Both the position numbers and the translations under genes were made by a program. From Treponemataceae bacterium (GTDB lineage Bacteria > Spirochaetota > Spirochaetia > Treponematales > Rectinemataceae): a stretch of 64,000 nt of DNA. Shown here piece after piece: positions 1 through 64,000 of this stretch. The notes below the pieces were generated by a model. It did no database searches, was not told where the DNA came from, and saw only the letters and a list, made by a program, of their open reading frames with translations. How positions within the stretch are numbered: the first letter of the stretch is position 1; the number at the start of each line of letters is the position of its first letter. The stretch spans positions 640,001-704,000 of the forward strand of contig CAXXVZ010000002.1 in assembly GCA_963678065.2 (NCBI GenBank), given 5' to 3'.

Positions 1-113
1 GGTTGATAAACGGCTACAGGAACATCATCAACATTGATCACCTCTATCCTGTGCTTATTGCTTTTTTTTCTTTCCGTCGTAGTTTCCTTTTTGTCGTTCT
101 TTTGATCACTCAT
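1..113 (-). CDS. partial CDS (5' end only), hypothetical protein
   Basis: ATG at 113, 5 nt after the NUDIX stop; frame MSDQKNDKKETT...VAVYQ stays open to the window edge. Confidence 0.45.
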   Translation of the reverse strand, partial: MSDQKNDKKETTTERKKSNKHRIEVINVDDVPVAVYQ

Positions 114-118
114 TTTCG

Positions 119-568
119 CTAATTGATATCGCCCCAATATACTTCTGGGTATTGGCATTTAATTCTCTCGACCAAAACTTTCGGATATACTCTATGTCGC
201 ATACTCTCATCGATTTCTATCCATTCAATCCCGTTTTGCCCATCATCAATATGATTTGCTTTACTCTTATCCGGTGAAGAAATCAAGGTGCATTCGAACA
301 TATACTCTACCTGGTGATTATTATCGATTGCACCGAATTCATGATTCTTTCCAATATACTCTCTTATGAATAAAAGTTTCCCAACACTGATTTCTGCTCC
401 CAACTCTTCCATGCATTCCCGCTTTACGGTATCCACAAATGTTTCATTTTTTTCTTGTCCTCCTCCAGGAAGAATATAGTAGTAACCATCACTGTCACTT
501 TTTCTTGTACACAAAAGCTTGTTATTCTCGATTATTATCGCTTTCACGGAATTTCTGACTGGATACAT
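119..568 (-). CDS. NUDIX hydrolase
   Basis: Nudix box PGGGQEKNETFVDTVKRECMEELG. Confidence 0.9.
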   Translation of the reverse strand: MYPVRNSVKAIIIENNKLLCTRKSDSDGYYYILPGGGQEKNETFVDTVKRECMEELGAEISVGKLLFIREYIGKNHEFGAIDNNHQVEYMFECTLISSPDKSKANHIDDGQNGIEWIEIDESMRHRVYPKVLVERIKCQYPEVYWGDIN

Positions 569-589
569 TTGATCTCCCTAAAATTGATT

Positions 590-931
590 TCAAATTTGCT
601 GTTCATTCTCGACAAAAATAGCGGACATGCACTTTCCATTAAGAAATTCCAATGCCGACTTTATCTCACATTCAGTGCAATTATACATGATCTTTATTTC
701 TGCATCGTTTTTCTTACTATCAACTGTACAAATAATTCCTTGAATGATGTTACTGCACAGACTTCCTACAAAAATATCAATTCCACCACCATCAACAGTT
801 GTGGTTTTTTCTAAATATCCATAATCAAGTGGGTATATCATTTCTGAATACCTTGGATGAGAATTACCTTTACGTCTATCAATTACGATTTGATGGTCCT
901 TAACCAATCTGCCCAAAGCTTCCCAATACAC
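590..931 (-). CDS. inorganic pyrophosphatase-like small protein
   Basis: HPRY...YPLDYGYL...DGGGIDIF motif. Confidence 0.75.
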   Translation of the reverse strand: MYWEALGRLVKDHQIVIDRRKGNSHPRYSEMIYPLDYGYLEKTTTVDGGGIDIFVGSLCSNIIQGIICTVDSKKNDAEIKIMYNCTECEIKSALEFLNGKCMSAIFVENEQQI

Positions 932-956
932 TTCTTACCCCCTGCGCGAAGCGTCC

Positions 957-1064
957 ATCTTACTGATACTTAATCGGCAACGCGAACATGGCGCGGTTCG
1001 TGCCAAACGAAGCGACAGCACGCAACCATGCCATAGCGTTGTCAGAAGGTGACTGCTGTCACTC
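957..1064 (-). other. degenerate attC-like site
   Basis: Imperfect hairpin right after the TenA stop; minus-strand core GTAAGAT followed by GGACGCTTCGCGC, a motif also seen after other sites. Confidence 0.6.
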
Positions 1065-1892
1065 GATCCACTTCACCCCCCTGTAAACACCATCCCAAAA
1101 AATGTATTCCAGCTTCATTGCGGTTACATACGCTTTTTCCATTTTCAGCCTGTTTTCGTCGGTTGTCGCCCGCATATGCTTCTCGACGAAATCGATAACC
1201 TTCTTGGTCTCGCTGGTTTCCCAGGGAGCCTCCCTATATCCGTCGATCCATCCCTGGTATTTGCCGCCCTTCTCTTTTGCCAACTGGCTCATATCAACAC
1301 CAAGCTGGTAATAAATCCAGCGGCAGGGCAAAGTGGCCATCAAGCCCACCTCAAAAGGCTCGAGCGTCGCGGTCTTGACGAGAAAAGAGTTGTAAAACTC
1401 CGTGCTGGGATAGAGGGGTGAGTTTATCAACTCCTCTCTACCTATATTGAATTTTTCAATATAGGTATTGTGAATCTGTTCGATTTCTTCGTCTATTTCG
1501 TTAATCAAGTTCACGATGACCTTCATCGCCGTCTCGTCCGGGGCTTTTGCGAGCAGAATCCCATAAACTTTCTTGTAGTTTTGGAGATAAAGATAATCTT
1601 GAATGATGTAGTTTTTGAACACTTGCTCGTCGAGTTCGCCGCTGAGCAACTCCTGGTTGAAGGGTAGGTTCAGGATTTTCCGGTAGAACGTGAAATTTTC
1701 ATCCCAAATCAGCAGCGTAAAACTTCCCGAACGATTCAGCTTGTCCGCAATGGTGGTCATGATTTCGACCATCTCATCCCGGCGCGCGTTGGGGTCCGGC
1801 TTCGGACACGGCCCCTCGGCTTGGATCTGCCTGCCGAACAGCAGGCATAGGATCATCCATACAATGGAGAACAATTGCCGGTTCTTCATCAT
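1059..1892 (-). CDS. tenA: TenA/thiaminase II family protein with signal-peptide-like N-terminus
   Basis: YIIQDYLYL, LPCRWIY (catalytic Cys position), YQGWIDGY, EYIFWD; start MMKNRQ after GGGAG. Confidence 0.8.
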   Translation of the reverse strand: MMKNRQLFSIVWMILCLLFGRQIQAEGPCPKPDPNARRDEMVEIMTTIADKLNRSGSFTLLIWDENFTFYRKILNLPFNQELLSGELDEQVFKNYIIQDYLYLQNYKKVYGILLAKAPDETAMKVIVNLINEIDEEIEQIHNTYIEKFNIGREELINSPLYPSTEFYNSFLVKTATLEPFEVGLMATLPCRWIYYQLGVDMSQLAKEKGGKYQGWIDGYREAPWETSETKKVIDFVEKHMRATTDENRLKMEKAYVTAMKLEYIFWDGVYRGVKWIE

Positions 1893-1922
1893 ACAACTCC
1901 CTTTTTGATCACAGATTATGTT

Positions 1923-1964
1923 GGTGAACATACGCTTAACCTTCTATGAGAAACGCAGTCAAGC
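1923..1964 (-). other. short/truncated attC-like site
   Basis: Minus strand CTTGAC..TCTCATAGAAGGTTAAGCGTATGTTCACC; close copy at 3932-3972. Confidence 0.6.
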
Positions 1965-2402
1965 AGCTTCCCCCATATCGTTCATGACCCGATTCATCTC
2001 CCGCATTTTTCGTCCACGTTTGTTCAGCCCTTCTCTTTTATATAGTCTGATATTCTATCAAATCGCTCTGCCCAAATACATCCGTAATAATTCGCAGGAA
2101 TTTCCTGTATATCATTGATTGAGCCAAATCCCCCAGACCACGGTCCTTTTTTCTTCACAACTACTATCCTGGTATAGGCACTATTCATTTTTTTGATAAT
2201 TGCTACTGCTTCATCATTTCCAAAAACTCTTCCCCTGGGAATTCCTTGATAACATCATCAAATGGCGGCATTAATCCAATACCAGTATTTCGTAGGGGCA
2301 TAAATAATGGCTACGATATTTGTATCCCATTTCACTTTCTCAATGTCAAAGGTTTGTGCAAGCCCTCAAGGTCGATCGAGATGCTAGATTTCTACCTTCT
2401 TG

Positions 2403-3230
2403 TCAAATCATCAAACAGACCATTTCCAACAGATGGTCACCCATTTCTTGATCTCCTTCTACCGTAACCTTTCTTTCGAATAAGCTGCTATTGAACCGCG
2501 TAAAAACCTTCCAGGCGATGTTCTGATCAATGACGATTCTTGTGTCACCCGATTTTCCGCTCTTGCGCAGAAGTATTCTTTCGCCGTCCATCCACTCAAG
2601 GAACCACTTACCTCCGGCAATACCAACTACCTCGACCTCAAGGAGATATCCATTTTCTCTGGTGAAACATCTGTAGTGATGAGGCAATGCTTCCATGAAA
2701 GTATCAAGAACCGGATAATACAGTTCTTTGGTAAGAAGACCAGACCTTCCTAAGGCTTCCCGGACCTGCATCTGATGATGCCACCGTTCAGTGTATTCAC
2801 GCGCAATGTCAAACCAATTGCAGGACTCAGTCTGACCTGCCCAGGCGACCGGATTGACTGCCTTCTGATCGGGGTCAAGTCTTTCCAGAAAGAGCATGAG
2901 ATCCTCTTGGTACTTTTCAACAAGCTCAACCAAAATACTGGGACTCACGACAGTGAAAGCATTGGCCCATCGATCTGCCAACTCTGTGATGTGTCTGATC
3001 AGATCATCGTAGGTTTGGATAGTTATTTTTTGCGGTGCTTCATAGTTGTCTCTTTGTGCAGAGAGCCGACGCACGGATGTATCGAGCAAATGTGCGACGA
3101 TATCTTTCACCTTCCAGTTCGGAAAGTTGGTATCAGCCATCCATTCCTCTGCGTGCAGGCTTGCGAGCAATTCGGTGAGATGAAGATTGAGTTTCCGAAA
3201 TACATGGATTGTTTCAACCTTGTAGGACAT
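2403..3230 (-). CDS. maleylpyruvate isomerase N-terminal domain (MDMPI/DinB superfamily) protein
   Basis: WKVKDIVAHL and ERWHHQMQVREA motifs. Confidence 0.8.
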   Translation of the reverse strand: MSYKVETIHVFRKLNLHLTELLASLHAEEWMADTNFPNWKVKDIVAHLLDTSVRRLSAQRDNYEAPQKITIQTYDDLIRHITELADRWANAFTVVSPSILVELVEKYQEDLMLFLERLDPDQKAVNPVAWAGQTESCNWFDIAREYTERWHHQMQVREALGRSGLLTKELYYPVLDTFMEALPHHYRCFTRENGYLLEVEVVGIAGGKWFLEWMDGERILLRKSGKSGDTRIVIDQNIAWKVFTRFNSSLFERKVTVEGDQEMGDHLLEMVCLMI

Positions 3231-3268
3231 GCTTTTTTTCCTCTTTCTTTCCCCCACCTGGAGGGTCA

Positions 3269-3333
3269 ATCTTGCATACGCTTAGCCGGCGAGCGGATTT
3301 GCCCCGCGAGTCCGGCTGAAGAGATTATTGAGT
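3269..3333 (-). other. degenerate attC-like site
   Basis: Minus strand ACTCAAT-AATCT-CTTCAGCCGG...CCGGCTAAG-CGTAT-GCAAGAT with an extrahelical base in the L box. Confidence 0.65.
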
Positions 3334-3337
3334 ATCT

Positions 3338-3886
3338 TCATTTTTCGCATTTGATAATATCCAGATTTCGTATTCGTCCATTCATTTTGTATTTCCAGCC
3401 TTTTTTTCTCAACATCTTCAGCATAATCCTGAAATAAAATCCATGGCCGACTATGGTTGCATCTTCATATCTACTCACGGTCTTCAGTATTTCATCAATT
3501 TCTTTTTCTACTATGTTACGATTCCTGGTTTGCCTTTCATTATTAAAATACCATTGCACTCTTCCATACATCATCCATTTCCATAATGGTTTTTCCTCAG
3601 GTGTACTGGTGTATGGTAAAACCGGAACTTCATCCAATTCATGCATGCTTAATTGTTGCTTATCCGGAAATAATTGCATTCCGGTTTCGATTGATCTTTT
3701 CAATTTGCTTGTAAGGATAATGCTTTCATCAGGTACAATACTTTGAATATGCGCAATTGTTTTTTTATCGATGGATTCTATATCAGCAGCATCATAACCT
3801 GAACATGCTAATGAAAAAGTATCTGAATTATACTTTTCGTCCCATGAATACTTGACCTTTGCATGTCGGATTAACGTCAATATCAC
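3338..3886 (-). CDS. histidine phosphatase family protein
   Basis: LIRHA, SKLKRSIET and VGHG motifs. Confidence 0.85.
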   Translation of the reverse strand: MILTLIRHAKVKYSWDEKYNSDTFSLACSGYDAADIESIDKKTIAHIQSIVPDESIILTSKLKRSIETGMQLFPDKQQLSMHELDEVPVLPYTSTPEEKPLWKWMMYGRVQWYFNNERQTRNRNIVEKEIDEILKTVSRYEDATIVGHGFYFRIMLKMLRKKGWKYKMNGRIRNLDIIKCEK

Positions 3887-3931
3887 AGGTTCCTCTTTTC
3901 AGACAGATTAAGACAATCGCGTGTAGCGTCT

Positions 3932-3972
3932 ACCCAACATACGCATAACCTTCTATGAGAGGCACGGTCAAG
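3932..3972 (-). other. short attC-like site with intact GTTRRRY core (GTTGGGT)
   Basis: GGTTATGCGTAT-GTTGGGT-AGACGC on the minus strand; paralogous to 1923-1964. Confidence 0.65.
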
Positions 3973-3974
3973 TC

Positions 3975-4083
3975 GCATATTGTATTCGCAAAATCTAGTT
4001 TATCCTTTTCCTGAATGCTTTTTGATTTATACAGCAATACTACTTCGGGACATAAAAATGGAATACCGTTATAGGTCAAACAT
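3975..4083 (-). pseudogene. remnant of a nucleotidyltransferase-like (ANT(2'')-family) cassette gene
   Basis: Translates to GIPFLCPEVVLLYKSKSIQEKDKLDF; no intact ORF; lies between two attC-like sites. Confidence 0.5.
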
Positions 4084-4108
4084 ATTTATCCTCTGCGCGG
4101 GAGCGTCA

Positions 4109-4216
4109 ATCTACCATACGCTTGACCGGTAATCCAGGCCCGGCGAGATTCTTGCTCCAAGGCTCAAGCAAGAATTTCGCCGGGGCGGATCGTCAAGGCT
4201 GAAACGATTGCCAGAT
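4109..4216 (-). other. degenerate attC-like site
   Basis: Long stem CCCGGCGAAATTCTTGCT/AGCAAGAATCTCGCCGGG; ends GGTCAAGCGTAT-GGTAGAT-TGACGC. Confidence 0.65.
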
Positions 4217-4282
4217 CGCCTCTCCTGATGCTAAATAATCCTCATAATACTTTTTTTTCATATGGTCAAATCCGCTCACTAA

Positions 4283-5590
4283 GGCAATGCGTCAAAATAA
4301 CTTGACTAATATATTGATTATATTATAATGAAGTATGCAAGATCAGGCAACGGTAAAACAAATAGCTTCCAAGTACAACGCACTTGTGCCCATGATGGAT
4401 GAACGAATGCGACGTCAATGGGCGGCGGCTGAAGCAAGAGCGTATGGTCGTGGTGGGATACAGGCAGTCAATACCGCGATTAAGATGTCGCCGAACACAA
4501 TACGCAAAGGAATGAATGAGCTGGCATTACGCGAAAGTAATCCGCACGAGAAGATACGCACTCGCGTACGTTTCCCAGGCGGTGGAAGAAAACGATGCAG
4601 TGAAAACGATCCCGAGTTAAGGGAAAAACTTACGAGCTTAATTGAACCAATGACACGGGGTGATCCAGAGTCGCCACTACAGTGGACGTGCCTGAGCACC
4701 AGTAATCTTGCAGATACGCTTACACGACAAGGGCACACAGTAAGCCCGCGCACGGTTGGACGGCTACTGAACGCGGAAGGCTACAGTCTACAGAGCAATC
4801 GGAAGACCAAAGAAGGAACGTCGCATCCGGATCGAAATGCGCAGTTTGAGTATATCAACACCATGGTCAAGCGGTTTCAGCGTAAAGGGAATCCAGTTAT
4901 CTCGGTAGATACGAAAAAGAAAGAATTGATTGGGGAATTTCGAAATGGAGGACGAGAATGGCGTCCCAAAGGTGAACCGGAATCTGTAATGGTTCATGAC
5001 TTCATTGATACAGAGCTGGGCAAGGCCATACCATACGGAGTCTTCGATATAAGCGAAAACAAGGGCTGGGTCAGTGTAGGAATCGACCACGATACCGCAC
5101 ATTTTGCTGCCGAAGCCATCCGACGTTGGTGGGAAAAAATGGGTGTGAAACGGTATCGTACTGCAAAAGAATTGCTGATTACCGCTGATGGTGGTGGCAG
5201 CAACGGTAGTCGATGTCGGCTCTGGAAACTTGCATTGCACGAATTAGCGAATCAGCTTGGAATGTCAATTCACGTGTGTCACTTTCCACCAGGTACCAGC
5301 AAATGGAATAAAATCGAGCACCGAATGTTTTGCCATATCACTCAGAACTGGCGAGGCCGACCGTTGATTAGCCACGAGGTAATTATTCAATTGATTGCAA
5401 ATACAACCACTGCAGCGGGACTGAAAATATGCGCAGAATTGGATTCAGGTTCGTATCCACTCGGGATCAAGGTTAGTGATGAAGAACTTGCTGCCCTGAA
5501 CATTAAGCAGGCAAAATTCCATGGCGATTGGAACTATGCTTTGCTTCCGACTAAAGAATAAAAGCAGTCAAATTATTTTGGCGCGATGCC
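4283..5590 (+). mobile_element. ISAzo13-family insertion sequence
   Basis: Imperfect ~25-bp terminal IRs GGCAATGCGTCAAAATAACTTGACT / AGTCAAATTATTTTGGCGCGATGCC; TAA duplicated at 4280-4282 and 5591-5593. Confidence 0.9.
4335..5561 (+). CDS. ISAzo13-family DDE transposase
   Basis: ISVDTKKKEL, TADGGGSN and SKWNKIEHRMF motifs. Confidence 0.95.
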   Translation: MQDQATVKQIASKYNALVPMMDERMRRQWAAAEARAYGRGGIQAVNTAIKMSPNTIRKGMNELALRESNPHEKIRTRVRFPGGGRKRCSENDPELREKLTSLIEPMTRGDPESPLQWTCLSTSNLADTLTRQGHTVSPRTVGRLLNAEGYSLQSNRKTKEGTSHPDRNAQFEYINTMVKRFQRKGNPVISVDTKKKELIGEFRNGGREWRPKGEPESVMVHDFIDTELGKAIPYGVFDISENKGWVSVGIDHDTAHFAAEAIRRWWEKMGVKRYRTAKELLITADGGGSNGSRCRLWKLALHELANQLGMSIHVCHFPPGTSKWNKIEHRMFCHITQNWRGRPLISHEVIIQLIANTTTAAGLKICAELDSGSYPLGIKVSDEELAALNIKQAKFHGDWNYALLPTKE

Positions 5591-5649
5591 TAAATGAAGC
5601 AATGGGAATGGCATATCTGCTTCCTTTCATGTTGAAACGCTTGCTAGAA

Positions 5650-6195
5650 TCACAGTGTTTCCAGGTATTCTCTTGTCATTCTTGGATTCTTGAATACTAT
5701 GAATTCTTTGTTTTTATAAGGATTTTCCTTTATCATCAGAGAATACTGTTCTTTCCTCTTTCTATACGTGTTCCATGCCCAGAACACTATCGCGTCTTTA
5801 GCCAGAAATGAATTGTAGAATGTCTCTCGGTTACCAGACCACAACTCTTCTTTTGTGACTATTCTAGTTATTGTTCTTTTAATTACTCTCCACATCACAA
5901 CTACTCTGCTATAATCAAGCCATATTACCGTATTTACACTTCCCCATGTTAAGTCTTTAACTTTATTGTAATTACCATGAATAATGTATCCAGAAGCATT
6001 TTCAATTTCTTTTATTATCTTCTCTCTGAATTCATCCGGTTCTGACTGTCTCCACTTCTCCTTCCAAAAGAGCGCATCTAGTTCTATGTCCTTAATTCCA
6101 AGTTTTTTACTCAGATTTCTGGCCAGTGTAGTTTTGCCAGATCCGCTAGTGCCAACGATGAGAATCTTTGAATTGCTATCAAATTTCTTTTTCAT
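5650..6195 (-). CDS. adenylate kinase-like / topology modulation (FlaR-like) P-loop protein
   Basis: GTSGSGKTT, IELDALFW, HGNY. Confidence 0.8.
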   Translation of the reverse strand: MKKKFDSNSKILIVGTSGSGKTTLARNLSKKLGIKDIELDALFWKEKWRQSEPDEFREKIIKEIENASGYIIHGNYNKVKDLTWGSVNTVIWLDYSRVVVMWRVIKRTITRIVTKEELWSGNRETFYNSFLAKDAIVFWAWNTYRKRKEQYSLMIKENPYKNKEFIVFKNPRMTREYLETL

Positions 6196-6220
6196 TCTAT
6201 ACTTCTTGCGCGCGGCGTCA

Positions 6221-6287
6221 GGATAGCATTTCCTTCAACATGATTGCCAGGCTTGTCCTGGCAATCATGTTGAAGGAAATGGTAGAC
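6221..6287 (-). repeat. attC-like site with a perfect 25-bp inverted repeat (6227-6251 / 6257-6281)
   Basis: CATTTCCTTCAACATGATTGCCAGG-cttgt-CCTGGCAATCATGTTGAAGGAAATG; degenerate R boxes; followed on the minus strand by TGACGCCGCGCGC. Confidence 0.75.
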
Positions 6288-6445
6288 GTTTTTTGGTATA
6301 TCAAATTATAAATCACGCTCCACAAGTTCTTTGAGTGTCTTCAAAACAATATTCTCCTCTTCTGGTTCCTGATTTGTATTCTCAATACTTCTATTGTCAA
6401 TTTTAGTTATCATAAGAGTTGTCTCATTGTTTTTTTCTTCTAACT

Positions 6446-7840
6446 GAGGCTCTTTCAAAAGTCATGAGATGAACGAATTTTAATGAAAAGCGGGGACAGA
6501 ACCTGTATGATGATGTTGCAACACAAACGTCACCAGGAGGAGCCCCCGCTGATGAAAACCATACCAGAAATACTGGGCGGAGCGCAAATACTTTTGCCGA
6601 TTTCCTACGATATCCAGCGATGTTTCGAAGAATATCTCACCGACGAGCATCGCTTTTTTATCGCCCTGCTCAGAGTCATTGAAGATGCTCAGCCACGGAT
6701 TACATCACCATGTGCACGGACTGGCCGTCCTCCACATCGGAACGAACCGATCATGCGGGCGTTTTTCGCCCGTACTGTATTCCACATAGCGACAGTCACG
6801 GACCTTAGGAACAGGCTGATCAACGATCCGAATCTGCGGAGGATATGCGGCTTCACCTCCGTTCCAAGCTCTGCGACCTTTTCGCGTCGCTACGCGGAGT
6901 TTTCAAAAAAGACTCCGCTGATTCAGACTTTGAATACCATGGTGAAGGATTGTCATGACGGCCATATCGTCGGACACATAAATCGGGATGCGACGGAGAT
7001 ACGAGCACGAGAAAAACCTGTACCTGCCAAACGTGAAGCTGTTTCTTCCGTGACACCGCAACGGAAACGAGGTCGTCCCCGAAAAGGAGAAGTTCGGCCT
7101 GTGAAGGAGCCGACACAGATAGAAAAGCAAGTCGGCCAAAGCGTCAGGAAATCCTTGTCAGAACTATCCAAAGACTGTGCATGGGGATGCAAGAAGAACA
7201 GCCAGGGGAATAGGGAAACATGGAAAGGATACAAGTTGCACCTTGATGTCAGCGACACAGGATTCCCTATTTCAGCAGTCGTAACCGGCGCCAATGTTCA
7301 TGATTCGCAAGTAGCGATTCCTCTGGAAAAGATAACAGAGAAAAAGGTCCGACATCTGTATTCAGTCATGGACGCTGCATACGATGCGGATCCCATCGCG
7401 ACCTATATCCAGGGACGTGGGCGTGTTCCGCTGATTGATCGGAATACGCGTCGTGGGACGGAACGGGAACCATTTTCGCCGTCACAGAAGGAGCGGTACA
7501 CAATCAGGACAACGGTTGAACGTGCAAACTCGCATTTGAAGGATTGGCTCATACCGGGTCAGATATTTGTACGGGGATTTGAGAAAGTATCATTCCTGCT
7601 CATGTGCGGGGTAGTGGTTCTGGCGGCCATCAAGGCTTTGCAGTACTCCATCCTTCCCGAACTGCAGAAATCGTAACCTGGTAATCCGACAGAACCGGGT
7701 TTTGTAGGCGTAGTCCATCTTTTGCACTGAAAAGAGAGCCCTTTTTACTGCACATGTAATTTTTACTGTGCAAAAACGAAGCTTCAGTTACAATAACTCG
7801 CTTTTTTACAAAGCGGATTACGAAGTTTTGAAAAAGCCTC
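6446..7840 (+). mobile_element. IS5/IS1182-like insertion sequence
   Basis: 15-bp IRs GAGGCTCTTTCAAAA / TTTTGAAAAAGCCTC; 4-bp TSD AACT at 6442-6445 and 7841-7844. Confidence 0.9.
6483..7676 (+). CDS. DDE transposase (IS4/IS5/IS1182-like); true start may be further downstream
   Basis: NRDATEI, WKGYKLHL, MDAAYD, RTTVERANSHLK. Confidence 0.92.
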   Translation: MKSGDRTCMMMLQHKRHQEEPPLMKTIPEILGGAQILLPISYDIQRCFEEYLTDEHRFFIALLRVIEDAQPRITSPCARTGRPPHRNEPIMRAFFARTVFHIATVTDLRNRLINDPNLRRICGFTSVPSSATFSRRYAEFSKKTPLIQTLNTMVKDCHDGHIVGHINRDATEIRAREKPVPAKREAVSSVTPQRKRGRPRKGEVRPVKEPTQIEKQVGQSVRKSLSELSKDCAWGCKKNSQGNRETWKGYKLHLDVSDTGFPISAVVTGANVHDSQVAIPLEKITEKKVRHLYSVMDAAYDADPIATYIQGRGRVPLIDRNTRRGTEREPFSPSQKERYTIRTTVERANSHLKDWLIPGQIFVRGFEKVSFLLMCGVVVLAAIKALQYSILPELQKS

Positions 7841-8399
7841 AACTGATAAATCATTTTGAAGTAGTTTTCTGGAATATCCTCCAACCCAGGCCTTGGTGCA
7901 AATAAACTATATGAAAGTGTATGGCAAGGTTTAAAACCTAATACTTTCCCATGTTGTTCATAGATATTGCCTTCCCATTTTGTTATGAATTTGATTGTTT
8001 CACCTACCTTCCAAGTAGTTATCAAATCAGAACCGTACTGCCATTGCTTGACAAGATCTGCCCTTGTTAATGCCGCCCAAACTTTTTCCGGTTCACTGGT
8101 TATTGTTACACATGACATGCTTTTGCTCATTTTTTATCTCCTTCCCGGCCTTTTCGACCATTAAAAATGACGAACTTTAGCCTTCCTGCTCCGGTTCCTC
8201 CGGAACAGTCTATCCTCATCACCGTGGTTGACCTACTGTTTTATCATTCCTCCTTGTCCATAGGGTTCTCGTCTGGCAGTGGGTGATGTCGTTACCACCA
8301 TGCTACCAGATTTGAACCCCTTATTCGTGGACAGGAACCGGCACGTTCTCGTCGGCGAATTGGGGGCAATTTACCACCGGCGCCGACACCGTACCGGGC

Positions 8400-8899
8400 T
8401 GACCGTCTTCTGGAAGCGGCTGTCGTTCTCGCCGATCCTCCACATCATGGCGATTCGATACGGTTTCTCCGTCGTCGATCTGACCGATGATAAACTTGCC
8501 ACGATTTTCACCTCTTGTCAAAAATGGCATTCCGTACGATACCTAAATCAGCTCATCTACTTGGCATAGAAGGAGTAACGGGGGCCTCCTCACAAGGGAG
8601 CGCCCTTTGCTTTTATAGAGGACTGGTACTCCCGCTCCAGCTTGTCGCGCGAATGTTGCCAGGTCAACATATATGCCATCCAGGGAATGAAATAGCCATC
8701 ATCGAAGAATAGATGAACGTTCGGTACGTTTTTACCGTCCTCGGCAGTTGTCAAGTATTCCTTGACAACTGCCCGTTCCGAAAGCTCCCCTCGGAGAGTA
8801 TACCGATCCATCGACGGCCCAAAGGGATACTGTGACCTTGCCATCGTGCTCAAGATGGCAACTCTCATCGCAGTAAATATTGAAACCATTCACATTCAT
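8400..8899 (-). pseudogene. mosaic of gene fragments (DUF3800-like N-terminus, rhuM pieces, hsdR C-terminus)
   Basis: FNIYCDESCHLEHD; GELSERAVVKEYLTTAEDGK; NRGKFIIGQIDDG (cf. RhuM NRGELIIYHTDDG); MMWRIGENDSRFQKTV (cf. HsdR MMQRIGENDS...FQKTV). Confidence 0.65.
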
Positions 8900-8951
8900 G
8901 CCGCATCCCCATTCCCATATCGAAGTCGACTGGCCGGCCAGTCGCGGCGGA

Positions 8952-10448
8952 TTACTTCAACGCCTCGTAGATCTCCTTGAAACTCTCGATGCCCGCCTCC
9001 AGGTTTTCGATGATCTCGCCCGCGAGGAGGTCGGGGTCTGGTAGGTTGTCCAGGTCGGTCAGACTCTTGTCCTTGATCCAGGTGATGTCGAGGCTGGTCT
9101 TGTCGCGGGTCGCGATGTCCTCGTAGCTGAACCTGCGCCAGCGGCCTTCGGGGCTGGTTTCGGCGTTGTAGGTTTCCTTGCGCTTGTTGATGTTGGCCGG
9201 GAGGTAGCAGTCGACGAAATCCTTCAGGTCTTCCAGCTGAAGTGGATTCTTCTTGAGGGTGAAGTGGATGTTGGTGCGGAAATCGTAGATCCAGATCTCC
9301 TTTGTCCAAGGCGTCCTGGCGGCCGGGTGGTTGTCGAAGAAGAGGACATTGGCCTTGACGCCCTGCTTATAGAAGACACCGGTCGGAAGTCTCAGGATTG
9401 TGTGGAGGTTTGTCGTCTCCATCAGCTTCTTGCGGACGGTCTCGCCGACGCCGCCTTCGAAGAGGACATTGTCGGGGAGGACGACAGCGGCGTGGCCGTC
9501 GGATTTGAGGAGGGTCCGGATGTGCTGGAGAAAGTTCAGCTGCTTGTTGCTGGTGGTGACCCAGAAATCCTGGCGGTTGTAGGTCAGGTCTTCGCTGTCC
9601 TGCTCGCCCTCCTCGTTGGTGAAGGTCATGCTGCTCTTCTTGCCGAAGGGAGGATTGGCCAGCACATAGTCGACCCGCAGTCCCGTGTCGGAGATGAGGG
9701 CGTCGGCGGAGGAGATGAAGCTGTCGCTCTCGAAGTCGCCGATATTGTGCAGGAAGAGGTTCATCAGGGCCATTCGACGCGTCGACGGGACGATTTCGTT
9801 GCCGTAGAAGGTCCGGTGCTTGAGGAATTCCTTCTGGTCCTTGTCCAGGGTATGGTTCGCGGGGTTGGCGATGAAGTCGTAGGCCGCGAGAAAGAATCCG
9901 CCGGTGCCGCAGGCCGGGTCGGCGATGGTTTTCTGCGGCTCGGGGCGCACGCACTCCACCATCGCGCGGATCAGGGCGCGGGGCGTGAAATACTGTCCGG
10001 CTCCGCTCTTGGTGTCCTCGGCGTTCTTTTCGAGCAGCCCTTCGTAGATCTTGCCCTTGATGTCCGCGCCCATCGTGCTCCACTGCTCTTTGTCGATCAT
10101 GTCGACGAGCTTGTAGAGCTTGGCCGGGTCCTGGATCTTGTTCTGGCTCTTGAAGAATATCTGTCCCAGCACTCCCTTGGCCTGGGAGAGTTCCCGCAAG
10201 AGGATGGAATAATGCGCTTCGAGTTCGGCGCCGCGCTTCGCGGTCAGGCTCTCCCAGTTGCAGGCCGCGGGAATGGGCAGTTTCCGGCTGTAGGGCGGGC
10301 GGCTGAACTCGTCGGCCATTTTCAGGAACAAGAGGAAGGTGAGCTGCTCCAGATAGTCGCCGTAGCCCACGCCGTCGTCGCGGAGCGTGTTGCAGAAGCT
10401 CCAGACCTTGCCGATTATGCTCGATGTGTTGTTGACTTCGTTGGTCAT
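8952..10448 (-). CDS. hsdM: type I R-M N6-adenine methyltransferase subunit (second, orphan copy)
   Basis: GQYFTPR, DPACGTGGF, NPPF; no hsdS follows. Confidence 0.93.
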   Translation of the reverse strand: MTNEVNNTSSIIGKVWSFCNTLRDDGVGYGDYLEQLTFLLFLKMADEFSRPPYSRKLPIPAACNWESLTAKRGAELEAHYSILLRELSQAKGVLGQIFFKSQNKIQDPAKLYKLVDMIDKEQWSTMGADIKGKIYEGLLEKNAEDTKSGAGQYFTPRALIRAMVECVRPEPQKTIADPACGTGGFFLAAYDFIANPANHTLDKDQKEFLKHRTFYGNEIVPSTRRMALMNLFLHNIGDFESDSFISSADALISDTGLRVDYVLANPPFGKKSSMTFTNEEGEQDSEDLTYNRQDFWVTTSNKQLNFLQHIRTLLKSDGHAAVVLPDNVLFEGGVGETVRKKLMETTNLHTILRLPTGVFYKQGVKANVLFFDNHPAARTPWTKEIWIYDFRTNIHFTLKKNPLQLEDLKDFVDCYLPANINKRKETYNAETSPEGRWRRFSYEDIATRDKTSLDITWIKDKSLTDLDNLPDPDLLAGEIIENLEAGIESFKEIYEALK

Positions 10449-11425
10449 GCGAGTTCCTTTCTGTTCAGGATGCTGATCACGACGTTTTTGACCGTCTCCA
10501 TCTCTTCGGGTTTGCTGACGGCGATGAACAGGGTGACGGCCGCGAGGGCATCGTTGCTGATGACGGGATTTCCGGATTCCGCATACAAAAGGCTGTTCTT
10601 TTCCATAAAGTAGAGAAAGCAGGCTGCCGCGATGCGCTTGTTCCCGTCGACGAAAGAGTGGTTCTTGACGATCAGATACAGCAGCATGGCGGCCTTTTCT
10701 TCCAGGCCCGGATACAGCTCGAGGCCTCCATAACTCTGATAGATCTGCCTGACCGAGCTTTCAAAGCCGTCATCCTTTTCCCTGCCGAACAATTTGGAGG
10801 CGAACTCGCTTCGCATGGACTCGATCACCGCCCGGTATTCATGGATCTCGACGACAATAGCGGGGCGTCTGGTCACCCCGGCAGTATCCAGTGTCTTGTG
10901 GTCGTAGTCATCCAGGAGGGAGAGCCCCTGCGCAAACTCCTCAAGCAGCTGCGCAAGGTTGCCTGCGTCGACAAGGTCTATCACCCGATGTTCGATCGAT
11001 CGGCGGAGTATGCTGATACCGTTTTTCAGGTCCCGTAGCTCCATGTCCCGCTCGGCAAGTCGTTTTTGGTTGATGGAGTAGCCGTCGACAAGGTATTCCC
11101 CGAGCCGTTTGGTGGCCCACTGGCGGAATTGGGTACCCTGTTTCGAGTTAACCCGGTAGCCGACGGAGATTATTACATCGAGATTGTAATACTCTACCTG
11201 ATAGGTTTTACCGTCAGTGGCAGTTGTTGCATTTTTTGCAACAACTGAAGTCTGATTCAATTCACCTTGTTCGAAAATATTCTTGAGGTGCCGGGAAATG
11301 GAGGATTTATCCCTGTCAAACAAGGATGCGATCTGTACCAAAGTAAGCCAGAATGATTCTTCTTCAAAACGTACTTCGACCTGAGTCTGCTTGTCCTCGG
11401 CCTGATAAATCAGAATCTCATTCAT
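10445..11425 (-). CDS. RhuM N-terminal domain + Fic/Doc protein
   Basis: YNLDVIISVGYRVNSKQGTQFRQWA; Fic motif HSFVDGNKR; ATG at 11425 after GGAGG. Confidence 0.88.
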   Translation of the reverse strand: MNEILIYQAEDKQTQVEVRFEEESFWLTLVQIASLFDRDKSSISRHLKNIFEQGELNQTSVVAKNATTATDGKTYQVEYYNLDVIISVGYRVNSKQGTQFRQWATKRLGEYLVDGYSINQKRLAERDMELRDLKNGISILRRSIEHRVIDLVDAGNLAQLLEEFAQGLSLLDDYDHKTLDTAGVTRRPAIVVEIHEYRAVIESMRSEFASKLFGREKDDGFESSVRQIYQSYGGLELYPGLEEKAAMLLYLIVKNHSFVDGNKRIAAACFLYFMEKNSLLYAESGNPVISNDALAAVTLFIAVSKPEEMETVKNVVISILNRKELA

Positions 11426-11754
11426 ATCCGTTTCCTCCCCGGCACACCGCCAGCGCGAGTTGTCGCATTTTTTGCAACTTATAAAGGAGCGCCCTTTGCT
11501 TTCGTGGAGGACTGATACTCCCGCTTCAACTAGTCGCGCGAATGTTGCCAAGTCGGCATATATGCTATTCAGGTATTGAGATAGCCATTCATTCATTCCT
11601 GGAAGGCAGTGTGCGAAATTTGCACTATGCATTTTTTTGCATGATGCTTTTCGCTTACGGTCTGTCTTCCTTGAACCAGAATCGACGCCAGCTTCGTTGC
11701 TGAAGGAATTGTGCCACAAACCGTGGCACAATTCGATGGACCGAAACCAAGGCC

Positions 11755-14700
11755 TCATGCTTCCTTCTCGATTATGCTTCTATAAATTTCCTTCGCGAGT
11801 AACGGAAAAACCGTCTTCTGGAAGTTCGAGTCGTCCATGTAGCGGGTGACGATGCTGTCGTTTTCACCGATTCTCTGCATCATCAGGGATTCGATAATGG
11901 ACTTGATGCCGAGCTGAAATTTGTCGAGAGGATTGGCGCGGGCGGTCTGGATGATCCGCTCGTCCTTGGAAGCTTTTTCCTTTATCTGTTCGAAAAATAG
12001 CCGGTCCTCTTCCGAGAAGTCCGTTCCAAAGCGTTCGTTCACGGTCTGGATGATTTCGGAGAGCGGTTTTTCTTCGTCCTTCGATGCGCCAGTTCCTACA
12101 GCTGTCGGCGATTTGACGCCGTACTGTTCTTCCTTTTCCAGAACGATAGTTCCCGACGACACCTTCTCGATCCTGTAATACTGGAGTGCAACCTCTTTTT
12201 CAGGATGCGGATTCACTATGTCTTCGCCCAGTTCGAGGTGAGGCAGCAGATATCGGCTGTAGCTGTAAAGCATCTCCAGTTCCTGGTCGGTGTAGGGCAT
12301 GATCTGGCTGACGAAGGAATAGAACCCGGCAAAAGCCGTCAGTTTTTCGTAGAACGATTCCCGCTTTTCTTCTTCGAGCGCCCTGAAACGGTCCACCGCG
12401 GGCTGCACCATCTTTTCCATCCGCGCATGGTCCGAGGGATTTTGTCTGTACTGCGGCAGATAGAAAACATGGCAGAATCCGACAACTTCCGACCAGAGAT
12501 ATACCTGAAAGGCATTCAATTCATGTTTCAGCTTCTCGAGGTGGGCGGGATCTGATTCCTCCTGCAAGGTCGTCACATTGTAGTAGGGTTTGAAAGCCTT
12601 GTAGATATCTTCCGCTTCGTTGACGAAATCCAGGACGAAAGGCTCTTCCTTTCCGGCGCTCATCCGGTTGAGCCGCGAAAGCGTCTGCACCGCCTGCACG
12701 CCATCGAGCCGTTTGTCCACATACATGGCGCACAGAAGCGGCTGGTCAAAACCAGTCTGATATTTGTTGGCGACCAGAAGAACCTGATAATCGGATGAAT
12801 CGAACTTGTCCGGCAGCTGGGATTCGGTAATGTTCTTGCCGGTCACCACATCGATGTTCATGGAGGATTCTGTAAAATCAGCCTCGGTGTCGGGATCTCT
12901 CACCGTTCCGCTGAACGCGACGAGGGGCCGAATGTCGGAATAATGGTTCTCCTCGATGTATTTCTGAAAGGACAGCATATAGCGTACCGCATGGAGCCGC
13001 GACCCGGTGACGACCATAGCTTTCGCCCGTCCGCCGAGTTTCTGCCTCACATGCTCGCGGAAGTGTTCGACCATGATTTCAGTTTTCTGCTCGATGTTGT
13101 GGGGATGTAAGGCCATGAATTTGCCGAGCTTCTTCTGCGCCTTCTTTTTCGGCATGGCCGGATCGTCTTCTACGCTTTTCACCAGCTTGAAATATGTCTT
13201 GTAGGTTGTGTAGCGCTTCAACACGTCCAGGATAAAGCCTTCTTCGATGGCCTGTTTCATGGAATACGTGTGGAATGCCTCGGGTTTTCCGCTCGATCCT
13301 TTTCGGCCGAAAAGTTCCAGGGTTTTCCCCTTGGGCGTCGCGGTAAACGCGAAAAAACTGAGATTCTTCTGTCTGCCGCGGGATTCCATGACTCTATTCA
13401 GGCCATCTTCCCAATCCAGCTCGCGCTCCTCGCCCTCGGATATATTCTCGCCGAACTCTGTCCCCGCACCAAGGATCCGCTTGAGCTCGCGGGCCGTCTC
13501 GCCGGTCTGGCTGGAATGGGCTTCATCTACGATGACCGCGTACTTTCGGGCGGCGATCGCATCCTGCCACTCTTTCGCCTTGGCGATGGCTGTTTCTTCT
13601 GGACTGTCCGGATTGTCGGCGCCGGCGATATGCAAAAGGCCGCGAAGGATGAATGGGAATTTCTGCAGGGTAGTGATGACGATCTTGGTCCCGTCGACCA
13701 GGGCTTCCGCGAGCTGGCGGGAGTTTTCATCGATAGCCTTCACGACGCCCTGGGCGTGTTCGATCTGATAGATGGCATCCTGCAATTGCTTGTCCAAAAT
13801 TTTGCGATCGGTGATGACCACGACACAATCGAAAACCTTGGCGTCAGCCTCGGTATGAAGGCTCGAAAGTCTATGCGAGAGCCAGGAAATGCTGTTTGTC
13901 TTCCCGCTTCCGGCAGAATGCTGGATCAGATAGTTGTTGCCGGCCCTTTCCGATCGCGCGGAGCGAATCAGACTGCGAACCGCGTCTAGTTGGTGATACC
14001 GGGGAAAAACCAGCGTCTCTCTGGTGACTTTTTTGCGTCCGCCCGCTCCGTCATCGAGCGTTTCTTCGCTCGTTTCAAGAAAGGCAAAACTGCCGATGAT
14101 ATCCAGAAAGCTTTCCCGTTCGAGTGTTTCTTCCCAGAAGTAGCCGGTGCGGTGCCCCGATGGATGCTGGGGATTGCCCCTGCCGCAGTCGATTTCTCCG
14201 GGAGCGCTGCCGCGGTTGAATGGCAGGAAGTATGTTTTTTCTCTGTTCAGGCGGGTCGCCATATACACTTCGGCGGGATCGACCGCAAAGTGAACTATCG
14301 CCCCATTTTTGAACCGGAAGAGCGGCGCGCGGGGATCCCGATCGGCCTTGTACTGGGCTACGGCATGTTTCCAGGTCTGCCAAGTTGCCGGATTTTTCAG
14401 CTCAAGCGTAGCGACGGGTAGTCCATTGAGGGAAAGCACCATGTCGACAGTGCTGGAATCGGCCGGATGACAGGCCACCTGCCGGGTGACATGCAGAAGA
14501 TTCTTGCCATAGAGCTCGATCGTCTCCGCGACCAGTCCGTGGGCCGGTTTGAAAAACGCCAGCTTGAAGGTCTTGCCATAGAATTTGAAACCGTGACGTA
14601 TGATGTGCAGCGTTCCTTTGGTCTCGCGCTCCTTGACGAGCATATCCACCAGTTTGGATGACAGTTCGCCGCCATGGAGCTTTTCCATCTGCGCCCAGAG

Positions 14701-14853
14701 TCCGCCTTGAGTACTCTTGATGAAGGCGATGACATATTCAGGAAAAAGTGCGCCGGTTTTGTCCCAAACCAGATTTGATCCCGCGATCCAGCCTCGCGCG
14801 GCCATGGTCTCCTGTGTATAGGCCTCAAAGGCTTTCTCGGTTGTCGCTTTCAT
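11755..14853 (-). CDS. hsdR: type I restriction endonuclease subunit R
   Basis: Nuclease ...VDMV...ATLELK; HSAGSGKT, VDEAH, FTATP, YQTGFDQP, QTLSRLNR. Confidence 0.95.
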   Translation of the reverse strand: MKATTEKAFEAYTQETMAARGWIAGSNLVWDKTGALFPEYVIAFIKSTQGGLWAQMEKLHGGELSSKLVDMLVKERETKGTLHIIRHGFKFYGKTFKLAFFKPAHGLVAETIELYGKNLLHVTRQVACHPADSSTVDMVLSLNGLPVATLELKNPATWQTWKHAVAQYKADRDPRAPLFRFKNGAIVHFAVDPAEVYMATRLNREKTYFLPFNRGSAPGEIDCGRGNPQHPSGHRTGYFWEETLERESFLDIIGSFAFLETSEETLDDGAGGRKKVTRETLVFPRYHQLDAVRSLIRSARSERAGNNYLIQHSAGSGKTNSISWLSHRLSSLHTEADAKVFDCVVVITDRKILDKQLQDAIYQIEHAQGVVKAIDENSRQLAEALVDGTKIVITTLQKFPFILRGLLHIAGADNPDSPEETAIAKAKEWQDAIAARKYAVIVDEAHSSQTGETARELKRILGAGTEFGENISEGEERELDWEDGLNRVMESRGRQKNLSFFAFTATPKGKTLELFGRKGSSGKPEAFHTYSMKQAIEEGFILDVLKRYTTYKTYFKLVKSVEDDPAMPKKKAQKKLGKFMALHPHNIEQKTEIMVEHFREHVRQKLGGRAKAMVVTGSRLHAVRYMLSFQKYIEENHYSDIRPLVAFSGTVRDPDTEADFTESSMNIDVVTGKNITESQLPDKFDSSDYQVLLVANKYQTGFDQPLLCAMYVDKRLDGVQAVQTLSRLNRMSAGKEEPFVLDFVNEAEDIYKAFKPYYNVTTLQEESDPAHLEKLKHELNAFQVYLWSEVVGFCHVFYLPQYRQNPSDHARMEKMVQPAVDRFRALEEEKRESFYEKLTAFAGFYSFVSQIMPYTDQELEMLYSYSRYLLPHLELGEDIVNPHPEKEVALQYYRIEKVSSGTIVLEKEEQYGVKSPTAVGTGASKDEEKPLSEIIQTVNERFGTDFSEEDRLFFEQIKEKASKDERIIQTARANPLDKFQLGIKSIIESLMMQRIGENDSIVTRYMDDSNFQKTVFPLLAKEIYRSIIEKEA

Positions 14854-15017
14854 GCTTGACTCCGGTTCAAAATGATTTGAACTGTCAAGTATTCCTTGAC
14901 AGTTGACTCCGAAGAAAGCTCGCCTTCCCTGAAACAGTTGCCGATATGCAGGCTGATATTCTGCTTTTCACCGCTTCCTTCCATGACTTCAAAGGCTTTC
15001 TCGGTCGTCACTTTCAT
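14850..15017 (-). pseudogene. chimeric remnant: duplicated hsdR start fused to a rhuM fragment
   Basis: MKVTTEKAFE (cf. HsdR MKATTEKAFE) followed by KQNISLHIGNCFREGELSSESTVKEYLTVQ. Confidence 0.7.
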
Positions 15018-15219
15018 CCGCGTCCCCTGAATTTTTGATCTCATAGAATCTCATAAACAACTCATTCGATCTCATGGATTCTCATAATTTGAAACGACAT
15101 ATTCATTGTACCATAACTATTTATATAACATGGTATTCCGAGCGAATATAATATTTCGCTGATTTTATGAGACCGCTTGCCGGGGCCGAGTATGTCAGCA
15201 AGGTGCTGGCTGTTGATGA

Positions 15220-16557
15220 TCATACAGCCTCCCGCACATCGATTTTGCCAGTAACCGCGGCGCTTATAAGAGCCGTCCGGTATTCCTTGAGTTTCTCGAT
15301 GACCGTTTTCACTTTGGCGGAAAGGATGTCAATTTTGGAGGTTTCGCGGTCGAGAAAGGCGGCGATGGCTTGTTGTTCGGGGAGTGGGGGGAAGCAAAAA
15401 CGAAACTCTTTTACATAATCATCAGGCACACGTTTCTGTCCACCCGCCCCATACATCCAAGCTTCGCCATTTTTTCGAAACTCATCCGAAATAGACAAGT
15501 AATACAGATATTCCACATCAAGATCTTTGCCTGGTCGCATTACTGTGAGCTCGGTTGTCCCAAAACCGCACCCGGTTCCAAGACCACGCATAATTGCGCC
15601 TTTGCCATTTTCAAAGCAAGGAGTGATTTTCGCAAAGGCTACATCACCTTCTGCAAAGAAGGTATAGCCAGTGCTTACTTCCGAAATTGGTCTCGTAGCA
15701 TCCAATCTCAGTGAACCGTCGCCACCAACAGCTTCCATTGGCAAAAATGCGAGTTCTGTCTCAAAATCGAGGTGATTTGCTTCTTGTTTGCTTGGATTCA
15801 TGCTGAGCATATATCGCGATCTCTTCAACACCCAATGCTCCGGCACATCCCCCAGCCATTCCACGCTAGAGGGTTTCATCATGACAGTTGCATCCAGTCC
15901 CTTGGTGACAGCCCGGGAGATGAGCGTCGAGCGCTGTTCCGCCAGCAACTCAAGCAGACGCTCTTTCTTGCCGAGGAGCGCATCGATACGCCCCGTCTCG
16001 CCGTCGAGAAAGGTGGCGATGGCTTGTTGTTCGGGGAGTGGGGGGAAGCAAAAACGAAACTCTTTTACATAATCATCAGGCACACGTTTCTGTCCACCCG
16101 CCCCATACATCCAAGCTTCGCCATTTTTTCGAAACTCATCCGAAATAGACAAGTAATACAGATATTCCACATCAAGATCTTTGCCTGGTCGCATTACTGT
16201 GAGCTCGGTTGTCCCAAAACCGCACCCGGTTCCAAGACCACGCATAATTGCGCCTTTGCCATTTTCAAAGCAAGGAGTGATTTTCGCAAAGGCTACATCA
16301 CCTTCTGCAAAGAAGGTATAGCCAGTGCTTACTTCCGAAATTGGTCTCGTAGCATCCAATCTCAGTGAACCGTCGCCACCAACAGCTTCCATTGGCAAAA
16401 ATGCGAGTTCTGTCTCAAAATCGAGGTGATTTGCTTCTTGTTTGCTTGGATTCATGCTGAGCATATATCGCGATCTCTTCAACACCCAATGCTCCGGCAC
16501 ATCCCCCAGCCATTCCACGCCGCTGCTCTTGTATTTCGGATAGGCTCTCGTCTTCAT
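15220..16557 (-). CDS. hsdS: type I R-M specificity subunit with two identical TRDs
   Basis: VEWLGDVPEHW and PPLPEQQAIA conserved regions; ends ALISAAVTGKIDV. Confidence 0.95.
   Translation of the reverse strand: MKTRAYPKYKSSGVEWLGDVPEHWVLKRSRYMLSMNPSKQEANHLDFETELAFLPMEAVGGDGSLRLDATRPISEVSTGYTFFAEGDVAFAKITPCFENGKGAIMRGLGTGCGFGTTELTVMRPGKDLDVEYLYYLSISDEFRKNGEAWMYGAGGQKRVPDDYVKEFRFCFPPLPEQQAIATFLDGETGRIDALLGKKERLLELLAEQRSTLISRAVTKGLDATVMMKPSSVEWLGDVPEHWVLKRSRYMLSMNPSKQEANHLDFETELAFLPMEAVGGDGSLRLDATRPISEVSTGYTFFAEGDVAFAKITPCFENGKGAIMRGLGTGCGFGTTELTVMRPGKDLDVEYLYYLSISDEFRKNGEAWMYGAGGQKRVPDDYVKEFRFCFPPLPEQQAIAAFLDRETSKIDILSAKVKTVIEKLKEYRTALISAAVTGKIDVREAV
15361..16520. repeat. ~506-bp apparently perfect direct repeat inside hsdS (15361-15866 and 16015-16520)
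   Basis: Offset 654 nt; both halves translate identically. Confidence 0.95.
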
Positions 16558-17576
16558 CGTCCGCCCTCCTTCCGCTCAAGAGTCCGTTCCAGCTCTTCCA
16601 GCTGGGCCAGATCTTCCCGGTCAGCCTGGCTGGCTTCCTCTTCCACGCGGCGGGCGTTGAATTCGTTGTAGCGCTGGTGGGCGATCTCCACCATGGTTTC
16701 GTGGCTGATCCCGCCAGGACTGCGCAAGATCGGCTTTTCGTTGAACTCGAGGAGCCGGTCCACATTGTTCCGCCAGTACGCGAGCGAAAGCTGCTTGCGC
16801 TCCTTGACCCGCAGTTCGGCCTGCTCCAGAAAGATCACCACAAGGCGGTTGAGGGTATCGATCTCGTCGGCGCCGAGGTAATTCTTGGCGACGATGACAT
16901 CCTGCCTGCGCACCCGACTGCCGCTCCAGGTGGTGAGAGCCATATTCGGCTCATTGGGACTGGAACGGGAGACGACCAACTCCGCCGCCGTCGCGCCGGT
17001 CACGGCGTAGAGAAGCTTGTTCTGCACCTCCGCGAAGAAGAGCTGGGCGGCCTTCTCATCATCCTTGTAGTCGACACTCAGGGCGAAGAGGTCGCGGACC
17101 TTCTGGTAGAAGCGTTTTTCGGATGCGCGGATCTCCCGGATTCGCTCCAGAAGCTCGTCGAAGTAATCCAACTTGCCGGGATTCTTGAGCCGCTCGTCGT
17201 CCATCACGAAGCCCTTGATCAGGAGTTCCTTGAGCTTGGTCGTTGCCCATTTCCTGAACTGAGTTCCCCGTGGCGACTTCACCCGATACCCGACGGCCAG
17301 GACTGCATCCAGATTGTAGTAGGACACGTCGTAGATTTTACCATCAGCGGCAGTTGTCCGGAAATTCCGGACAACTGAAATCTCGTCCAACTCACCCTCG
17401 GTGAAAATATTCCGAAGGTGCTCGCTGATGGTTCGCTTGGATCGTTCGAAAAGCTCCCCCATGAGTGCCTGCGAGAGCCAGACAGTGTCCCCGGCGAGTC
17501 TGCACTCGATACGGTCTTTCCCGTCATCAGTATGGTAGATGATGAGTTCGCCACGGTTGTTCGACGATTCGCTCAT
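16554..17576 (-). CDS. rhuM: RhuM-family (virulence protein) DNA-binding protein
   Basis: YNLDAVLAVGYRVKSPRGTQFRKWAT, RIREIRASEKRFYQKV, VAKNYL. Confidence 0.9.
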   Translation of the reverse strand: MSESSNNRGELIIYHTDDGKDRIECRLAGDTVWLSQALMGELFERSKRTISEHLRNIFTEGELDEISVVRNFRTTAADGKIYDVSYYNLDAVLAVGYRVKSPRGTQFRKWATTKLKELLIKGFVMDDERLKNPGKLDYFDELLERIREIRASEKRFYQKVRDLFALSVDYKDDEKAAQLFFAEVQNKLLYAVTGATAAELVVSRSSPNEPNMALTTWSGSRVRRQDVIVAKNYLGADEIDTLNRLVVIFLEQAELRVKERKQLSLAYWRNNVDRLLEFNEKPILRSPGGISHETMVEIAHQRYNEFNARRVEEEASQADREDLAQLEELERTLERKEGGR

Positions 17577-19654
17577 CTTTCGCCCTCGGCGCTGCCGGTG
17601 ATCCCGGCCAGCATGGCCACGATCTCGCTTTCCAGGGCCTTCACGTCGGCGGCGATATCTTCCAGCGCCCGGGGAGGCTCGTAGCAGTAGAAATGGCGGT
17701 TCATCGGTATTTCGTAGCCCACCTTGGTCTTTCCGTGGTCGATCCAGGCATCCGGCACATGGGGCAGGACTTCGCGCGCAAAGTAGGCTTCGATATTTTC
17801 CTTGAGCGGAACGTTCTCAGTATCGCGCAGATCGGCGTCGGGCTCGGGGTTGCCCCTGGCGTCGCGGCAAATTTCGGCGGTCTCGTCCTTCTCGCCCAGG
17901 GCTTCCATCACGAGCTTCAGTTCCGCCGAGGAGAGACGCAGCCCGGATTTCTGGTCGATGGCTTTAAGCTCCTTCAGGAAGGTGGTCCGGTCCCTGAAGA
18001 GTTTACCCCCGCTGACCGCGCCGAGATCGACCAGCACCGCCTTGATAGCCTCGCGCCGCTTGGTCCCAGCGTCGATCTTCTTGTCGCTCTCGGCGATCTT
18101 CTGAAATCCGCGCAGACCATCGAGGAGGGCGACCCGCTCGGCGCTGGCCTGGAAGTTCAGCCGCAGGGGCCGTTCCACTGTAATCTTGTTGTATCCAAAG
18201 TCCATGTTGTCGAAGATTTTGCTGACGATGACGCGCTTCGTAACTCCATCGACCTCAGTCGCGCGCGTTTCGTCATGTACGAAATTGCCGTAGATCCTGC
18301 TGATCTCGCCGATCTGATCCGGGCGATTTTCTTCGCCGTCGCCGATCTGGTTGCGCTTGTTCCCCAAACTCTTGCGCATCTTGACAGAGAACTCGCGCGC
18401 ATCGATCAGCTGGATCTTCCCCGCCCGTCGCTTTTCTTTCCTGTTGGTGATGATCCAGATGTAGGTCGAAATGCCGGTATTGTAGAAAAGCTGATCCGGC
18501 ATGGCGACGATAGCTTCCAGCCAGTCGTTCTCGATGATCCACTGACGGATATTCGACTCGCCGCTTCCCGCGTCGCCGGTGAAGAGCGGCGATCCGTTGA
18601 ACACGATCCCGATGCGGCTTCCTCCCTCGGCTGGAGAGCGCATTTTCGAAATCATGTGCTGCAGAAAGAGGAAAGAGCCATCGTTTATTCTGGGCAACCC
18701 GGCCCCGAAGCGCCCACCGTAGCCCAGCTTCGCCGCTTCATTTTCGATCGTCTTCTGCTGCTGTTTCCACTCCACGCCGAAGGGCGGATTGGCGAGCATG
18801 TAATCGAAGGTGGCTCCCTTGAATCCATCCTTCTCGAAGCTGCAATCGGGCTTGATGTTGTCGGAGTCCTCGCCCTTGATGAGCATATCAGCCCGGCACA
18901 CCGCGTAGGCTTCGTCGTTCAAGTCCTGACCGTACAGATGAGGCTGGGCTTCGCTGTTCAGGGTTCTGATATAGCGCTCCGCGACCGAGAGCATTCCGCC
19001 CGTGCCGCAGGCCGGATCGTAGATGGTCTTTACGACATGGCTCTTGCGCAGGTCAGTTTCAGGCGAGAGCAGGAGGTTGACCATGAGCTTTATGACTTCG
19101 CGCGGCGTGAAATGCTCTCCGGCCTCCTCGTTCGACTGCTCCGCCCCTATCCGGATGAGTTCCTCGAACACATAGCCCATCTGCATGTTGTCGATATTCC
19201 GCGGAGACAAGTCGATCCTGTCCGAAGCGAATTCCTTGATGACATTGAAGAGCAGATTCTTTTCATTCATTTTTCCGATCTGCTGCCCGAACTCGAACTT
19301 CTCGAATATCTGGCGCACATTTGGCGAAAAGGCATTGATGTAGCTGTTCAGGTTCGGGGCGACCTGATTCGGATCGTCCAGAAGCTTCCCGAAGGTAAGC
19401 CTGGACAGGTTGTAGAACGGCACTCCCGTGATCGTCCGCAACTGGGCGCTGACGATATTCTCCGACTTGCCCTTGAGTCTGTCGTATTCGGCCAGAACCG
19501 CATTCTTGGTCGATTCGAGAATGCAATCAAACCTCCGCAATATCGTCAGCGGCAGGATGACCTTGCGATATTCATTTCGTTTATATGGACCGCGGAGCAG
19601 ATTGCAGATGCTCCAGATGAAATTGGCCGTCTGGGCGTGGGTTTGCTGGGACAT
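17573..19654 (-). CDS. hsdM: type I R-M N6-adenine methyltransferase subunit
   Basis: GEHFTPREV, YDPACGTGGM, NPPF; in an operon with rhuM-hsdS-hsdR. Confidence 0.95.
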   Translation of the reverse strand: MSQQTHAQTANFIWSICNLLRGPYKRNEYRKVILPLTILRRFDCILESTKNAVLAEYDRLKGKSENIVSAQLRTITGVPFYNLSRLTFGKLLDDPNQVAPNLNSYINAFSPNVRQIFEKFEFGQQIGKMNEKNLLFNVIKEFASDRIDLSPRNIDNMQMGYVFEELIRIGAEQSNEEAGEHFTPREVIKLMVNLLLSPETDLRKSHVVKTIYDPACGTGGMLSVAERYIRTLNSEAQPHLYGQDLNDEAYAVCRADMLIKGEDSDNIKPDCSFEKDGFKGATFDYMLANPPFGVEWKQQQKTIENEAAKLGYGGRFGAGLPRINDGSFLFLQHMISKMRSPAEGGSRIGIVFNGSPLFTGDAGSGESNIRQWIIENDWLEAIVAMPDQLFYNTGISTYIWIITNRKEKRRAGKIQLIDAREFSVKMRKSLGNKRNQIGDGEENRPDQIGEISRIYGNFVHDETRATEVDGVTKRVIVSKIFDNMDFGYNKITVERPLRLNFQASAERVALLDGLRGFQKIAESDKKIDAGTKRREAIKAVLVDLGAVSGGKLFRDRTTFLKELKAIDQKSGLRLSSAELKLVMEALGEKDETAEICRDARGNPEPDADLRDTENVPLKENIEAYFAREVLPHVPDAWIDHGKTKVGYEIPMNRHFYCYEPPRALEDIAADVKALESEIVAMLAGITGSAEGER

Positions 19655-19667
19655 CGGATTATTTCCT

Positions 19668-20606
19668 TTATCGGGATTCAGTTAATTTTTTCGACTTGAT
19701 GATCGAATAGCCTGATTTTATAAGACTGACGATGTATTCCAGCTCGGAATCATCGGAAATCTGGATTTCATAATCTCCATTTCCATGATGCCCGATTCCG
19801 GAAACATCCCGGGCTACGCCCTTATGGTCGTCGAGTTCGCCTAGCGAAAGATTGATCCAGATTTTGATCGATTTTTTCTGGATCGCGATGTCGCAAAAAT
19901 TGGTAGATGAGACAAACGCGATGTACAACTTCGTAGGTCGCACCTGGATATCATCCGCGATATTGAGAATGTAGGACTTGAACTTGTCGTACAGTTCAGA
20001 AGTCGCGGGTGAGCCATTTGCCAGCTGATCGTCTTCCGAGTAGACCTTGATCTCTTTCGCTACCGTGTCGAGATCATCTGTCGGCTTGGCGATTGTCGCG
20101 ATTGATTCGGTCGCTCCCTTTGTCACCACGCGATTGAAAGAAATCGTGTTGTTGGAATACCGTCGAATCTCCCACAACTCGATCGGAAGGTCCCTGAAAT
20201 TGATCGCTTCTTTTTGATAGGTGGTAAAGGAGGGGGCAATAAAAATAACTCTTGATTGCGACCAGTCGACTTCGTTCCGCTTTAGGTTCTTCCTGGTAGA
20301 TTCATTGTACTCGAGGATAAAATCGGCCTTGTTGTTGAGCATCAAGGAAAGATACGCATAGCCTTGATCGATGACGCTGTAATTCCTGTCGCGCTTGTAT
20401 TCGATGACGATGAATGCGCGGGAATCCCCATCATAAGCCAGCGAGTCGATTCTGAACTCGCCCATCCTGAACTCGCTCCGGACAAAATCAAGCCCCAATA
20501 ATGATTTCAGATTATTTTCGCATATCGACTGGATTTCTTTTTCCAGCGTGAATGGCAGTTCCTCTATTGTCTGCAATTGGTTTTCCATCTGTCGATATAA
20601 TGCCAT
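19668..20606 (-). CDS. PD-(D/E)XK (NucS-like) nuclease + DUF5655-like domain protein
   Basis: EKEIQ...RIDSL...IEYKR; C-terminal TKLYIAF...RDVSGIGHHGNGDYE. Confidence 0.75.
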   Translation of the reverse strand: MALYRQMENQLQTIEELPFTLEKEIQSICENNLKSLLGLDFVRSEFRMGEFRIDSLAYDGDSRAFIVIEYKRDRNYSVIDQGYAYLSLMLNNKADFILEYNESTRKNLKRNEVDWSQSRVIFIAPSFTTYQKEAINFRDLPIELWEIRRYSNNTISFNRVVTKGATESIATIAKPTDDLDTVAKEIKVYSEDDQLANGSPATSELYDKFKSYILNIADDIQVRPTKLYIAFVSSTNFCDIAIQKKSIKIWINLSLGELDDHKGVARDVSGIGHHGNGDYEIQISDDSELEYIVSLIKSGYSIIKSKKLTESR

Positions 20607-20651
20607 GTTCTTTCCTCTCCATTTTCAGAAATCAGGGAATGAAAAATCAAG

Positions 20652-20757
20652 TTACAATGATGGCTTGACCTGCGACGCGGTCTGGTGTGGTTCCTGCATT
20701 GTTGTTCTTGCAGGAACCATGACAATGCCCTGAATCAGGTTGAAGCGATTAGTATAT
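20652..20757 (-). other. degenerate attC-like site
   Basis: Minus strand AATC-GCTTCAACCTG...TGGTTCCTGCA/TGCAGGAACCA...CAGGTCAAGC-CATC-ATTGTAA, directly after the stop of the upstream gene. Confidence 0.7.
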
Positions 20758-20760
20758 TTT

Positions 20761-23388
20761 CTACGCTTCCTTAATTGGTTCAATATCAAATCGTTTATGA
20801 ATTTCGTTAAATCCGAGAATTTTCGCTTTTATAATATCCCCAGATTCAATTCCCATCGTTTTTAGGCTTGTCGGGGAAAACCCTTTCCCATTTAAACCAA
20901 AAACAGTAAATACGCCATATCCCTCGACGTGTATAACTTGTGTATCAATTATGCTGCCCTTTGGATATTGCTCTTTGAGTCGTTCATAATCAATGAATGA
21001 ATCATCTTCGCTAACCCTCTTTTCCATCCAATCCTTTAGCGCAAATATATTAGAGTACTTAGGCGAAGTTTTTTCATCTAGATACTTATCATATTTGTAA
21101 TTGCTATTATCATAATACTCAAACAGGTAATTAACTACGCTTCTTGCGTTTTCCAAAATTGACTGGTGACTTAAGAAAGGAAAACTATCTTTTCTAATTA
21201 AATTATCTGCAATTTTTCGAGCTCGACTTTCATCATTATATAAGGTATCTTCAGAAATAAATGCTAAATAAAATATGTTTTGTATTAGTTCTAGATGCAT
21301 CAATCCGCCTGCAGTTATCGATACCAGCTCGCTCTCTTCTGGAATATGCTTAATTTGAGTTTCCGACACTATGCAATCTGCCAGAATGAGCTCTTGTACT
21401 TCTTTTTCAATCCTTGCCTCTGCATGACCTAAAAGCATTAGCTCTGCTTTTAGGTCACTATATCTATGATATCCCCTAGCATTTGCTGCAAATGTAGAAT
21501 CCCTATGAGCGGCAAGCCATTCAAGTATGGCTTCTCTTGCAAATGGATCCGGGAGTTCGTCATCTTTGCTCATTTTATATACATTTTTTACTCTCGAAGA
21601 TTCATCGTCATAAAACCTTTTAGTACCTTTAATAATTATCTGCATTGTTGCTAGCACGGGTATCATTTGATTTCCTGCATTCTGCCTTATTCTTACTATT
21701 GTATCCTCTAAAATGTATCCACTCTTGCAGAAATCTAGAAATATTTCCAATCCTTTTCGAATGTCTCTACCGGCTAGCCCGATAAATAAGCGTTTTGTTA
21801 AATCAGTCTGAAAAATTGATTGTAGAATTGCCTTAAGATAAATAACGACATCATCAGACTTGCATAATATTCTCATACCATTTCTAGTCGTATAATGGAA
21901 ATCTCTATGATCTTTAGAAACTTCTCTTACGACATAATCTAGTCTAGCCTGTAAAACTTGATCAAGAAATGGCGGATCGATTCTAAACATTAAATCTTTT
22001 ATCGCAGTATCAAGCGGCGGAGTTCTTCTATATTGATCGAATGTTGTATCCCTAAGCGGAAGAAAAACCATACAGTGGAACGAATTCTTAATCCAATTAG
22101 CGACATCGAACATCAACAACTGAAGGTCCCTACTACGTTTATCAGAATTATCAAGAACAATTATTGGAGATATTTTTCTCTCCGCGTAGTAATATCTTAA
22201 TAAGGCATTTAATGTCTTTATCTTATCGCTTAATAATCTTGATAAAAGATCGTATAGTTCAGACTTGTATTTTTCCGATTCTTTTCCATAAATCGATATT
22301 GGCCCTTTTTCAAAAGTCTTAATCTCATTATGGAATATTTTGAGTTGTACTTTATAATCATCAATATCTTCACCGCATTTTTCTTTAATTTGACTAATTG
22401 CCTGTTCTAATACCCAGGAATAAATAATCTCACTTGATTCAGGAGCATCATTCATATTTAAGTTGATCCATACAGTACTGGCTCTTGTGCTCTCATCTAG
22501 TGCTTTATAGTGCAAATAGTCAACGAATGTTGATTTCCCGGAACCCACACTTCCAATCAAGATGCAGACTTCATGCTTATATCTATGAATATCTTTGATG
22601 GTTTCTAGTAGTTCTACAGGCTTACCTGTATCCATAATCTTTTTTACTTCAGTAATATCAATTGCTGAAGCTCTTCTAATAATTTTTTCAATCGGATTTA
22701 CATGAGAATCTCTCTTCTTTGATTCAACGTAAGCATTTAATACGATATTTTTTCGATCTTCTTCATTTGATGGGTTATAGACATATTTGTAATCTATGGC
22801 AATGTTTGTTCCAAAGCTATTATCTCCAATTACTTCAGAGGCTGCCGCTTTACCTCCAAGTAAATACACTGGCTTAATTAGACGTCCTTTGCCTCTTATT
22901 TTTTTTAGTACTTCAGTAGCGATATTTTCAATATTTTCTTTACACGCACGTTTAATAAATTCGTAATAGCTTTTTTGAGATGCGCACATATCTTTTGCGC
23001 TAAACACTATTTCTGGTTCTTCTGTATCCCATGTTCCAATACAAGTCTTCAGATAGTTAGTGGCAACTATCAGCGAGCATGGGTTAATATTTGACGGATA
23101 AAACCCGTTTATTTCACACGCATACAATCTAGCTTCTCTATAACCGACAAGAATATCTTCCTTGGGGCTTTTCGCCTCAATTACCATAATCGGCAAACCG
23201 TTCGAAATAACTACATAGTCTGGGAAATACACCTTTCTACTACTTCCCTTGCCAATTTCCAGTTTTCGCAAATTTTCTTTTGTGCGAAAATCAGAATATT
23301 TATAACCAAGCCCTATCGGGTGAACCTGAACGAGAAGTGGCGCGATAAATTTCTGTTCAACATCACTTTCATTAGTAATTGCTTCCAC
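20761..23388 (-). CDS. HsdR N-terminal-like nuclease + P-loop NTPase + C-terminal S1-like domain; putative defence protein
   Basis: ESDVEQKF, PDYV...VIEAK; Walker A GSVGSGKST; Walker B IIVLDN; C-terminal YPKGSIIDTQVIHVEGYGVF...GDIIKAKIL; markedly AT-rich. Confidence 0.75.
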   Translation of the reverse strand: MEAITNESDVEQKFIAPLLVQVHPIGLGYKYSDFRTKENLRKLEIGKGSSRKVYFPDYVVISNGLPIMVIEAKSPKEDILVGYREARLYACEINGFYPSNINPCSLIVATNYLKTCIGTWDTEEPEIVFSAKDMCASQKSYYEFIKRACKENIENIATEVLKKIRGKGRLIKPVYLLGGKAAASEVIGDNSFGTNIAIDYKYVYNPSNEEDRKNIVLNAYVESKKRDSHVNPIEKIIRRASAIDITEVKKIMDTGKPVELLETIKDIHRYKHEVCILIGSVGSGKSTFVDYLHYKALDESTRASTVWINLNMNDAPESSEIIYSWVLEQAISQIKEKCGEDIDDYKVQLKIFHNEIKTFEKGPISIYGKESEKYKSELYDLLSRLLSDKIKTLNALLRYYYAERKISPIIVLDNSDKRSRDLQLLMFDVANWIKNSFHCMVFLPLRDTTFDQYRRTPPLDTAIKDLMFRIDPPFLDQVLQARLDYVVREVSKDHRDFHYTTRNGMRILCKSDDVVIYLKAILQSIFQTDLTKRLFIGLAGRDIRKGLEIFLDFCKSGYILEDTIVRIRQNAGNQMIPVLATMQIIIKGTKRFYDDESSRVKNVYKMSKDDELPDPFAREAILEWLAAHRDSTFAANARGYHRYSDLKAELMLLGHAEARIEKEVQELILADCIVSETQIKHIPEESELVSITAGGLMHLELIQNIFYLAFISEDTLYNDESRARKIADNLIRKDSFPFLSHQSILENARSVVNYLFEYYDNSNYKYDKYLDEKTSPKYSNIFALKDWMEKRVSEDDSFIDYERLKEQYPKGSIIDTQVIHVEGYGVFTVFGLNGKGFSPTSLKTMGIESGDIIKAKILGFNEIHKRFDIEPIKEA

Positions 23389-23428
23389 ATTGTTCTCCAG
23401 TTTTCAATTCTACTAACATGAAAAATAA

Positions 23429-23494
23429 ATCTATCGTTGATTTGACCCGCGAAGGGGCTTGCCCCCTGAGTCGGTGTCGAAATCTTTGTTCGAT
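23429..23494 (-). other. degenerate attC-like site
   Basis: Minus strand ATCGAAC-AAA-GATTTCGAC...AGGGGGC-AA-GCCCCT...GTCAAATC-AAC-GATAGAT. Confidence 0.75.
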
Positions 23495-23516
23495 GAGCTT
23501 TGGATTTGCTCACTTC

Positions 23517-26252
23517 CTATCCACTTAGCGCCTTCGAAATCCGGTAGTAACGTCTATCTAGAGCATCACGGCCGCCTTCCATAACTTCACAAACGGCCGT
23601 TCGAATCCCCTTGTCTTGGAGTGCATTGTTAGCTGATACGACAATCTGTCCAGATACGAATTCCATGTGGACGACATTGTCAGAATTGGCGTTTACGGTG
23701 ATATTTGGATTGTGTGTTACTACCACCAGTTGTCTAGATTGTTTCAGTTTCTTGAGGCCGTCGACAACGAAATTTGAGATCAGTTTGGAATCAAGATCGT
23801 CTTCAGGCTGGTCAATGATCAAAGGATTGTCATTGATTGCGAGCAATAGACCTAACATTCCAGCGGTTCGTTCACCGGCCGAACCTGACTGAATATCTTC
23901 TTCTTTCCCTTGCTTTCTGAATTTTAGGACCAACTTGTCTTCTGGTACCCATATCAATATTCGGTCTATGTCCTCTGGTGTTGTTGCCTTCAGGTAGTCG
24001 AGATGCTTCGCGAGTCTCATGTCCAAGTTCTTTTTGTCTTGTTCACTAGCAGACAAGAACTCGAGGATCGCAGCGTCTCTTTTCGCCCAACGAGAAGCCT
24101 CCGGCTCGTTGATGATTTCCGCAATCAGTCCCTTGCTTGTTCTCTTTTCGTCATCGTACACATAGAGATCGTTTGCAAATTCGCCACCTGTCTTTCGTAG
24201 GAGCTCTCGGAACGTAGCTACCGCGCCCTCAGGATCGCCCATACTATGAAGTTCAATTGTCAAAAACGGATTCTTTTGATCATCGATAGTTTTCCAACGT
24301 CCAATAACTTCCCGACGCATTCTCCGTAGATCTTGTTCTTTTCCAATGATGTCGACGTACAGGGCTCTCAGTTCATTCTGGAGTTTGGAGAGTTGCTCCT
24401 TCTGGCTTGAAATATTCGCCAATTTCTCACTAATTCCTGCTCGTCGTTGAAGCAAAGTCTCGTATGTATCTGTCCCTAGTTCCCCAATCTGGTCCGCGAT
24501 GCCGTCGTATGATGACTTTGCGTTCATGTAGTCTACGAACCAGTTCAAGGTCTTTGTCAAAGCGTCAAGATTCTCGCCATAAGGCCGAAGAACCTCTTCG
24601 GCTTCTAAAAGCTTTGCCTTAGCCGATTGCAGAGCAGCGTTCAATGTCTCTACGAACTCGAGCGAATCTCCAGTGATTGTGTCGAGAATATTTTCAGGAA
24701 TTTCAACTCGAGGTACTGCATTTTCAAAGATCAATAGCTGATCAATGAAACTCGAGACATCGGTCGATATATCAGAAAAGAATCTACTAGTTTCGGACAG
24801 CTTATTGAACTTTTCCAGAATTTCCTTAAACTCTGAACTCTCAAAGAGAGCTATCCTATTGTTCGTCTGTTTGAGTTGTGCGGAAATATTTGGTTCTTCG
24901 GAGATGGCGTTATGGAGTTGCCTTCGGGCGGCGCGACCGGCCAGCCAACGTTCAATTAATTGATTTTGCTCGGCAGACCACAGAGCCTTGTCAAACTGAG
25001 AATCAATAAGTTCGAGCAACTTCTGAGGATCACCAGTAACTGAATAGAGTTCTTTCTGCGAGAATATCTGAATAGGGAAAAGTTCCTTAATGTTCGATAC
25101 TGAAGTTACTGCACTCCATGTAGATGAATCATGTTCCCGTTCTTCCAATGTGTGAAGGTAGTTGTGCCATCGAATACGATGGACTTTTGCATCCTTGACA
25201 ATTTCGACGACTATTTCAGTTGCCGGCCTGAGCATTCCCGGGCTGTCTTTCTTTCCCAATGAATAGAACTTTCTAAATTCTCCATCAATTTCCTCAGGCA
25301 TTTCATCAATACGGTTCATCGCGATCCTCAAGTAGTTGAGGACCGACGATTCCCCTGAGCCACGGCCGCCAATTATCGAAGTGAGCCATGGGCTAAACTC
25401 CGCCGACATCGGAGTGCCATTTCCGGCTTTGTAGCCATTAACTATCGAGACTGATTTGATGAAATAACGGGATAGAATCTGATTTGGGTCATTTTTTGTC
25501 ACCTCATGTCGAATCAAACCATCGTCACCATCATGAAGTGCCAATTTTAGCGCATCAAGCGATGGAGACCCCATTTTCACCCATGTAAATCTTGAGCCAA
25601 CCTGATCGGCGATATGACTATCCGATCCAATTATTTCCGAAAGACTTAGTTTGCTTTGGACATAGATGTCGGGCTTGAGAACCGAAGGATCAATCACTTC
25701 GATGGCCAATAGTCCCTCAACAGCAAGAGATTGCTTGAGAGTGTTCCCGTCTTCCTTTGTAAAGAGCCCGCATGGTCCGTCCACATGCGCGGGTACAGCT
25801 ATACCACCAGCTAGATGGATTTTTTGGATAACCTCTACAACAGTTTTATTGGTCACCGCGTCAGAAGTTCCAAATTGATCTGAAGGAAATCCAACCGATC
25901 CCAGAAGGGCATGGACTTTCTTTGTATCTGCAGTAGGGTCGAAGATAGCAAGTAAATGTGTATTTCCGGAGGCAGAAATCTCAACGCCAGGAAACAGCCA
26001 TAGTTTTCGATAGCCCTTCGCCTTTTCTTCTTCCAATTCCCAAAGTGCACGTTTTAGAATGTCAATCCAGTCGCCGGTGTTGTGATCGGTTATGGCGACA
26101 CAGTCTATTTCCTGAGCCATGTACATTAGTAGCCAGTCTTTGGCGGAGATGTTCTTGTACGCGGCGTCGCCTTTTCCAAAATCTTTCGAAGCAGGCGTGT
26201 GATTGTGAAAGTCGAACTTCCACCAAAGGGCACCATGAATCAGATGTTTCAC
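23517..26252 (-). CDS. PHP phosphoesterase + SMC/ABC-type ATPase (TrlF/Ppl-like anti-phage protein)
   Basis: DFHNHTPAS, ITDHN, PGVEI, PAHVD, GSDSH; Walker A GGRGSGESS; signature GSAGER; IIDQPEDDLD; VVTHN. Confidence 0.88.
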   Translation of the reverse strand: MKHLIHGALWWKFDFHNHTPASKDFGKGDAAYKNISAKDWLLMYMAQEIDCVAITDHNTGDWIDILKRALWELEEEKAKGYRKLWLFPGVEISASGNTHLLAIFDPTADTKKVHALLGSVGFPSDQFGTSDAVTNKTVVEVIQKIHLAGGIAVPAHVDGPCGLFTKEDGNTLKQSLAVEGLLAIEVIDPSVLKPDIYVQSKLSLSEIIGSDSHIADQVGSRFTWVKMGSPSLDALKLALHDGDDGLIRHEVTKNDPNQILSRYFIKSVSIVNGYKAGNGTPMSAEFSPWLTSIIGGRGSGESSVLNYLRIAMNRIDEMPEEIDGEFRKFYSLGKKDSPGMLRPATEIVVEIVKDAKVHRIRWHNYLHTLEEREHDSSTWSAVTSVSNIKELFPIQIFSQKELYSVTGDPQKLLELIDSQFDKALWSAEQNQLIERWLAGRAARRQLHNAISEEPNISAQLKQTNNRIALFESSEFKEILEKFNKLSETSRFFSDISTDVSSFIDQLLIFENAVPRVEIPENILDTITGDSLEFVETLNAALQSAKAKLLEAEEVLRPYGENLDALTKTLNWFVDYMNAKSSYDGIADQIGELGTDTYETLLQRRAGISEKLANISSQKEQLSKLQNELRALYVDIIGKEQDLRRMRREVIGRWKTIDDQKNPFLTIELHSMGDPEGAVATFRELLRKTGGEFANDLYVYDDEKRTSKGLIAEIINEPEASRWAKRDAAILEFLSASEQDKKNLDMRLAKHLDYLKATTPEDIDRILIWVPEDKLVLKFRKQGKEEDIQSGSAGERTAGMLGLLLAINDNPLIIDQPEDDLDSKLISNFVVDGLKKLKQSRQLVVVTHNPNITVNANSDNVVHMEFVSGQIVVSANNALQDKGIRTAVCEVMEGGRDALDRRYYRISKALSG

Positions 26253-26301
26253 GCCTTGATCTCCTATTTCAACATATTAGCTGCGTGCGCCACAGGCGTC
26301 C

Positions 26302-26321
26302 ACCTAACGCCATGTTCAACC
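26302..26321 (-). other. attC 3' half or attI-like core (GTTAGGT)
   Basis: Minus strand GGTTGAAC-ATGGC-GTTAGGT-GGACGC, ~50 nt before the Ppl-like start. Confidence 0.55.
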
Positions 26322-26436
26322 GATCCTCACAAGATGATTCTTCAGATAAAACACTAACAGGATTTCTATCTGAACCATATAGCTTGTTCTATATCATAGA
26401 CATTCTATCTGGCACGATCTAAAGATCACCGCATCC

Positions 26437-26464
26437 ATTATACCCGCCGACACCGGGTTTGCAA
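26437..26464 (-). promoter_or_regulatory. sigma70-like promoter pointing into the cassette/defence array
   Basis: TTGCAA-16-TATAAT; homologous to the pemK promoter at 31213-31240. Confidence 0.55.
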
Positions 26465-26568
26465 TAATTATTCACAACAAAACCACTTCCCCGTTTTTCA
26501 TGACAGCAAAACAGAAAGAACCACCCATTACCCCAGCCAACCATCCGGCATATCCCGGTTCCTTACGA

Positions 26569-26597
26569 TTGACACCCCCTCCCCGCCCTTCTATCTT
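26569..26597 (+). promoter_or_regulatory. sigma70-like promoter of the HAD gene copy
   Basis: TTGACA-17-TATCTT; related sequence at 49822-49850. Confidence 0.55.
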
Positions 26598-26657
26598 TCA
26601 CCTTCAGCCACAGCCGCTCCCGCGCTGCTGCGCAGGCATAAGCAAACCGGAGGACAG

Positions 26658-27348
26658 TTGAAACCCTACAAAGTTCTCTTTCTCGACGCGGACGACACCC
26701 TCTTTGACTTCCGCGTGGCCGAGACGCAGGCTTTCGAGCGCTCCTTCGCGGAGTTCGATCTGGTCGCGGCGCCGGATGTCGTAGACACTAGGCGCCTACG
26801 GGCTCATCAACAAGGCGCTGTGGAAGAAGCTGGAGCGGGGCGAGACGACGCAGGAGCGGCTGAAGGTGGAGCGTTTCGAGCTTCTGTTCCGACAGGTCGG
26901 GATCGACGTCGATCCGGTCGATTTCTGCGAGACCTTCGTGCGCTGGCTCGGCGCGGGCACCTTTCTCCTTCCGGGGGCGCGGGAACTCTGCGAGTACTTG
27001 AGCGCGCGCTACAGGCTCGCCATCGTCACGAACGGGATCGCGCAGGTGCAGCGCGCGAGATTCGAGGCCTCGTCGATACGCGGTTTCGTCGACGCGATCG
27101 TGATCTCCGAAGAAGTGAAGTGCTCCAAGCCCGGCGTCGGGATTTTCGAACACGCCTGCGCGGCCATGGGCTTCTTCGACAAGGGCGGCATTTTGATGAT
27201 CGGCGACTCGCTCGCCTCCGACATCCAGGGCGGCGTCAATTTCGGGATCGACACCTGCTGGCTCAACCCCTCGCGCTCGCCCCGCCCGGGCGATCCCGCG
27301 CCCACATGGGAAGCGCACAGCCTGGCGGAGATCGGGCGGCTTCTGTAA
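26658..27348 (+). pseudogene. frameshifted YjjG-family HAD nucleotidase, paralogue of 49933-50616
   Basis: FLDADDTLFDF start, 7-nt insertion near 26785, remainder in another frame (GDSLASDIQGG). Confidence 0.88.
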
Positions 27349-27601
27349 TTCGCGCTCCTTCGATACCTTCGACGTCAGCCCCGATTGCGGCGCGAAGCTT
27401 CCGGATATCGTTTTGTGCCTCTGACTGTCGGCGCACAGGTGGGCGCAACGAAGGCCAAAGAGTCGCCAGCTTCGTTGGCGACTGATGAGCGTGGGCAGTG
27501 CTGTTAGACTATAATGAGCCCAAGAAATCAGACAGGAAACAAAGGGAAATAAGGTGACATTCCTCCTTGTAAAAAAAGATACGGGAGGCATAGAGTACAC
27601 C

Positions 27602-27904
27602 ATGCGCAAAAGCTACGACACCAGCTTCAAGGCCAAAGTGGCCATGGAAGCAGTCCGGAACGAGAAAACCCTTCAGGAACTGTCCCAAATCTATGGAGTG
27701 CATCCGAATCAGATTGCCCAATGGAAAAAGCATGTGGTCGATCAAGTAGCCACGCTCTTTGAAAGATCAGGGAAGGACAAGGAAGCAGAAGTAGCCCAAG
27801 AGAAGCAGGACGAGCTCTTCAAGCAGATTGGGCAACTCCAGGTCGAGAATGCGTTTCTAAAAAAAAAGTACCGACAGGTGTACGGGAGCGAGCCGAACTT
27901 GTAG
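27602..27904 (+). CDS. IS3 transposase OrfA (HTH)
   Basis: FKAKVAMEA...YGVHPNQIAQWKK. Confidence 0.9.
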   Translation: MRKSYDTSFKAKVAMEAVRNEKTLQELSQIYGVHPNQIAQWKKHVVDQVATLFERSGKDKEAEVAQEKQDELFKQIGQLQVENAFLKKKYRQVYGSEPNL

Positions 27905-27948
27905 AACCCGACAATCAGGATCTGCCGATCATCACGCAATGTGAACTG

Positions 27949-28725
27949 TTGGGAATCAGCAGATCGGCGTATTACTACACATCAGTAAAGATGGATGACG
28001 AGTGGGGGATGGCCGTACTCACGGCAATTCTCGAAGAATTGAACAAGCATCCGTTCTATGGATACCGGCGGATGGCCTGTGCCTTGAAGGATATGAAGGT
28101 CACCCGCAAGCAGGTCAGGCGGATCATGAAGCGGGCAGGACTCAAGGCTCTCTTTCCCGGCAAGAATCTATCGAAACCGTCGAAACACCACAAGAAGTAC
28201 CCGTATTTATTGCGAGACAAGAAAATATGGATAGCGAACCATGTCTGGGCAACGGATGTGACCTACCTGAAGGTGAATGGGTCTCATGTCTATCTCGTGG
28301 CGATTATCGACCTGTTTTCACGGAAAGTTCTGTCGTGGCGAATCTCGAATACGATGGATGTAGGATTCTGCATCGATGCTCTGGAAGAAGCCCTTACCGT
28401 ACACGGGACTCCCGGGATCTTCAACACCGACCAAGGGAGCCAGTTCACATCCGAGGCGTTTGTCTCGGTTCTTGAAGCCAAAGGAATCCAGATCAGCATG
28501 GATGGCGTCAACCGGGCTTTGGACAACATCTATATCGAGCGGACCTGGAGGTCACTGAAGTACGAAGAAATTTACCTGAACTCGTACGAATCGCTCGTGG
28601 AACTAAAGACCGCCGTCGACAAATACTTCAATTTCTTCAACCAGGAACGATTTCATCAGTCCCTTGAGTATGCTACACCGGATGAGGTGTATAACCGATG
28701 CTTCAGCCTACGGCTGGCAGCATAG
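27949..28725 (+). CDS. IS3 transposase OrfB (rve DDE), probably made by -1 frameshift
   Basis: WATDVTY, NTDQGSQFTS, DNIYIERTWRSLKYE. Confidence 0.93.
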   Translation: MGISRSAYYYTSVKMDDEWGMAVLTAILEELNKHPFYGYRRMACALKDMKVTRKQVRRIMKRAGLKALFPGKNLSKPSKHHKKYPYLLRDKKIWIANHVWATDVTYLKVNGSHVYLVAIIDLFSRKVLSWRISNTMDVGFCIDALEEALTVHGTPGIFNTDQGSQFTSEAFVSVLEAKGIQISMDGVNRALDNIYIERTWRSLKYEEIYLNSYESLVELKTAVDKYFNFFNQERFHQSLEYATPDEVYNRCFSLRLAA

Positions 28726-28820
28726 AAATTCATGAATACAAGGACAAATTGGGATCCACCTTATTTTTCTTTTTTTCTGTATTGACGATTAGGCGCACTT
28801 TAGACGAAGTGGGCATTTTC

Positions 28821-29153
28821 CTATTGGATCATAGCTAATTCATCAGTTATTGCTTTTTCTACAAAATTATTTATTGAAACATTCATTTTTTTGGCCGTTA
28901 TGGCTATTCGTTTATGGAGTTCTGGTGATAGGCGCAAATTAAATTTACCTGAATATGGTTTTTCAGGTTCTACCCCTTCAGATTTACACCAATTGATATA
29001 CTCATCAATAGAACCTTTAAAGGCTTCATCTATTTCTTTTACAGAGGTACCTTGAAATGTGATTACATCTCGAGTATTTAGTATATCTCCATGAAATAGT
29101 TTAGCCTCAGAGTCATATTCTACAATTCCAATATAGCCCTTATACTCCATCAT
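28821..29153 (-). CDS. hicB: HicB antitoxin
   Basis: YKGYIG...ITFQG...PEKPYSGKFNLRLSPELH. Confidence 0.92.
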   Translation of the reverse strand: MMEYKGYIGIVEYDSEAKLFHGDILNTRDVITFQGTSVKEIDEAFKGSIDEYINWCKSEGVEPEKPYSGKFNLRLSPELHKRIAITAKKMNVSINNFVEKAITDELAMIQ

Positions 29154-29404
29154 ATCTTTACCCCCGCATTTTCCAAAAAACGCCTTACGGAGTTTAGTGC
29201 TCCTTTATCAGTTGTTTTTTGAGGATGAGGCCGATGAAATACGGCTCTCACATCATTCAATTTTACCCTGACTCTAGAACCTGCTCCTTCAGTTATCTCT
29301 CCACCCAATGACAGAAATAGACTTTCAATATCTGACCATAAAATTCCAGATTGAATCGGGTTTCTAAAAATCATTTCAAGAGTTTTATGGTTCTTGGAAT
29401 TCAT
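29150..29404 (-). CDS. hicA: HicA toxin
   Basis: EGAGSRVRV...FHRPHP. Confidence 0.92.
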   Translation of the reverse strand: MNSKNHKTLEMIFRNPIQSGILWSDIESLFLSLGGEITEGAGSRVRVKLNDVRAVFHRPHPQKTTDKGALNSVRRFLENAGVKI

Positions 29405-29681
29405 ACTCGTATAGTACTATACTTTAGTACCGTGATCAAGTCAATACCAAAGATATTTTGTGCGTAAAAAGTACACTGACAGTTTTGATGTACTTTTCAT
29501 GAATTCGATCCATTTTTTGCAGGCATTGTGTATGCCATATTCACAGAAGCTGAATCGTTCCCCAAATGCCCATTTCACCTGACGACATGATTCCGCACTC
29601 ATGCTCTTTGCAGTCCCGTCATAATGGTCTGTTCTCCCGGTTCTCGGGAAATCCCATCCATGATCGTGGACGGGAGGCGAA

Positions 29682-30080
29682 TCAGGCCAATTCCTCCCAG
29701 ATCCGCAATCCGGGGATGTTCCTGAAATGACCATCATGGGTGACGAGCTTCGAACCGGTTTCCATGGCATGCGCCGCGATCCAGATATCGTTCAGTGGAA
29801 TCATTTTCCCTTTCGCAGCCAATCCGGATTGTATCTCTCCGAATATCTCTGCCGTTTCCATGGTCACATCGATGATTGTGACACCATCTTTGCCGAGGAA
29901 GGCGTTCAGCTCTTCTTTGTTCCGGGCAAACTGCTTCCCTCCCCGGAAGCCCGCAAAAAGCTCTCCGAGCACTATTGTCGATATGTATACGACTTCGGCT
30001 TCGACGATATAGTCAAAGACAGATCTGTCTCCCGCCATGAATCCGCTGTACGCATTCGTATCGAGCAGAATTTTTGTCAT
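29682..30080 (-). CDS. vapC: VapC PIN-domain toxin
   Basis: ILLDTNAY, VLGEL, NDIWIAA, THDGHF. Confidence 0.92.
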   Translation of the reverse strand: MTKILLDTNAYSGFMAGDRSVFDYIVEAEVVYISTIVLGELFAGFRGGKQFARNKEELNAFLGKDGVTIIDVTMETAEIFGEIQSGLAAKGKMIPLNDIWIAAHAMETGSKLVTHDGHFRNIPGLRIWEELA

Positions 30081-30331
30081 TGTTTCCAATCCGATTCGTT
30101 GACTTTTTTCAGATCCGATATCCGGTCCTCAAATGACTTTTTCTCGCTTTCCGTCCATTTCCCGAATAAATCGGAAAACATTTCCCTTCTCGATGCCATC
30201 CGATCCGCCGCAAGCGAGTTTTGCAGAATCAACTTCACGGTGCGATTCTGGCTCAGTCCATATTCCTTTGACTTTTCCAGTATTTTTTTATCGAGAACGG
30301 CATCGATACCATGAATTGTCAATGCTTTCAC
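30077..30331 (-). CDS. putative VapB-type antitoxin
   Basis: Small RHH-like gene overlapping the vapC start. Confidence 0.75.
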   Translation of the reverse strand: MKALTIHGIDAVLDKKILEKSKEYGLSQNRTVKLILQNSLAADRMASRREMFSDLFGKWTESEKKSFEDRISDLKKVNESDWKQ

Positions 30332-30487
30332 ATGAACCTCCATCTTGAACCACTACTATGTATAGTCTGGTTCATTCTGCGAGTAAATGCAAATCCTGTA
30401 TGAAGGATGACTGAAAACTACACTCGTTTTGTGCCGAGGGGGATCCACCCGGCTCCTCGTGAACCAGCGCGGGTCTGATCGGACTTC

Positions 30488-30838
30488 CTATTTCAGCAAC
30501 CTTGCCGCGACTTCCAGATTTTCCACGAACAACACCTTTCCGGTGCGGTTGCTCTCGTAGATAAAATCGCGCAGGCTTTTACTTTCGACGTTTTCGAAAT
30601 CGCCGAGTATGATCAGTCGTTTCCGATAGTTGGATGCTTTCTGGAGAATTTCCCCCGCCACGCCCGTTTTCAGGTCGAAAAATCTTTCGGTAATATTCGC
30701 CTTGTCGACTGAAATGGTGTGTGAGGGCGCACTCATGAGCGCATCGAAAAACTCGGAAAATGTATTCAACTTTTCGCCGGCTTCGAATGCCAGACTGGAG
30801 ATGATTCCTTTTTCTGTTTCAATTGTCTTTATCGTCAC
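30488..30838 (-). CDS. DUF4180 family protein
   Basis: FFDLKTGVAGEILQK...SLRDFIYESN. Confidence 0.85.
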   Translation of the reverse strand: MTIKTIETEKGIISSLAFEAGEKLNTFSEFFDALMSAPSHTISVDKANITERFFDLKTGVAGEILQKASNYRKRLIILGDFENVESKSLRDFIYESNRTGKVLFVENLEVAARLLK

Positions 30839-31205
30839 TGGGGGATTCCTTTGACCGCGCGAGATTCTGTTGCAGTTTCATTCCGGAAAAAATTGAATCC
30901 ATTCGCTCCCTGCTCAATGCTCCAATGTATGTTCCGATCTGGTTTTTTTCAACCGCGGACACCTGGGACACGATGACGACGCTTCGCTTTTCCAGATTTC
31001 CCTCGCCGGTTTCAAGCAGGACATTGCCGGGCTCGAATGCCCGTTTCATGTTGGTCGACAGCGAACAGACTGCCACCGTGGAAATTCTGCTCTGGTTGAT
31101 GACTGTCTCCTGCAGGATGACCTGCGGATGCAGTATTCCTTTGCCGACGCTCTCCTGGTTCGACAGGGGAATCCAGTAGATTTCGCCTTTCGTTATCGTC
31201 TTCAT
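30819..31205 (-). CDS. PemK/MazF-family toxin-like protein
   Basis: KGEIYW...HPQVILQ...GNVLLETGEGNLEKRSVVIVSQV. Confidence 0.85.
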   Translation of the reverse strand: MKTITKGEIYWIPLSNQESVGKGILHPQVILQETVINQSRISTVAVCSLSTNMKRAFEPGNVLLETGEGNLEKRSVVIVSQVSAVEKNQIGTYIGALSRERMDSIFSGMKLQQNLARSKESPSDDKDN

Positions 31206-31239
31206 ATGTCCCAGTATACCCGCCGAAGCCCGGTTTGCG

Positions 31240-32220
31240 CTATTTGTTCGCCATCGTTATCTCGGATGAACAGGTTTTTTTATTTACCGTGATTGCCACA
31301 TTCCCTTTTTTGTGACCTGTCTCGACATATTTATGCGCTTCGATGATTTGCCCAAAAGGATAGATTCTATCATTCACAGGTTTGATTATTCCTGATTCAA
31401 TCAATTCCGTGATTTTATTCAATCGATCCGATTGCAATAACAAGGCGCCATCATCTATGGAGACATATTTTCCGTTTGGCGCCAATGCTTTCTCACATGC
31501 CGTTTTCAAATCAGAAGTTTTTCTTCTTCCAACTGCATCGAGAATAAAATCATATTTTTCCAGCTTGTTTATGGAATCCTGCCTGGTGTAATCCAGTATT
31601 TTATCTGCTCCCAGGGATTTTACGAATTCAATATTCGATGATCCACAGACACCTGTAACTGCGGCTCCAAGATGCTTCGCGTACTGTACTGCGATTGTGC
31701 CGGAAGTCCCGGAGGCTCCATAAATCAGTACTTTCTGATCTCTTGCAATATTTCCTTTCTCCACATATTGAAATGCCAATAATCCTCCATACGCGGCCGA
31801 AGTGGCTTCTTCAAAGCTTATATTCATTGGTTTTATTGCCAAACAGCCTTGTTTTGAGTCGATTTCTTTCATGCATTTATAATCCGCATATGCTCCAAGA
31901 GAAAAACCGGTGAAACCATATACTTGATCGCCTGCTCTAAAACGCTTTATTTCAGGTCCCGCAAATTCGATTTCTCCCGAAAAGACTTCTCCGATGATTG
32001 GATTTCGCGGCCTTGTCATGCCGATCATCAATCGCATAGGAATCATGAATAATAGAGGAATATTTGAACTTCGGATGAAGATGTCGCTATTTGTAACCGA
32101 GGTCGCGTATATTTTTATCAAAACCTCATCTTTTCCCGGAACAGGTTTTTTACATTGTTTGATTTGAAGCACTTCTGGCGGGCCATATCTTGCGCATATT
32201 ATCGCTTTCATTGTTTCCAC
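31240..32220 (-). CDS. NAD(P)-dependent MDR oxidoreductase (zinc-binding ADH family)
   Basis: YGPPEVL, LIYGASGTSG, GHKKGNV. Confidence 0.88.
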   Translation of the reverse strand: METMKAIICARYGPPEVLQIKQCKKPVPGKDEVLIKIYATSVTNSDIFIRSSNIPLLFMIPMRLMIGMTRPRNPIIGEVFSGEIEFAGPEIKRFRAGDQVYGFTGFSLGAYADYKCMKEIDSKQGCLAIKPMNISFEEATSAAYGGLLAFQYVEKGNIARDQKVLIYGASGTSGTIAVQYAKHLGAAVTGVCGSSNIEFVKSLGADKILDYTRQDSINKLEKYDFILDAVGRRKTSDLKTACEKALAPNGKYVSIDDGALLLQSDRLNKITELIESGIIKPVNDRIYPFGQIIEAHKYVETGHKKGNVAITVNKKTCSSEITMANK

Positions 32221-32246
32221 TATAGTGTTCTCCTTTCTTCACTTTC

Positions 32247-32834
32247 TTACGGAGCCGTTGAATACCAGCCCAATTTCCTGGTGAGCGAGAATTTTTTCAG
32301 CACCACGCTGAGCGAAAGATCGTGGGAGGTTTTGTCGCTGACATCCGGCCCGCAAAGATTCAAGATGTGGATCATTGGTTCGTAGGCGAGTTCGATGTCT
32401 ATGTTCTCATTGATGGCCAGGAAGGCTCCAATCATGGGTTTGACGCCAAGGAAGAAGCTGCCGTCGATGGAGTTGTCGACGATCCGCGATCCCAAAACCG
32501 GCGAAAAGCTTGTGTCAAAGCCGAACGGACCCGCAACCTCCTTGCGCCACCCGATTGTCACGGGCCGCAGGTCGCCGATGGAAACGCCGCCGAAAGTACG
32601 CTTGACATCGGCTCCGCCCAAGCCGTAATAGATCCCTCCGGGAGTGAACGGGTCGAAAAACTTGTACTTCATAGTCGCAAAGCCGCAGCCGAGGTTATCC
32701 ATCGAGAAAGTGTCGCCTACAGTGTACGATCCGCCGAACTTGGTGATGGTTCTGGAATACGAATCCCGATTCGGTTCAGCCTGCAGGGCCAGGGCAAAAA
32801 AGCACAGTGCGATGATCAAGATTGTTCGTTTCAT
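32247..32834 (-). CDS. hypothetical exported protein
   Basis: Signal peptide MKRTILIIALCFFALALQA; beta-strand-rich composition. Confidence 0.65.
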   Translation of the reverse strand: MKRTILIIALCFFALALQAEPNRDSYSRTITKFGGSYTVGDTFSMDNLGCGFATMKYKFFDPFTPGGIYYGLGGADVKRTFGGVSIGDLRPVTIGWRKEVAGPFGFDTSFSPVLGSRIVDNSIDGSFFLGVKPMIGAFLAINENIDIELAYEPMIHILNLCGPDVSDKTSHDLSLSVVLKKFSLTRKLGWYSTAP

Positions 32835-33524
32835 TTAATTATCTTTCTCCTTATTGATGCCTTTGATGAGAATCCAGACTGCGATCACAAATTCGAATGG
32901 AATGTAGAGAACGTAGAGGAAAACAGAGGCTTTGGCGCCGAAGAGGCCCAGCAACACTCCCGCGAAGACGCCTTGGGCGCTCACCAGGCCCCAGAGAGAC
33001 AAGGGCCACGCCACTGTGCGCGCTTTCAGGAGGAGGGCGTAGAAGATCGTCCCGCCCACGCAAAAAGCAAAATTGGCTATTCTGAAGGAGTACCCCATGG
33101 CTTCGTACACCGCCTTGGCCGTCGGTTCCAGCGAGGCGGGACTGCCGGCGGCGATGAACTCCCGGCTGAAAACCAGAAGGGCGAAGAGCGCGAGTTCAGT
33201 GACCGCGAGCATGACGCCTTCCAGGACATAAAGACCGAATGCCGTCAGAACCAGTCCTTCGTGCTGCTTTCTCACTGCCGAGTACAGCATCGCGCCGAGG
33301 AAGATCACACCGGCCGCAGTGACGAGTTCCATCAAGATGTTGACCTGGACGAGTCCCTCATTTTTGGCGATGTTGGCCATGATCTGGCCGATTTCCAGCG
33401 GCAAGCCGAAAGCCTTGACTCCGGTAGCCTTGGGGAGAATGAAGACGCCGGCCGAGAACGATGTGACGAACTGGATCAGAAAAGCCAGCCCGAGAATCCG
33501 CGATTTTTTGTTTACAGAGGTCAT
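32835..33524 (-). CDS. DUF4386-family membrane protein
   Basis: Start MTSVNKKSRILG; multiple TM segments; C-terminal FEFVIAVWILIKG. Confidence 0.8.
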   Translation of the reverse strand: MTSVNKKSRILGLAFLIQFVTSFSAGVFILPKATGVKAFGLPLEIGQIMANIAKNEGLVQVNILMELVTAAGVIFLGAMLYSAVRKQHEGLVLTAFGLYVLEGVMLAVTELALFALLVFSREFIAAGSPASLEPTAKAVYEAMGYSFRIANFAFCVGGTIFYALLLKARTVAWPLSLWGLVSAQGVFAGVLLGLFGAKASVFLYVLYIPFEFVIAVWILIKGINKEKDN

Positions 33525-34210
33525 ACTGTTCTCCCTTGTTCCTTGTAACCCTTCACGATCAGCCAGACGGCTAGAACCATTTCCTGCGCCATGATGGGCA
33601 GGGAAAGAACCATTTGAGTCGTTGAAAATGAACTGATAAAACCGAACATCACGGCAAAGGCGGACACCAGGAACAGTGTAAGTCCCAGGAGCCCCCACAC
33701 GGAAAGCCAGCGGGGAATGAGTCGGGTTCTGTAGAAAACCGTGTAGTAAATGTAGGCCCCGACGCACCAGGGAAAGACGGCGGAACCGTTGGCCGACCAA
33801 TCCCTCACCGTCTTGATCGCCGCGGCCGCGGGCTGGAAAAACGAGTTGGCGGGGCTGCCGGCCTTCACGAATTCCTGGCTGACCGCCAAGAGAGCAATAA
33901 GGACGACGGCACCTACAATCTGGAGCGCCCCTTCGATGATGCGGAACCCCATCGCGGCGAGCGCCAGACCCTCGCCGTGCCGTTTCAGGACAGGGTAGAG
34001 CGAGATCCCGATGCCGGCGCAGGCCAATCCCAGGAACAGCAGGTCGAAAAGCGCCAGGCAGAGAATTTGAACGCTGTGCGCCGCCATTCCGGAAAGGTAA
34101 TCCGGGGATGAGACGAACGGACCCCAAAGAAGCCCTGCGGCAATTGGCGGCACCGTTCCCAGAATGAACAAGACGCCGGTTATCCGGGCGCTCGTCCTTG
34201 AAGTGATCAT
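33521..34210 (-). CDS. DUF4386-family membrane protein
   Basis: ARITGVLF, RLIPRWLSVWG, EMVLAVWLIVKG. Confidence 0.85.
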   Translation of the reverse strand: MITSRTSARITGVLFILGTVPPIAAGLLWGPFVSSPDYLSGMAAHSVQILCLALFDLLFLGLACAGIGISLYPVLKRHGEGLALAAMGFRIIEGALQIVGAVVLIALLAVSQEFVKAGSPANSFFQPAAAAIKTVRDWSANGSAVFPWCVGAYIYYTVFYRTRLIPRWLSVWGLLGLTLFLVSAFAVMFGFISSFSTTQMVLSLPIMAQEMVLAVWLIVKGYKEQGRTV

Positions 34211-34461
34211 GCTGTTTCTCCTTCTTTCGTCTGATTTTCCACTCTCTGAACCGAAACGAGGGTCAGGCCAAGGTCCCTCACTTTTCGAATCAGACCGTGG
34301 AGCGCTGCCTGATCGGCAACCATTCCCGTAAGGAGGACTCCGCCATTGGCTTCCTCTATAACTTCAAAACCGCAGAACCATTCGTTCCATTCGGACCCCA
34401 GGTCTTCCTGAAGCCGGATACGGTAAACGGCGGGGGTGTTGAAATTGATTTCCTTGTCCAT
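34207..34461 (-). CDS. conserved small protein, copy 1 (DQAALHG motif)
   Basis: YRIRL..W.EWF.G...DQAALHGLIRKVRDLGLTLVSV; three paralogues in the window. Confidence 0.8.
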   Translation of the reverse strand: MDKEINFNTPAVYRIRLQEDLGSEWNEWFCGFEVIEEANGGVLLTGMVADQAALHGLIRKVRDLGLTLVSVQRVENQTKEGETA

Positions 34462-34519
34462 GACCGTCCCTCCTGGCGCCTAAATCTAGGCGATCACGAG
34501 TAGGCGGAACATACCTCTA

Positions 34520-34567
34520 AAGGAGTATTTGTAGGAGTATTTGGAAAAGCATTTGAAGGAGTATTCA
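34520..34567. promoter_or_regulatory. four 12-bp-period direct repeats (AGGAGTATTTNN), candidate regulator boxes
   Basis: aggagtatttgt-aggagtatttgg-aaaagcatttga-aggagtattcag upstream of the gene at 34461. Confidence 0.55.
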
Positions 34568-34795
34568 GTCCATCTTCTGCAGGTTATCCGCTACCCGAAA
34601 GACCGACAGCAGCGGCATTCCGAGATCGCGCACTTTTCGCAGGATGCCAAAGAGGGCAGCCTGGTCGACTACGGAGCAGATCAAGAGGGTGACGCCCTCG
34701 TCCTCCCGGGCGAGGATGACTCCCCCGAACCAGTCCGCCCACTCATCGCCCAAGAGGCCCTCAAGTCGTATCTCATATCGCATGACGCTCCCCAC
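34565..34795 (-). CDS. conserved small protein, copy 2
   Basis: YEIRLEG..WADWFGG...DQAALFGILRKVRDLGMPLLSV. Confidence 0.8.
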   Translation of the reverse strand: MGSVMRYEIRLEGLLGDEWADWFGGVILAREDEGVTLLICSVVDQAALFGILRKVRDLGMPLLSVFRVADNLQKMD

Positions 34796-34813
34796 ACAGG
34801 CATGGCGCCTCTA

Positions 34814-35506
34814 TCAGGCCTGGACCTTCGCGGCTGAGGAAGAATCAAATCCCTTGACGATAAGCCAAACGGCAAGAACCAGTTCCTGCACCAGAATGGG
34901 CAGGCAAAGCAGAGTGCCAACCGGAGAAGAGGCATCCAGCAAACCGAGAAGGTTGCTTAAAACGGATACCAGCATCAGTGAAATTCCCACCAGCCCCCAG
35001 ACAGAGAGCCAGCGAGGCACGAGTCTGGTCCTGTAGAAAATCGTATAGTAAATGATAGCCGCGATGCCAAAGGGCAGGCCATAGATGTTGCTCACCCAAT
35101 CATTCATCGCCTTGATCGCCGCACCGGCTGGCTGAAAAAAAGAATCGGGGGGGCTTCCGGCCTTCACGAATTCCTGGCTGACCGCCACGAGGGCGAAAAA
35201 GCCGACGGCGCTCGCGATCTGAAGCGCCCCTTCCACGATGCGCAGCCCCATCGCACCCGCGGCCAACCCTTCGTCCTGCCTTTTCAGGATGGGGTAGAGA
35301 GAGATCCCGATACCAGCGCAGGCAGTGCCCATGACTATGAGGGCGAGGGCAACCATTAGAGTGGAAAAACGATTTGCCGCCACAGCGGACAGGATATCCG
35401 GTGACGAAAGATGCTGTCCAAACAACAGCATTGCGATGATGATCGGTACTGTTCCCAGGATGAGCAAGACTCCGGCGATCCTGGCGTTTGTCTTTGAATT
35501 GATCAT
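34814..35506 (-). CDS. DUF4386-family membrane protein
   Basis: Start MINSKTNARIAG after GGAGG; paralogue of 33521-34210. Confidence 0.85.
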   Translation of the reverse strand: MINSKTNARIAGVLLILGTVPIIIAMLLFGQHLSSPDILSAVAANRFSTLMVALALIVMGTACAGIGISLYPILKRQDEGLAAGAMGLRIVEGALQIASAVGFFALVAVSQEFVKAGSPPDSFFQPAGAAIKAMNDWVSNIYGLPFGIAAIIYYTIFYRTRLVPRWLSVWGLVGISLMLVSVLSNLLGLLDASSPVGTLLCLPILVQELVLAVWLIVKGFDSSSAAKVQA

Positions 35507-35705
35507 ACAATTCCCTCCATTTATTTGCGTTCGGGCACAAACATAGCGCTTCCTGCCCTGCGGCGCGTAGACACAAAAGTGTCGATTTGTTGTCAATTGG
35601 AAAACACACTCCGAACCACACTCAAGTGCCTACGCTACGATTCTCCGGCGCGCCGGCAGACGGTATCAGGAAGTTCGTGAAACTGGCGAAGACGATGTAG
35701 GAGCC

Positions 35706-38462
35706 CTACAGGAGACCCAGCTCGCGGGCGCGGGCCAGGGCCTCCGTGCGCCGCTTCACGTCGAGCTTGTCGAAGATCCTGCGGTTGTGGCCCTTGATCG
35801 TGTCCAGGGCGAGGAAGAGGCGCTCGCCGATTTCCTGGTTCGACAGTCCCTGGCCGATGAGGCCGAGGACTTCGAGTTCGCGCTGGCTCAAGGGCTCGAT
35901 CAGTCCCTGGGAGAGGGGCCGCGGGGTCAAAGGCTCCGGGCTGATGCCTATTGCAGGTGAAAGCATGCCCTTCATTGTCCTTGAAGGGGTTTGGTTTTCA
36001 AAGGCAGCCAGCAATTTGCGAATATACGCATCCATGCCACGCGTTCCGCTTTTGCGCGAGAGGTTCAGCCTTGTCAACAACTCCGCCATGGATGGGCCTT
36101 CGTCCACGAAGATACGGACATAGCCCTCCGGTTCGGCCAGGATCAACGCACGTTCCAGAGATGCGTGCGCGAGAGGAATGTCGCCCTGTGCCTCGAAAGC
36201 GAGCGCCCGCAGCACCAGGATTTCGATCATGCTGCCGATGCGTCCACCTTCTTCCGCCGCTTGCAGGAGACGCTCCAATAGTCCCATTGCCTTGTGGATC
36301 GAGTCATCGGGGTCATTTTTATATCGGGCTATGAGAACTCTTGCCAACGTGATGTGTTCGAACTCATGCAAGTAACTGAGAGCATCGTCAACGGATAGAC
36401 CCCGCTCACGTACCCAGCCCAGGGATTCAGCCTGCTTGCCCTGCGCGACCCAAATCCGCGCTTTCATCGCCGAAATGGGACGCACGACAGGCAAAGGGGA
36501 CCTGATATACAGGCGTTCCGCTTCGTAAAGCAGGTCGAGCGCACCATCCCAGTCTTCCTGGATCCGCTTCATATGAGCTTGCGCGACGCACAGGCGATGC
36601 CGCCAACCCAATAGTTCACCTTGCCCGCCCAATTCCTCGCTTCTCGACAAATGCCCTGCAGCAGATTCAAGATCGCTACGTTCACGGTGCAGCTCACTCA
36701 GTCCCCTGTACAGGTCAGCCGCATCCGGAGGCAGGGGCGCCCCCTGATCCACCGCGAATTGCAGCGACTGCAGAAGCGTGTTTTCCGCCTCCCGGAGATG
36801 ACCTTGGGCCATTCGAATATCAGCCAGAACAAATGCCGTGCCGATCGCGTCCGGGATGTTGCGGGCTGTCCGCAGTTTCGCATTGTAATCGGCGAAAACC
36901 CGGCCGGCTGCTTCCAGGTCTCCATTCGCCCAGCAGGTAATCCCCAGAAGACCCGTTGCCTGCTGGCGCCTGACATAGTCTCCTTCGGGCAGGAGGTCGA
37001 GCGCCCGCCGGGCGTACTTTGCAGTGTCGGGGACATCACCGAGAGATTGGGCCAGATAGGCGCGGGCGGCGGCTATTGTCGCAGGGAGGGACCGGAACTG
37101 CCCTTCGTCCGCGACGACCATCCCGGCCTCGGGGTTTGCGAGCCATTGTTCGGCATCTTTCAATCGAGACTCGACTGCCTCCATCTCGGCGCCTGGCAAC
37201 AATGCATAGGCATACCAGACACTGAGCACCGGGCGGGCGCGTACCAGTTCGTCCGGCAGCGCCCTCACCCAGGCAAGCCACGCGGCGGACTGGGAACTTC
37301 CCTCCATTGCAGGTCCTGCCAGCTCGATCAGGCCTGCCGCCCGTTCAAAATCGTCGGCGGCAAGCGCGTGGGAGATGGCATCGGGCGGCTGGCCGTTCTG
37401 CTCGTACCACTCGCTTGCCCTCCGATGCAGGGTAGATACCCGATCATGCTGCGCCTCGTTCAAGTGCACGTACAGAACGTCGGCGAAAAGGTGGTGATAG
37501 CGATACCACTGGCGCTTGTCATCGAGCGGTACGACGAACAAATTGCCGCGCTCCAAAACTTCCAGCATTTCGCCGCTATCTTTTTGCCCCGTGACGGCAT
37601 CGCAGAGAGGACCGCATAATCCGTCGAGAATGGCCGTTTGCAGCAAGAAGTCGTGCACGCGTTCCGGCTGGCGTTGAAGTACCTCTTCGACGAGATAATC
37701 CAGCACAAACCGGTGGCTGCCGGAGAAAGCCCGGATGAAGCCGGCGGTGTCCGATCGTCCCTGCATGGAGAGCGCCGCCATTTGCAGGCCGGCGATCCAG
37801 CCTTCGGTGCGGTTTTCCAAGGCGGTGATGTCGTCTTCGGAGAGATCAAAACCCATCACCTGATTGAAGAATTTCGCAGCTTCGGAGGTGGTAAAACGCA
37901 AGTCGGCGGCGCGCAGCTCGGTCAATTGGCCACGGACGCGCCACTTGGCCAGAGGCAGGTTCGGGTCCTCCCGGGTGGCGATGACCAGATGCATCTGCGG
38001 CGGCGCGTGCTCCAGAATAAAGGCGATGGCATCGTCGACCGGTTTGGCGTCTATTGCGTGGTAGTCGTCAAGCACGAGGATGAAATCATCCGGCATGGCG
38101 TTCATGTCATTTATGAGGGAGGTCAGAACCGATTCGGTTGGCGTCTGCAAAGGAGATTGGAGTACCGCCAATACTTTTGCTCCAACATCCGCTTTCATCG
38201 TCTGCAAAGCGGCGACGAGGTAGATCAGAAAGCGCGCAAAGTCGCTATCCCCTTCGTCCAGCGACAGCCAGGCGGACGGTCGCTTGCAGCCGGCGATCCA
38301 CTCGCTCGCCAGAGTTGTTTTGCCGAAGCCGGCAGGGGCTGAAATGAGCGTCAGTTTGCGGTGCAGCCCCTCGTTCAGCCTCTCGACAAGGCAGGGGCGG
38401 AGTACTCGTTCAGGCCGATGGGGGGGTGCATAGAGTTTCGTGGCAAGAATCGGCGTAGGCAC
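35706..38462 (-). CDS. MalT-like STAND ATPase-TPR-LuxR regulator
   Basis: GTG start VPTPILATKL; APAGFGKTT, VLDDYH, YRYHHLF; C-terminal LSQRELEVL...GLSNQEI. Confidence 0.92.
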   Translation of the reverse strand: MPTPILATKLYAPPHRPERVLRPCLVERLNEGLHRKLTLISAPAGFGKTTLASEWIAGCKRPSAWLSLDEGDSDFARFLIYLVAALQTMKADVGAKVLAVLQSPLQTPTESVLTSLINDMNAMPDDFILVLDDYHAIDAKPVDDAIAFILEHAPPQMHLVIATREDPNLPLAKWRVRGQLTELRAADLRFTTSEAAKFFNQVMGFDLSEDDITALENRTEGWIAGLQMAALSMQGRSDTAGFIRAFSGSHRFVLDYLVEEVLQRQPERVHDFLLQTAILDGLCGPLCDAVTGQKDSGEMLEVLERGNLFVVPLDDKRQWYRYHHLFADVLYVHLNEAQHDRVSTLHRRASEWYEQNGQPPDAISHALAADDFERAAGLIELAGPAMEGSSQSAAWLAWVRALPDELVRARPVLSVWYAYALLPGAEMEAVESRLKDAEQWLANPEAGMVVADEGQFRSLPATIAAARAYLAQSLGDVPDTAKYARRALDLLPEGDYVRRQQATGLLGITCWANGDLEAAGRVFADYNAKLRTARNIPDAIGTAFVLADIRMAQGHLREAENTLLQSLQFAVDQGAPLPPDAADLYRGLSELHRERSDLESAAGHLSRSEELGGQGELLGWRHRLCVAQAHMKRIQEDWDGALDLLYEAERLYIRSPLPVVRPISAMKARIWVAQGKQAESLGWVRERGLSVDDALSYLHEFEHITLARVLIARYKNDPDDSIHKAMGLLERLLQAAEEGGRIGSMIEILVLRALAFEAQGDIPLAHASLERALILAEPEGYVRIFVDEGPSMAELLTRLNLSRKSGTRGMDAYIRKLLAAFENQTPSRTMKGMLSPAIGISPEPLTPRPLSQGLIEPLSQRELEVLGLIGQGLSNQEIGERLFLALDTIKGHNRRIFDKLDVKRRTEALARARELGLL

Positions 38463-38776
38463 AAGCCGATTATAACTGCAAACACCGATTGCGCAAGTCG
38501 GACGATGCAGGTTGAAGAACGACTTGAAGCCGCTGGATTGGCGCTTCGTGGCAAGGAGGACAGCGAGCGGCTTCTCTGTGGACGAATAGACCGCGGCGAT
38601 CGAAGCCTCTTGTCGTGACGAAAGAATACACGGAGCATCTTTGAAATGGTGAAGACGAACTGGCGGCAGGGCAGCCGCAGCAGGAGTTGCAATTGAAAGG
38701 CCGCCGACAAACATCGCTTTCGTTCTAGGCCGCGCGCGTGTTGACCGCGTAGAAAAGCGGTCCTTATAATGAGTCG

Positions 38777-41407
38777 ATGTCCGAGCCGATACTGGCCACC
38801 AAGCTCCATATTCCTGCGACCCGGCCGAAGGCGGTCCCTCGTCCCCGATTGATCGAGCGGTTGAATGAGGGTCTCCACCACAAACTGACACTCATCTCGG
38901 CTCCTGCCGGTTTCGGCAAGACTACGCTGGTCAGCGAATGGCTTGCCGGCATCAAGCAGCCGGCCGCCTGGCTTTCGCTTGATGAAGGGGATAGCGATCC
39001 GACCCGCTTTATAGCCTATCTGGTCGCCGCTCTGCGGTCGGTCGCGGCAAATATGGGAGAAGGGGTATTGGTCGCTCTCCAGTCCCCTCAATCACAGCCG
39101 TCGGAATCGATCCTGACAGCCCTGCTCAATGAAATCGCCGCCATCCCGGAAACCTTCATCGTCATCCTCGACGATTATCACGTCATAGATGCCAAGCCGG
39201 TCGAGGATGCCCTCGCCTTCCTGCTCGAGCACCTTCCGCCTCGCATGCACCTTGTCATCGCCTCTCGCGAGGATCCCCGGCTCCCCCTGGCCCGCATGCG
39301 AGCCAAAGGGCAGATGGCCGAACTGCGCGCAGCGGACCTGCGCTTCACCCCCGCCGAAACCACCGAGTTCCTCAATCGCATGATGGGGTTGGGCCTCTCG
39401 GCGGGAGACATCGCCGCGCTGGAAACTCGAACGGAGGGTTGGATCACCGGCCTGCAATTGGCTGCGATTTCGATGCGGGGGCATGACGATGCCTCAGGCT
39501 TCATCAGATCGTTCACCGGCAGCCACCGTTTCGTTCTGGATTTCCTGGTGGAGGAAGTCCTGGAACGGCAGCCCGAAAGCGTCCAGACTTTCCTACTGCG
39601 CACGTCGATCCTTGAACGCCTGTGCGGCGCTCTATGCGACGCCGTCCTGCCCGGTTCCTCCGTCACCGGTCAGGCGACTCTGGAATACCTCGAACACGCC
39701 AACCTATTCATCGTTTCCCTCGACGATGAGCGGCGCTGGTATCGCTATCACCATCTTTTCGCGGAATTGCTGAGGCAGCGGCAGCAAAGGGAAACCGCGT
39801 CGACGGCCGAACTGCACGGTCTCGCCAGCCAGTGGTACGAGGACAATGGCCTGGTAATCGATGCGTTCCACCATGCCGCCGCGGCCAACGACATCGAGCG
39901 GGCGGAGCGACTGATCGAAGGAAAGGGGATGCCCCTGTACTTCCGCGGCGCGATGGCTCCTGTCCTTCACTGGCTGGAGTCGCTGCCAGCTCCGGTTCTG
40001 GACGCCAGGCCTTCGCTGTGGGTGACGTATGCCTCGTCGATGATGATGTCCGGCAAACCGAGCAGCGTCGAACGGATATTGCAGGCCGCTGAAGCCGCGC
40101 TCAAAGAGTTCGGTCCGAATGGCAACACGCGGAACCTCGAAGGACACATTGCCGCCCTGCGGGCTTTGTTAGCCGCGGCCCGGTACGATGCGGATACTAT
40201 GATCGCCTACTCGCGCCGCGCGCTTGAGTATCTTCGTCCCGACAACCAGTCCGTCCGCACCATTACTTCCCTGACGCTTGGGTACGCCCATCAGATCCGG
40301 GGGGAGCGCAACGCAGCTGGCCGGGCTTTTGCCGAAGCATTGGATATAGCCCAGGCGTCCGGAAACATGATGGCCGCCGCGGGGGCCGCGTCTTCTCTGG
40401 GCCAAATACAGGAGTCGGAAAACCAGCTCCATTCGGCAGCCGAGACCTATCGACGCCTCCTGCTGATAGTAGGCGATCCAACCCATGTGGTTTCCTGCGA
40501 GGCACACCATGGCCTGGCACGAATATTCTACCAATGGAACGATCTGGATGCCGCCGAGCGGCACGGGCAGCAATGCGCCCGACTGGCGCCGCAGGTGGAA
40601 TGCGATACATCCGTTGCCTGCGAGGTGCTGTTCGCCCGCCTCATGCTTGCGCGGGGAGATCCGGCCGGAGCCGCTGTCTTGTTAGCCAAAGCCGGGGAGA
40701 CCGCCCGCGGGTCGAACTACGTGAACCAGATCCCTCGCATCGCTGCGGCGCAGGTAGATACGCTGCTTCGCCAGGGCAATCCTGCGGCAGCCGCTCTGGT
40801 GTCGCAATCCCATGACATCCCCATGAGCCAAGCCCGGGTCATGCTGGCTCGGGGGGACGCCGCAGCAGCGCTTGCGCTTTTGGAACCGATACGGAGACAT
40901 ATGGATGCAAAGTGCTGGCACGACGAGCGGCTGAAGTTGATGATCATGCAGGCATTGGCGCTCCATACCCGGGGCGATACGGACGACGCCATGCGTCAGT
41001 TGGGCGACGCGCTCGCCCTGGCACAGCCCGGCGGCTTTATCCGCATCTTCGTGGACGAGGGCCCGCGAATGGCCAGCCTGTTGTCCAAAGCGGCCGAGAA
41101 CGGAATCATGCCGGACTATGCGGCACAGTTGCGAACGGCAATAGAGGCCGAGGAGCGGAAGAGCGAAGTCGAATCCGATCCGCATCATTCCCAGGGTCTC
41201 GTGGAGCCATTGACCCGACGGGAGTTGGAAGTATTGCGCCTTGTCGCCCAAGGGCTCTCGAATTACGAGATAAGCGAGCGGCTTTTCCTCGCCCTGAGTA
41301 CGGTGAAAGGGCACAATCTGAAGATTTTCGAAAAGCTGCAGGTGAAAAGGCGCACCAAGGCAATAGCCCGCGCCCGAGAATTGGGCCTGCTGCGGCCAAA
41401 GCGCTAG
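38777..41407 (+). CDS. MalT-like STAND ATPase-TPR-LuxR regulator
   Basis: APAGFGKTT, ILDDYH, LTRRELEVL...GLSNYEI. Confidence 0.93.
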   Translation: MSEPILATKLHIPATRPKAVPRPRLIERLNEGLHHKLTLISAPAGFGKTTLVSEWLAGIKQPAAWLSLDEGDSDPTRFIAYLVAALRSVAANMGEGVLVALQSPQSQPSESILTALLNEIAAIPETFIVILDDYHVIDAKPVEDALAFLLEHLPPRMHLVIASREDPRLPLARMRAKGQMAELRAADLRFTPAETTEFLNRMMGLGLSAGDIAALETRTEGWITGLQLAAISMRGHDDASGFIRSFTGSHRFVLDFLVEEVLERQPESVQTFLLRTSILERLCGALCDAVLPGSSVTGQATLEYLEHANLFIVSLDDERRWYRYHHLFAELLRQRQQRETASTAELHGLASQWYEDNGLVIDAFHHAAAANDIERAERLIEGKGMPLYFRGAMAPVLHWLESLPAPVLDARPSLWVTYASSMMMSGKPSSVERILQAAEAALKEFGPNGNTRNLEGHIAALRALLAAARYDADTMIAYSRRALEYLRPDNQSVRTITSLTLGYAHQIRGERNAAGRAFAEALDIAQASGNMMAAAGAASSLGQIQESENQLHSAAETYRRLLLIVGDPTHVVSCEAHHGLARIFYQWNDLDAAERHGQQCARLAPQVECDTSVACEVLFARLMLARGDPAGAAVLLAKAGETARGSNYVNQIPRIAAAQVDTLLRQGNPAAAALVSQSHDIPMSQARVMLARGDAAAALALLEPIRRHMDAKCWHDERLKLMIMQALALHTRGDTDDAMRQLGDALALAQPGGFIRIFVDEGPRMASLLSKAAENGIMPDYAAQLRTAIEAEERKSEVESDPHHSQGLVEPLTRRELEVLRLVAQGLSNYEISERLFLALSTVKGHNLKIFEKLQVKRRTKAIARARELGLLRPKR

Positions 41408-41491
41408 CGCTTCTTCAAAATCAAAAAACAGTACCTCAATCAATACTTAAGTCTCTAGGTCGTCACTCGGGCGCGCGGTTATTCTCCACAC

Positions 41492-41716
41492 ATGATCTAT
41501 CAAATCAGAATCAAAGGCGTTCTGGATCGTCAGTGGACGGACTGGTTCGACGGCATGGCCATCTCTCCGACGGAAGACGGAGACACCGTGCTAACCGGTC
41601 CGGTCGAGGATCAGGCCGCGCTGCACGGATTGCTGAAAAAAGTGCGCAATGCGGGAATGTCCCTGGTTTCAGTCGCCCCCGTCGAGCCCAACGGGAGGAG
41701 GAAAGAGATGAAATAG
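41492..41716 (+). CDS. conserved small protein, copy 3
   Basis: YQIRIKG..WTDWFDG...DQAALHGLLKKVR. Confidence 0.82.
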   Translation: MIYQIRIKGVLDRQWTDWFDGMAISPTEDGDTVLTGPVEDQAALHGLLKKVRNAGMSLVSVAPVEPNGRRKEMK

Positions 41717-41777
41717 AAATCGCTGTCCGCAAAAATCAGCAGAGCAAACGTTCAAGAATAAACAAGGAGTATATGAG

Positions 41778-42179
41778 ATGACAAACACAAAATCACCGGA
41801 AAGGAATGTATTGCTTTCCACGCTCTGGATCTTCGCGATTCTCAATTACATCTACGCAGATGTTTTCAACCTGTTTTTCAATCCGGCGGCGCATACGGGC
41901 ACGCCCGCGATGACCGCAGGAGCCATCCTGTTCTTCGCGGTTGCGATGGAAACTTCCATCGCAATGGTCATCCTGTCCCGCGTTTTGAAGCACGGGGCCA
42001 ACCGCTGGGCGAACATCGCCGTGGGGATTTTCAATACCGGGCTCGTCGCCTTTTCGCTTATCGCGCAGCGTCCGGAGCCTTTCTATGTGTTCTTCGCCAC
42101 CGTCGAGATCGCATGCACCCTGTTCATTGTCTGGCTGGCCATTCGCTGGAAACCGGCAGTCGAGTCCGCGGTCCGATAA
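41778..42179 (+). CDS. DUF6326-like membrane protein
   Basis: LSTLWIFAILNYIYADV...NRWANI...FATVE. Confidence 0.75.
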   Translation: MTNTKSPERNVLLSTLWIFAILNYIYADVFNLFFNPAAHTGTPAMTAGAILFFAVAMETSIAMVILSRVLKHGANRWANIAVGIFNTGLVAFSLIAQRPEPFYVFFATVEIACTLFIVWLAIRWKPAVESAVR

Positions 42180-42226
42180 GTGCCGGTCGTCAAGCACGAG
42201 GATGAAATCTATTCAGTAGGTGCGCT

Positions 42227-44833
42227 TTACTGAAGAAGACCGAGGGAACGGGCCTTGGCAACCGCCAGTGTCCGGTTTGAAGCATCCAGTTTGGCGAAGA
42301 TGTTGCGGACGTGAACCTTGACGGTGTGCGGGGACAGGAAGAGGCTTTCCGCGACGTTCTGGTTGGACAAACCCTCGGCAAGGAGAAGAAGCACCTCAAG
42401 CTCTCGCTCGCTGAGGAGGTCCTGGCTTTTATGCACCGCCACAACGGGGAAGACAGCCAGGATCCGGTTCGTATACTCCGGGAACTTCCCTCGCCCGTGC
42501 GTCTCCTGAACGAGCCTGCGCATCACAGGCCCCTCGTCGGCAAAAAGGCGCAGGAACTCCCCGGGTTCGGCGAGTTTGAGCGCATCCTCCAAAGCGTCGA
42601 GAGCAATCTCATGGTTTCCGCACGATTCCTGAACGAGGGCGCGAAGAACCAGAGCCCGCAGCCGATCATCCTCCCGGTTTTTCACCTCCGAGGTCCAGGA
42701 ATCCAGAAGCCCGGTCGCCGCCTCAGGCTGTCCCTTTGCCAGAAGGATCCGGATCCGCAGAGGAGGCGGAAGGCCCTCTGATTCCGGGATGCGGCCCATG
42801 CGGAGCGAAAGAAGGGTTCGAGCTGCCTGAATCTCCGGAATCCGGTGCAAAAAGCGGTTCTTCAGCGCGGTTTGCTCGGCAAGGGCCAGACGCTCTTCCG
42901 CCGCTTCCAGGTTTCCCTTTCCCATCTCGACCCTGGCCAGAAAAACCTCGCACGGCACGAAGCGATCGACGGAGCTGTCGTACTGGCGTGCCAAAACAAG
43001 ACCCTGCTCTCCATACGTTCCGGCACTCTCCAGATCGTTCCACTCGTAGTGGATTCGCGCCAGGCCCTGGTAGGCAACGCACATGTTCGGTTGGGGGTGT
43101 TCGCCGGAAATCTGCAGCGCGCGACGGAAAGTCTCCGCCGCCAGGAAAAGCTGGTTGTCATTTTCCTGCAACTCGCCCAAAGCGAGAGCCGAGAGAATTT
43201 GAAAATTGACAACTCCGCCGGAACGGCTGTCCGAAAGAACTTCCTCCAAAATCCGGCGGGCTTCGGCCCGTTCTCCCGCAAAATGGTGCGCGATGCCCAG
43301 ATCCCAGAGCGCCGCCACACGAAATATGGAACTATGGTCGGCAAGAAGTTCCAGGGCCCGTCGTGCGTGAGTCTTCACGTCTTCCACGCGGTATTGGCTG
43401 AGGGCGAGAGTTGCCCGGGCCGTCGATATCTGTCCAAAGAGAAGCCGCTCGCTGTCTTCCTTCCCCCGGAGCGCCGATTCGGCAGCCTGAAGCCGTTCTT
43501 CCACTCCCTTGGTTATCCCGGCAAGGAGAGGAAAGGTCGCTGATTTCACCCAGAGCGAGGGGCGTTCGTTCTTGACCGATTCGGGAAGCTCGGTCAGCCA
43601 GCCGATCACCTCCATCATCGCTCCCCGCGTGTGGGTCGGCATGCGGCGATCTTCGATGAGGGCTTCCGTGCGCGCCGCGTTTCCCGATATGGCCGCATGG
43701 CGGAAGGCTTCGACGATGAAGTCGTTCTGCTCGAACCACAGGCTGGCCCGCGAGTGAATGAGCTCTGGATCGAGGCAGGATGAAGGCACAGAGGTGGCCA
43801 GACGCTGCTGAAGAAGTTCGGCAAAGAGATGGTGGTAACGGTACCAGCGGCGTTCGCCGTCGAGGGGGACCAGAAAAAGATTGGCCCGGTCCAAAGCTTC
43901 CAGGGTCCCCCTGCCGGTGCCGGCGGGCGACTCCAGAACCGCGTCGCACAGTGACCCGCAAAAGCGTCCGAGGCAGGAGGTGACCAGAAGGAATTTCTGG
44001 ACGGCTTCGGATCGCTGGAGGAGGACTTCCTCGACAAGGTAGTCCAGAACGAAGCGATGGCTGCCCGTAAACGAGGCAATGAACTCGGTCCGGGCGCCGT
44101 TCTCTCTGTTCCCCTGGAGCGCCAGGGCCGCGAACTGAAGCCCCGCCGCCCAGCCTTCCGTACGCGCTTCCAGCGCGGCAATGTCGGATTCCGCAAGGCT
44201 GATTTCCATCACTCGGCGGAAAAAATCCCCGACTTCGGCGTATGAAAACTTCAGATCCCTGGCGCGGAGCTCTGTCATCTGACCGCGGGCGCGGTAGCGG
44301 GCCAGAGGGAGTCCCGGGTCTTCGCGGGTGACGAGGACCACGTGGACCCGCGCCGGGAGGTTGTCGATCAAAAAGACGAGGATCTCGTCGACGGAAGGGG
44401 AGTTGATGGTGTGGTAGTCGTCCAGGACCAGGATCAATTTCTTGTCGCTCTCCGCCAGGTCGTTGACCAGCCGGGTGAGAAGAGTTTCCAATGAAGGTGG
44501 TTGGGGAACCTGGAGGGCGCCCAGCACCCAGGCTCCCAAGCCCGGTTCGGCAGTCTGGAGGGCGGAAACAAGGTATGTGAGAAACCGGGCCGGATCGTTG
44601 TCCTTTTCATCCAGGGAGAGCCAGGCCGCGCGAATGGGGAGGGCGGCAAGCCATTCGCTGACCAGGGAGGTTTTTCCGAAGCCCGGAGGAGCGGAGACCA
44701 GCGTCAGCTTCCGGGAGAATCCGTCCCCCCGCGACAGGTCTTCACTCAGACGCCGGCTCAGTTCCGCTCTTTCGACAGCCTTGACGCGGGGAGGCGGAAC
44801 GAAGAACTTTGTCGCGAGCAAGGTTGCGTTCAT
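42227..44833 (-). CDS. MalT-like STAND ATPase-TPR-LuxR regulator
   Basis: [24 protein letters not shown]...GLSNQNV. Confidence 0.93.
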
Positions 44834-44944
44834 GGGCTCGGTTCTCCTGTTCTTGTTTTACTATTCATGTTGCCTGCTTGCATCTTCAGTATCGTGCCAG
44901 TTTGCCGCGTTTGCCATATCCGATTGCTTGTCATTCTTCTTCGA

Positions 44945-45373
44945 TCAATTTCCGCCGTTATGAGCCGGTGTTTTTACTACCTGTATCAATACCACAGCGT
45001 AGCAGGCAAAAACCGCGACAAATGCAATGAGCATTCCAAGCCGGAGCGCCATGACGGCGGAGCCCTGGGGAAATATCAGTTGCATGATCACCCTGACCAT
45101 CCATAAAACACATGTGGCGCCAAGCACGACTATCAAGGAGTACTTGCTGCCCATTTCATCAAAAATCAGGAGTATGTTCATCAAGCCGAATAACACCAGG
45201 CACAATGAAAAAAAAACATTGATTGCCCTGATCGCGATCACCAGCTCCGTGGCCTTGACATCGATATAGGAATACCAGTTCCAGATTGTCGGCACAAAAA
45301 AATGCCATACACCGAAACCGATAGAAACACAGCTCGAAATTACCGCCAAAATTTTATAGAATTTACTGACCAT
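44945..45373 (-). CDS. hypothetical four-TM membrane protein
   Basis: Four hydrophobic segments; start MVSKFYK. Confidence 0.7.
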   Translation of the reverse strand: MVSKFYKILAVISSCVSIGFGVWHFFVPTIWNWYSYIDVKATELVIAIRAINVFFSLCLVLFGLMNILLIFDEMGSKYSLIVVLGATCVLWMVRVIMQLIFPQGSAVMALRLGMLIAFVAVFACYAVVLIQVVKTPAHNGGN

Positions 45374-45375
45374 GT

Positions 45376-46113
45376 TCAAATCCCTCTGCCGGATCGGCGA
45401 TTGTACACTACAGGCATGGCCCATTTCCATTTATTCCAGATATCGTTGTTTATAATCAAGTCCGCCATGAAATGACCCACGTTTATTCTGCTTGTCTTTC
45501 CTGGATTGAACAGTGGACTTCTCGTTGGCGAAGCGCATATTTCATATTCGGAAACATGCGCTTCATGTATCAATGAATCGGGACGCACCGCTGTCCATTC
45601 GATGATTTTGTCATTCGACCCAATAATCGTCCTCAAATACTCCGCGGCCTGTTCATTATCTTTTTGTGGCGGTACCAAATTCCGAATCAGAAAGAGAACA
45701 CATTTTTCCGGCAGTGTTTGTTTTTCATCAAGACTCTTGTTTTTATTGCCTGTCGTATTCATAAGCACATATTTTACGGCTCTTTTGGGATTACTCGCCT
45801 TTATGGCAGCACATAGTTTTTTCGTCGCGTCGGTCACCAGGAAACGCGGTTTCCCGAATATGCCTTTCGGGGTCATATTGTGGCCCAGGCAGGAAGCCAC
45901 GGCATCACAGCCTCGTACATATTTTGCCAGTGTGGCATCGTCAATATCGAGAATGCTCCCTTGCAGTATCGACAATTTCGCTGTTTGCGGAAACTTTTCG
46001 CTGGCTGCTTGAGGATTCCTCACTATTATTTTTACGCAGAGGCCGCGCTCCAGAAGCTGAGATACCAGCAGCTGCCCTGTTGCGCCGCTTGCTCCAACCA
46101 CCAATACTGTCAT
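45376..46113 (-). CDS. NAD(P)H-binding oxidoreductase (atypical SDR)
   Basis: VVGASGATG, WTAVRP. Confidence 0.85.
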   Translation of the reverse strand: MTVLVVGASGATGQLLVSQLLERGLCVKIIVRNPQAASEKFPQTAKLSILQGSILDIDDATLAKYVRGCDAVASCLGHNMTPKGIFGKPRFLVTDATKKLCAAIKASNPKRAVKYVLMNTTGNKNKSLDEKQTLPEKCVLFLIRNLVPPQKDNEQAAEYLRTIIGSNDKIIEWTAVRPDSLIHEAHVSEYEICASPTRSPLFNPGKTSRINVGHFMADLIINNDIWNKWKWAMPVVYNRRSGRGI

Positions 46114-46784
46114 GATTTTTTCCCGCCCGGCCGCCGTACTCCGAAGACCAGAAGCCAAAAGATCATCGCCACTTCGGCCACCGTGACCACGACCATTCCG
46201 GGCATCGTCAGCGCATCATTCCCGGGAAAAACAAGCCCCACGAATGAAACGATCAGGAATCCGAAACAACCTGCCATGAGCAGCACCCCGAGTACTCTCG
46301 GTATGAAACCGGATTTGTAGGCCAGCCAGCCGAAGGGGAAAAGCCACAGCCCCCAGAAGATCGTGGCGATCAGTATTCCCTGATTGTACAATTGCAGAAA
46401 CAGCATTGCCCGGGCCGGATCCTGTTGTGCCGCCATAGCCGTGGCAAACAGACCGAGCACACTCATCATGGCGATGGGAACGCTCACCAGCACCAGTGCC
46501 AGCATTGTTCGGGCCGCGGCCCGGTGGGTATCTCTGAACAAGGCGTAAAGAGCGAGAGCGAGGAACACGAAAACCGTCTCGCCCGCAAGTTCGCCGAAAC
46601 TGCCCATACGGAACAGCACTTCGTTGGCCAGGATATTCCGGACCGTCGTGGCGGCATCGCCGGCAACCACGAGGCTGCCCCGCACGATTTCCGCAAACAT
46701 CCCCAGACACAGAAAAGCAAAATACAGCGCCCCGGCAATTCTGGCGGTCTTTTTTTGGCTCATGTACAAAGTCGCGTCGTTCAT
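46110..46784 (-). CDS. DUF4386-family membrane protein
   Basis: ARIAGALY, GDAATTVRNI, FWGLWL, KSGFIPRVLG. Confidence 0.85.
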   Translation of the reverse strand: MNDATLYMSQKKTARIAGALYFAFLCLGMFAEIVRGSLVVAGDAATTVRNILANEVLFRMGSFGELAGETVFVFLALALYALFRDTHRAAARTMLALVLVSVPIAMMSVLGLFATAMAAQQDPARAMLFLQLYNQGILIATIFWGLWLFPFGWLAYKSGFIPRVLGVLLMAGCFGFLIVSFVGLVFPGNDALTMPGMVVVTVAEVAMIFWLLVFGVRRPGGKKS

Positions 46785-47221
46785 GCCTTCTTCCCCTCAT
46801 TCACGGACATCGCGGAATCGGCGGAAGGCAGTTTCCATGCCATCCACATGATTGCCAGCATGCACAGCACTTCGACGGTGGCTATGAAAATATAGTGGAG
46901 ATACGCCGACCCTCCCCCGATCACAAAAACAATCGTGATCACCCCGGCGACCAGATTCATTACCCGGTTCAGCTTTGGTTTGAGCACCCTGGACAGGAAA
47001 ATCATGGCAATGGGAATTTCGATGAGAACCGCGAAGACAAGGATCAGTACCTGGTTGAGCTGGATACCGCCTGCCGTGCCTGTCATCATTTCCTGTAGCG
47101 CACCCGGGGTGATGAAACTCAGAATGTCCGCGAATGCCATGTTGATCATCACCACGATCCACAGCATCGAGATTTTCACTCTTCCGTCCATGCCGGCCGC
47201 CCGTCTTTTGTCGTTCATCAT
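46781..47221 (-). CDS. DUF6326-like membrane protein
   Basis: [17 protein letters not shown]...IATVE; paralogue of 41778-42179. Confidence 0.75.
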
Positions 47222-47469
47222 TCGCTCCTCTTTTCCGTACTGGATACCGGGTTTTCCGGCTCCGGGTAACTGAACACATCTTCGATCCGCACGCCGAAGG
47301 CTCCGGCGATCTTGAAAGCCAGTTCCAATGACGGGCAGTATTTGCCGTTCTCGATGGTGATGATGGTCTGCCGGGTCACTCCCACTTTGGCCGCGAGTTC
47401 CTGCTGGGTCATTTCGTCCCCATCGAAGCGCAGCTTGCGTATCCGGTTCTGAACCCTGTGGCTGCCCAT
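47218..47469 (-). CDS. XRE-family HTH transcriptional regulator
   Basis: [32 protein letters not shown]. Confidence 0.92.
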
Positions 47470-47470
47470 G

Positions 47471-47917
47471 TCAGACTCCCCGCCGGTACATGACTAGCTG
47501 AGCCACATCCCCGACAAGGCCGGAAACGATCATCGCGGCGCCGATGGCGATCACCAGCGCATGGCCAGGCATGCCAAAGGCGAGGCAGGCCAGTCCAACC
47601 AACACACCAGCCATGAAGAGACCATACGACAGGCTGGTCGCCTTCAGGTCGATCAGCTTGTCCATCTCGTCCTCGAGGTCCACGGGTTCCGCGTTTGCGG
47701 TCACGTGGTGGACTACGGCAAAGACGATCACGGTGACCAGTCTGATAGCCACCTGCAGCGGAACATAGACCAGAGCGGCAATGGCCCAGAACACGAGATC
47801 GGCCGGGACCTGAACAATCCGGTCATGCCAGTTCAGCCACATGAACAAGAAGTACAATGCCGTAACCGCCACATTGCTCGCCAAGAATACGATGCCCCGC
47901 TTTTCCTGATACTGCAT
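47471..47917 (-). CDS. hypothetical membrane protein (XRE-associated)
   Basis: TM segments with [11 protein letters not shown]; ends YRRGV. Confidence 0.75.
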
Positions 47918-47945
47918 GTCTCGCCCCCAAAGCAATGTTTGTCGT

Positions 47946-47975
47946 ACATAATGTACAACATGTTTTACATTATGT
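47946..47975. promoter_or_regulatory. 30-bp near-perfect palindrome overlapping a minus-strand promoter; probable XRE operator
   Basis: ACATAATGTA-c-AACATGTT-t-TACATTATGT; TTGACA on the minus strand at 47973-47978. Confidence 0.7.
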
Positions 47976-48128
47976 CAATTGACTTTTTCTTTGTGTATGC
48001 ATTTTTTGTCATTCATCGGGGTGTTTTGGCCGTCCCGGCGCAGACGTAGGCGCTAGGTCTTCAGCGCGGCCGGTATTCCTGCATCGATATCGTCGACTTC
48101 AGGCGCGGGCGTGGCAGTACCCCGGCGC

Positions 48129-48617
48129 TCACAAAACTCCAAACCAGCGCGAAATCGCGTTTTTTCGATCCTCGGAAAAATCCCTCATCACAGTCTCGTA
48201 CAGCCAGCCCAGTGTCTTGCTCCGAAGATAGGCACGCATCTGTTCTTCTCCCTCGGCGATGACCACTTTGATCAGGCACGGGCATTTCGATGTATAGATC
48301 GACGGGTCATCCACCAGTACATTGGTTTTTCTGATTTCCGCGCACTGAAAGAGGGGCGAAGGCCCTTCTATGGCCTCGATGATATCCCAGAACGTGATGG
48401 CCTCGGGCTCGCGCGCCAATTCATAGCCACCACTGGCGCCGGGGGTCGATCGAACTATTCCCGCTTTTCGAAGTTTCGTGAAACTTTTCGAAAGATACGT
48501 TTCAGTCAGGCGGTTGAACTGGGCAAGCTCCTTGATTCCAACGAGCTTGCCTGCGGGCAGGCCCACTAAATAGAACAACGAGTGGAACGCATACTCCACA
48601 CCAACGCTAAATTGCAT
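48129..48617 (-). CDS. Rrf2-family transcriptional regulator
   Basis: FSVGVEYA, YLSK, PGASGGYELA, FQCAEIR...C.I. Confidence 0.9.
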   Translation of the reverse strand: MQFSVGVEYAFHSLFYLVGLPAGKLVGIKELAQFNRLTETYLSKSFTKLRKAGIVRSTPGASGGYELAREPEAITFWDIIEAIEGPSPLFQCAEIRKTNVLVDDPSIYTSKCPCLIKVVIAEGEEQMRAYLRSKTLGWLYETVMRDFSEDRKNAISRWFGVL

Positions 48618-48677
48618 AGCCCTCTCCCAATTACCGACATTAAATATCCGCGATAGAAGTATTTTATCGAATGGAGC

Positions 48678-48742
48678 TTGACAAAACAAGAGAGAAATAC
48701 CATAATCTCTATTATAGATATTGAATATCTATAATAGAGATT
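48678..48742 (+). promoter_or_regulatory. sigma70 promoter plus a perfect 39-bp palindromic operator (48704-48742)
   Basis: TTGACA-17-CATAAT; AATCTCTATTATAGATATT-g-AATATCTATAATAGAGATT. Confidence 0.8.
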
Positions 48743-48759
48743 TCAGAAGGAGTAACTGA

Positions 48760-49131
48760 ATGATCACTGAGAAATTGACCGAAGTTCTCGAACATGAAGG
48801 TGTGGTTTCCATAGTCTCATATGCCGATGGCGAGGCCCATGTCTGCAATACCTGGAACAGTTATCTTGTAGTTCAAGATGGAATGAAGCTTCTTGTTCCT
48901 GCATATGCCATGAGAAAAACCGAGAAGAACACCACGATAAATCCTGACATCCAAATGACTCTGGGAAGCAAAGAGGTCATGGGTTTCCGTTCGATGGGGG
49001 CAGGTTTTCTATTGACGGGAACAGCCCGGTTTCTCTCCGATGGACCGGAATGGCAGATGATGAAAGAAAAATTCTCCTTTCTGACTCGTGTTCTGGAAGT
49101 TACATTGACTTCAGTAAAACAGACGCTGTAG
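48760..49131 (+). CDS. pyridoxamine 5'-phosphate oxidase-like FMN-binding protein
   Basis: HEGVVSI...NTWNSY...TLGSKEV.G...GF...GTARF. Confidence 0.85.
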   Translation: MITEKLTEVLEHEGVVSIVSYADGEAHVCNTWNSYLVVQDGMKLLVPAYAMRKTEKNTTINPDIQMTLGSKEVMGFRSMGAGFLLTGTARFLSDGPEWQMMKEKFSFLTRVLEVTLTSVKQTL

Positions 49132-49251
49132 AACTCACCCCGGTCGCCACCAGGAGATCGGGCGGCCCCTGTAATTCCTCTTCAATGGACTCTCTCGTTC
49201 CAGGAACGGACACAAGGAATAGCGTCTATGGATCCTGTCGATCCGGACTTC

Positions 49252-49602
49252 CTATTTCAGCAGCCTCACGGCGTCCGCCAGATTCTTCACGAACAACACT
49301 TTCCCGGTGCGGTTGCTTTCGTAGATGAAATCTCGCAGACTTTTGCTTTCGACGTTTTCGAAATCGCCGAGTATGATCAGCCGTTTCCGGTAGTTGGATA
49401 CTTTCTGGAGAACCTCCCCCGCCATGCCCGTTTTCAGGTCGAAGAATTTTTCGGAGATGTCCGCCTTGTCGACTGAAATGGTGTTCGAGGGGGCGCTGAT
49501 GAGCGCATCGAAAAACTCCGAAGCTGTGTTCAGCTTTTCGCCGGCTTCGAATGCCAGGCTGGCGATGATTCCTTTTTCCGTTTCAGTTGTCTTTGTCGTC
49601 AC
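49252..49602 (-). CDS. DUF4180 family protein (second copy)
   Basis: Close paralogue of 30488-30838. Confidence 0.85.
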   Translation of the reverse strand: MTTKTTETEKGIIASLAFEAGEKLNTASEFFDALISAPSNTISVDKADISEKFFDLKTGMAGEVLQKVSNYRKRLIILGDFENVESKSLRDFIYESNRTGKVLFVKNLADAVRLLK

Positions 49603-49755
49603 TGCGGAATTCCTTTGCTTGTGCGAGATTCTGCCGGAGTTTCATTCCGGAAAAAATGGAATCCATTCGTTCCCGGCTCAAGGTTCCACTGTATGTTCCG
49701 ATCCGGTTTTTTTCAACCGCGGATACCTGGGCCACGATGACGACACTCCGTTTTT
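49583..49755 (-). pseudogene. 3' fragment of a PemK/MazF-like gene
   Basis: Nucleotide match to 30819-30990; 5' part missing. Confidence 0.75.
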
Positions 49756-49932
49756 TATGGATTCGAATAGAAAAACGCCCATTTCGCGGCCAGGCAGCCG
49801 GATTATCCCGGCCCCGGATGATTGACAGCCCTTCTCCGCTTTTTTATCTTTCACCTTCAGCCATGGGCCAGCGAGGGGACTGCAGCCGCGGTGGAGTCCC
49901 CTCGCTGGCCCTACGGACCGACCGGAGGACAG

Positions 49933-50616
49933 GTGAAACGCTACGAAGTTCTTTTTCTGGATGCGGACGAAACGCTTTTCGACTTCAGGAAGACCGAGGC
50001 GCAGGCTTTCGGGCACTCCTTCGCGGAGTTCGGCCTCGTCTTTTCGCCGGAGATTTTCGGCGCCTACGAGATCATCAACAGGGCGCTGTGGAAGAAGCTG
50101 GAGCGGGGCGAGACGACGCAGGAGAGGCTCAAGGTGGAGCGTTTCGAGCTTCTGTTCCGGGAAGTCGGGATCGAGGTCGATCCGGCCGTCTTCTGTGCGG
50201 TTTTCGTCCGCTGGCTCGGCGCAGGTTCCTTCCTCCTTCCGGGGGCGCAGGAACTCTGCGAGTACTTGGGCGCGCGCTACAGGCTCGCCATCGTCACGAA
50301 CGGGATCGCCCAGGTGCAGCGCGCGAGATTCGAGGCTTCGTCGATCCGCCGCTTCGTCGAGGCGATCGTGATTTCCGAGGAAGTGAGTTGCTCCAAACCG
50401 GGTGCGGAAATTTTCCGGCACGCCTGCGAGGCCATGGCCTTTTTCAACAAAGCCGGGATCCTGATGATCGGCGACTCGCTCGCCTCGGACATCCAGGGCG
50501 GTGTCAATTTCGGTATCGACACCTGCTGGCTCAATCCCTCTGGCGAGCTCCGGAGCGGCGATCCGGAGCCCACTTACGAAGTCCGGAGCCTCGAAGAGAT
50601 CGGCCGGCTCCTGTAA
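49933..50616 (+). CDS. YjjG-family HAD pyrimidine nucleotidase
   Basis: FLDADETLFDF, IVTNG, SKP, IGDSLASDIQG; GTG after GGAGG. Confidence 0.9.
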   Translation: MKRYEVLFLDADETLFDFRKTEAQAFGHSFAEFGLVFSPEIFGAYEIINRALWKKLERGETTQERLKVERFELLFREVGIEVDPAVFCAVFVRWLGAGSFLLPGAQELCEYLGARYRLAIVTNGIAQVQRARFEASSIRRFVEAIVISEEVSCSKPGAEIFRHACEAMAFFNKAGILMIGDSLASDIQGGVNFGIDTCWLNPSGELRSGDPEPTYEVRSLEEIGRLL

Positions 50617-50740
50617 TTCCCCTTCTAACCGGCGAAATAGCGCGCCGAAGCTGACTCCCGCACATCCCGCGCGGTATCTTGTACACTGCGTCGACGGGCG
50701 ATCCAGGATCGGCTCGCGGGAAGCGCAGGAGAATAATGTC

Positions 50741-51985
50741 GTGACAGAAAGGAACTGGAAAAAAGATATCACTATCTTTGTGGGGAGCCAGGCTCTCTCC
50801 ATGCTCGGATCCATGCTCGTGCAGTACGCGATCATGTGGCACATCACTCTGACGGCCAAGTCGGGCACGATGCAGATGATCGCCATCATCTGCGGCATCC
50901 TGCCGACTTTCTTCATATCGCCCTTCGCGGGAGTCTGGGCCGACCGCTACGACCGCAAGCTCCTCATCATGCTCTCGGACTCGATGATCGCTCTCACAAC
51001 CCTCGTTGTCGCCGTCCTCTACATTACAGGACACGGTAGCATCGGCCTCTTGTTCGTCGCCTCGGCGATCCGCGCAGTGGGCCAGGGAATACAGTCGCCA
51101 TCGGTGGGCGCCTTCCTTCCGCAGATGGTCCCCGAGGAGAACCTCACGAAGGTGAACGCGGCCAACGGGAGCATCCAGTCGGCCATCATGCTCATCGCGC
51201 CCATGGTTGCGGGAGCCCTCCTCACGGTATCGACGATCGAAGCGATCTTCTTCATCGATGTCTCCACCGCGGCGATCGCCGTGGGAATCCTCCTCTTCGG
51301 ACTCAAAGTGCCGCCCCACGAGAGAGCCCTCTCCAAGGTCACCGTGAGCTACTTCCACGACCTCCGCGAGGGCTTCGTCTACATCGCCCGGCACCCCTAC
51401 GTGAAGCGCTTCTTCGTCTTCTGCGCCTGCTTCTTCTTCTCCGCCGCCCCGGTGGCCTTTCTCACCCCCCTCCAGGTGACCCGCTCATTCGGCTCCGAAG
51501 TCTGGAGGCTCACAGCCATCGAGATCGCCTTTTCCTCGGGCATGATCGCGGGAGGCGTCGTCATGGGAACCTGGGGCGGCCTGAAGAACAGGATCCACAC
51601 CATGGCCCTCGCGAGCTTCGGGATCGGGGCCATGACTTTCGCCCTCGGCCTTGTGCCGGTCTTCTGGATCTACCTCGCCCTCATGGCGATCACTGGGGTG
51701 ACCATGCCGCTCTTCAACACTCCGGCGACCGTCCTTTTGCAGGAGAAGGTCGAGCCCGAGTTCCGCGGCCGCGTCTTTGGCGTTATGGGCATGATATCGA
51801 GCATCATGATGCCCGCGGGCATGCTCATCTTCGGTCCCGTCGCCGACATCGTCCGGATCGAGTGGCTCCTCGTGGGATCGGGGATCGCGATTTTCGTCCT
51901 CGGGTTCATGCTGATCGGGAGTCGCACCCTGGTGGCCGCTGGGAGGAAGGCGGATGTCCTGGACGTGAACGCTGCCGGGCGCTGA
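50741..51985 (+). CDS. MFS transporter (DHA3/MefA-like)
   Basis: SQALSMLGSMLVQYAIMW, GVWADRYDRK, FRGRVFG. Confidence 0.88.
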   Translation: MTERNWKKDITIFVGSQALSMLGSMLVQYAIMWHITLTAKSGTMQMIAIICGILPTFFISPFAGVWADRYDRKLLIMLSDSMIALTTLVVAVLYITGHGSIGLLFVASAIRAVGQGIQSPSVGAFLPQMVPEENLTKVNAANGSIQSAIMLIAPMVAGALLTVSTIEAIFFIDVSTAAIAVGILLFGLKVPPHERALSKVTVSYFHDLREGFVYIARHPYVKRFFVFCACFFFSAAPVAFLTPLQVTRSFGSEVWRLTAIEIAFSSGMIAGGVVMGTWGGLKNRIHTMALASFGIGAMTFALGLVPVFWIYLALMAITGVTMPLFNTPATVLLQEKVEPEFRGRVFGVMGMISSIMMPAGMLIFGPVADIVRIEWLLVGSGIAIFVLGFMLIGSRTLVAAGRKADVLDVNAAGR

Positions 51986-52094
51986 TAGGGAAACCTCGCT
52001 CCTGTTCCTTCGCTCGTGTTCCTGCATTCCGTATTGTGTCCTCATTGCGCCCGTGGTAGGCTTGCCTGTGGCTTGTGCTTCATGGAGGTGCGCC

Positions 52095-53405
52095 ATGCAG
52101 ATGCCGGGGTATTCGATACGGATCGTCCCGCAGATCGCGGCCACTGTCGCGCTCTGTCTGATCGCGCTGTCGTTTCAGGGCTGTGCAAAGAAGGAGCCCA
52201 CCCCCGGCGCGGATGCGAAAATCACCCTCGAGTTCATCAGCTGGCGGACTGAGGACATCGAGCGGATGAACCGCATCAACTCTCTCTTCACCAAAACACA
52301 TCCGGACATCGCTATCGACTTCCAGCCGATAAGCGACACGGAGTATGACGCGCAGATGCGCACCCGCTTCGAGACAGGGACCGGGGCGGACATCGTCTTC
52401 CTGCGCTCCTACGATTCCGGCCGCGCCATCTACGAGGGAGGCTGGCTCTACGATCTCACCGCGGTCATCCCCGGCCTGGACAAATTTCCCGCACCGGCCG
52501 TCGCGGCCTGGTCCACCGAAGACGGCGTGACCTACGCCGTGCCTTCCGTGGGCGTCACCCACGGCATCTACTACAACAAAGCCATTTTCGACAGACACGG
52601 CCTCGTCGAACCCGCGACCTGGGACGAGTTCATCGCCACCTGCGAGACTCTCCGCAAAGCCGGCGAGATCGTTTTCGCCCAGGGGACTATGGACGAGTGG
52701 ACCCTCTACGAGGTCCTCTTCTCCGGCCTTGGCGCGAACTTCTACGGCGGAGAGAAAGCGCGCCGGGACCTCATGGCCGGCAAGGTGCGGCTCACGGATC
52801 CCGCCTTCGTCTCGGCCTTCGAGGCCATCGCCTCCCTCCGCAAGTATCTGCCCGATGGCTACGAGGCCCTGGATTATGTGAGCATGCAGCAGCTTTTCGG
52901 GTCCACCAAGGCCGCCATGTTCATAGGCGGCTCCTGGGAAATCGGCCTCTTCGAGGACCTTGGGCTGGACTCAGGCAAGATCGGTTGGTTCGCTCCGCCT
53001 GTACCCCGCGCCGGAGACCGGCTCAGGTACTGCTTCCAAGTGGACGCGGGCATCGGGCTCAACAAGGCCTCCAAAAACCTCAAAGCAGCCCTGGAGTACA
53101 TCAAGTGGGTCTCCGGCCCTGAATACGCCGCGGCGATCATGAACGAACTGCCGGGATTCTTTTCCTTCACCCCCGACGCGGGCTTTCCTGCCAATCCCCT
53201 GGCTCGAGACATGTACGACGCGACCCGCGACGCGGACAATACGGTGCGCCCCCTCTGGGAAAAGCTCAGCGCCCGCTCCCCCAGCGGCAACGAACTCATG
53301 GGCTTCGCACTCTCGAGCATGATGGTCGGCACCTACACGCCCGCACAGGCTGCGGGCTACGTGCAGGACCAGCTGTCCACCTGGTACCCGGCCTTCAGGA
53401 AATAG
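52095..53405 (+). CDS. sugar ABC transporter substrate-binding lipoprotein
   Basis: Lipobox-like FQGC; YAVP...GIYYNKAIF...PATWDEF. Confidence 0.88.
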   Translation: MQMPGYSIRIVPQIAATVALCLIALSFQGCAKKEPTPGADAKITLEFISWRTEDIERMNRINSLFTKTHPDIAIDFQPISDTEYDAQMRTRFETGTGADIVFLRSYDSGRAIYEGGWLYDLTAVIPGLDKFPAPAVAAWSTEDGVTYAVPSVGVTHGIYYNKAIFDRHGLVEPATWDEFIATCETLRKAGEIVFAQGTMDEWTLYEVLFSGLGANFYGGEKARRDLMAGKVRLTDPAFVSAFEAIASLRKYLPDGYEALDYVSMQQLFGSTKAAMFIGGSWEIGLFEDLGLDSGKIGWFAPPVPRAGDRLRYCFQVDAGIGLNKASKNLKAALEYIKWVSGPEYAAAIMNELPGFFSFTPDAGFPANPLARDMYDATRDADNTVRPLWEKLSARSPSGNELMGFALSSMMVGTYTPAQAAGYVQDQLSTWYPAFRK

Positions 53406-53414
53406 GAGGTTTCC

Positions 53415-54338
53415 GTGCACCAACGCGCAAAACGACGGAGAAACGCGGCCAGGAGCAGCCTGGACAATCCCGGAGGGTTTCTGTTCAAGGCCGCCTTCCT
53501 CCTGCCCGCTGTACTCGTCTATACGGTCATTCTCCTTCTGCCCATCCTGGATTCCCTGCGCCTGAGCTTCTATACAGGTGGGGGTCTTGCACCCGCGGAA
53601 TTCACGGGCTTCGCGAACTACATCGCGATATTCAAGGAGTCCGCGTTCAGGGAGCGGGTGTTCGGCGCCTTCGGAAACAATCTCCTCTTCTTCGTCATGG
53701 TCACCCTCGCTCAGAACGTCCTCGGCCTCCTCGTGGCCTGGGCGGTCACCCGGAAGATGCGGGGCGCAGGCTTTCTCAGGAAGGTGAGTTTTCTGCCCAC
53801 CACCCTCTCGGTGCTGGTCGTGGGCTTTCTCTTCAAGCAGATGCTCAATCCCGTATGGGGCATGTTCGGAACCTTCCCCTGGCTGGGGAACGAGAGCACC
53901 GCCCTTCCCGTACTTGCCCTGGCGGTGAGCTGGCAATTCATCGGGGAGTCTGTGCTTCTCTACACCGCCGGCATCGACGCTATCCCCGGGGAACTCCTAG
54001 AGGCCGCACACATCGATGGCGCCTCCTGGTTCGTCGAGCTCAGGAGCATCATCCTGCCCTCGCTCAAGCCCATAATCGGCCTCGTGACTCTCCTCATCTT
54101 CGTGGGAGACTTCACCCAGTTCGACATCGTGTACGCCATGACCACCACGATGGCCAATCCCCGTTTCAGGACGGACCTCTTCGGCTCCCTCTTCTACCGC
54201 ACGGCTTTCTCCAGTCCCGTTCGGGGTGGCTGGGGAATGGGCATGGGCGCCGCCGTGTCGACGATCATGCTGCTCGTGGTGAGTATGGGCGTGGCTCTCT
54301 GGTACTATGTTTTCAAAGTCCGGAACAGGGAGGACTGA
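53415..54338 (+). CDS. carbohydrate ABC permease
   Basis: EAA loop ELLEAAHIDGAS. Confidence 0.9.
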   Translation: MHQRAKRRRNAARSSLDNPGGFLFKAAFLLPAVLVYTVILLLPILDSLRLSFYTGGGLAPAEFTGFANYIAIFKESAFRERVFGAFGNNLLFFVMVTLAQNVLGLLVAWAVTRKMRGAGFLRKVSFLPTTLSVLVVGFLFKQMLNPVWGMFGTFPWLGNESTALPVLALAVSWQFIGESVLLYTAGIDAIPGELLEAAHIDGASWFVELRSIILPSLKPIIGLVTLLIFVGDFTQFDIVYAMTTTMANPRFRTDLFGSLFYRTAFSSPVRGGWGMGMGAAVSTIMLLVVSMGVALWYYVFKVRNRED

Positions 54339-54339
54339 C

Positions 54340-55170
54340 ATGAGAAACCGCACCGTCGCCCCGAGAATCCTGTTCTATCTCTTCATGGCCGTCTACCTTG
54401 TCGCGATTTTCTACCCCATCTACCTCATGGTGGTGACATCGCTGAAGCCCAACGCGGAAATTTTCACAAATCCATTCGGGCTTCCCCGGAATCTCCACCT
54501 GAAAAACTATGCCACCATGCTGGAGCGCTCGCACTATCCGCAGTATTTCCTCAACAGCCTCTCAGTCGTGGTCTTTTCATCCCTCATCGTGCTTCTCTGC
54601 TCCGCTCCGGCCTCCTACATCCTGGCCAAGTACCGCTTCAGGGGTTCGGGATTTCTCTACGCCTTCTTCGTGGCCGGACTCATCATCCCCATCAAACTGG
54701 GCACGATCTCGATCCTCAGGCTCATGATCGGGTGGGGCATCAACGACAGCATCTTGTCAGTGATTCTTGTGAACGCGGCCACGGGCATACCCTTCGGAAT
54801 CTTCATCCTCACGGACTTCATACGCATGATTCCCGATGAGCTCAGCGCGGCGGGGCGGATCGACGGCTGCGCAGAGGCTTCCATTTTCACCCGCATCATC
54901 CTGCCGCTGCTGCTCCCGGCCGTGGCCTCGGTGATCATCGTGAATTTCATTCCCATGTGGAACGATTTCTGGTTCCCTCTGGTGCTCCTGCGCTCGGACC
55001 ACGCGAAAACCGTCCCCCTGGCTACGGCTCTCCTGTTCGGGCAGTACCAGACCAATTTCGGCTACGTGTTCGCAGTGCTCACCATGGCTACGGTGCCCGT
55101 GGTGCTCGCCTACCTCTTCTTCTCCAAGTGGTTCGTCAAGGGACTCACCGAAGGAAGTCTTAAGGGATGA
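54340..55170 (+). CDS. carbohydrate ABC permease
   Basis: IPDELSAAGRIDGC, WNDFWFP. Confidence 0.9.
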   Translation: MRNRTVAPRILFYLFMAVYLVAIFYPIYLMVVTSLKPNAEIFTNPFGLPRNLHLKNYATMLERSHYPQYFLNSLSVVVFSSLIVLLCSAPASYILAKYRFRGSGFLYAFFVAGLIIPIKLGTISILRLMIGWGINDSILSVILVNAATGIPFGIFILTDFIRMIPDELSAAGRIDGCAEASIFTRIILPLLLPAVASVIIVNFIPMWNDFWFPLVLLRSDHAKTVPLATALLFGQYQTNFGYVFAVLTMATVPVVLAYLFFSKWFVKGLTEGSLKG

Positions 55171-55179
55171 CCGCGCCGC

Positions 55180-55839
55180 TCAGCGCTTCGACGCGAGCGG
55201 CACCCCGAGGGCGACGAGATCGCGGCGCAGGGTGTCCGCGTCGACGAAGAGCCGCGCCTCGATGCCCAGATCGCGCGCAACGTCGACGTTGTCGGCGTTG
55301 TCATCCGTGAAGAAGGCGTTTTCGGGTTCGACGCCCTCGGCTTCGAGGATGGCGAGCCAGAAGACCGGGTCCGGTTTGGAAAAGCCGATCTCGTTTGAAG
55401 CGTAGACCGCCTGGAAGCCTTCGTAGAATCCGAGGCGGCGGTTCTTTTCGTGGTGGCAGTCGATCGTGTTGGTGCCGCCCACGACGCGCGCCGCGCGCGT
55501 GTTTCGCCCCGAGGCCACGCCTACGCCCCCGGCGGAAGCGATGGCGTAGGAGGCCGGCAGCGCCGCGAGTTCGCGCACGAGCTCGAAGCTTTCGGCGATC
55601 GGCGTCGGGTTGAACAGAGTATCCCAGTAGTTCTCCGCCACCTCGATGCCTGTCCGCGCCGTGAACAGGCGCCAGTATTCCGCGGAGTCGATGCGACCGC
55701 AGGAAAAGTCGTTCATATTGGGCACGAGGAGAGGACGAAGCTCTTCTTGGCTCATGCCCATGGCAGCCGCCATATCCGGAAGAACCAGGAAGTTGCGGAT
55801 CATGACGCCGCCCTCGTCGAAGATAAAAAGATCGATCAC
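55180..55839 (-). CDS. HAD-family phosphatase (YihX-like)
   Basis: GTG start; FIFDEGGV, GTN, SKPDP, FTDDNADNV. Confidence 0.82.
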   Translation of the reverse strand: MIDLFIFDEGGVMIRNFLVLPDMAAAMGMSQEELRPLLVPNMNDFSCGRIDSAEYWRLFTARTGIEVAENYWDTLFNPTPIAESFELVRELAALPASYAIASAGGVGVASGRNTRAARVVGGTNTIDCHHEKNRRLGFYEGFQAVYASNEIGFSKPDPVFWLAILEAEGVEPENAFFTDDNADNVDVARDLGIEARLFVDADTLRRDLVALGVPLASKR

Positions 55840-56756
55840 GATTTGCTCCCGCCGTAGACGGCCGCGCCGCCCAGGAAGTATTTGGACATGGTGAAAAAGA
55901 GCGCGAAGACAGGGATCGATGCGATGACGGCGACGGCCATCATCGCCCCCTCGTCTGAGGAGAGTTCCGCCGTGAACTTCACGATGTAGGTCGGTATGGT
56001 CTTGAGCTCGTCGCGCTGGGCGATGAGCAGCGGCCAGAGGAGGTTGTCCCACTGGCCCCGGAAGGCCAGGATGGCCAGCGTCGCTATGGCGGGCCCCGCG
56101 TTCTTGAAGACGATCTTCGCGAAGATGCCGGGCTCCGAGCAGCCGTCGATGCGCGCCGCGTCGAGGAGTTCCTCGGGGAAGCCGAGGAGATACTGGCGCA
56201 TGAGGAAGACGCCGAAAGCGCTCGTGAGGAAGGGCATGATGAGGCCTGCGTAGCTGTCCTGGAGGCCGAGTCTGACCGCCGTCAGGAAAAGCGGAATCAT
56301 GATCGCCTCGAAGGGGATCATCATCGTCGCCATGATGCCCATGAAGACGATGTTCCTGCCCTTGAACTTGAACTTGGCGAGTCCGTAGCCCGCCGCCGAG
56401 GCCAGACAAACCGAGGAGATGGCGACCGATACCGCCACGATGAGAGAGTTCATGATGTTGCGCAGGTACATGTACGAGCCGTCCGCTCCCGCGATGGCCT
56501 TGTAGTAGTTGGACCACTTCGGCTCTCTCGGTATCCAGGGATAAGGCATGGAGATGATGTCCGAAGCCGGCATGAGGGAAGCGCCGATCATGAAGACCAG
56601 CGGCATGATCGCAATTCCGCAGACAACGAGGAGGGCGACCGTCGTCGCGACGGAGGCCGCGCGCGCGCGGGTGAATGCGGTGCGACGGCGCCTCGGATGC
56701 GGCGCGGTCGTGACAGGGGAGCCGCCTGTGCCGGGGCCTGTTTTCGTCGCGCTCAT
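55836..56756 (-). CDS. carbohydrate ABC permease
   Basis: FPEELLDAARIDGC, WDNLLWP. Confidence 0.9.
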   Translation of the reverse strand: MSATKTGPGTGGSPVTTAPHPRRRRTAFTRARAASVATTVALLVVCGIAIMPLVFMIGASLMPASDIISMPYPWIPREPKWSNYYKAIAGADGSYMYLRNIMNSLIVAVSVAISSVCLASAAGYGLAKFKFKGRNIVFMGIMATMMIPFEAIMIPLFLTAVRLGLQDSYAGLIMPFLTSAFGVFLMRQYLLGFPEELLDAARIDGCSEPGIFAKIVFKNAGPAIATLAILAFRGQWDNLLWPLLIAQRDELKTIPTYIVKFTAELSSDEGAMMAVAVIASIPVFALFFTMSKYFLGGAAVYGGSKS

Positions 56757-57664
56757 GCTTCGGCCTCCTTCGAGTCGGAGGCTCTGATCTGCAGCCAGGA
56801 CAGCAGGAGAAGGGCCAGGAAGAGGATGATGCTCATGACGCTCGCCTTGCCGAGGTTGTGCTCGTTGAGGACCGTGTTGTAGATGGCGAGAGTGAGCACG
56901 TTCATCGGCCCTATCGGGGCGCCGCGCTGGGTGAAAAGGTACTGGGTCGAGAAGGTTTTCAGGGTTCCGATCACGATCATGACGGAGACGAGGGCTATCG
57001 TGGGCCGCAGGAGCGGCAGGGTGATGCGGAAAAACCGCTGGATCGCCGAGGCGCCGTCTATCGTCGCGGCCTCGTTCACGCTGTCGGGGATCTTGCCGAT
57101 GCCTGTGACGAAGAGGATCACGTAGTAGCCGACGAGCTTCCAGACGTAGACGAGCATCGTCGAAATCTGGGCCATCGTCGAATCGGCCAGCCAGCGGTGG
57201 TCGATTCCCGGGGTTCCCATAAGTCCGTTCAAAAACTGGTTGGCGAGTCCCCGCGGGTCGAACATGAGGAGCCAGACCGAGGCCGTGACGACAGAGGAGA
57301 GTATGGCGGGAGAGTAAAGGGCCATCTGGTAGACGCGCCTCGCCCGCTTCCGCGATGAGACGAGGACGGCCACGACGAGGGAGATCGTGAAGAGCGGGAT
57401 GAAGACACCGACCGCGAAGGTAGCGGAGGCCCTGACCGAGTTCCAGAAATCGGGCGAGGCCAGGACCTTCTGGTAGTTCTGGAGGCCGATGAACTTCGGC
57501 GGTTTCAGCGAGAGCAGCTTCTTGTTGTGGAAGCTGGTCCAGATGGCGGTGAGCATGGGGTAGAGCGAGAAGGTCATGAAGAAGAGCACCGTCGGAGCGA
57601 CGAAGAACCAGCCCCAGCGCGCCCGGACGCGCTCGAGAGATTTCTTCCTGCCTGTCGTTTTCAT
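56753..57664 (-). CDS. carbohydrate ABC permease
   Basis: EAATIDGAS...RITLPLLRP. Confidence 0.9.
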   Translation of the reverse strand: MKTTGRKKSLERVRARWGWFFVAPTVLFFMTFSLYPMLTAIWTSFHNKKLLSLKPPKFIGLQNYQKVLASPDFWNSVRASATFAVGVFIPLFTISLVVAVLVSSRKRARRVYQMALYSPAILSSVVTASVWLLMFDPRGLANQFLNGLMGTPGIDHRWLADSTMAQISTMLVYVWKLVGYYVILFVTGIGKIPDSVNEAATIDGASAIQRFFRITLPLLRPTIALVSVMIVIGTLKTFSTQYLFTQRGAPIGPMNVLTLAIYNTVLNEHNLGKASVMSIILFLALLLLSWLQIRASDSKEAEA

Positions 57665-57820
57665 CGGAGGTCCTGCCTGTGGCCGTGCCTGTAGTCGAGC
57701 CTGTCTATGACGAGGCCGGGCCGGGGCTGCCGGTCCGGCCTGACGGTCGGAAAGCCTGCGAGTGAATCTCGCGCCTGCGTTCCCCCGGCGTGCCCGGGGA
57801 ACGCGCCGCCTACGGGACCT

Positions 57821-59125
57821 TTAGTCCTCTTCGGCGAGGGCGGCGTTGGCTGCGGTCTTGAGTTTCTCCAGAGCCTTCTTGGGCTCCACACCCGCGACCA
57901 TGACGCTCTCGAAGGCTTCCTTGAGCATGGAGTCGATCTTGGAGCTCATCTTGCCCAGGTAAACGATCTTGGAGGCGTCGAAATCCTTCGTGAACACGTC
58001 GGAGTAGGGCATGGATTTGTAGAATGCGGAGTTCATGAGCTTCTTGGAGGGCTGAACGATGGCTACCTTGTCGAGGTACTCCTCTCCGTGGGAGAGCATG
58101 TAGTTGACCAGCGCCCACGAAGCCTGCTGTTCGAGCTTGGAGGACTGGACATTGACCATGTAGTAGTGGCCGGAATAGTTCGTGGTTACGCGCCGCTTGG
58201 CGTCCTTCCACTGGGGGAAGGGAACGACCATCCAGTCCTTGGTTTCGTAAAAGGCGGGATTGGCCGCCTTCATGCGGGCTTCCTGGTAGAGACCGGAGAT
58301 GGACATCGCTATCTCGTTCTTGTTGAGGTCGAACTGGGTGCGGGCCGCCGTGTAGGTGGGCGAGCCGAGATTCTTTCCGGAAGGACCGAAGTCTTTGCAG
58401 TACTGGAGAACTTTGAGCCAGGCCTCGTCGCCGATGATGGCGGTCTTGCCGTCTTTGGAGATGAGCTGGCCGCCGAGCTGCTCGACCATGGGAAGCATGG
58501 TGGTGAGGTTGGCGGCGTAGCGGAAGTCGAAGCCGCGGCGGGTTATGATCTGGCCGTTGCGTTTGACGATCTTCTCGGAGAGAGACATCACGTCCTCCCA
58601 GGTCTTCGGCCAGTCCTTGTCGGGGTCGAGTCCCGCGTCGCGGAAGATCTTGCGGTTGAGGTAGAGGGCCATGTTGGTGATCTCGAGGGGAAGGCCGTAG
58701 ATTTCGCCGTCCTGGGTCACCGGGTCGAGCATATCGGGGAGGTAGCGGTCTGCGAGGTCGGCGGCGTTCTTCTCGCCGATGATTTTATAGTCGACCGGCG
58801 CGACGCGGCCGTTGCCGATGTAGGTGTAGGCGCTCGTGATGGCGAGGTTGAAGATATCCGGCCCCTTGTTGGCCGCGAATGCCGTGGCCATCGTCTCGGC
58901 GATTTTGCCCGAGGGATAGGCGACATAATTGATGGTGAGGCTCGGGTTGGCCGCTTTGAACTCTTCGATATAGCGTTTCTCGATGACGGCGCGGTTGGCA
59001 TCCTCGTGGGTCCACAGGGTGATCTCGAGGTTCTTGCCCTTGAGCTCGGGGATTGTCGGCGCCTGGGCGATCGCCAGGGATGTCGCCAGGACAATGAGAA
59101 CGAGTGCGATGATCGGTCGTTTCAT
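57821..59125 (-). CDS. sugar ABC transporter substrate-binding protein
   Basis: Signal peptide; YGLP...LYLNRKIF...PKTWED. Confidence 0.88.
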   Translation of the reverse strand: MKRPIIALVLIVLATSLAIAQAPTIPELKGKNLEITLWTHEDANRAVIEKRYIEEFKAANPSLTINYVAYPSGKIAETMATAFAANKGPDIFNLAITSAYTYIGNGRVAPVDYKIIGEKNAADLADRYLPDMLDPVTQDGEIYGLPLEITNMALYLNRKIFRDAGLDPDKDWPKTWEDVMSLSEKIVKRNGQIITRRGFDFRYAANLTTMLPMVEQLGGQLISKDGKTAIIGDEAWLKVLQYCKDFGPSGKNLGSPTYTAARTQFDLNKNEIAMSISGLYQEARMKAANPAFYETKDWMVVPFPQWKDAKRRVTTNYSGHYYMVNVQSSKLEQQASWALVNYMLSHGEEYLDKVAIVQPSKKLMNSAFYKSMPYSDVFTKDFDASKIVYLGKMSSKIDSMLKEAFESVMVAGVEPKKALEKLKTAANAALAEED

Positions 59126-59350
59126 GCGGTCCTCCGGAGGATTGATCCTGTCGCGATTGTTCCGCCGCGGGAGCCGGGTCCGGGCGAACCCTTCCGCGCC
59201 CTGCCTGCGGGACTTCGATCAATCTTACAGCCCTCCGGTCATTTCTGCAATAAAAAAACGCTGTAATAAAATGCGGCGTCAGGATTTGAAATTGCGTTAC
59301 AAATCCCGTGACAGCGGGCCGTCCTCCGGAAAAGGCCACAGTCCCCGGCA

Positions 59351-60739
59351 TCACGCGGGCGTCGGGGGCTGAGTCTCTTCTTTTCCTTCGGTCACGCTCC
59401 GGAGCCATTTCCTGGACAGGAAGCGCCAGAGCCCCACGAAGGATTTCGCGACTTCTTCCACCGAACACATGAGGTAGATACCCCAGGCGGGAAGGCCCCA
59501 GACGAAGGCCCCGAGGGCGGCGAGAGGAACGCCTATTCCCCAGACGCCCAGGAGGTCGAAGAGCAGCCCGAACTTCGTGTCGCCGCCCGCCCGGCAGATC
59601 CCGACCACGAGGTGAAAGTTGAAAACCCTGAAGGGAAAGGTGAGGCCGAGCACGAGGAGCATGGCGGAAGCCTGGGCCAGGACCGGCGCGTCGAGCCTGA
59701 ACACGAAAGGCAGCAGCGAGCGCAGGGGGATGAGAAGCAGTCCGAAGACGATCCCCAGGCACGGAGCGAGGAGGGCGAATCGTCGAGCCCAATCCCTGGC
59801 CAGATCGTGGCGCCCCTCGCCGATTTTCTTGCCGATCATGACCGAAGCGGCGCTGGCCGTGCCGAAAAACAGGACCATCGAAAGCTGGCTGACCGTACTC
59901 GTCACATTGTAGGCCGCGATCGCATCCGTTCCGCTGCGCGCGAAGATGGCGTTGTAGGTGGTGATGCCCAGGCTCCAGATCACCTCGTTGACGACGACGG
60001 GAAGTGCGACCGTGACAAAACGCGAAATCCAGATCCCGCTCCAGTCGACCAGCTCCCGAAGCCTGCCCGCGGTAGGATAGCGGCGCACATACGGCACGAT
60101 CAGCATGATGAGAGCCTCGGCCGTGCGCGCCGCCACTGTCGCCCAGGCTGCGCCGACGACTCCGAGGGCAGGAATCCCGAATTCCCCGAAAATGAGCACC
60201 CAGTTGAGGAAGGCGTTCATCCCGAGAGAGACGATGGAGGCCACGAGGGGCAGTCTCACCTTTTCACAGCTCCGCATCGAGAAACCGAGGATGGAACTCG
60301 CCACGGTGGGCAGGTAGCTCAGGGCCGCGATCCGCAGATAGTCCGCCCCGATTCTGACAACCTCGGCGTCCCGCGAGTAGAGCCCGATGAGGAAGCGGGG
60401 TGCCGCGACGGCCGCGACCGTGAAGAATGCGCCGGCAACGAGGCCGGCGGTGAGACAGAGGCCCACTGTCCTCCGGATGCCCGGAAGGTCGCGCCTGCCC
60501 CAGTACTGCGCTATGAAAATCCCTCCGCCCGTGGAAACTCCGTACAGCAGAAGCATGAGAAGGAAGTATATCTGATTGCCCAGACCGACAGCGGCGAGCG
60601 GCGTGGCCCCCAGCTGCCCCACCATCACCGTGTCCAGCATGTTGACGCTCGACGAGACGAGGTTCTGGAGGGCGATGGGGATGGCGATCTGTATCAGTGT
60701 CGGGACGAAGCTCTCGCCGGACCGCAGGCCGCGGCTCAT
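59351..60739 (-). CDS. MATE family efflux transporter
   Basis: IAIPIALQN...DTVMVGQLG, GVVGAAWAT, RAGGDTK. Confidence 0.9.
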   Translation of the reverse strand: MSRGLRSGESFVPTLIQIAIPIALQNLVSSSVNMLDTVMVGQLGATPLAAVGLGNQIYFLLMLLLYGVSTGGGIFIAQYWGRRDLPGIRRTVGLCLTAGLVAGAFFTVAAVAAPRFLIGLYSRDAEVVRIGADYLRIAALSYLPTVASSILGFSMRSCEKVRLPLVASIVSLGMNAFLNWVLIFGEFGIPALGVVGAAWATVAARTAEALIMLIVPYVRRYPTAGRLRELVDWSGIWISRFVTVALPVVVNEVIWSLGITTYNAIFARSGTDAIAAYNVTSTVSQLSMVLFFGTASAASVMIGKKIGEGRHDLARDWARRFALLAPCLGIVFGLLLIPLRSLLPFVFRLDAPVLAQASAMLLVLGLTFPFRVFNFHLVVGICRAGGDTKFGLLFDLLGVWGIGVPLAALGAFVWGLPAWGIYLMCSVEEVAKSFVGLWRFLSRKWLRSVTEGKEETQPPTPA

Positions 60740-61794
60740 AGGCGGGGCCGGCACAGGGACAAGGCCGTGCGCTCCACTTCCAGACCGTTCGCCGCGACCA
60801 CGGTATCGACGAGGCCGCGCGGGATGTCGTGGCCTCCGGCGCAGGCGGCGCACAGGGCTCCGGCGAGGGCGGCTATCGTGTCGGTATCGCCGCCCAGAGA
60901 CGCGCCCATGCGGAGAGCGAGCATGACCTCGTCCTTCGCGAACATGAAAATACCGAAAACGGCCGCGCAGACGTCGGCCGATTCGATGCCGCTCCCGATG
61001 ACCCCATAGAGAAAGTCCATCGCCTCGTCCGCGTCACGCCACGCGGGCGCGAGCGCGCGCAGATGGGCGATGCGGGCTCCGGAGGAGGGGCCGGGAAATC
61101 CCCCGGGAGCGAGCGCGGCTCCGCGCACGGCGCCTGCGAGTCCCGCGTCGAGAATCGCGCCGACGCGGCCGGCAGTGTCAGACGACGCGGAATCGGCGCA
61201 GAGAGCAGCATGCAGGGCATAGGCATAGGCCATCGCGGCCTCTATCGCCGCGCGCGTGTTGTGGGTGGGAAGGCAGCAGGCGAGAACTGCCCTTTCGAGC
61301 GCTCCGGCGCCGCCTCCCCCAAGGGCTTCGTCGTCGCCTGTGCTGACGCAGGACCCGGCCTCGCAGGCCAGCGTCGCGAGAACGGCCGCCGGGCTCCTCA
61401 TGATGCCTCCGCAGGTCGTACCCTCTTTCCCCGCCTCTCGCGGGTCCGCCCCGTTTTCGATGGCGGTGAGTGCCTTGAGCGAACTGGGCCCGATGTAGCG
61501 CTTCGCGACGGCGTCGGTCTCGCGCACCCAGGCCAGGAGGCATTCCACCGTCGTTTCGGCGCTGATGCCCCGCGCCTGGTAGGCGTCCAGAAGCCTCCAC
61601 AGCTGTTCCGTGTCGTCGGTGACCGAGGCGAAGGGCAGCTCGGGATGGGTCCACGAAATCGATGGATCCAGGATACGGTCCACCAGGCCGAAACGTCCGC
61701 GTATTTCCTCCCGGCGCATGAATTCTGTGGGCATTCCCAGCGCGTCGCCGACCGCGAAGGCTTCGAGGACGGCGATGATCTTTGTCTGAAGCAT
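60736..61794 (-). CDS. ADP-ribosylglycohydrolase family protein
   Basis: GDALGMPTE, TDDTEQ, GGIMR, THN, GGDTDTIAA. Confidence 0.92.
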   Translation of the reverse strand: MLQTKIIAVLEAFAVGDALGMPTEFMRREEIRGRFGLVDRILDPSISWTHPELPFASVTDDTEQLWRLLDAYQARGISAETTVECLLAWVRETDAVAKRYIGPSSLKALTAIENGADPREAGKEGTTCGGIMRSPAAVLATLACEAGSCVSTGDDEALGGGGAGALERAVLACCLPTHNTRAAIEAAMAYAYALHAALCADSASSDTAGRVGAILDAGLAGAVRGAALAPGGFPGPSSGARIAHLRALAPAWRDADEAMDFLYGVIGSGIESADVCAAVFGIFMFAKDEVMLALRMGASLGGDTDTIAALAGALCAACAGGHDIPRGLVDTVVAANGLEVERTALSLCRPRL

Positions 61795-61842
61795 AGTTCT
61801 CCCGTCGAGACGGATCGCGACTGCCGGCGCCGGCAGTCGTGG

Positions 61843-62616
61843 CTACAGCGCCTCGATGAATGCCCGGGCTTTGGCCAGCCCCGAGTCTACATCGTCGAGA
61901 TAATAGCGCCAGGACGGCTCGAGGGTCCAAAACCCCTCGTAGCCCTGCTCCCTGAGGGTCCTGGCTATGCCGGGCCAGTCCGCGTCGCCCGAGCCCGCCG
62001 GGATGTGTTTCATGCTGCCCCGGTGATCGGACAGGTGCATATAGCAGGGGCGCACCGCCGCGATGAACTCCACGGGATCTATGCCGGCCTCGAAACTCTC
62101 TGTGGTATCGACCATGGGTTTGATCGAAGCCATGCCGAGGCGGGCGTGATAGGCAAGAAGCTCCGCGGGAATGCCGGCCTGAGTCTTCGGGTTGTGCTCC
62201 AGGGCCACGGTGATACCCGCAACCGCCGCACGAGTTCCCAGATCGCGGAGATTGTCCAGAATAGGCTCCTCGAGACCGGCTGCCCGATCGGCGGCGGAGA
62301 CAGGGTTCCCCGCGTGGATCACTAGTATCTCGGAACCCATGATGGCCGCCGACTCGACGATATCGCGGTTCAGCTCGCGGGCCTCGGCCACCATCCCCGG
62401 ATGGATGTTGTACAGCACGGAGAAAAAAACCAGTGGATAGTGGATCGAAGCCACATGTATCAGGCCGCGCACCCGTCTCGCGAAATCGGGACGGGTGTCG
62501 GCCCTGCACTGCGGCATGAGCTCGGCAAAATCGAAACCTGCCTTCTTCACGAGGCGCAATGCGTCTTCGGAGTCCCGGGGATACAGGGCGCCCGAGGAAA
62601 AGGCAGCGCGTTTCAC
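61843..62616 (-). CDS. sugar phosphate isomerase/epimerase (TIM barrel)
   Basis: GTG start VKRAAFSS; ALEHN, MVDT, HLSD, HIPAGSG, WTLE. Confidence 0.85.
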   Translation of the reverse strand: MKRAAFSSGALYPRDSEDALRLVKKAGFDFAELMPQCRADTRPDFARRVRGLIHVASIHYPLVFFSVLYNIHPGMVAEARELNRDIVESAAIMGSEILVIHAGNPVSAADRAAGLEEPILDNLRDLGTRAAVAGITVALEHNPKTQAGIPAELLAYHARLGMASIKPMVDTTESFEAGIDPVEFIAAVRPCYMHLSDHRGSMKHIPAGSGDADWPGIARTLREQGYEGFWTLEPSWRYYLDDVDSGLAKARAFIEAL

Positions 62617-63878
62617 GGCTTCATCTCGTCGACGAGTTCGGCCACGGAAGCTTTGAGCGCCTCGGCGGGACTCTGCTTGCCCTTCTCGAGCCGCTCGAGC
62701 ATCTGGCCGATGAGGAGGTCCATCGTGCCCATATCGTCGAAATGCCAGTACGCCCACGCGTCTTTCAGCTGACTGAAGGCGATCTTGTTGAGGGGCAGAT
62801 CGGCCATGGCTTTCTTGGTCTGGGGCAGGTCGAGGATGCTCTTGCGGACGGGGACATAGCCCGTAGAAAGCGCGAAGGTCGCCTCGTTTTCCGGTTTCAG
62901 GAGATACTTGATCACCTGCCAGACCGCGTCGTTCGCCTCTTTTCCCTTGTTGAACATGGCGATCCCGCCGCCGCCGAGCGGAACCGAGGCCTTCTTGAAG
63001 TAGGGCAGGGCATAGGCGCCGAGGTCGAACTTGGCATCCTTGTCCCAGCGGGCGATGCGCGAACTGGTAGAGACGATATAGGCCAGGTTCCCGGCGAGGA
63101 AGCGCTTCTCGGCGTTGGTGTGCTGGTACTGGGGCATGACCTTGTCGTCCGCGAGTTTCTTCCAGAATGTCGCGACTTCGACGGCGTCGGCGCGGTCGTA
63201 CACGGGGGTCGTCTTGTTGTTTTTCACTTCGACGACGGGGTTGCCGTTCTGCATCAGCATGGCCTTGAAAAGCCAGGGAGCGTCCGAAACGTCGAAGCCC
63301 CAGAAATCGGCCGATTTCTGGATGTTCCCGCCGGTCTGGGCTTTCCTGGCAAGCGACTCGAGCTCGGGCCAGGACTTCGGAGCCTTGCCCGCGTCGATCC
63401 CTGCGGCTTTCAGGATGTCGTTGTTGTAATACAGGATGGGCGTGGAGATGTTGTAGGGCACAACGGCAATCCTGCCGTTGTAGGTGGAGTACTCCCACAT
63501 TCCTTCGAAAATGTCATCCTTGTTGAAGTCCTTGTCCGAGTTGATGTAGTCGAGAATGGTCCAGTCGTTGTAGGCGCCGGTGTACAGGGGGCCGGCGGCC
63601 ATGAGAGCCGCGTTCGGATTGGACTTCGCTTCGATGGCCGTCACCATCTTGGTGGCCGTGTCGGCGTAGCTTCCCGAGTAGATCGGCTCGACGAGGATTT
63701 TGTCCTGCGAGGCGTTGAAAGCCGCGATCTGCTTCTTGAAGGCCTCGCCGTTGTCGCCCGAGAGGGCGTACCAGAAACTCAATTTGATCTTGCCGTCCGG
63801 AGTCTTGTCCGCGGCACCCGCGAGTCCGACGATAGAGAGAACCGCGATCAAAGCCAGAAGAATGCTGCGTCGATTCAT
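62613..63878 (-). CDS. ABC substrate-binding protein (UgpB-like)
   Basis: Signal peptide; VPYNISTPILYYN...PKSW, STGYVPVRKS. Confidence 0.88.
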   Translation of the reverse strand: MNRRSILLALIAVLSIVGLAGAADKTPDGKIKLSFWYALSGDNGEAFKKQIAAFNASQDKILVEPIYSGSYADTATKMVTAIEAKSNPNAALMAAGPLYTGAYNDWTILDYINSDKDFNKDDIFEGMWEYSTYNGRIAVVPYNISTPILYYNNDILKAAGIDAGKAPKSWPELESLARKAQTGGNIQKSADFWGFDVSDAPWLFKAMLMQNGNPVVEVKNNKTTPVYDRADAVEVATFWKKLADDKVMPQYQHTNAEKRFLAGNLAYIVSTSSRIARWDKDAKFDLGAYALPYFKKASVPLGGGGIAMFNKGKEANDAVWQVIKYLLKPENEATFALSTGYVPVRKSILDLPQTKKAMADLPLNKIAFSQLKDAWAYWHFDDMGTMDLLIGQMLERLEKGKQSPAEALKASVAELVDEMKP

Positions 63879-63918
63879 GCTCTGCCTCCCGTATGCGATG
63901 CAATACGATGTGATACGA

Positions 63919-64000
63919 TCAGGATTTCATTCCTGTCAGGGTGATCGAAGAGATGAAATGCTTTTCCGTGAACAGGTAGACGGCGAGCACGGGAACGATG
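63919..64000 (-). CDS. carbohydrate ABC permease, 3' end only
   Basis: IVPVLAVYLFTEKHFISSITLTGMKS*. Confidence 0.7.
   Translation of the reverse strand, partial: IVPVLAVYLFTEKHFISSITLTGMKS

Follow-up and report, generated by a model that had tools for sequence, protein, structure and literature searches.

On the reverse strand of the window, by which we mean the whole stretch of 64,000 nucleotides analysed, lies a gene for an 875-aa protein, with a gene for a Ppl/TrlF-like PHP-ATPase on its upstream side and, on its downstream side, a DUF5655/PDC-S18 gene that is followed by a type I R-M operon (Table 1). The open reading frame is a real gene, and its GC content of 0.35, against 0.589 for the genome, bears out the AT-richness claimed for it when only the letters of the DNA had been read. 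That sequence-only reading placed the gene between a Ppl-like gene and the R-M operon, which is correct except that the DUF5655/PDC-S18 gene stands between the gene and the operon. Neither of the two adjoining genes is a conserved partner.

Table 1. Features of the gene under study and of its immediate surroundings, in window coordinates.
Feature	Coordinates	Strand	Details and basis
Gene under study	20761..23388	(-)	875 aa, GTG start; ORF, sequence and model
Domain order: nuclease, ORC1/Cdc6-like AAA+ ATPase, winged helix, helical bundle, S1	20761..23388	(-)	
PD-(D/E)XK nuclease domain, about residues 1-165	22894..23388	(-)	Pfam HSDR_N, fold match, conservation of E7, D57, E71, K73 and Y89
ORC1/Cdc6-like AAA+ ATPase and lid, about residues 190-600	21589..22821	(-)	Foldseek, structural search
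Walker A, residues 279-286	22531..22554	(-)	Sequence and conservation
Non-canonical Walker B DNxD, residues 409-416	22141..22164	(-)	Conservation, also in DS-14
Predicted winged-helix domain, about residues 615-704	21277..21546	(-)	Secondary structure; Cdc6/Orc1 alignment reaching residue 704
S1 OB-fold, about residues 800-875, somewhat diverged in this copy	20764..20991	(-)	Profiles and model
Ppl/TrlF-like PHP-ATPase, upstream neighbour	23517..26252	(-)	PADLOC Ppl E 9e-111; NCBIfam TrlF above, Ppl below cut-off
DUF5655/PDC-S18 gene, downstream neighbour, then type I R-M operon	19668..20606	(-)	Pfam, PADLOC
Decayed attC, downstream; the gene's own former cassette site	20648..20757	(-)	blastn; nhmmer E 1.5e-12 at 20661-20750
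Decayed attC-like site after the ppl-like gene, L boxes pairing with an extra base	23429..23494	(-)	Sequence and fold, dG -10.8, z -2.3

Both flanks carry the attC-like sites that had been noticed from the sequence, and both sites are decayed, neither having an intact R'. The downstream site is homologous to the genome's own attC family and has lost its R boxes; the upstream site has paired L boxes and GAT where R' requires GTT, and the genome's attC model gave no match to it. An integron integrase with an adjacent attC array is encoded elsewhere in the genome (C3:97196-98137), and the gene is probably a former cassette that is now fixed. A mobile integron cassette with an intact attC (R'' AAC, R' GTT) was rejected on the absence of an intact R' from both flanks. 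A family that is cassette-borne in general was likewise rejected: a strict attC was found downstream of 0/40 testable relatives (2/800 shuffles had one), so the attC flanking reflects local history.

Several other features of the window and of the genome deserve mention in their own right. Residue 301 of the Ppl/TrlF-like neighbour, the Walker A position that calls for Lys, is Glu (GAA, 25350-25352 on the reverse strand); loss of its ATPase activity is possible, as is a sequencing error. A defence cluster at 8952-20606 (-) comprises type I R-M with a second hsdM (8952-10448), two RhuM genes (PDC-S05; PDC-S23 with Fic) and the DUF5655/PDC-S18 gene; the HsdS at 15220-16557 (-) consists of two near-identical halves (300-nt repeat, 99%), and a symmetric recognition site is therefore predicted. 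Weak matches to the genome's attC model at 974-1045 and 4111-4210 (-), in a group of small genes that all face the same way, suggest that another cassette cluster, also decayed, lies at the start of the window. The genome has an integron integrase with a long attC array (C3:97196-124706) and, next to another tyrosine recombinase, a second cluster of attC sites (C3:2358752-2370574). At 32835-38891 (-), three similar membrane-protein genes lie next to a gene for a 1061-aa P-loop protein with a C-terminal helix-turn-helix, which presumably resembles a MalT-type regulator.

Database profiles capture little of the 875-aa protein. Pfam reports only HSDR_N above its cut-off, with P-loop families sub-threshold; PADLOC and NCBIfam hold no full-length family and give P-loop-only matches for this protein, and they hold no full-length family for 16 relatives either, among them DS-14, the validated anti-phage protein discussed below; and a PDB search with the single sequence returned nothing meaningful. 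The domain anatomy was obtained from an AlphaFold2 model built from a 48-row alignment of relatives (pLDDT 86.6, pTM 0.82, a confident model) and from conservation in diverse full-length relatives, for which the 343 of 420 stored proteins that measure 760-1200 aa, fragments dropped, were thinned by identity to 104.

The N-terminal domain is a PD-(D/E)XK nuclease, as the HsdR_N-type motif read from the sequence had indicated: HSDR_N matches residues 55-122 with an E of 8.8e-10; the fold matches BpuSI (3s1s; Z 9.5 over residues 1-157 in a wide structural search) and DrdV (Z 9.4); and D57 and Y89 are kept in 104/104 relatives and E71 and K73 in 103/104. The likeness to HsdR is limited to this domain. 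HsdR itself was rejected, as Pfam, Foldseek and structural search detected no SF2 helicase/translocase domains and there are no HsdM/HsdS partners; HsdS occurs near only 1 of 41 family loci, and the R-M operon of the window carries its own hsdR. The database label "type I restriction endonuclease" is a mis-annotation.

The ATPase has an intact Walker A (G279-S286), in which G279, G282, G284 and K285 are invariant in 104/104 relatives, as are R482 and R544 further along the chain. Its Walker B, which had also been called intact, is not the canonical DE motif; it reads hhhhDNxD, with D413, N414 and D416 present in 104/104. A DNxD Walker B is without the catalytic glutamate of motor AAA+ proteins and fits a slow switch, not a motor. 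Cdc6/ORC proteins hold the top Foldseek ranks (E 4e-6), and in the structural search the closest match is Cdc6/Orc1 (2qby; Z 11.9, residues 192-704, rmsd 8.0, 323 aligned), followed by CED-4 (Z 11.1, tied with ORC/Cdc6 within 1), BrxC (Z 10.7), TnsC (Z 10.4) and Avs3 (Z 9.7), with Apaf-1 also matched; Pfam matches to nSTAND3 and nSTAND5 stay below cut-off. After the ATPase the model places a winged helix, a short helical bundle and S1, leaving no room for a TPR/WD40 repeat sensor. The "long helical region" of the sequence-only reading corresponds to the AAA+ lid, the winged helix and the helical bundle, and no repeat sensor appeared in secondary structure, Foldseek or structural search.

Judged from the model, the predicted NTPase is nearest to ORC1/Cdc6, not to the TPR-sensor Avs proteins. 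The 875-aa protein shares with the Avs and bNACHT STAND sensors the effector-NTPase-C-terminal layout and the fold matches to CED-4, Apaf-1 and Avs3; these sensors, however, have TPR/WD40 sensor regions, whereas the 875-aa protein is much shorter and closer to ORC1/Cdc6. Membership of the Avs or NACHT families by profile was rejected, the PADLOC and NCBIfam matches being confined to the P-loop. ORC1/Cdc6 initiators, BrxC and RADAR RdrA share the AAA+ fold, and ORC1/Cdc6 the winged helix as well; none of them has the fused nuclease and tail or the DNxD Walker B of the 875-aa protein, and no BREX or RADAR partner genes occur in the family neighbourhoods.

The closest validated protein is DS-14, a single-gene E. 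coli anti-phage protein with the DefensePredictor working id RMOR (PMC13092281), which reduces plating of Bas50, Candy and RB69 by 4.7, 3.7 and 1.1 logs, respectively (PMC13092281 Table S7), and is annotated as a BpuSI-like PD-(D/E)XK nuclease with an ORC1-like AAA+ domain (PMC13092281 Table S8). It has 816 aa (WP_040091717.1) and is located in a Rac-like prophage. The alignment of the two proteins by hhalign (probability 100, E 6.8e-40, residues 53-769 against 56-780) is collinear across nuclease, ATPase and winged helix; a profile of 48 close relatives scores DS-14 at 115 bits, compared to 1.1 for the best of 200 shuffles; and BLASTP finds 22.6% identity over residues 276-719. Common to both are D57, E71, K73, Y89, Walker A, DNxD, R482 and R544, an N-terminal BpuSI_N-like nuclease, a collinear ORC1-like AAA+ domain and the lack of a partner gene. 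DS-14 differs in its length, in having no RNA-binding tail and in its position in the tree, where the two proteins fall in separate clades at full support. Orthology of the 875-aa protein with DS-14 was rejected on the low identity, the separate clade and the extra S1; by analogy, we infer that the 875-aa protein would work like DS-14.

The earlier statement that the gene matches no named system therefore stands in one respect, the absence of a full-length PADLOC or NCBIfam family, and falls in two others: its core is collinear with that of a validated protein, and a homologue had already been predicted as a defence gene. PADLOC 2.0 gives no match even to DS-14 itself. The homologue, WP_015405781.1 from a Desulfocapsa plasmid, belongs to the same S1-tailed family (41.7% identical over 99%) and is listed, on computational grounds, as a "predicted novel defense gene" with log-odds of 11.5 (PMC13092281, DefensePredictor Table S4); it is unnamed there and is not among the validated systems in part 1 of 3 of Table S6 (PMC13092281).

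The distribution of the family is broad and patchy. Of 8000 candidates scored, 611 were matches, and 1303 representatives were obtained with E no higher than 0.001. Spirochaetes, proteobacteria, Bacteroidota, Firmicutes, Planctomycetes, Nitrospirota and Patescibacteria are all represented among the 41 genome loci, and a full-length copy was present in 0/30 relatives of the genome studied here. GC lies below that of the flanks at 40/41 loci. The family occurs in 21 plasmid records, and tblastn found no match in 50,697 phage records. Relatives sit on plasmids and in the Rac-like prophage that carries DS-14, and further tail-less relatives were located in a P4-like satellite and beside phage packaging genes. 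No partner gene recurs among 457 neighbouring ORFs from the 41 loci, on which ground a multi-gene system was rejected.

Most neighbours at these loci are housekeeping or unknown genes. Validated-type defence systems occur within four ORFs at 4/41 loci (274/457 neighbours scanned), namely SoFic twice, retron VI with type I HsdS, and SIR2-HerA. Set against a background of 0.0153 taken from another pipeline (the part of PMC12803255 covered), this gives a p of 0.0035, an enrichment that is therefore modest and uncontrolled. PADLOC neighbour matches set aside as non-defence were a cyclase (L015), a group II-like RT (L019), FtsK (L022), OmpA (L024), an ABC transporter (L032) and a TnpB/Cas12f-like protein (L035), and candidate-only or weak matches were left uncounted (L001 PDC-S15, L036 PDC-S02, a lone methylase at L037, and PbeA at L015). 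Pfam neighbours also include HEPN, TIR, Schlafen-helicase, DUF4238, integrase and transposase. One homologue (L018:11892-14573) adjoins a retron type VI with type I HsdS, and another (L022:4302-7350) adjoins SIR2-HerA.

These contexts bear on whether the protein acts in defence at all. It could instead be a nuclease with a selfish or anti-plasmid role, or an RNA/DNA stress-processing enzyme on mobile DNA, and 37/41 loci without a validated-type system within four ORFs, together with the lack of a PADLOC or NCBIfam family match, would suit such a role. DS-14, however, is validated against phages, relatives are found at sites where prophages or satellites carry cargo, and the family is patchily distributed and its genes AT-rich; we regard a function outside phage defence as very improbable. 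Because of the homology to DS-14 and the mobile contexts, phage defence as such is, by analogy, the highly probable role of the 875-aa protein. The suggestion of a single-gene defence nuclease-NTPase made by the sequence-only reading is in this respect supported by the lack of a partner and by the DS-14 homology.

What distinguishes the 875-aa protein from DS-14 is its tail. Pfam does not call S1 on the 875-aa protein, yet the S1/OB-like fold proposed from the sequence was recovered in three ways: the family profile matches ribosomal S1 repeats (E 1e-26); an S1 profile from whose construction the 875-aa protein was left out recovers its tail at E 3.5e-15; and the tail of the model (residues 800-875) aligns with ribosomal S1 at Z 10.8 and rmsd 2.5 over 75 residues. 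Pfam S1 is present in about 73 of the 120 closest homologues by hand count. The present copy is diverged, with Pro839 where 27/58 S1 members have His, and with a short deletion. Y/F824 (38/58), F827 (42/58) and R/K866 (50/58), which we take to be the RNA-face residues of the S1 tail, are kept in most S1 members.

Of the 104 rows, 57 end in S1, 11 in tandem cold-shock domains and 2 in RRM, with Pfam support; in the other 34 the tail is undetected, 29 of them having short ends and 5 having long tails that are possibly diverged. Some of the short metagenomic ends could be truncations; DS-14, however, is complete and tail-less. RRM stands in place of S1 in distant members of the S1 clade (two copies in P0150, E 2.7e-27; one in P0163) and is of the bacterial RNA-binding Rbp type. 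Tandem cold-shock domains mark a sister group, in which they were found in 115/120 among the matches listed, and also in an Atlas cluster and in plasmid examples. All three kinds of tail closely match host proteins (rS1/GSP13, CspE/CspA and Rbp). In the tree, the RRM rows are nested in the S1 clade, and the tail-less rows lie between the S1 and cold-shock clades. A single tailed clade was rejected (p about 1e-86) by an AU test on 18 rows, for which the tested group was named after earlier trees had been viewed and in which long branches are present; tails have therefore been gained or lost repeatedly. Two plasmid genes annotated as "cold shock domain-containing proteins" (L042:5932-8853 and L043:5305-8178) encode the tandem cold-shock version of the same core.

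The RRM fold differs from those of S1 and cold-shock domains, and the property shared by all three is binding of single-stranded nucleic acid, chiefly RNA; S1 and cold-shock domains bind single-stranded DNA as well. The exchange of S1 for RRM and cold-shock domains lends support to the idea, already proposed by the sequence-only reading, that the tail binds nucleic acid, and RNA is the likely ligand of the predicted domain. For ribosome sensing, proposed alongside it, we found nothing specific.

Taken together, these observations point to a single-gene, ATP-switched DNase directed against phages, whose S1 tail would bind single-stranded RNA as an accessory trigger or aim, a reading to which we give an even chance. 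Infection would trigger the ORC1/Cdc6-like ATPase switch, with predicted oligomerisation; the oligomer would free the N-terminal nuclease to act on DNA; cleavage of DNA would stop the infected cell (abortive infection); and the S1 tail, by binding single-stranded RNA, would help to trigger or aim the nuclease. A homodimer predicted for residues 168-615 scored 0.00, a value that counts neither way on oligomerisation. As DS-14 protects without any tail, S1 is not an obligatory or core sensor. Against the reading stand an identity to DS-14 of only 22.6% and the separate, fully supported clades, the presence of validated-type systems within four ORFs at only 4/41 loci, the diverged state of this S1 copy, the ability of S1 and cold-shock domains to bind single-stranded DNA too, and the action of the nearest folds, ORC/Cdc6, TnsC and BrxC, on double-stranded DNA.

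Those folds invite an alternative in which the ATPase and winged helix would be loaded onto the double-stranded DNA of the phage for the nuclease to cleave. The cell would live, and the tail would do no more than aid affinity by gripping displaced ssDNA or an R-loop. Such direct restriction would agree with the DNA-loading AAA+ proteins with winged helices that head the structural matches (Cdc6/Orc1, BrxC and TnsC, with the Z scores given above), with the match of the nuclease to the restriction enzymes BpuSI and HsdR, and with the dispensability of the tail in DS-14. It appears unlikely to us in view of the lack of a methylase or other self-protection partner, of the Rbp type of the RRM replacements, which points to RNA, and of the invariant DNxD, which without the catalytic glutamate of motor AAA+ proteins suits a switch.

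The tail might also be a decoy that mimics host RNA chaperones (ribosomal S1, CspA/E and Rbp) bound or attacked by phage proteins, their capture activating the nuclease. The residues that we take to face RNA are kept in most S1 members, and three independent decoys, all of them RNA-binding domains, would be less parsimonious, so we hold this to be distinctly unlikely, even though the tails closely match their host counterparts and the bacterial STAND-type sensors described so far, in the part of the source covered, recognise phage proteins, mostly through repeat sensors (PMC12803255).

Returning to the RNA-binding accessory tail, a bolder version is that a widespread DS-14-like superfamily of ORC1/Cdc6-type immune switches recruited S1, tandem cold-shock and RRM domains as sensors time and again, which would make the tailed proteins RNA-triggered, protein-only NLR-like nucleases that detect phage or infection-altered RNA directly and respond by cleaving DNA; we consider this doubtful, if conceivable. 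One core that occurs naturally without a tail and with S1, cold-shock or RRM tails offers a domain-swap series for the question of an RNA-triggered switch.

The novelty lies in the tail, which DS-14 lacks and which relatives carry in the form of S1, tandem cold-shock or RRM domains. In the non-subscription full-text literature covered here, we found neither this tailed architecture nor the exchange of tails described. In the portions covered, a term search of PMC13069673 gave no match, seven supplements of PMC13581612 gave none to the domain names, six accessions and four motifs, and PMC13092281 yielded no description of the trigger and substrate of DS-14. The family may be among the 589 STAND clades of PMC13581612. 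As far as the sources were covered, other defence systems also contain RRM, cold-shock and S1 domains, but in a different architecture (PMC12839542, PMC11090510 and PMC7159879).

Through the link to DS-14, hundreds of entries that now go by "type I restriction endonuclease", "S1 RNA-binding protein" or "cold shock domain protein" become candidates for DS-14-like defence. Three E. coli proteins of DefensePredictor Table S10 (883, 554 and 971 aa) may belong to the family as well. A separate defence candidate is E. coli WP_000258270.1 (L066:4824-7274), a tail-less protein of 816 aa, 25% identical to DS-14, whose gene lies in a P4-like satellite at ssrA, flanked there by the integrase and psu.
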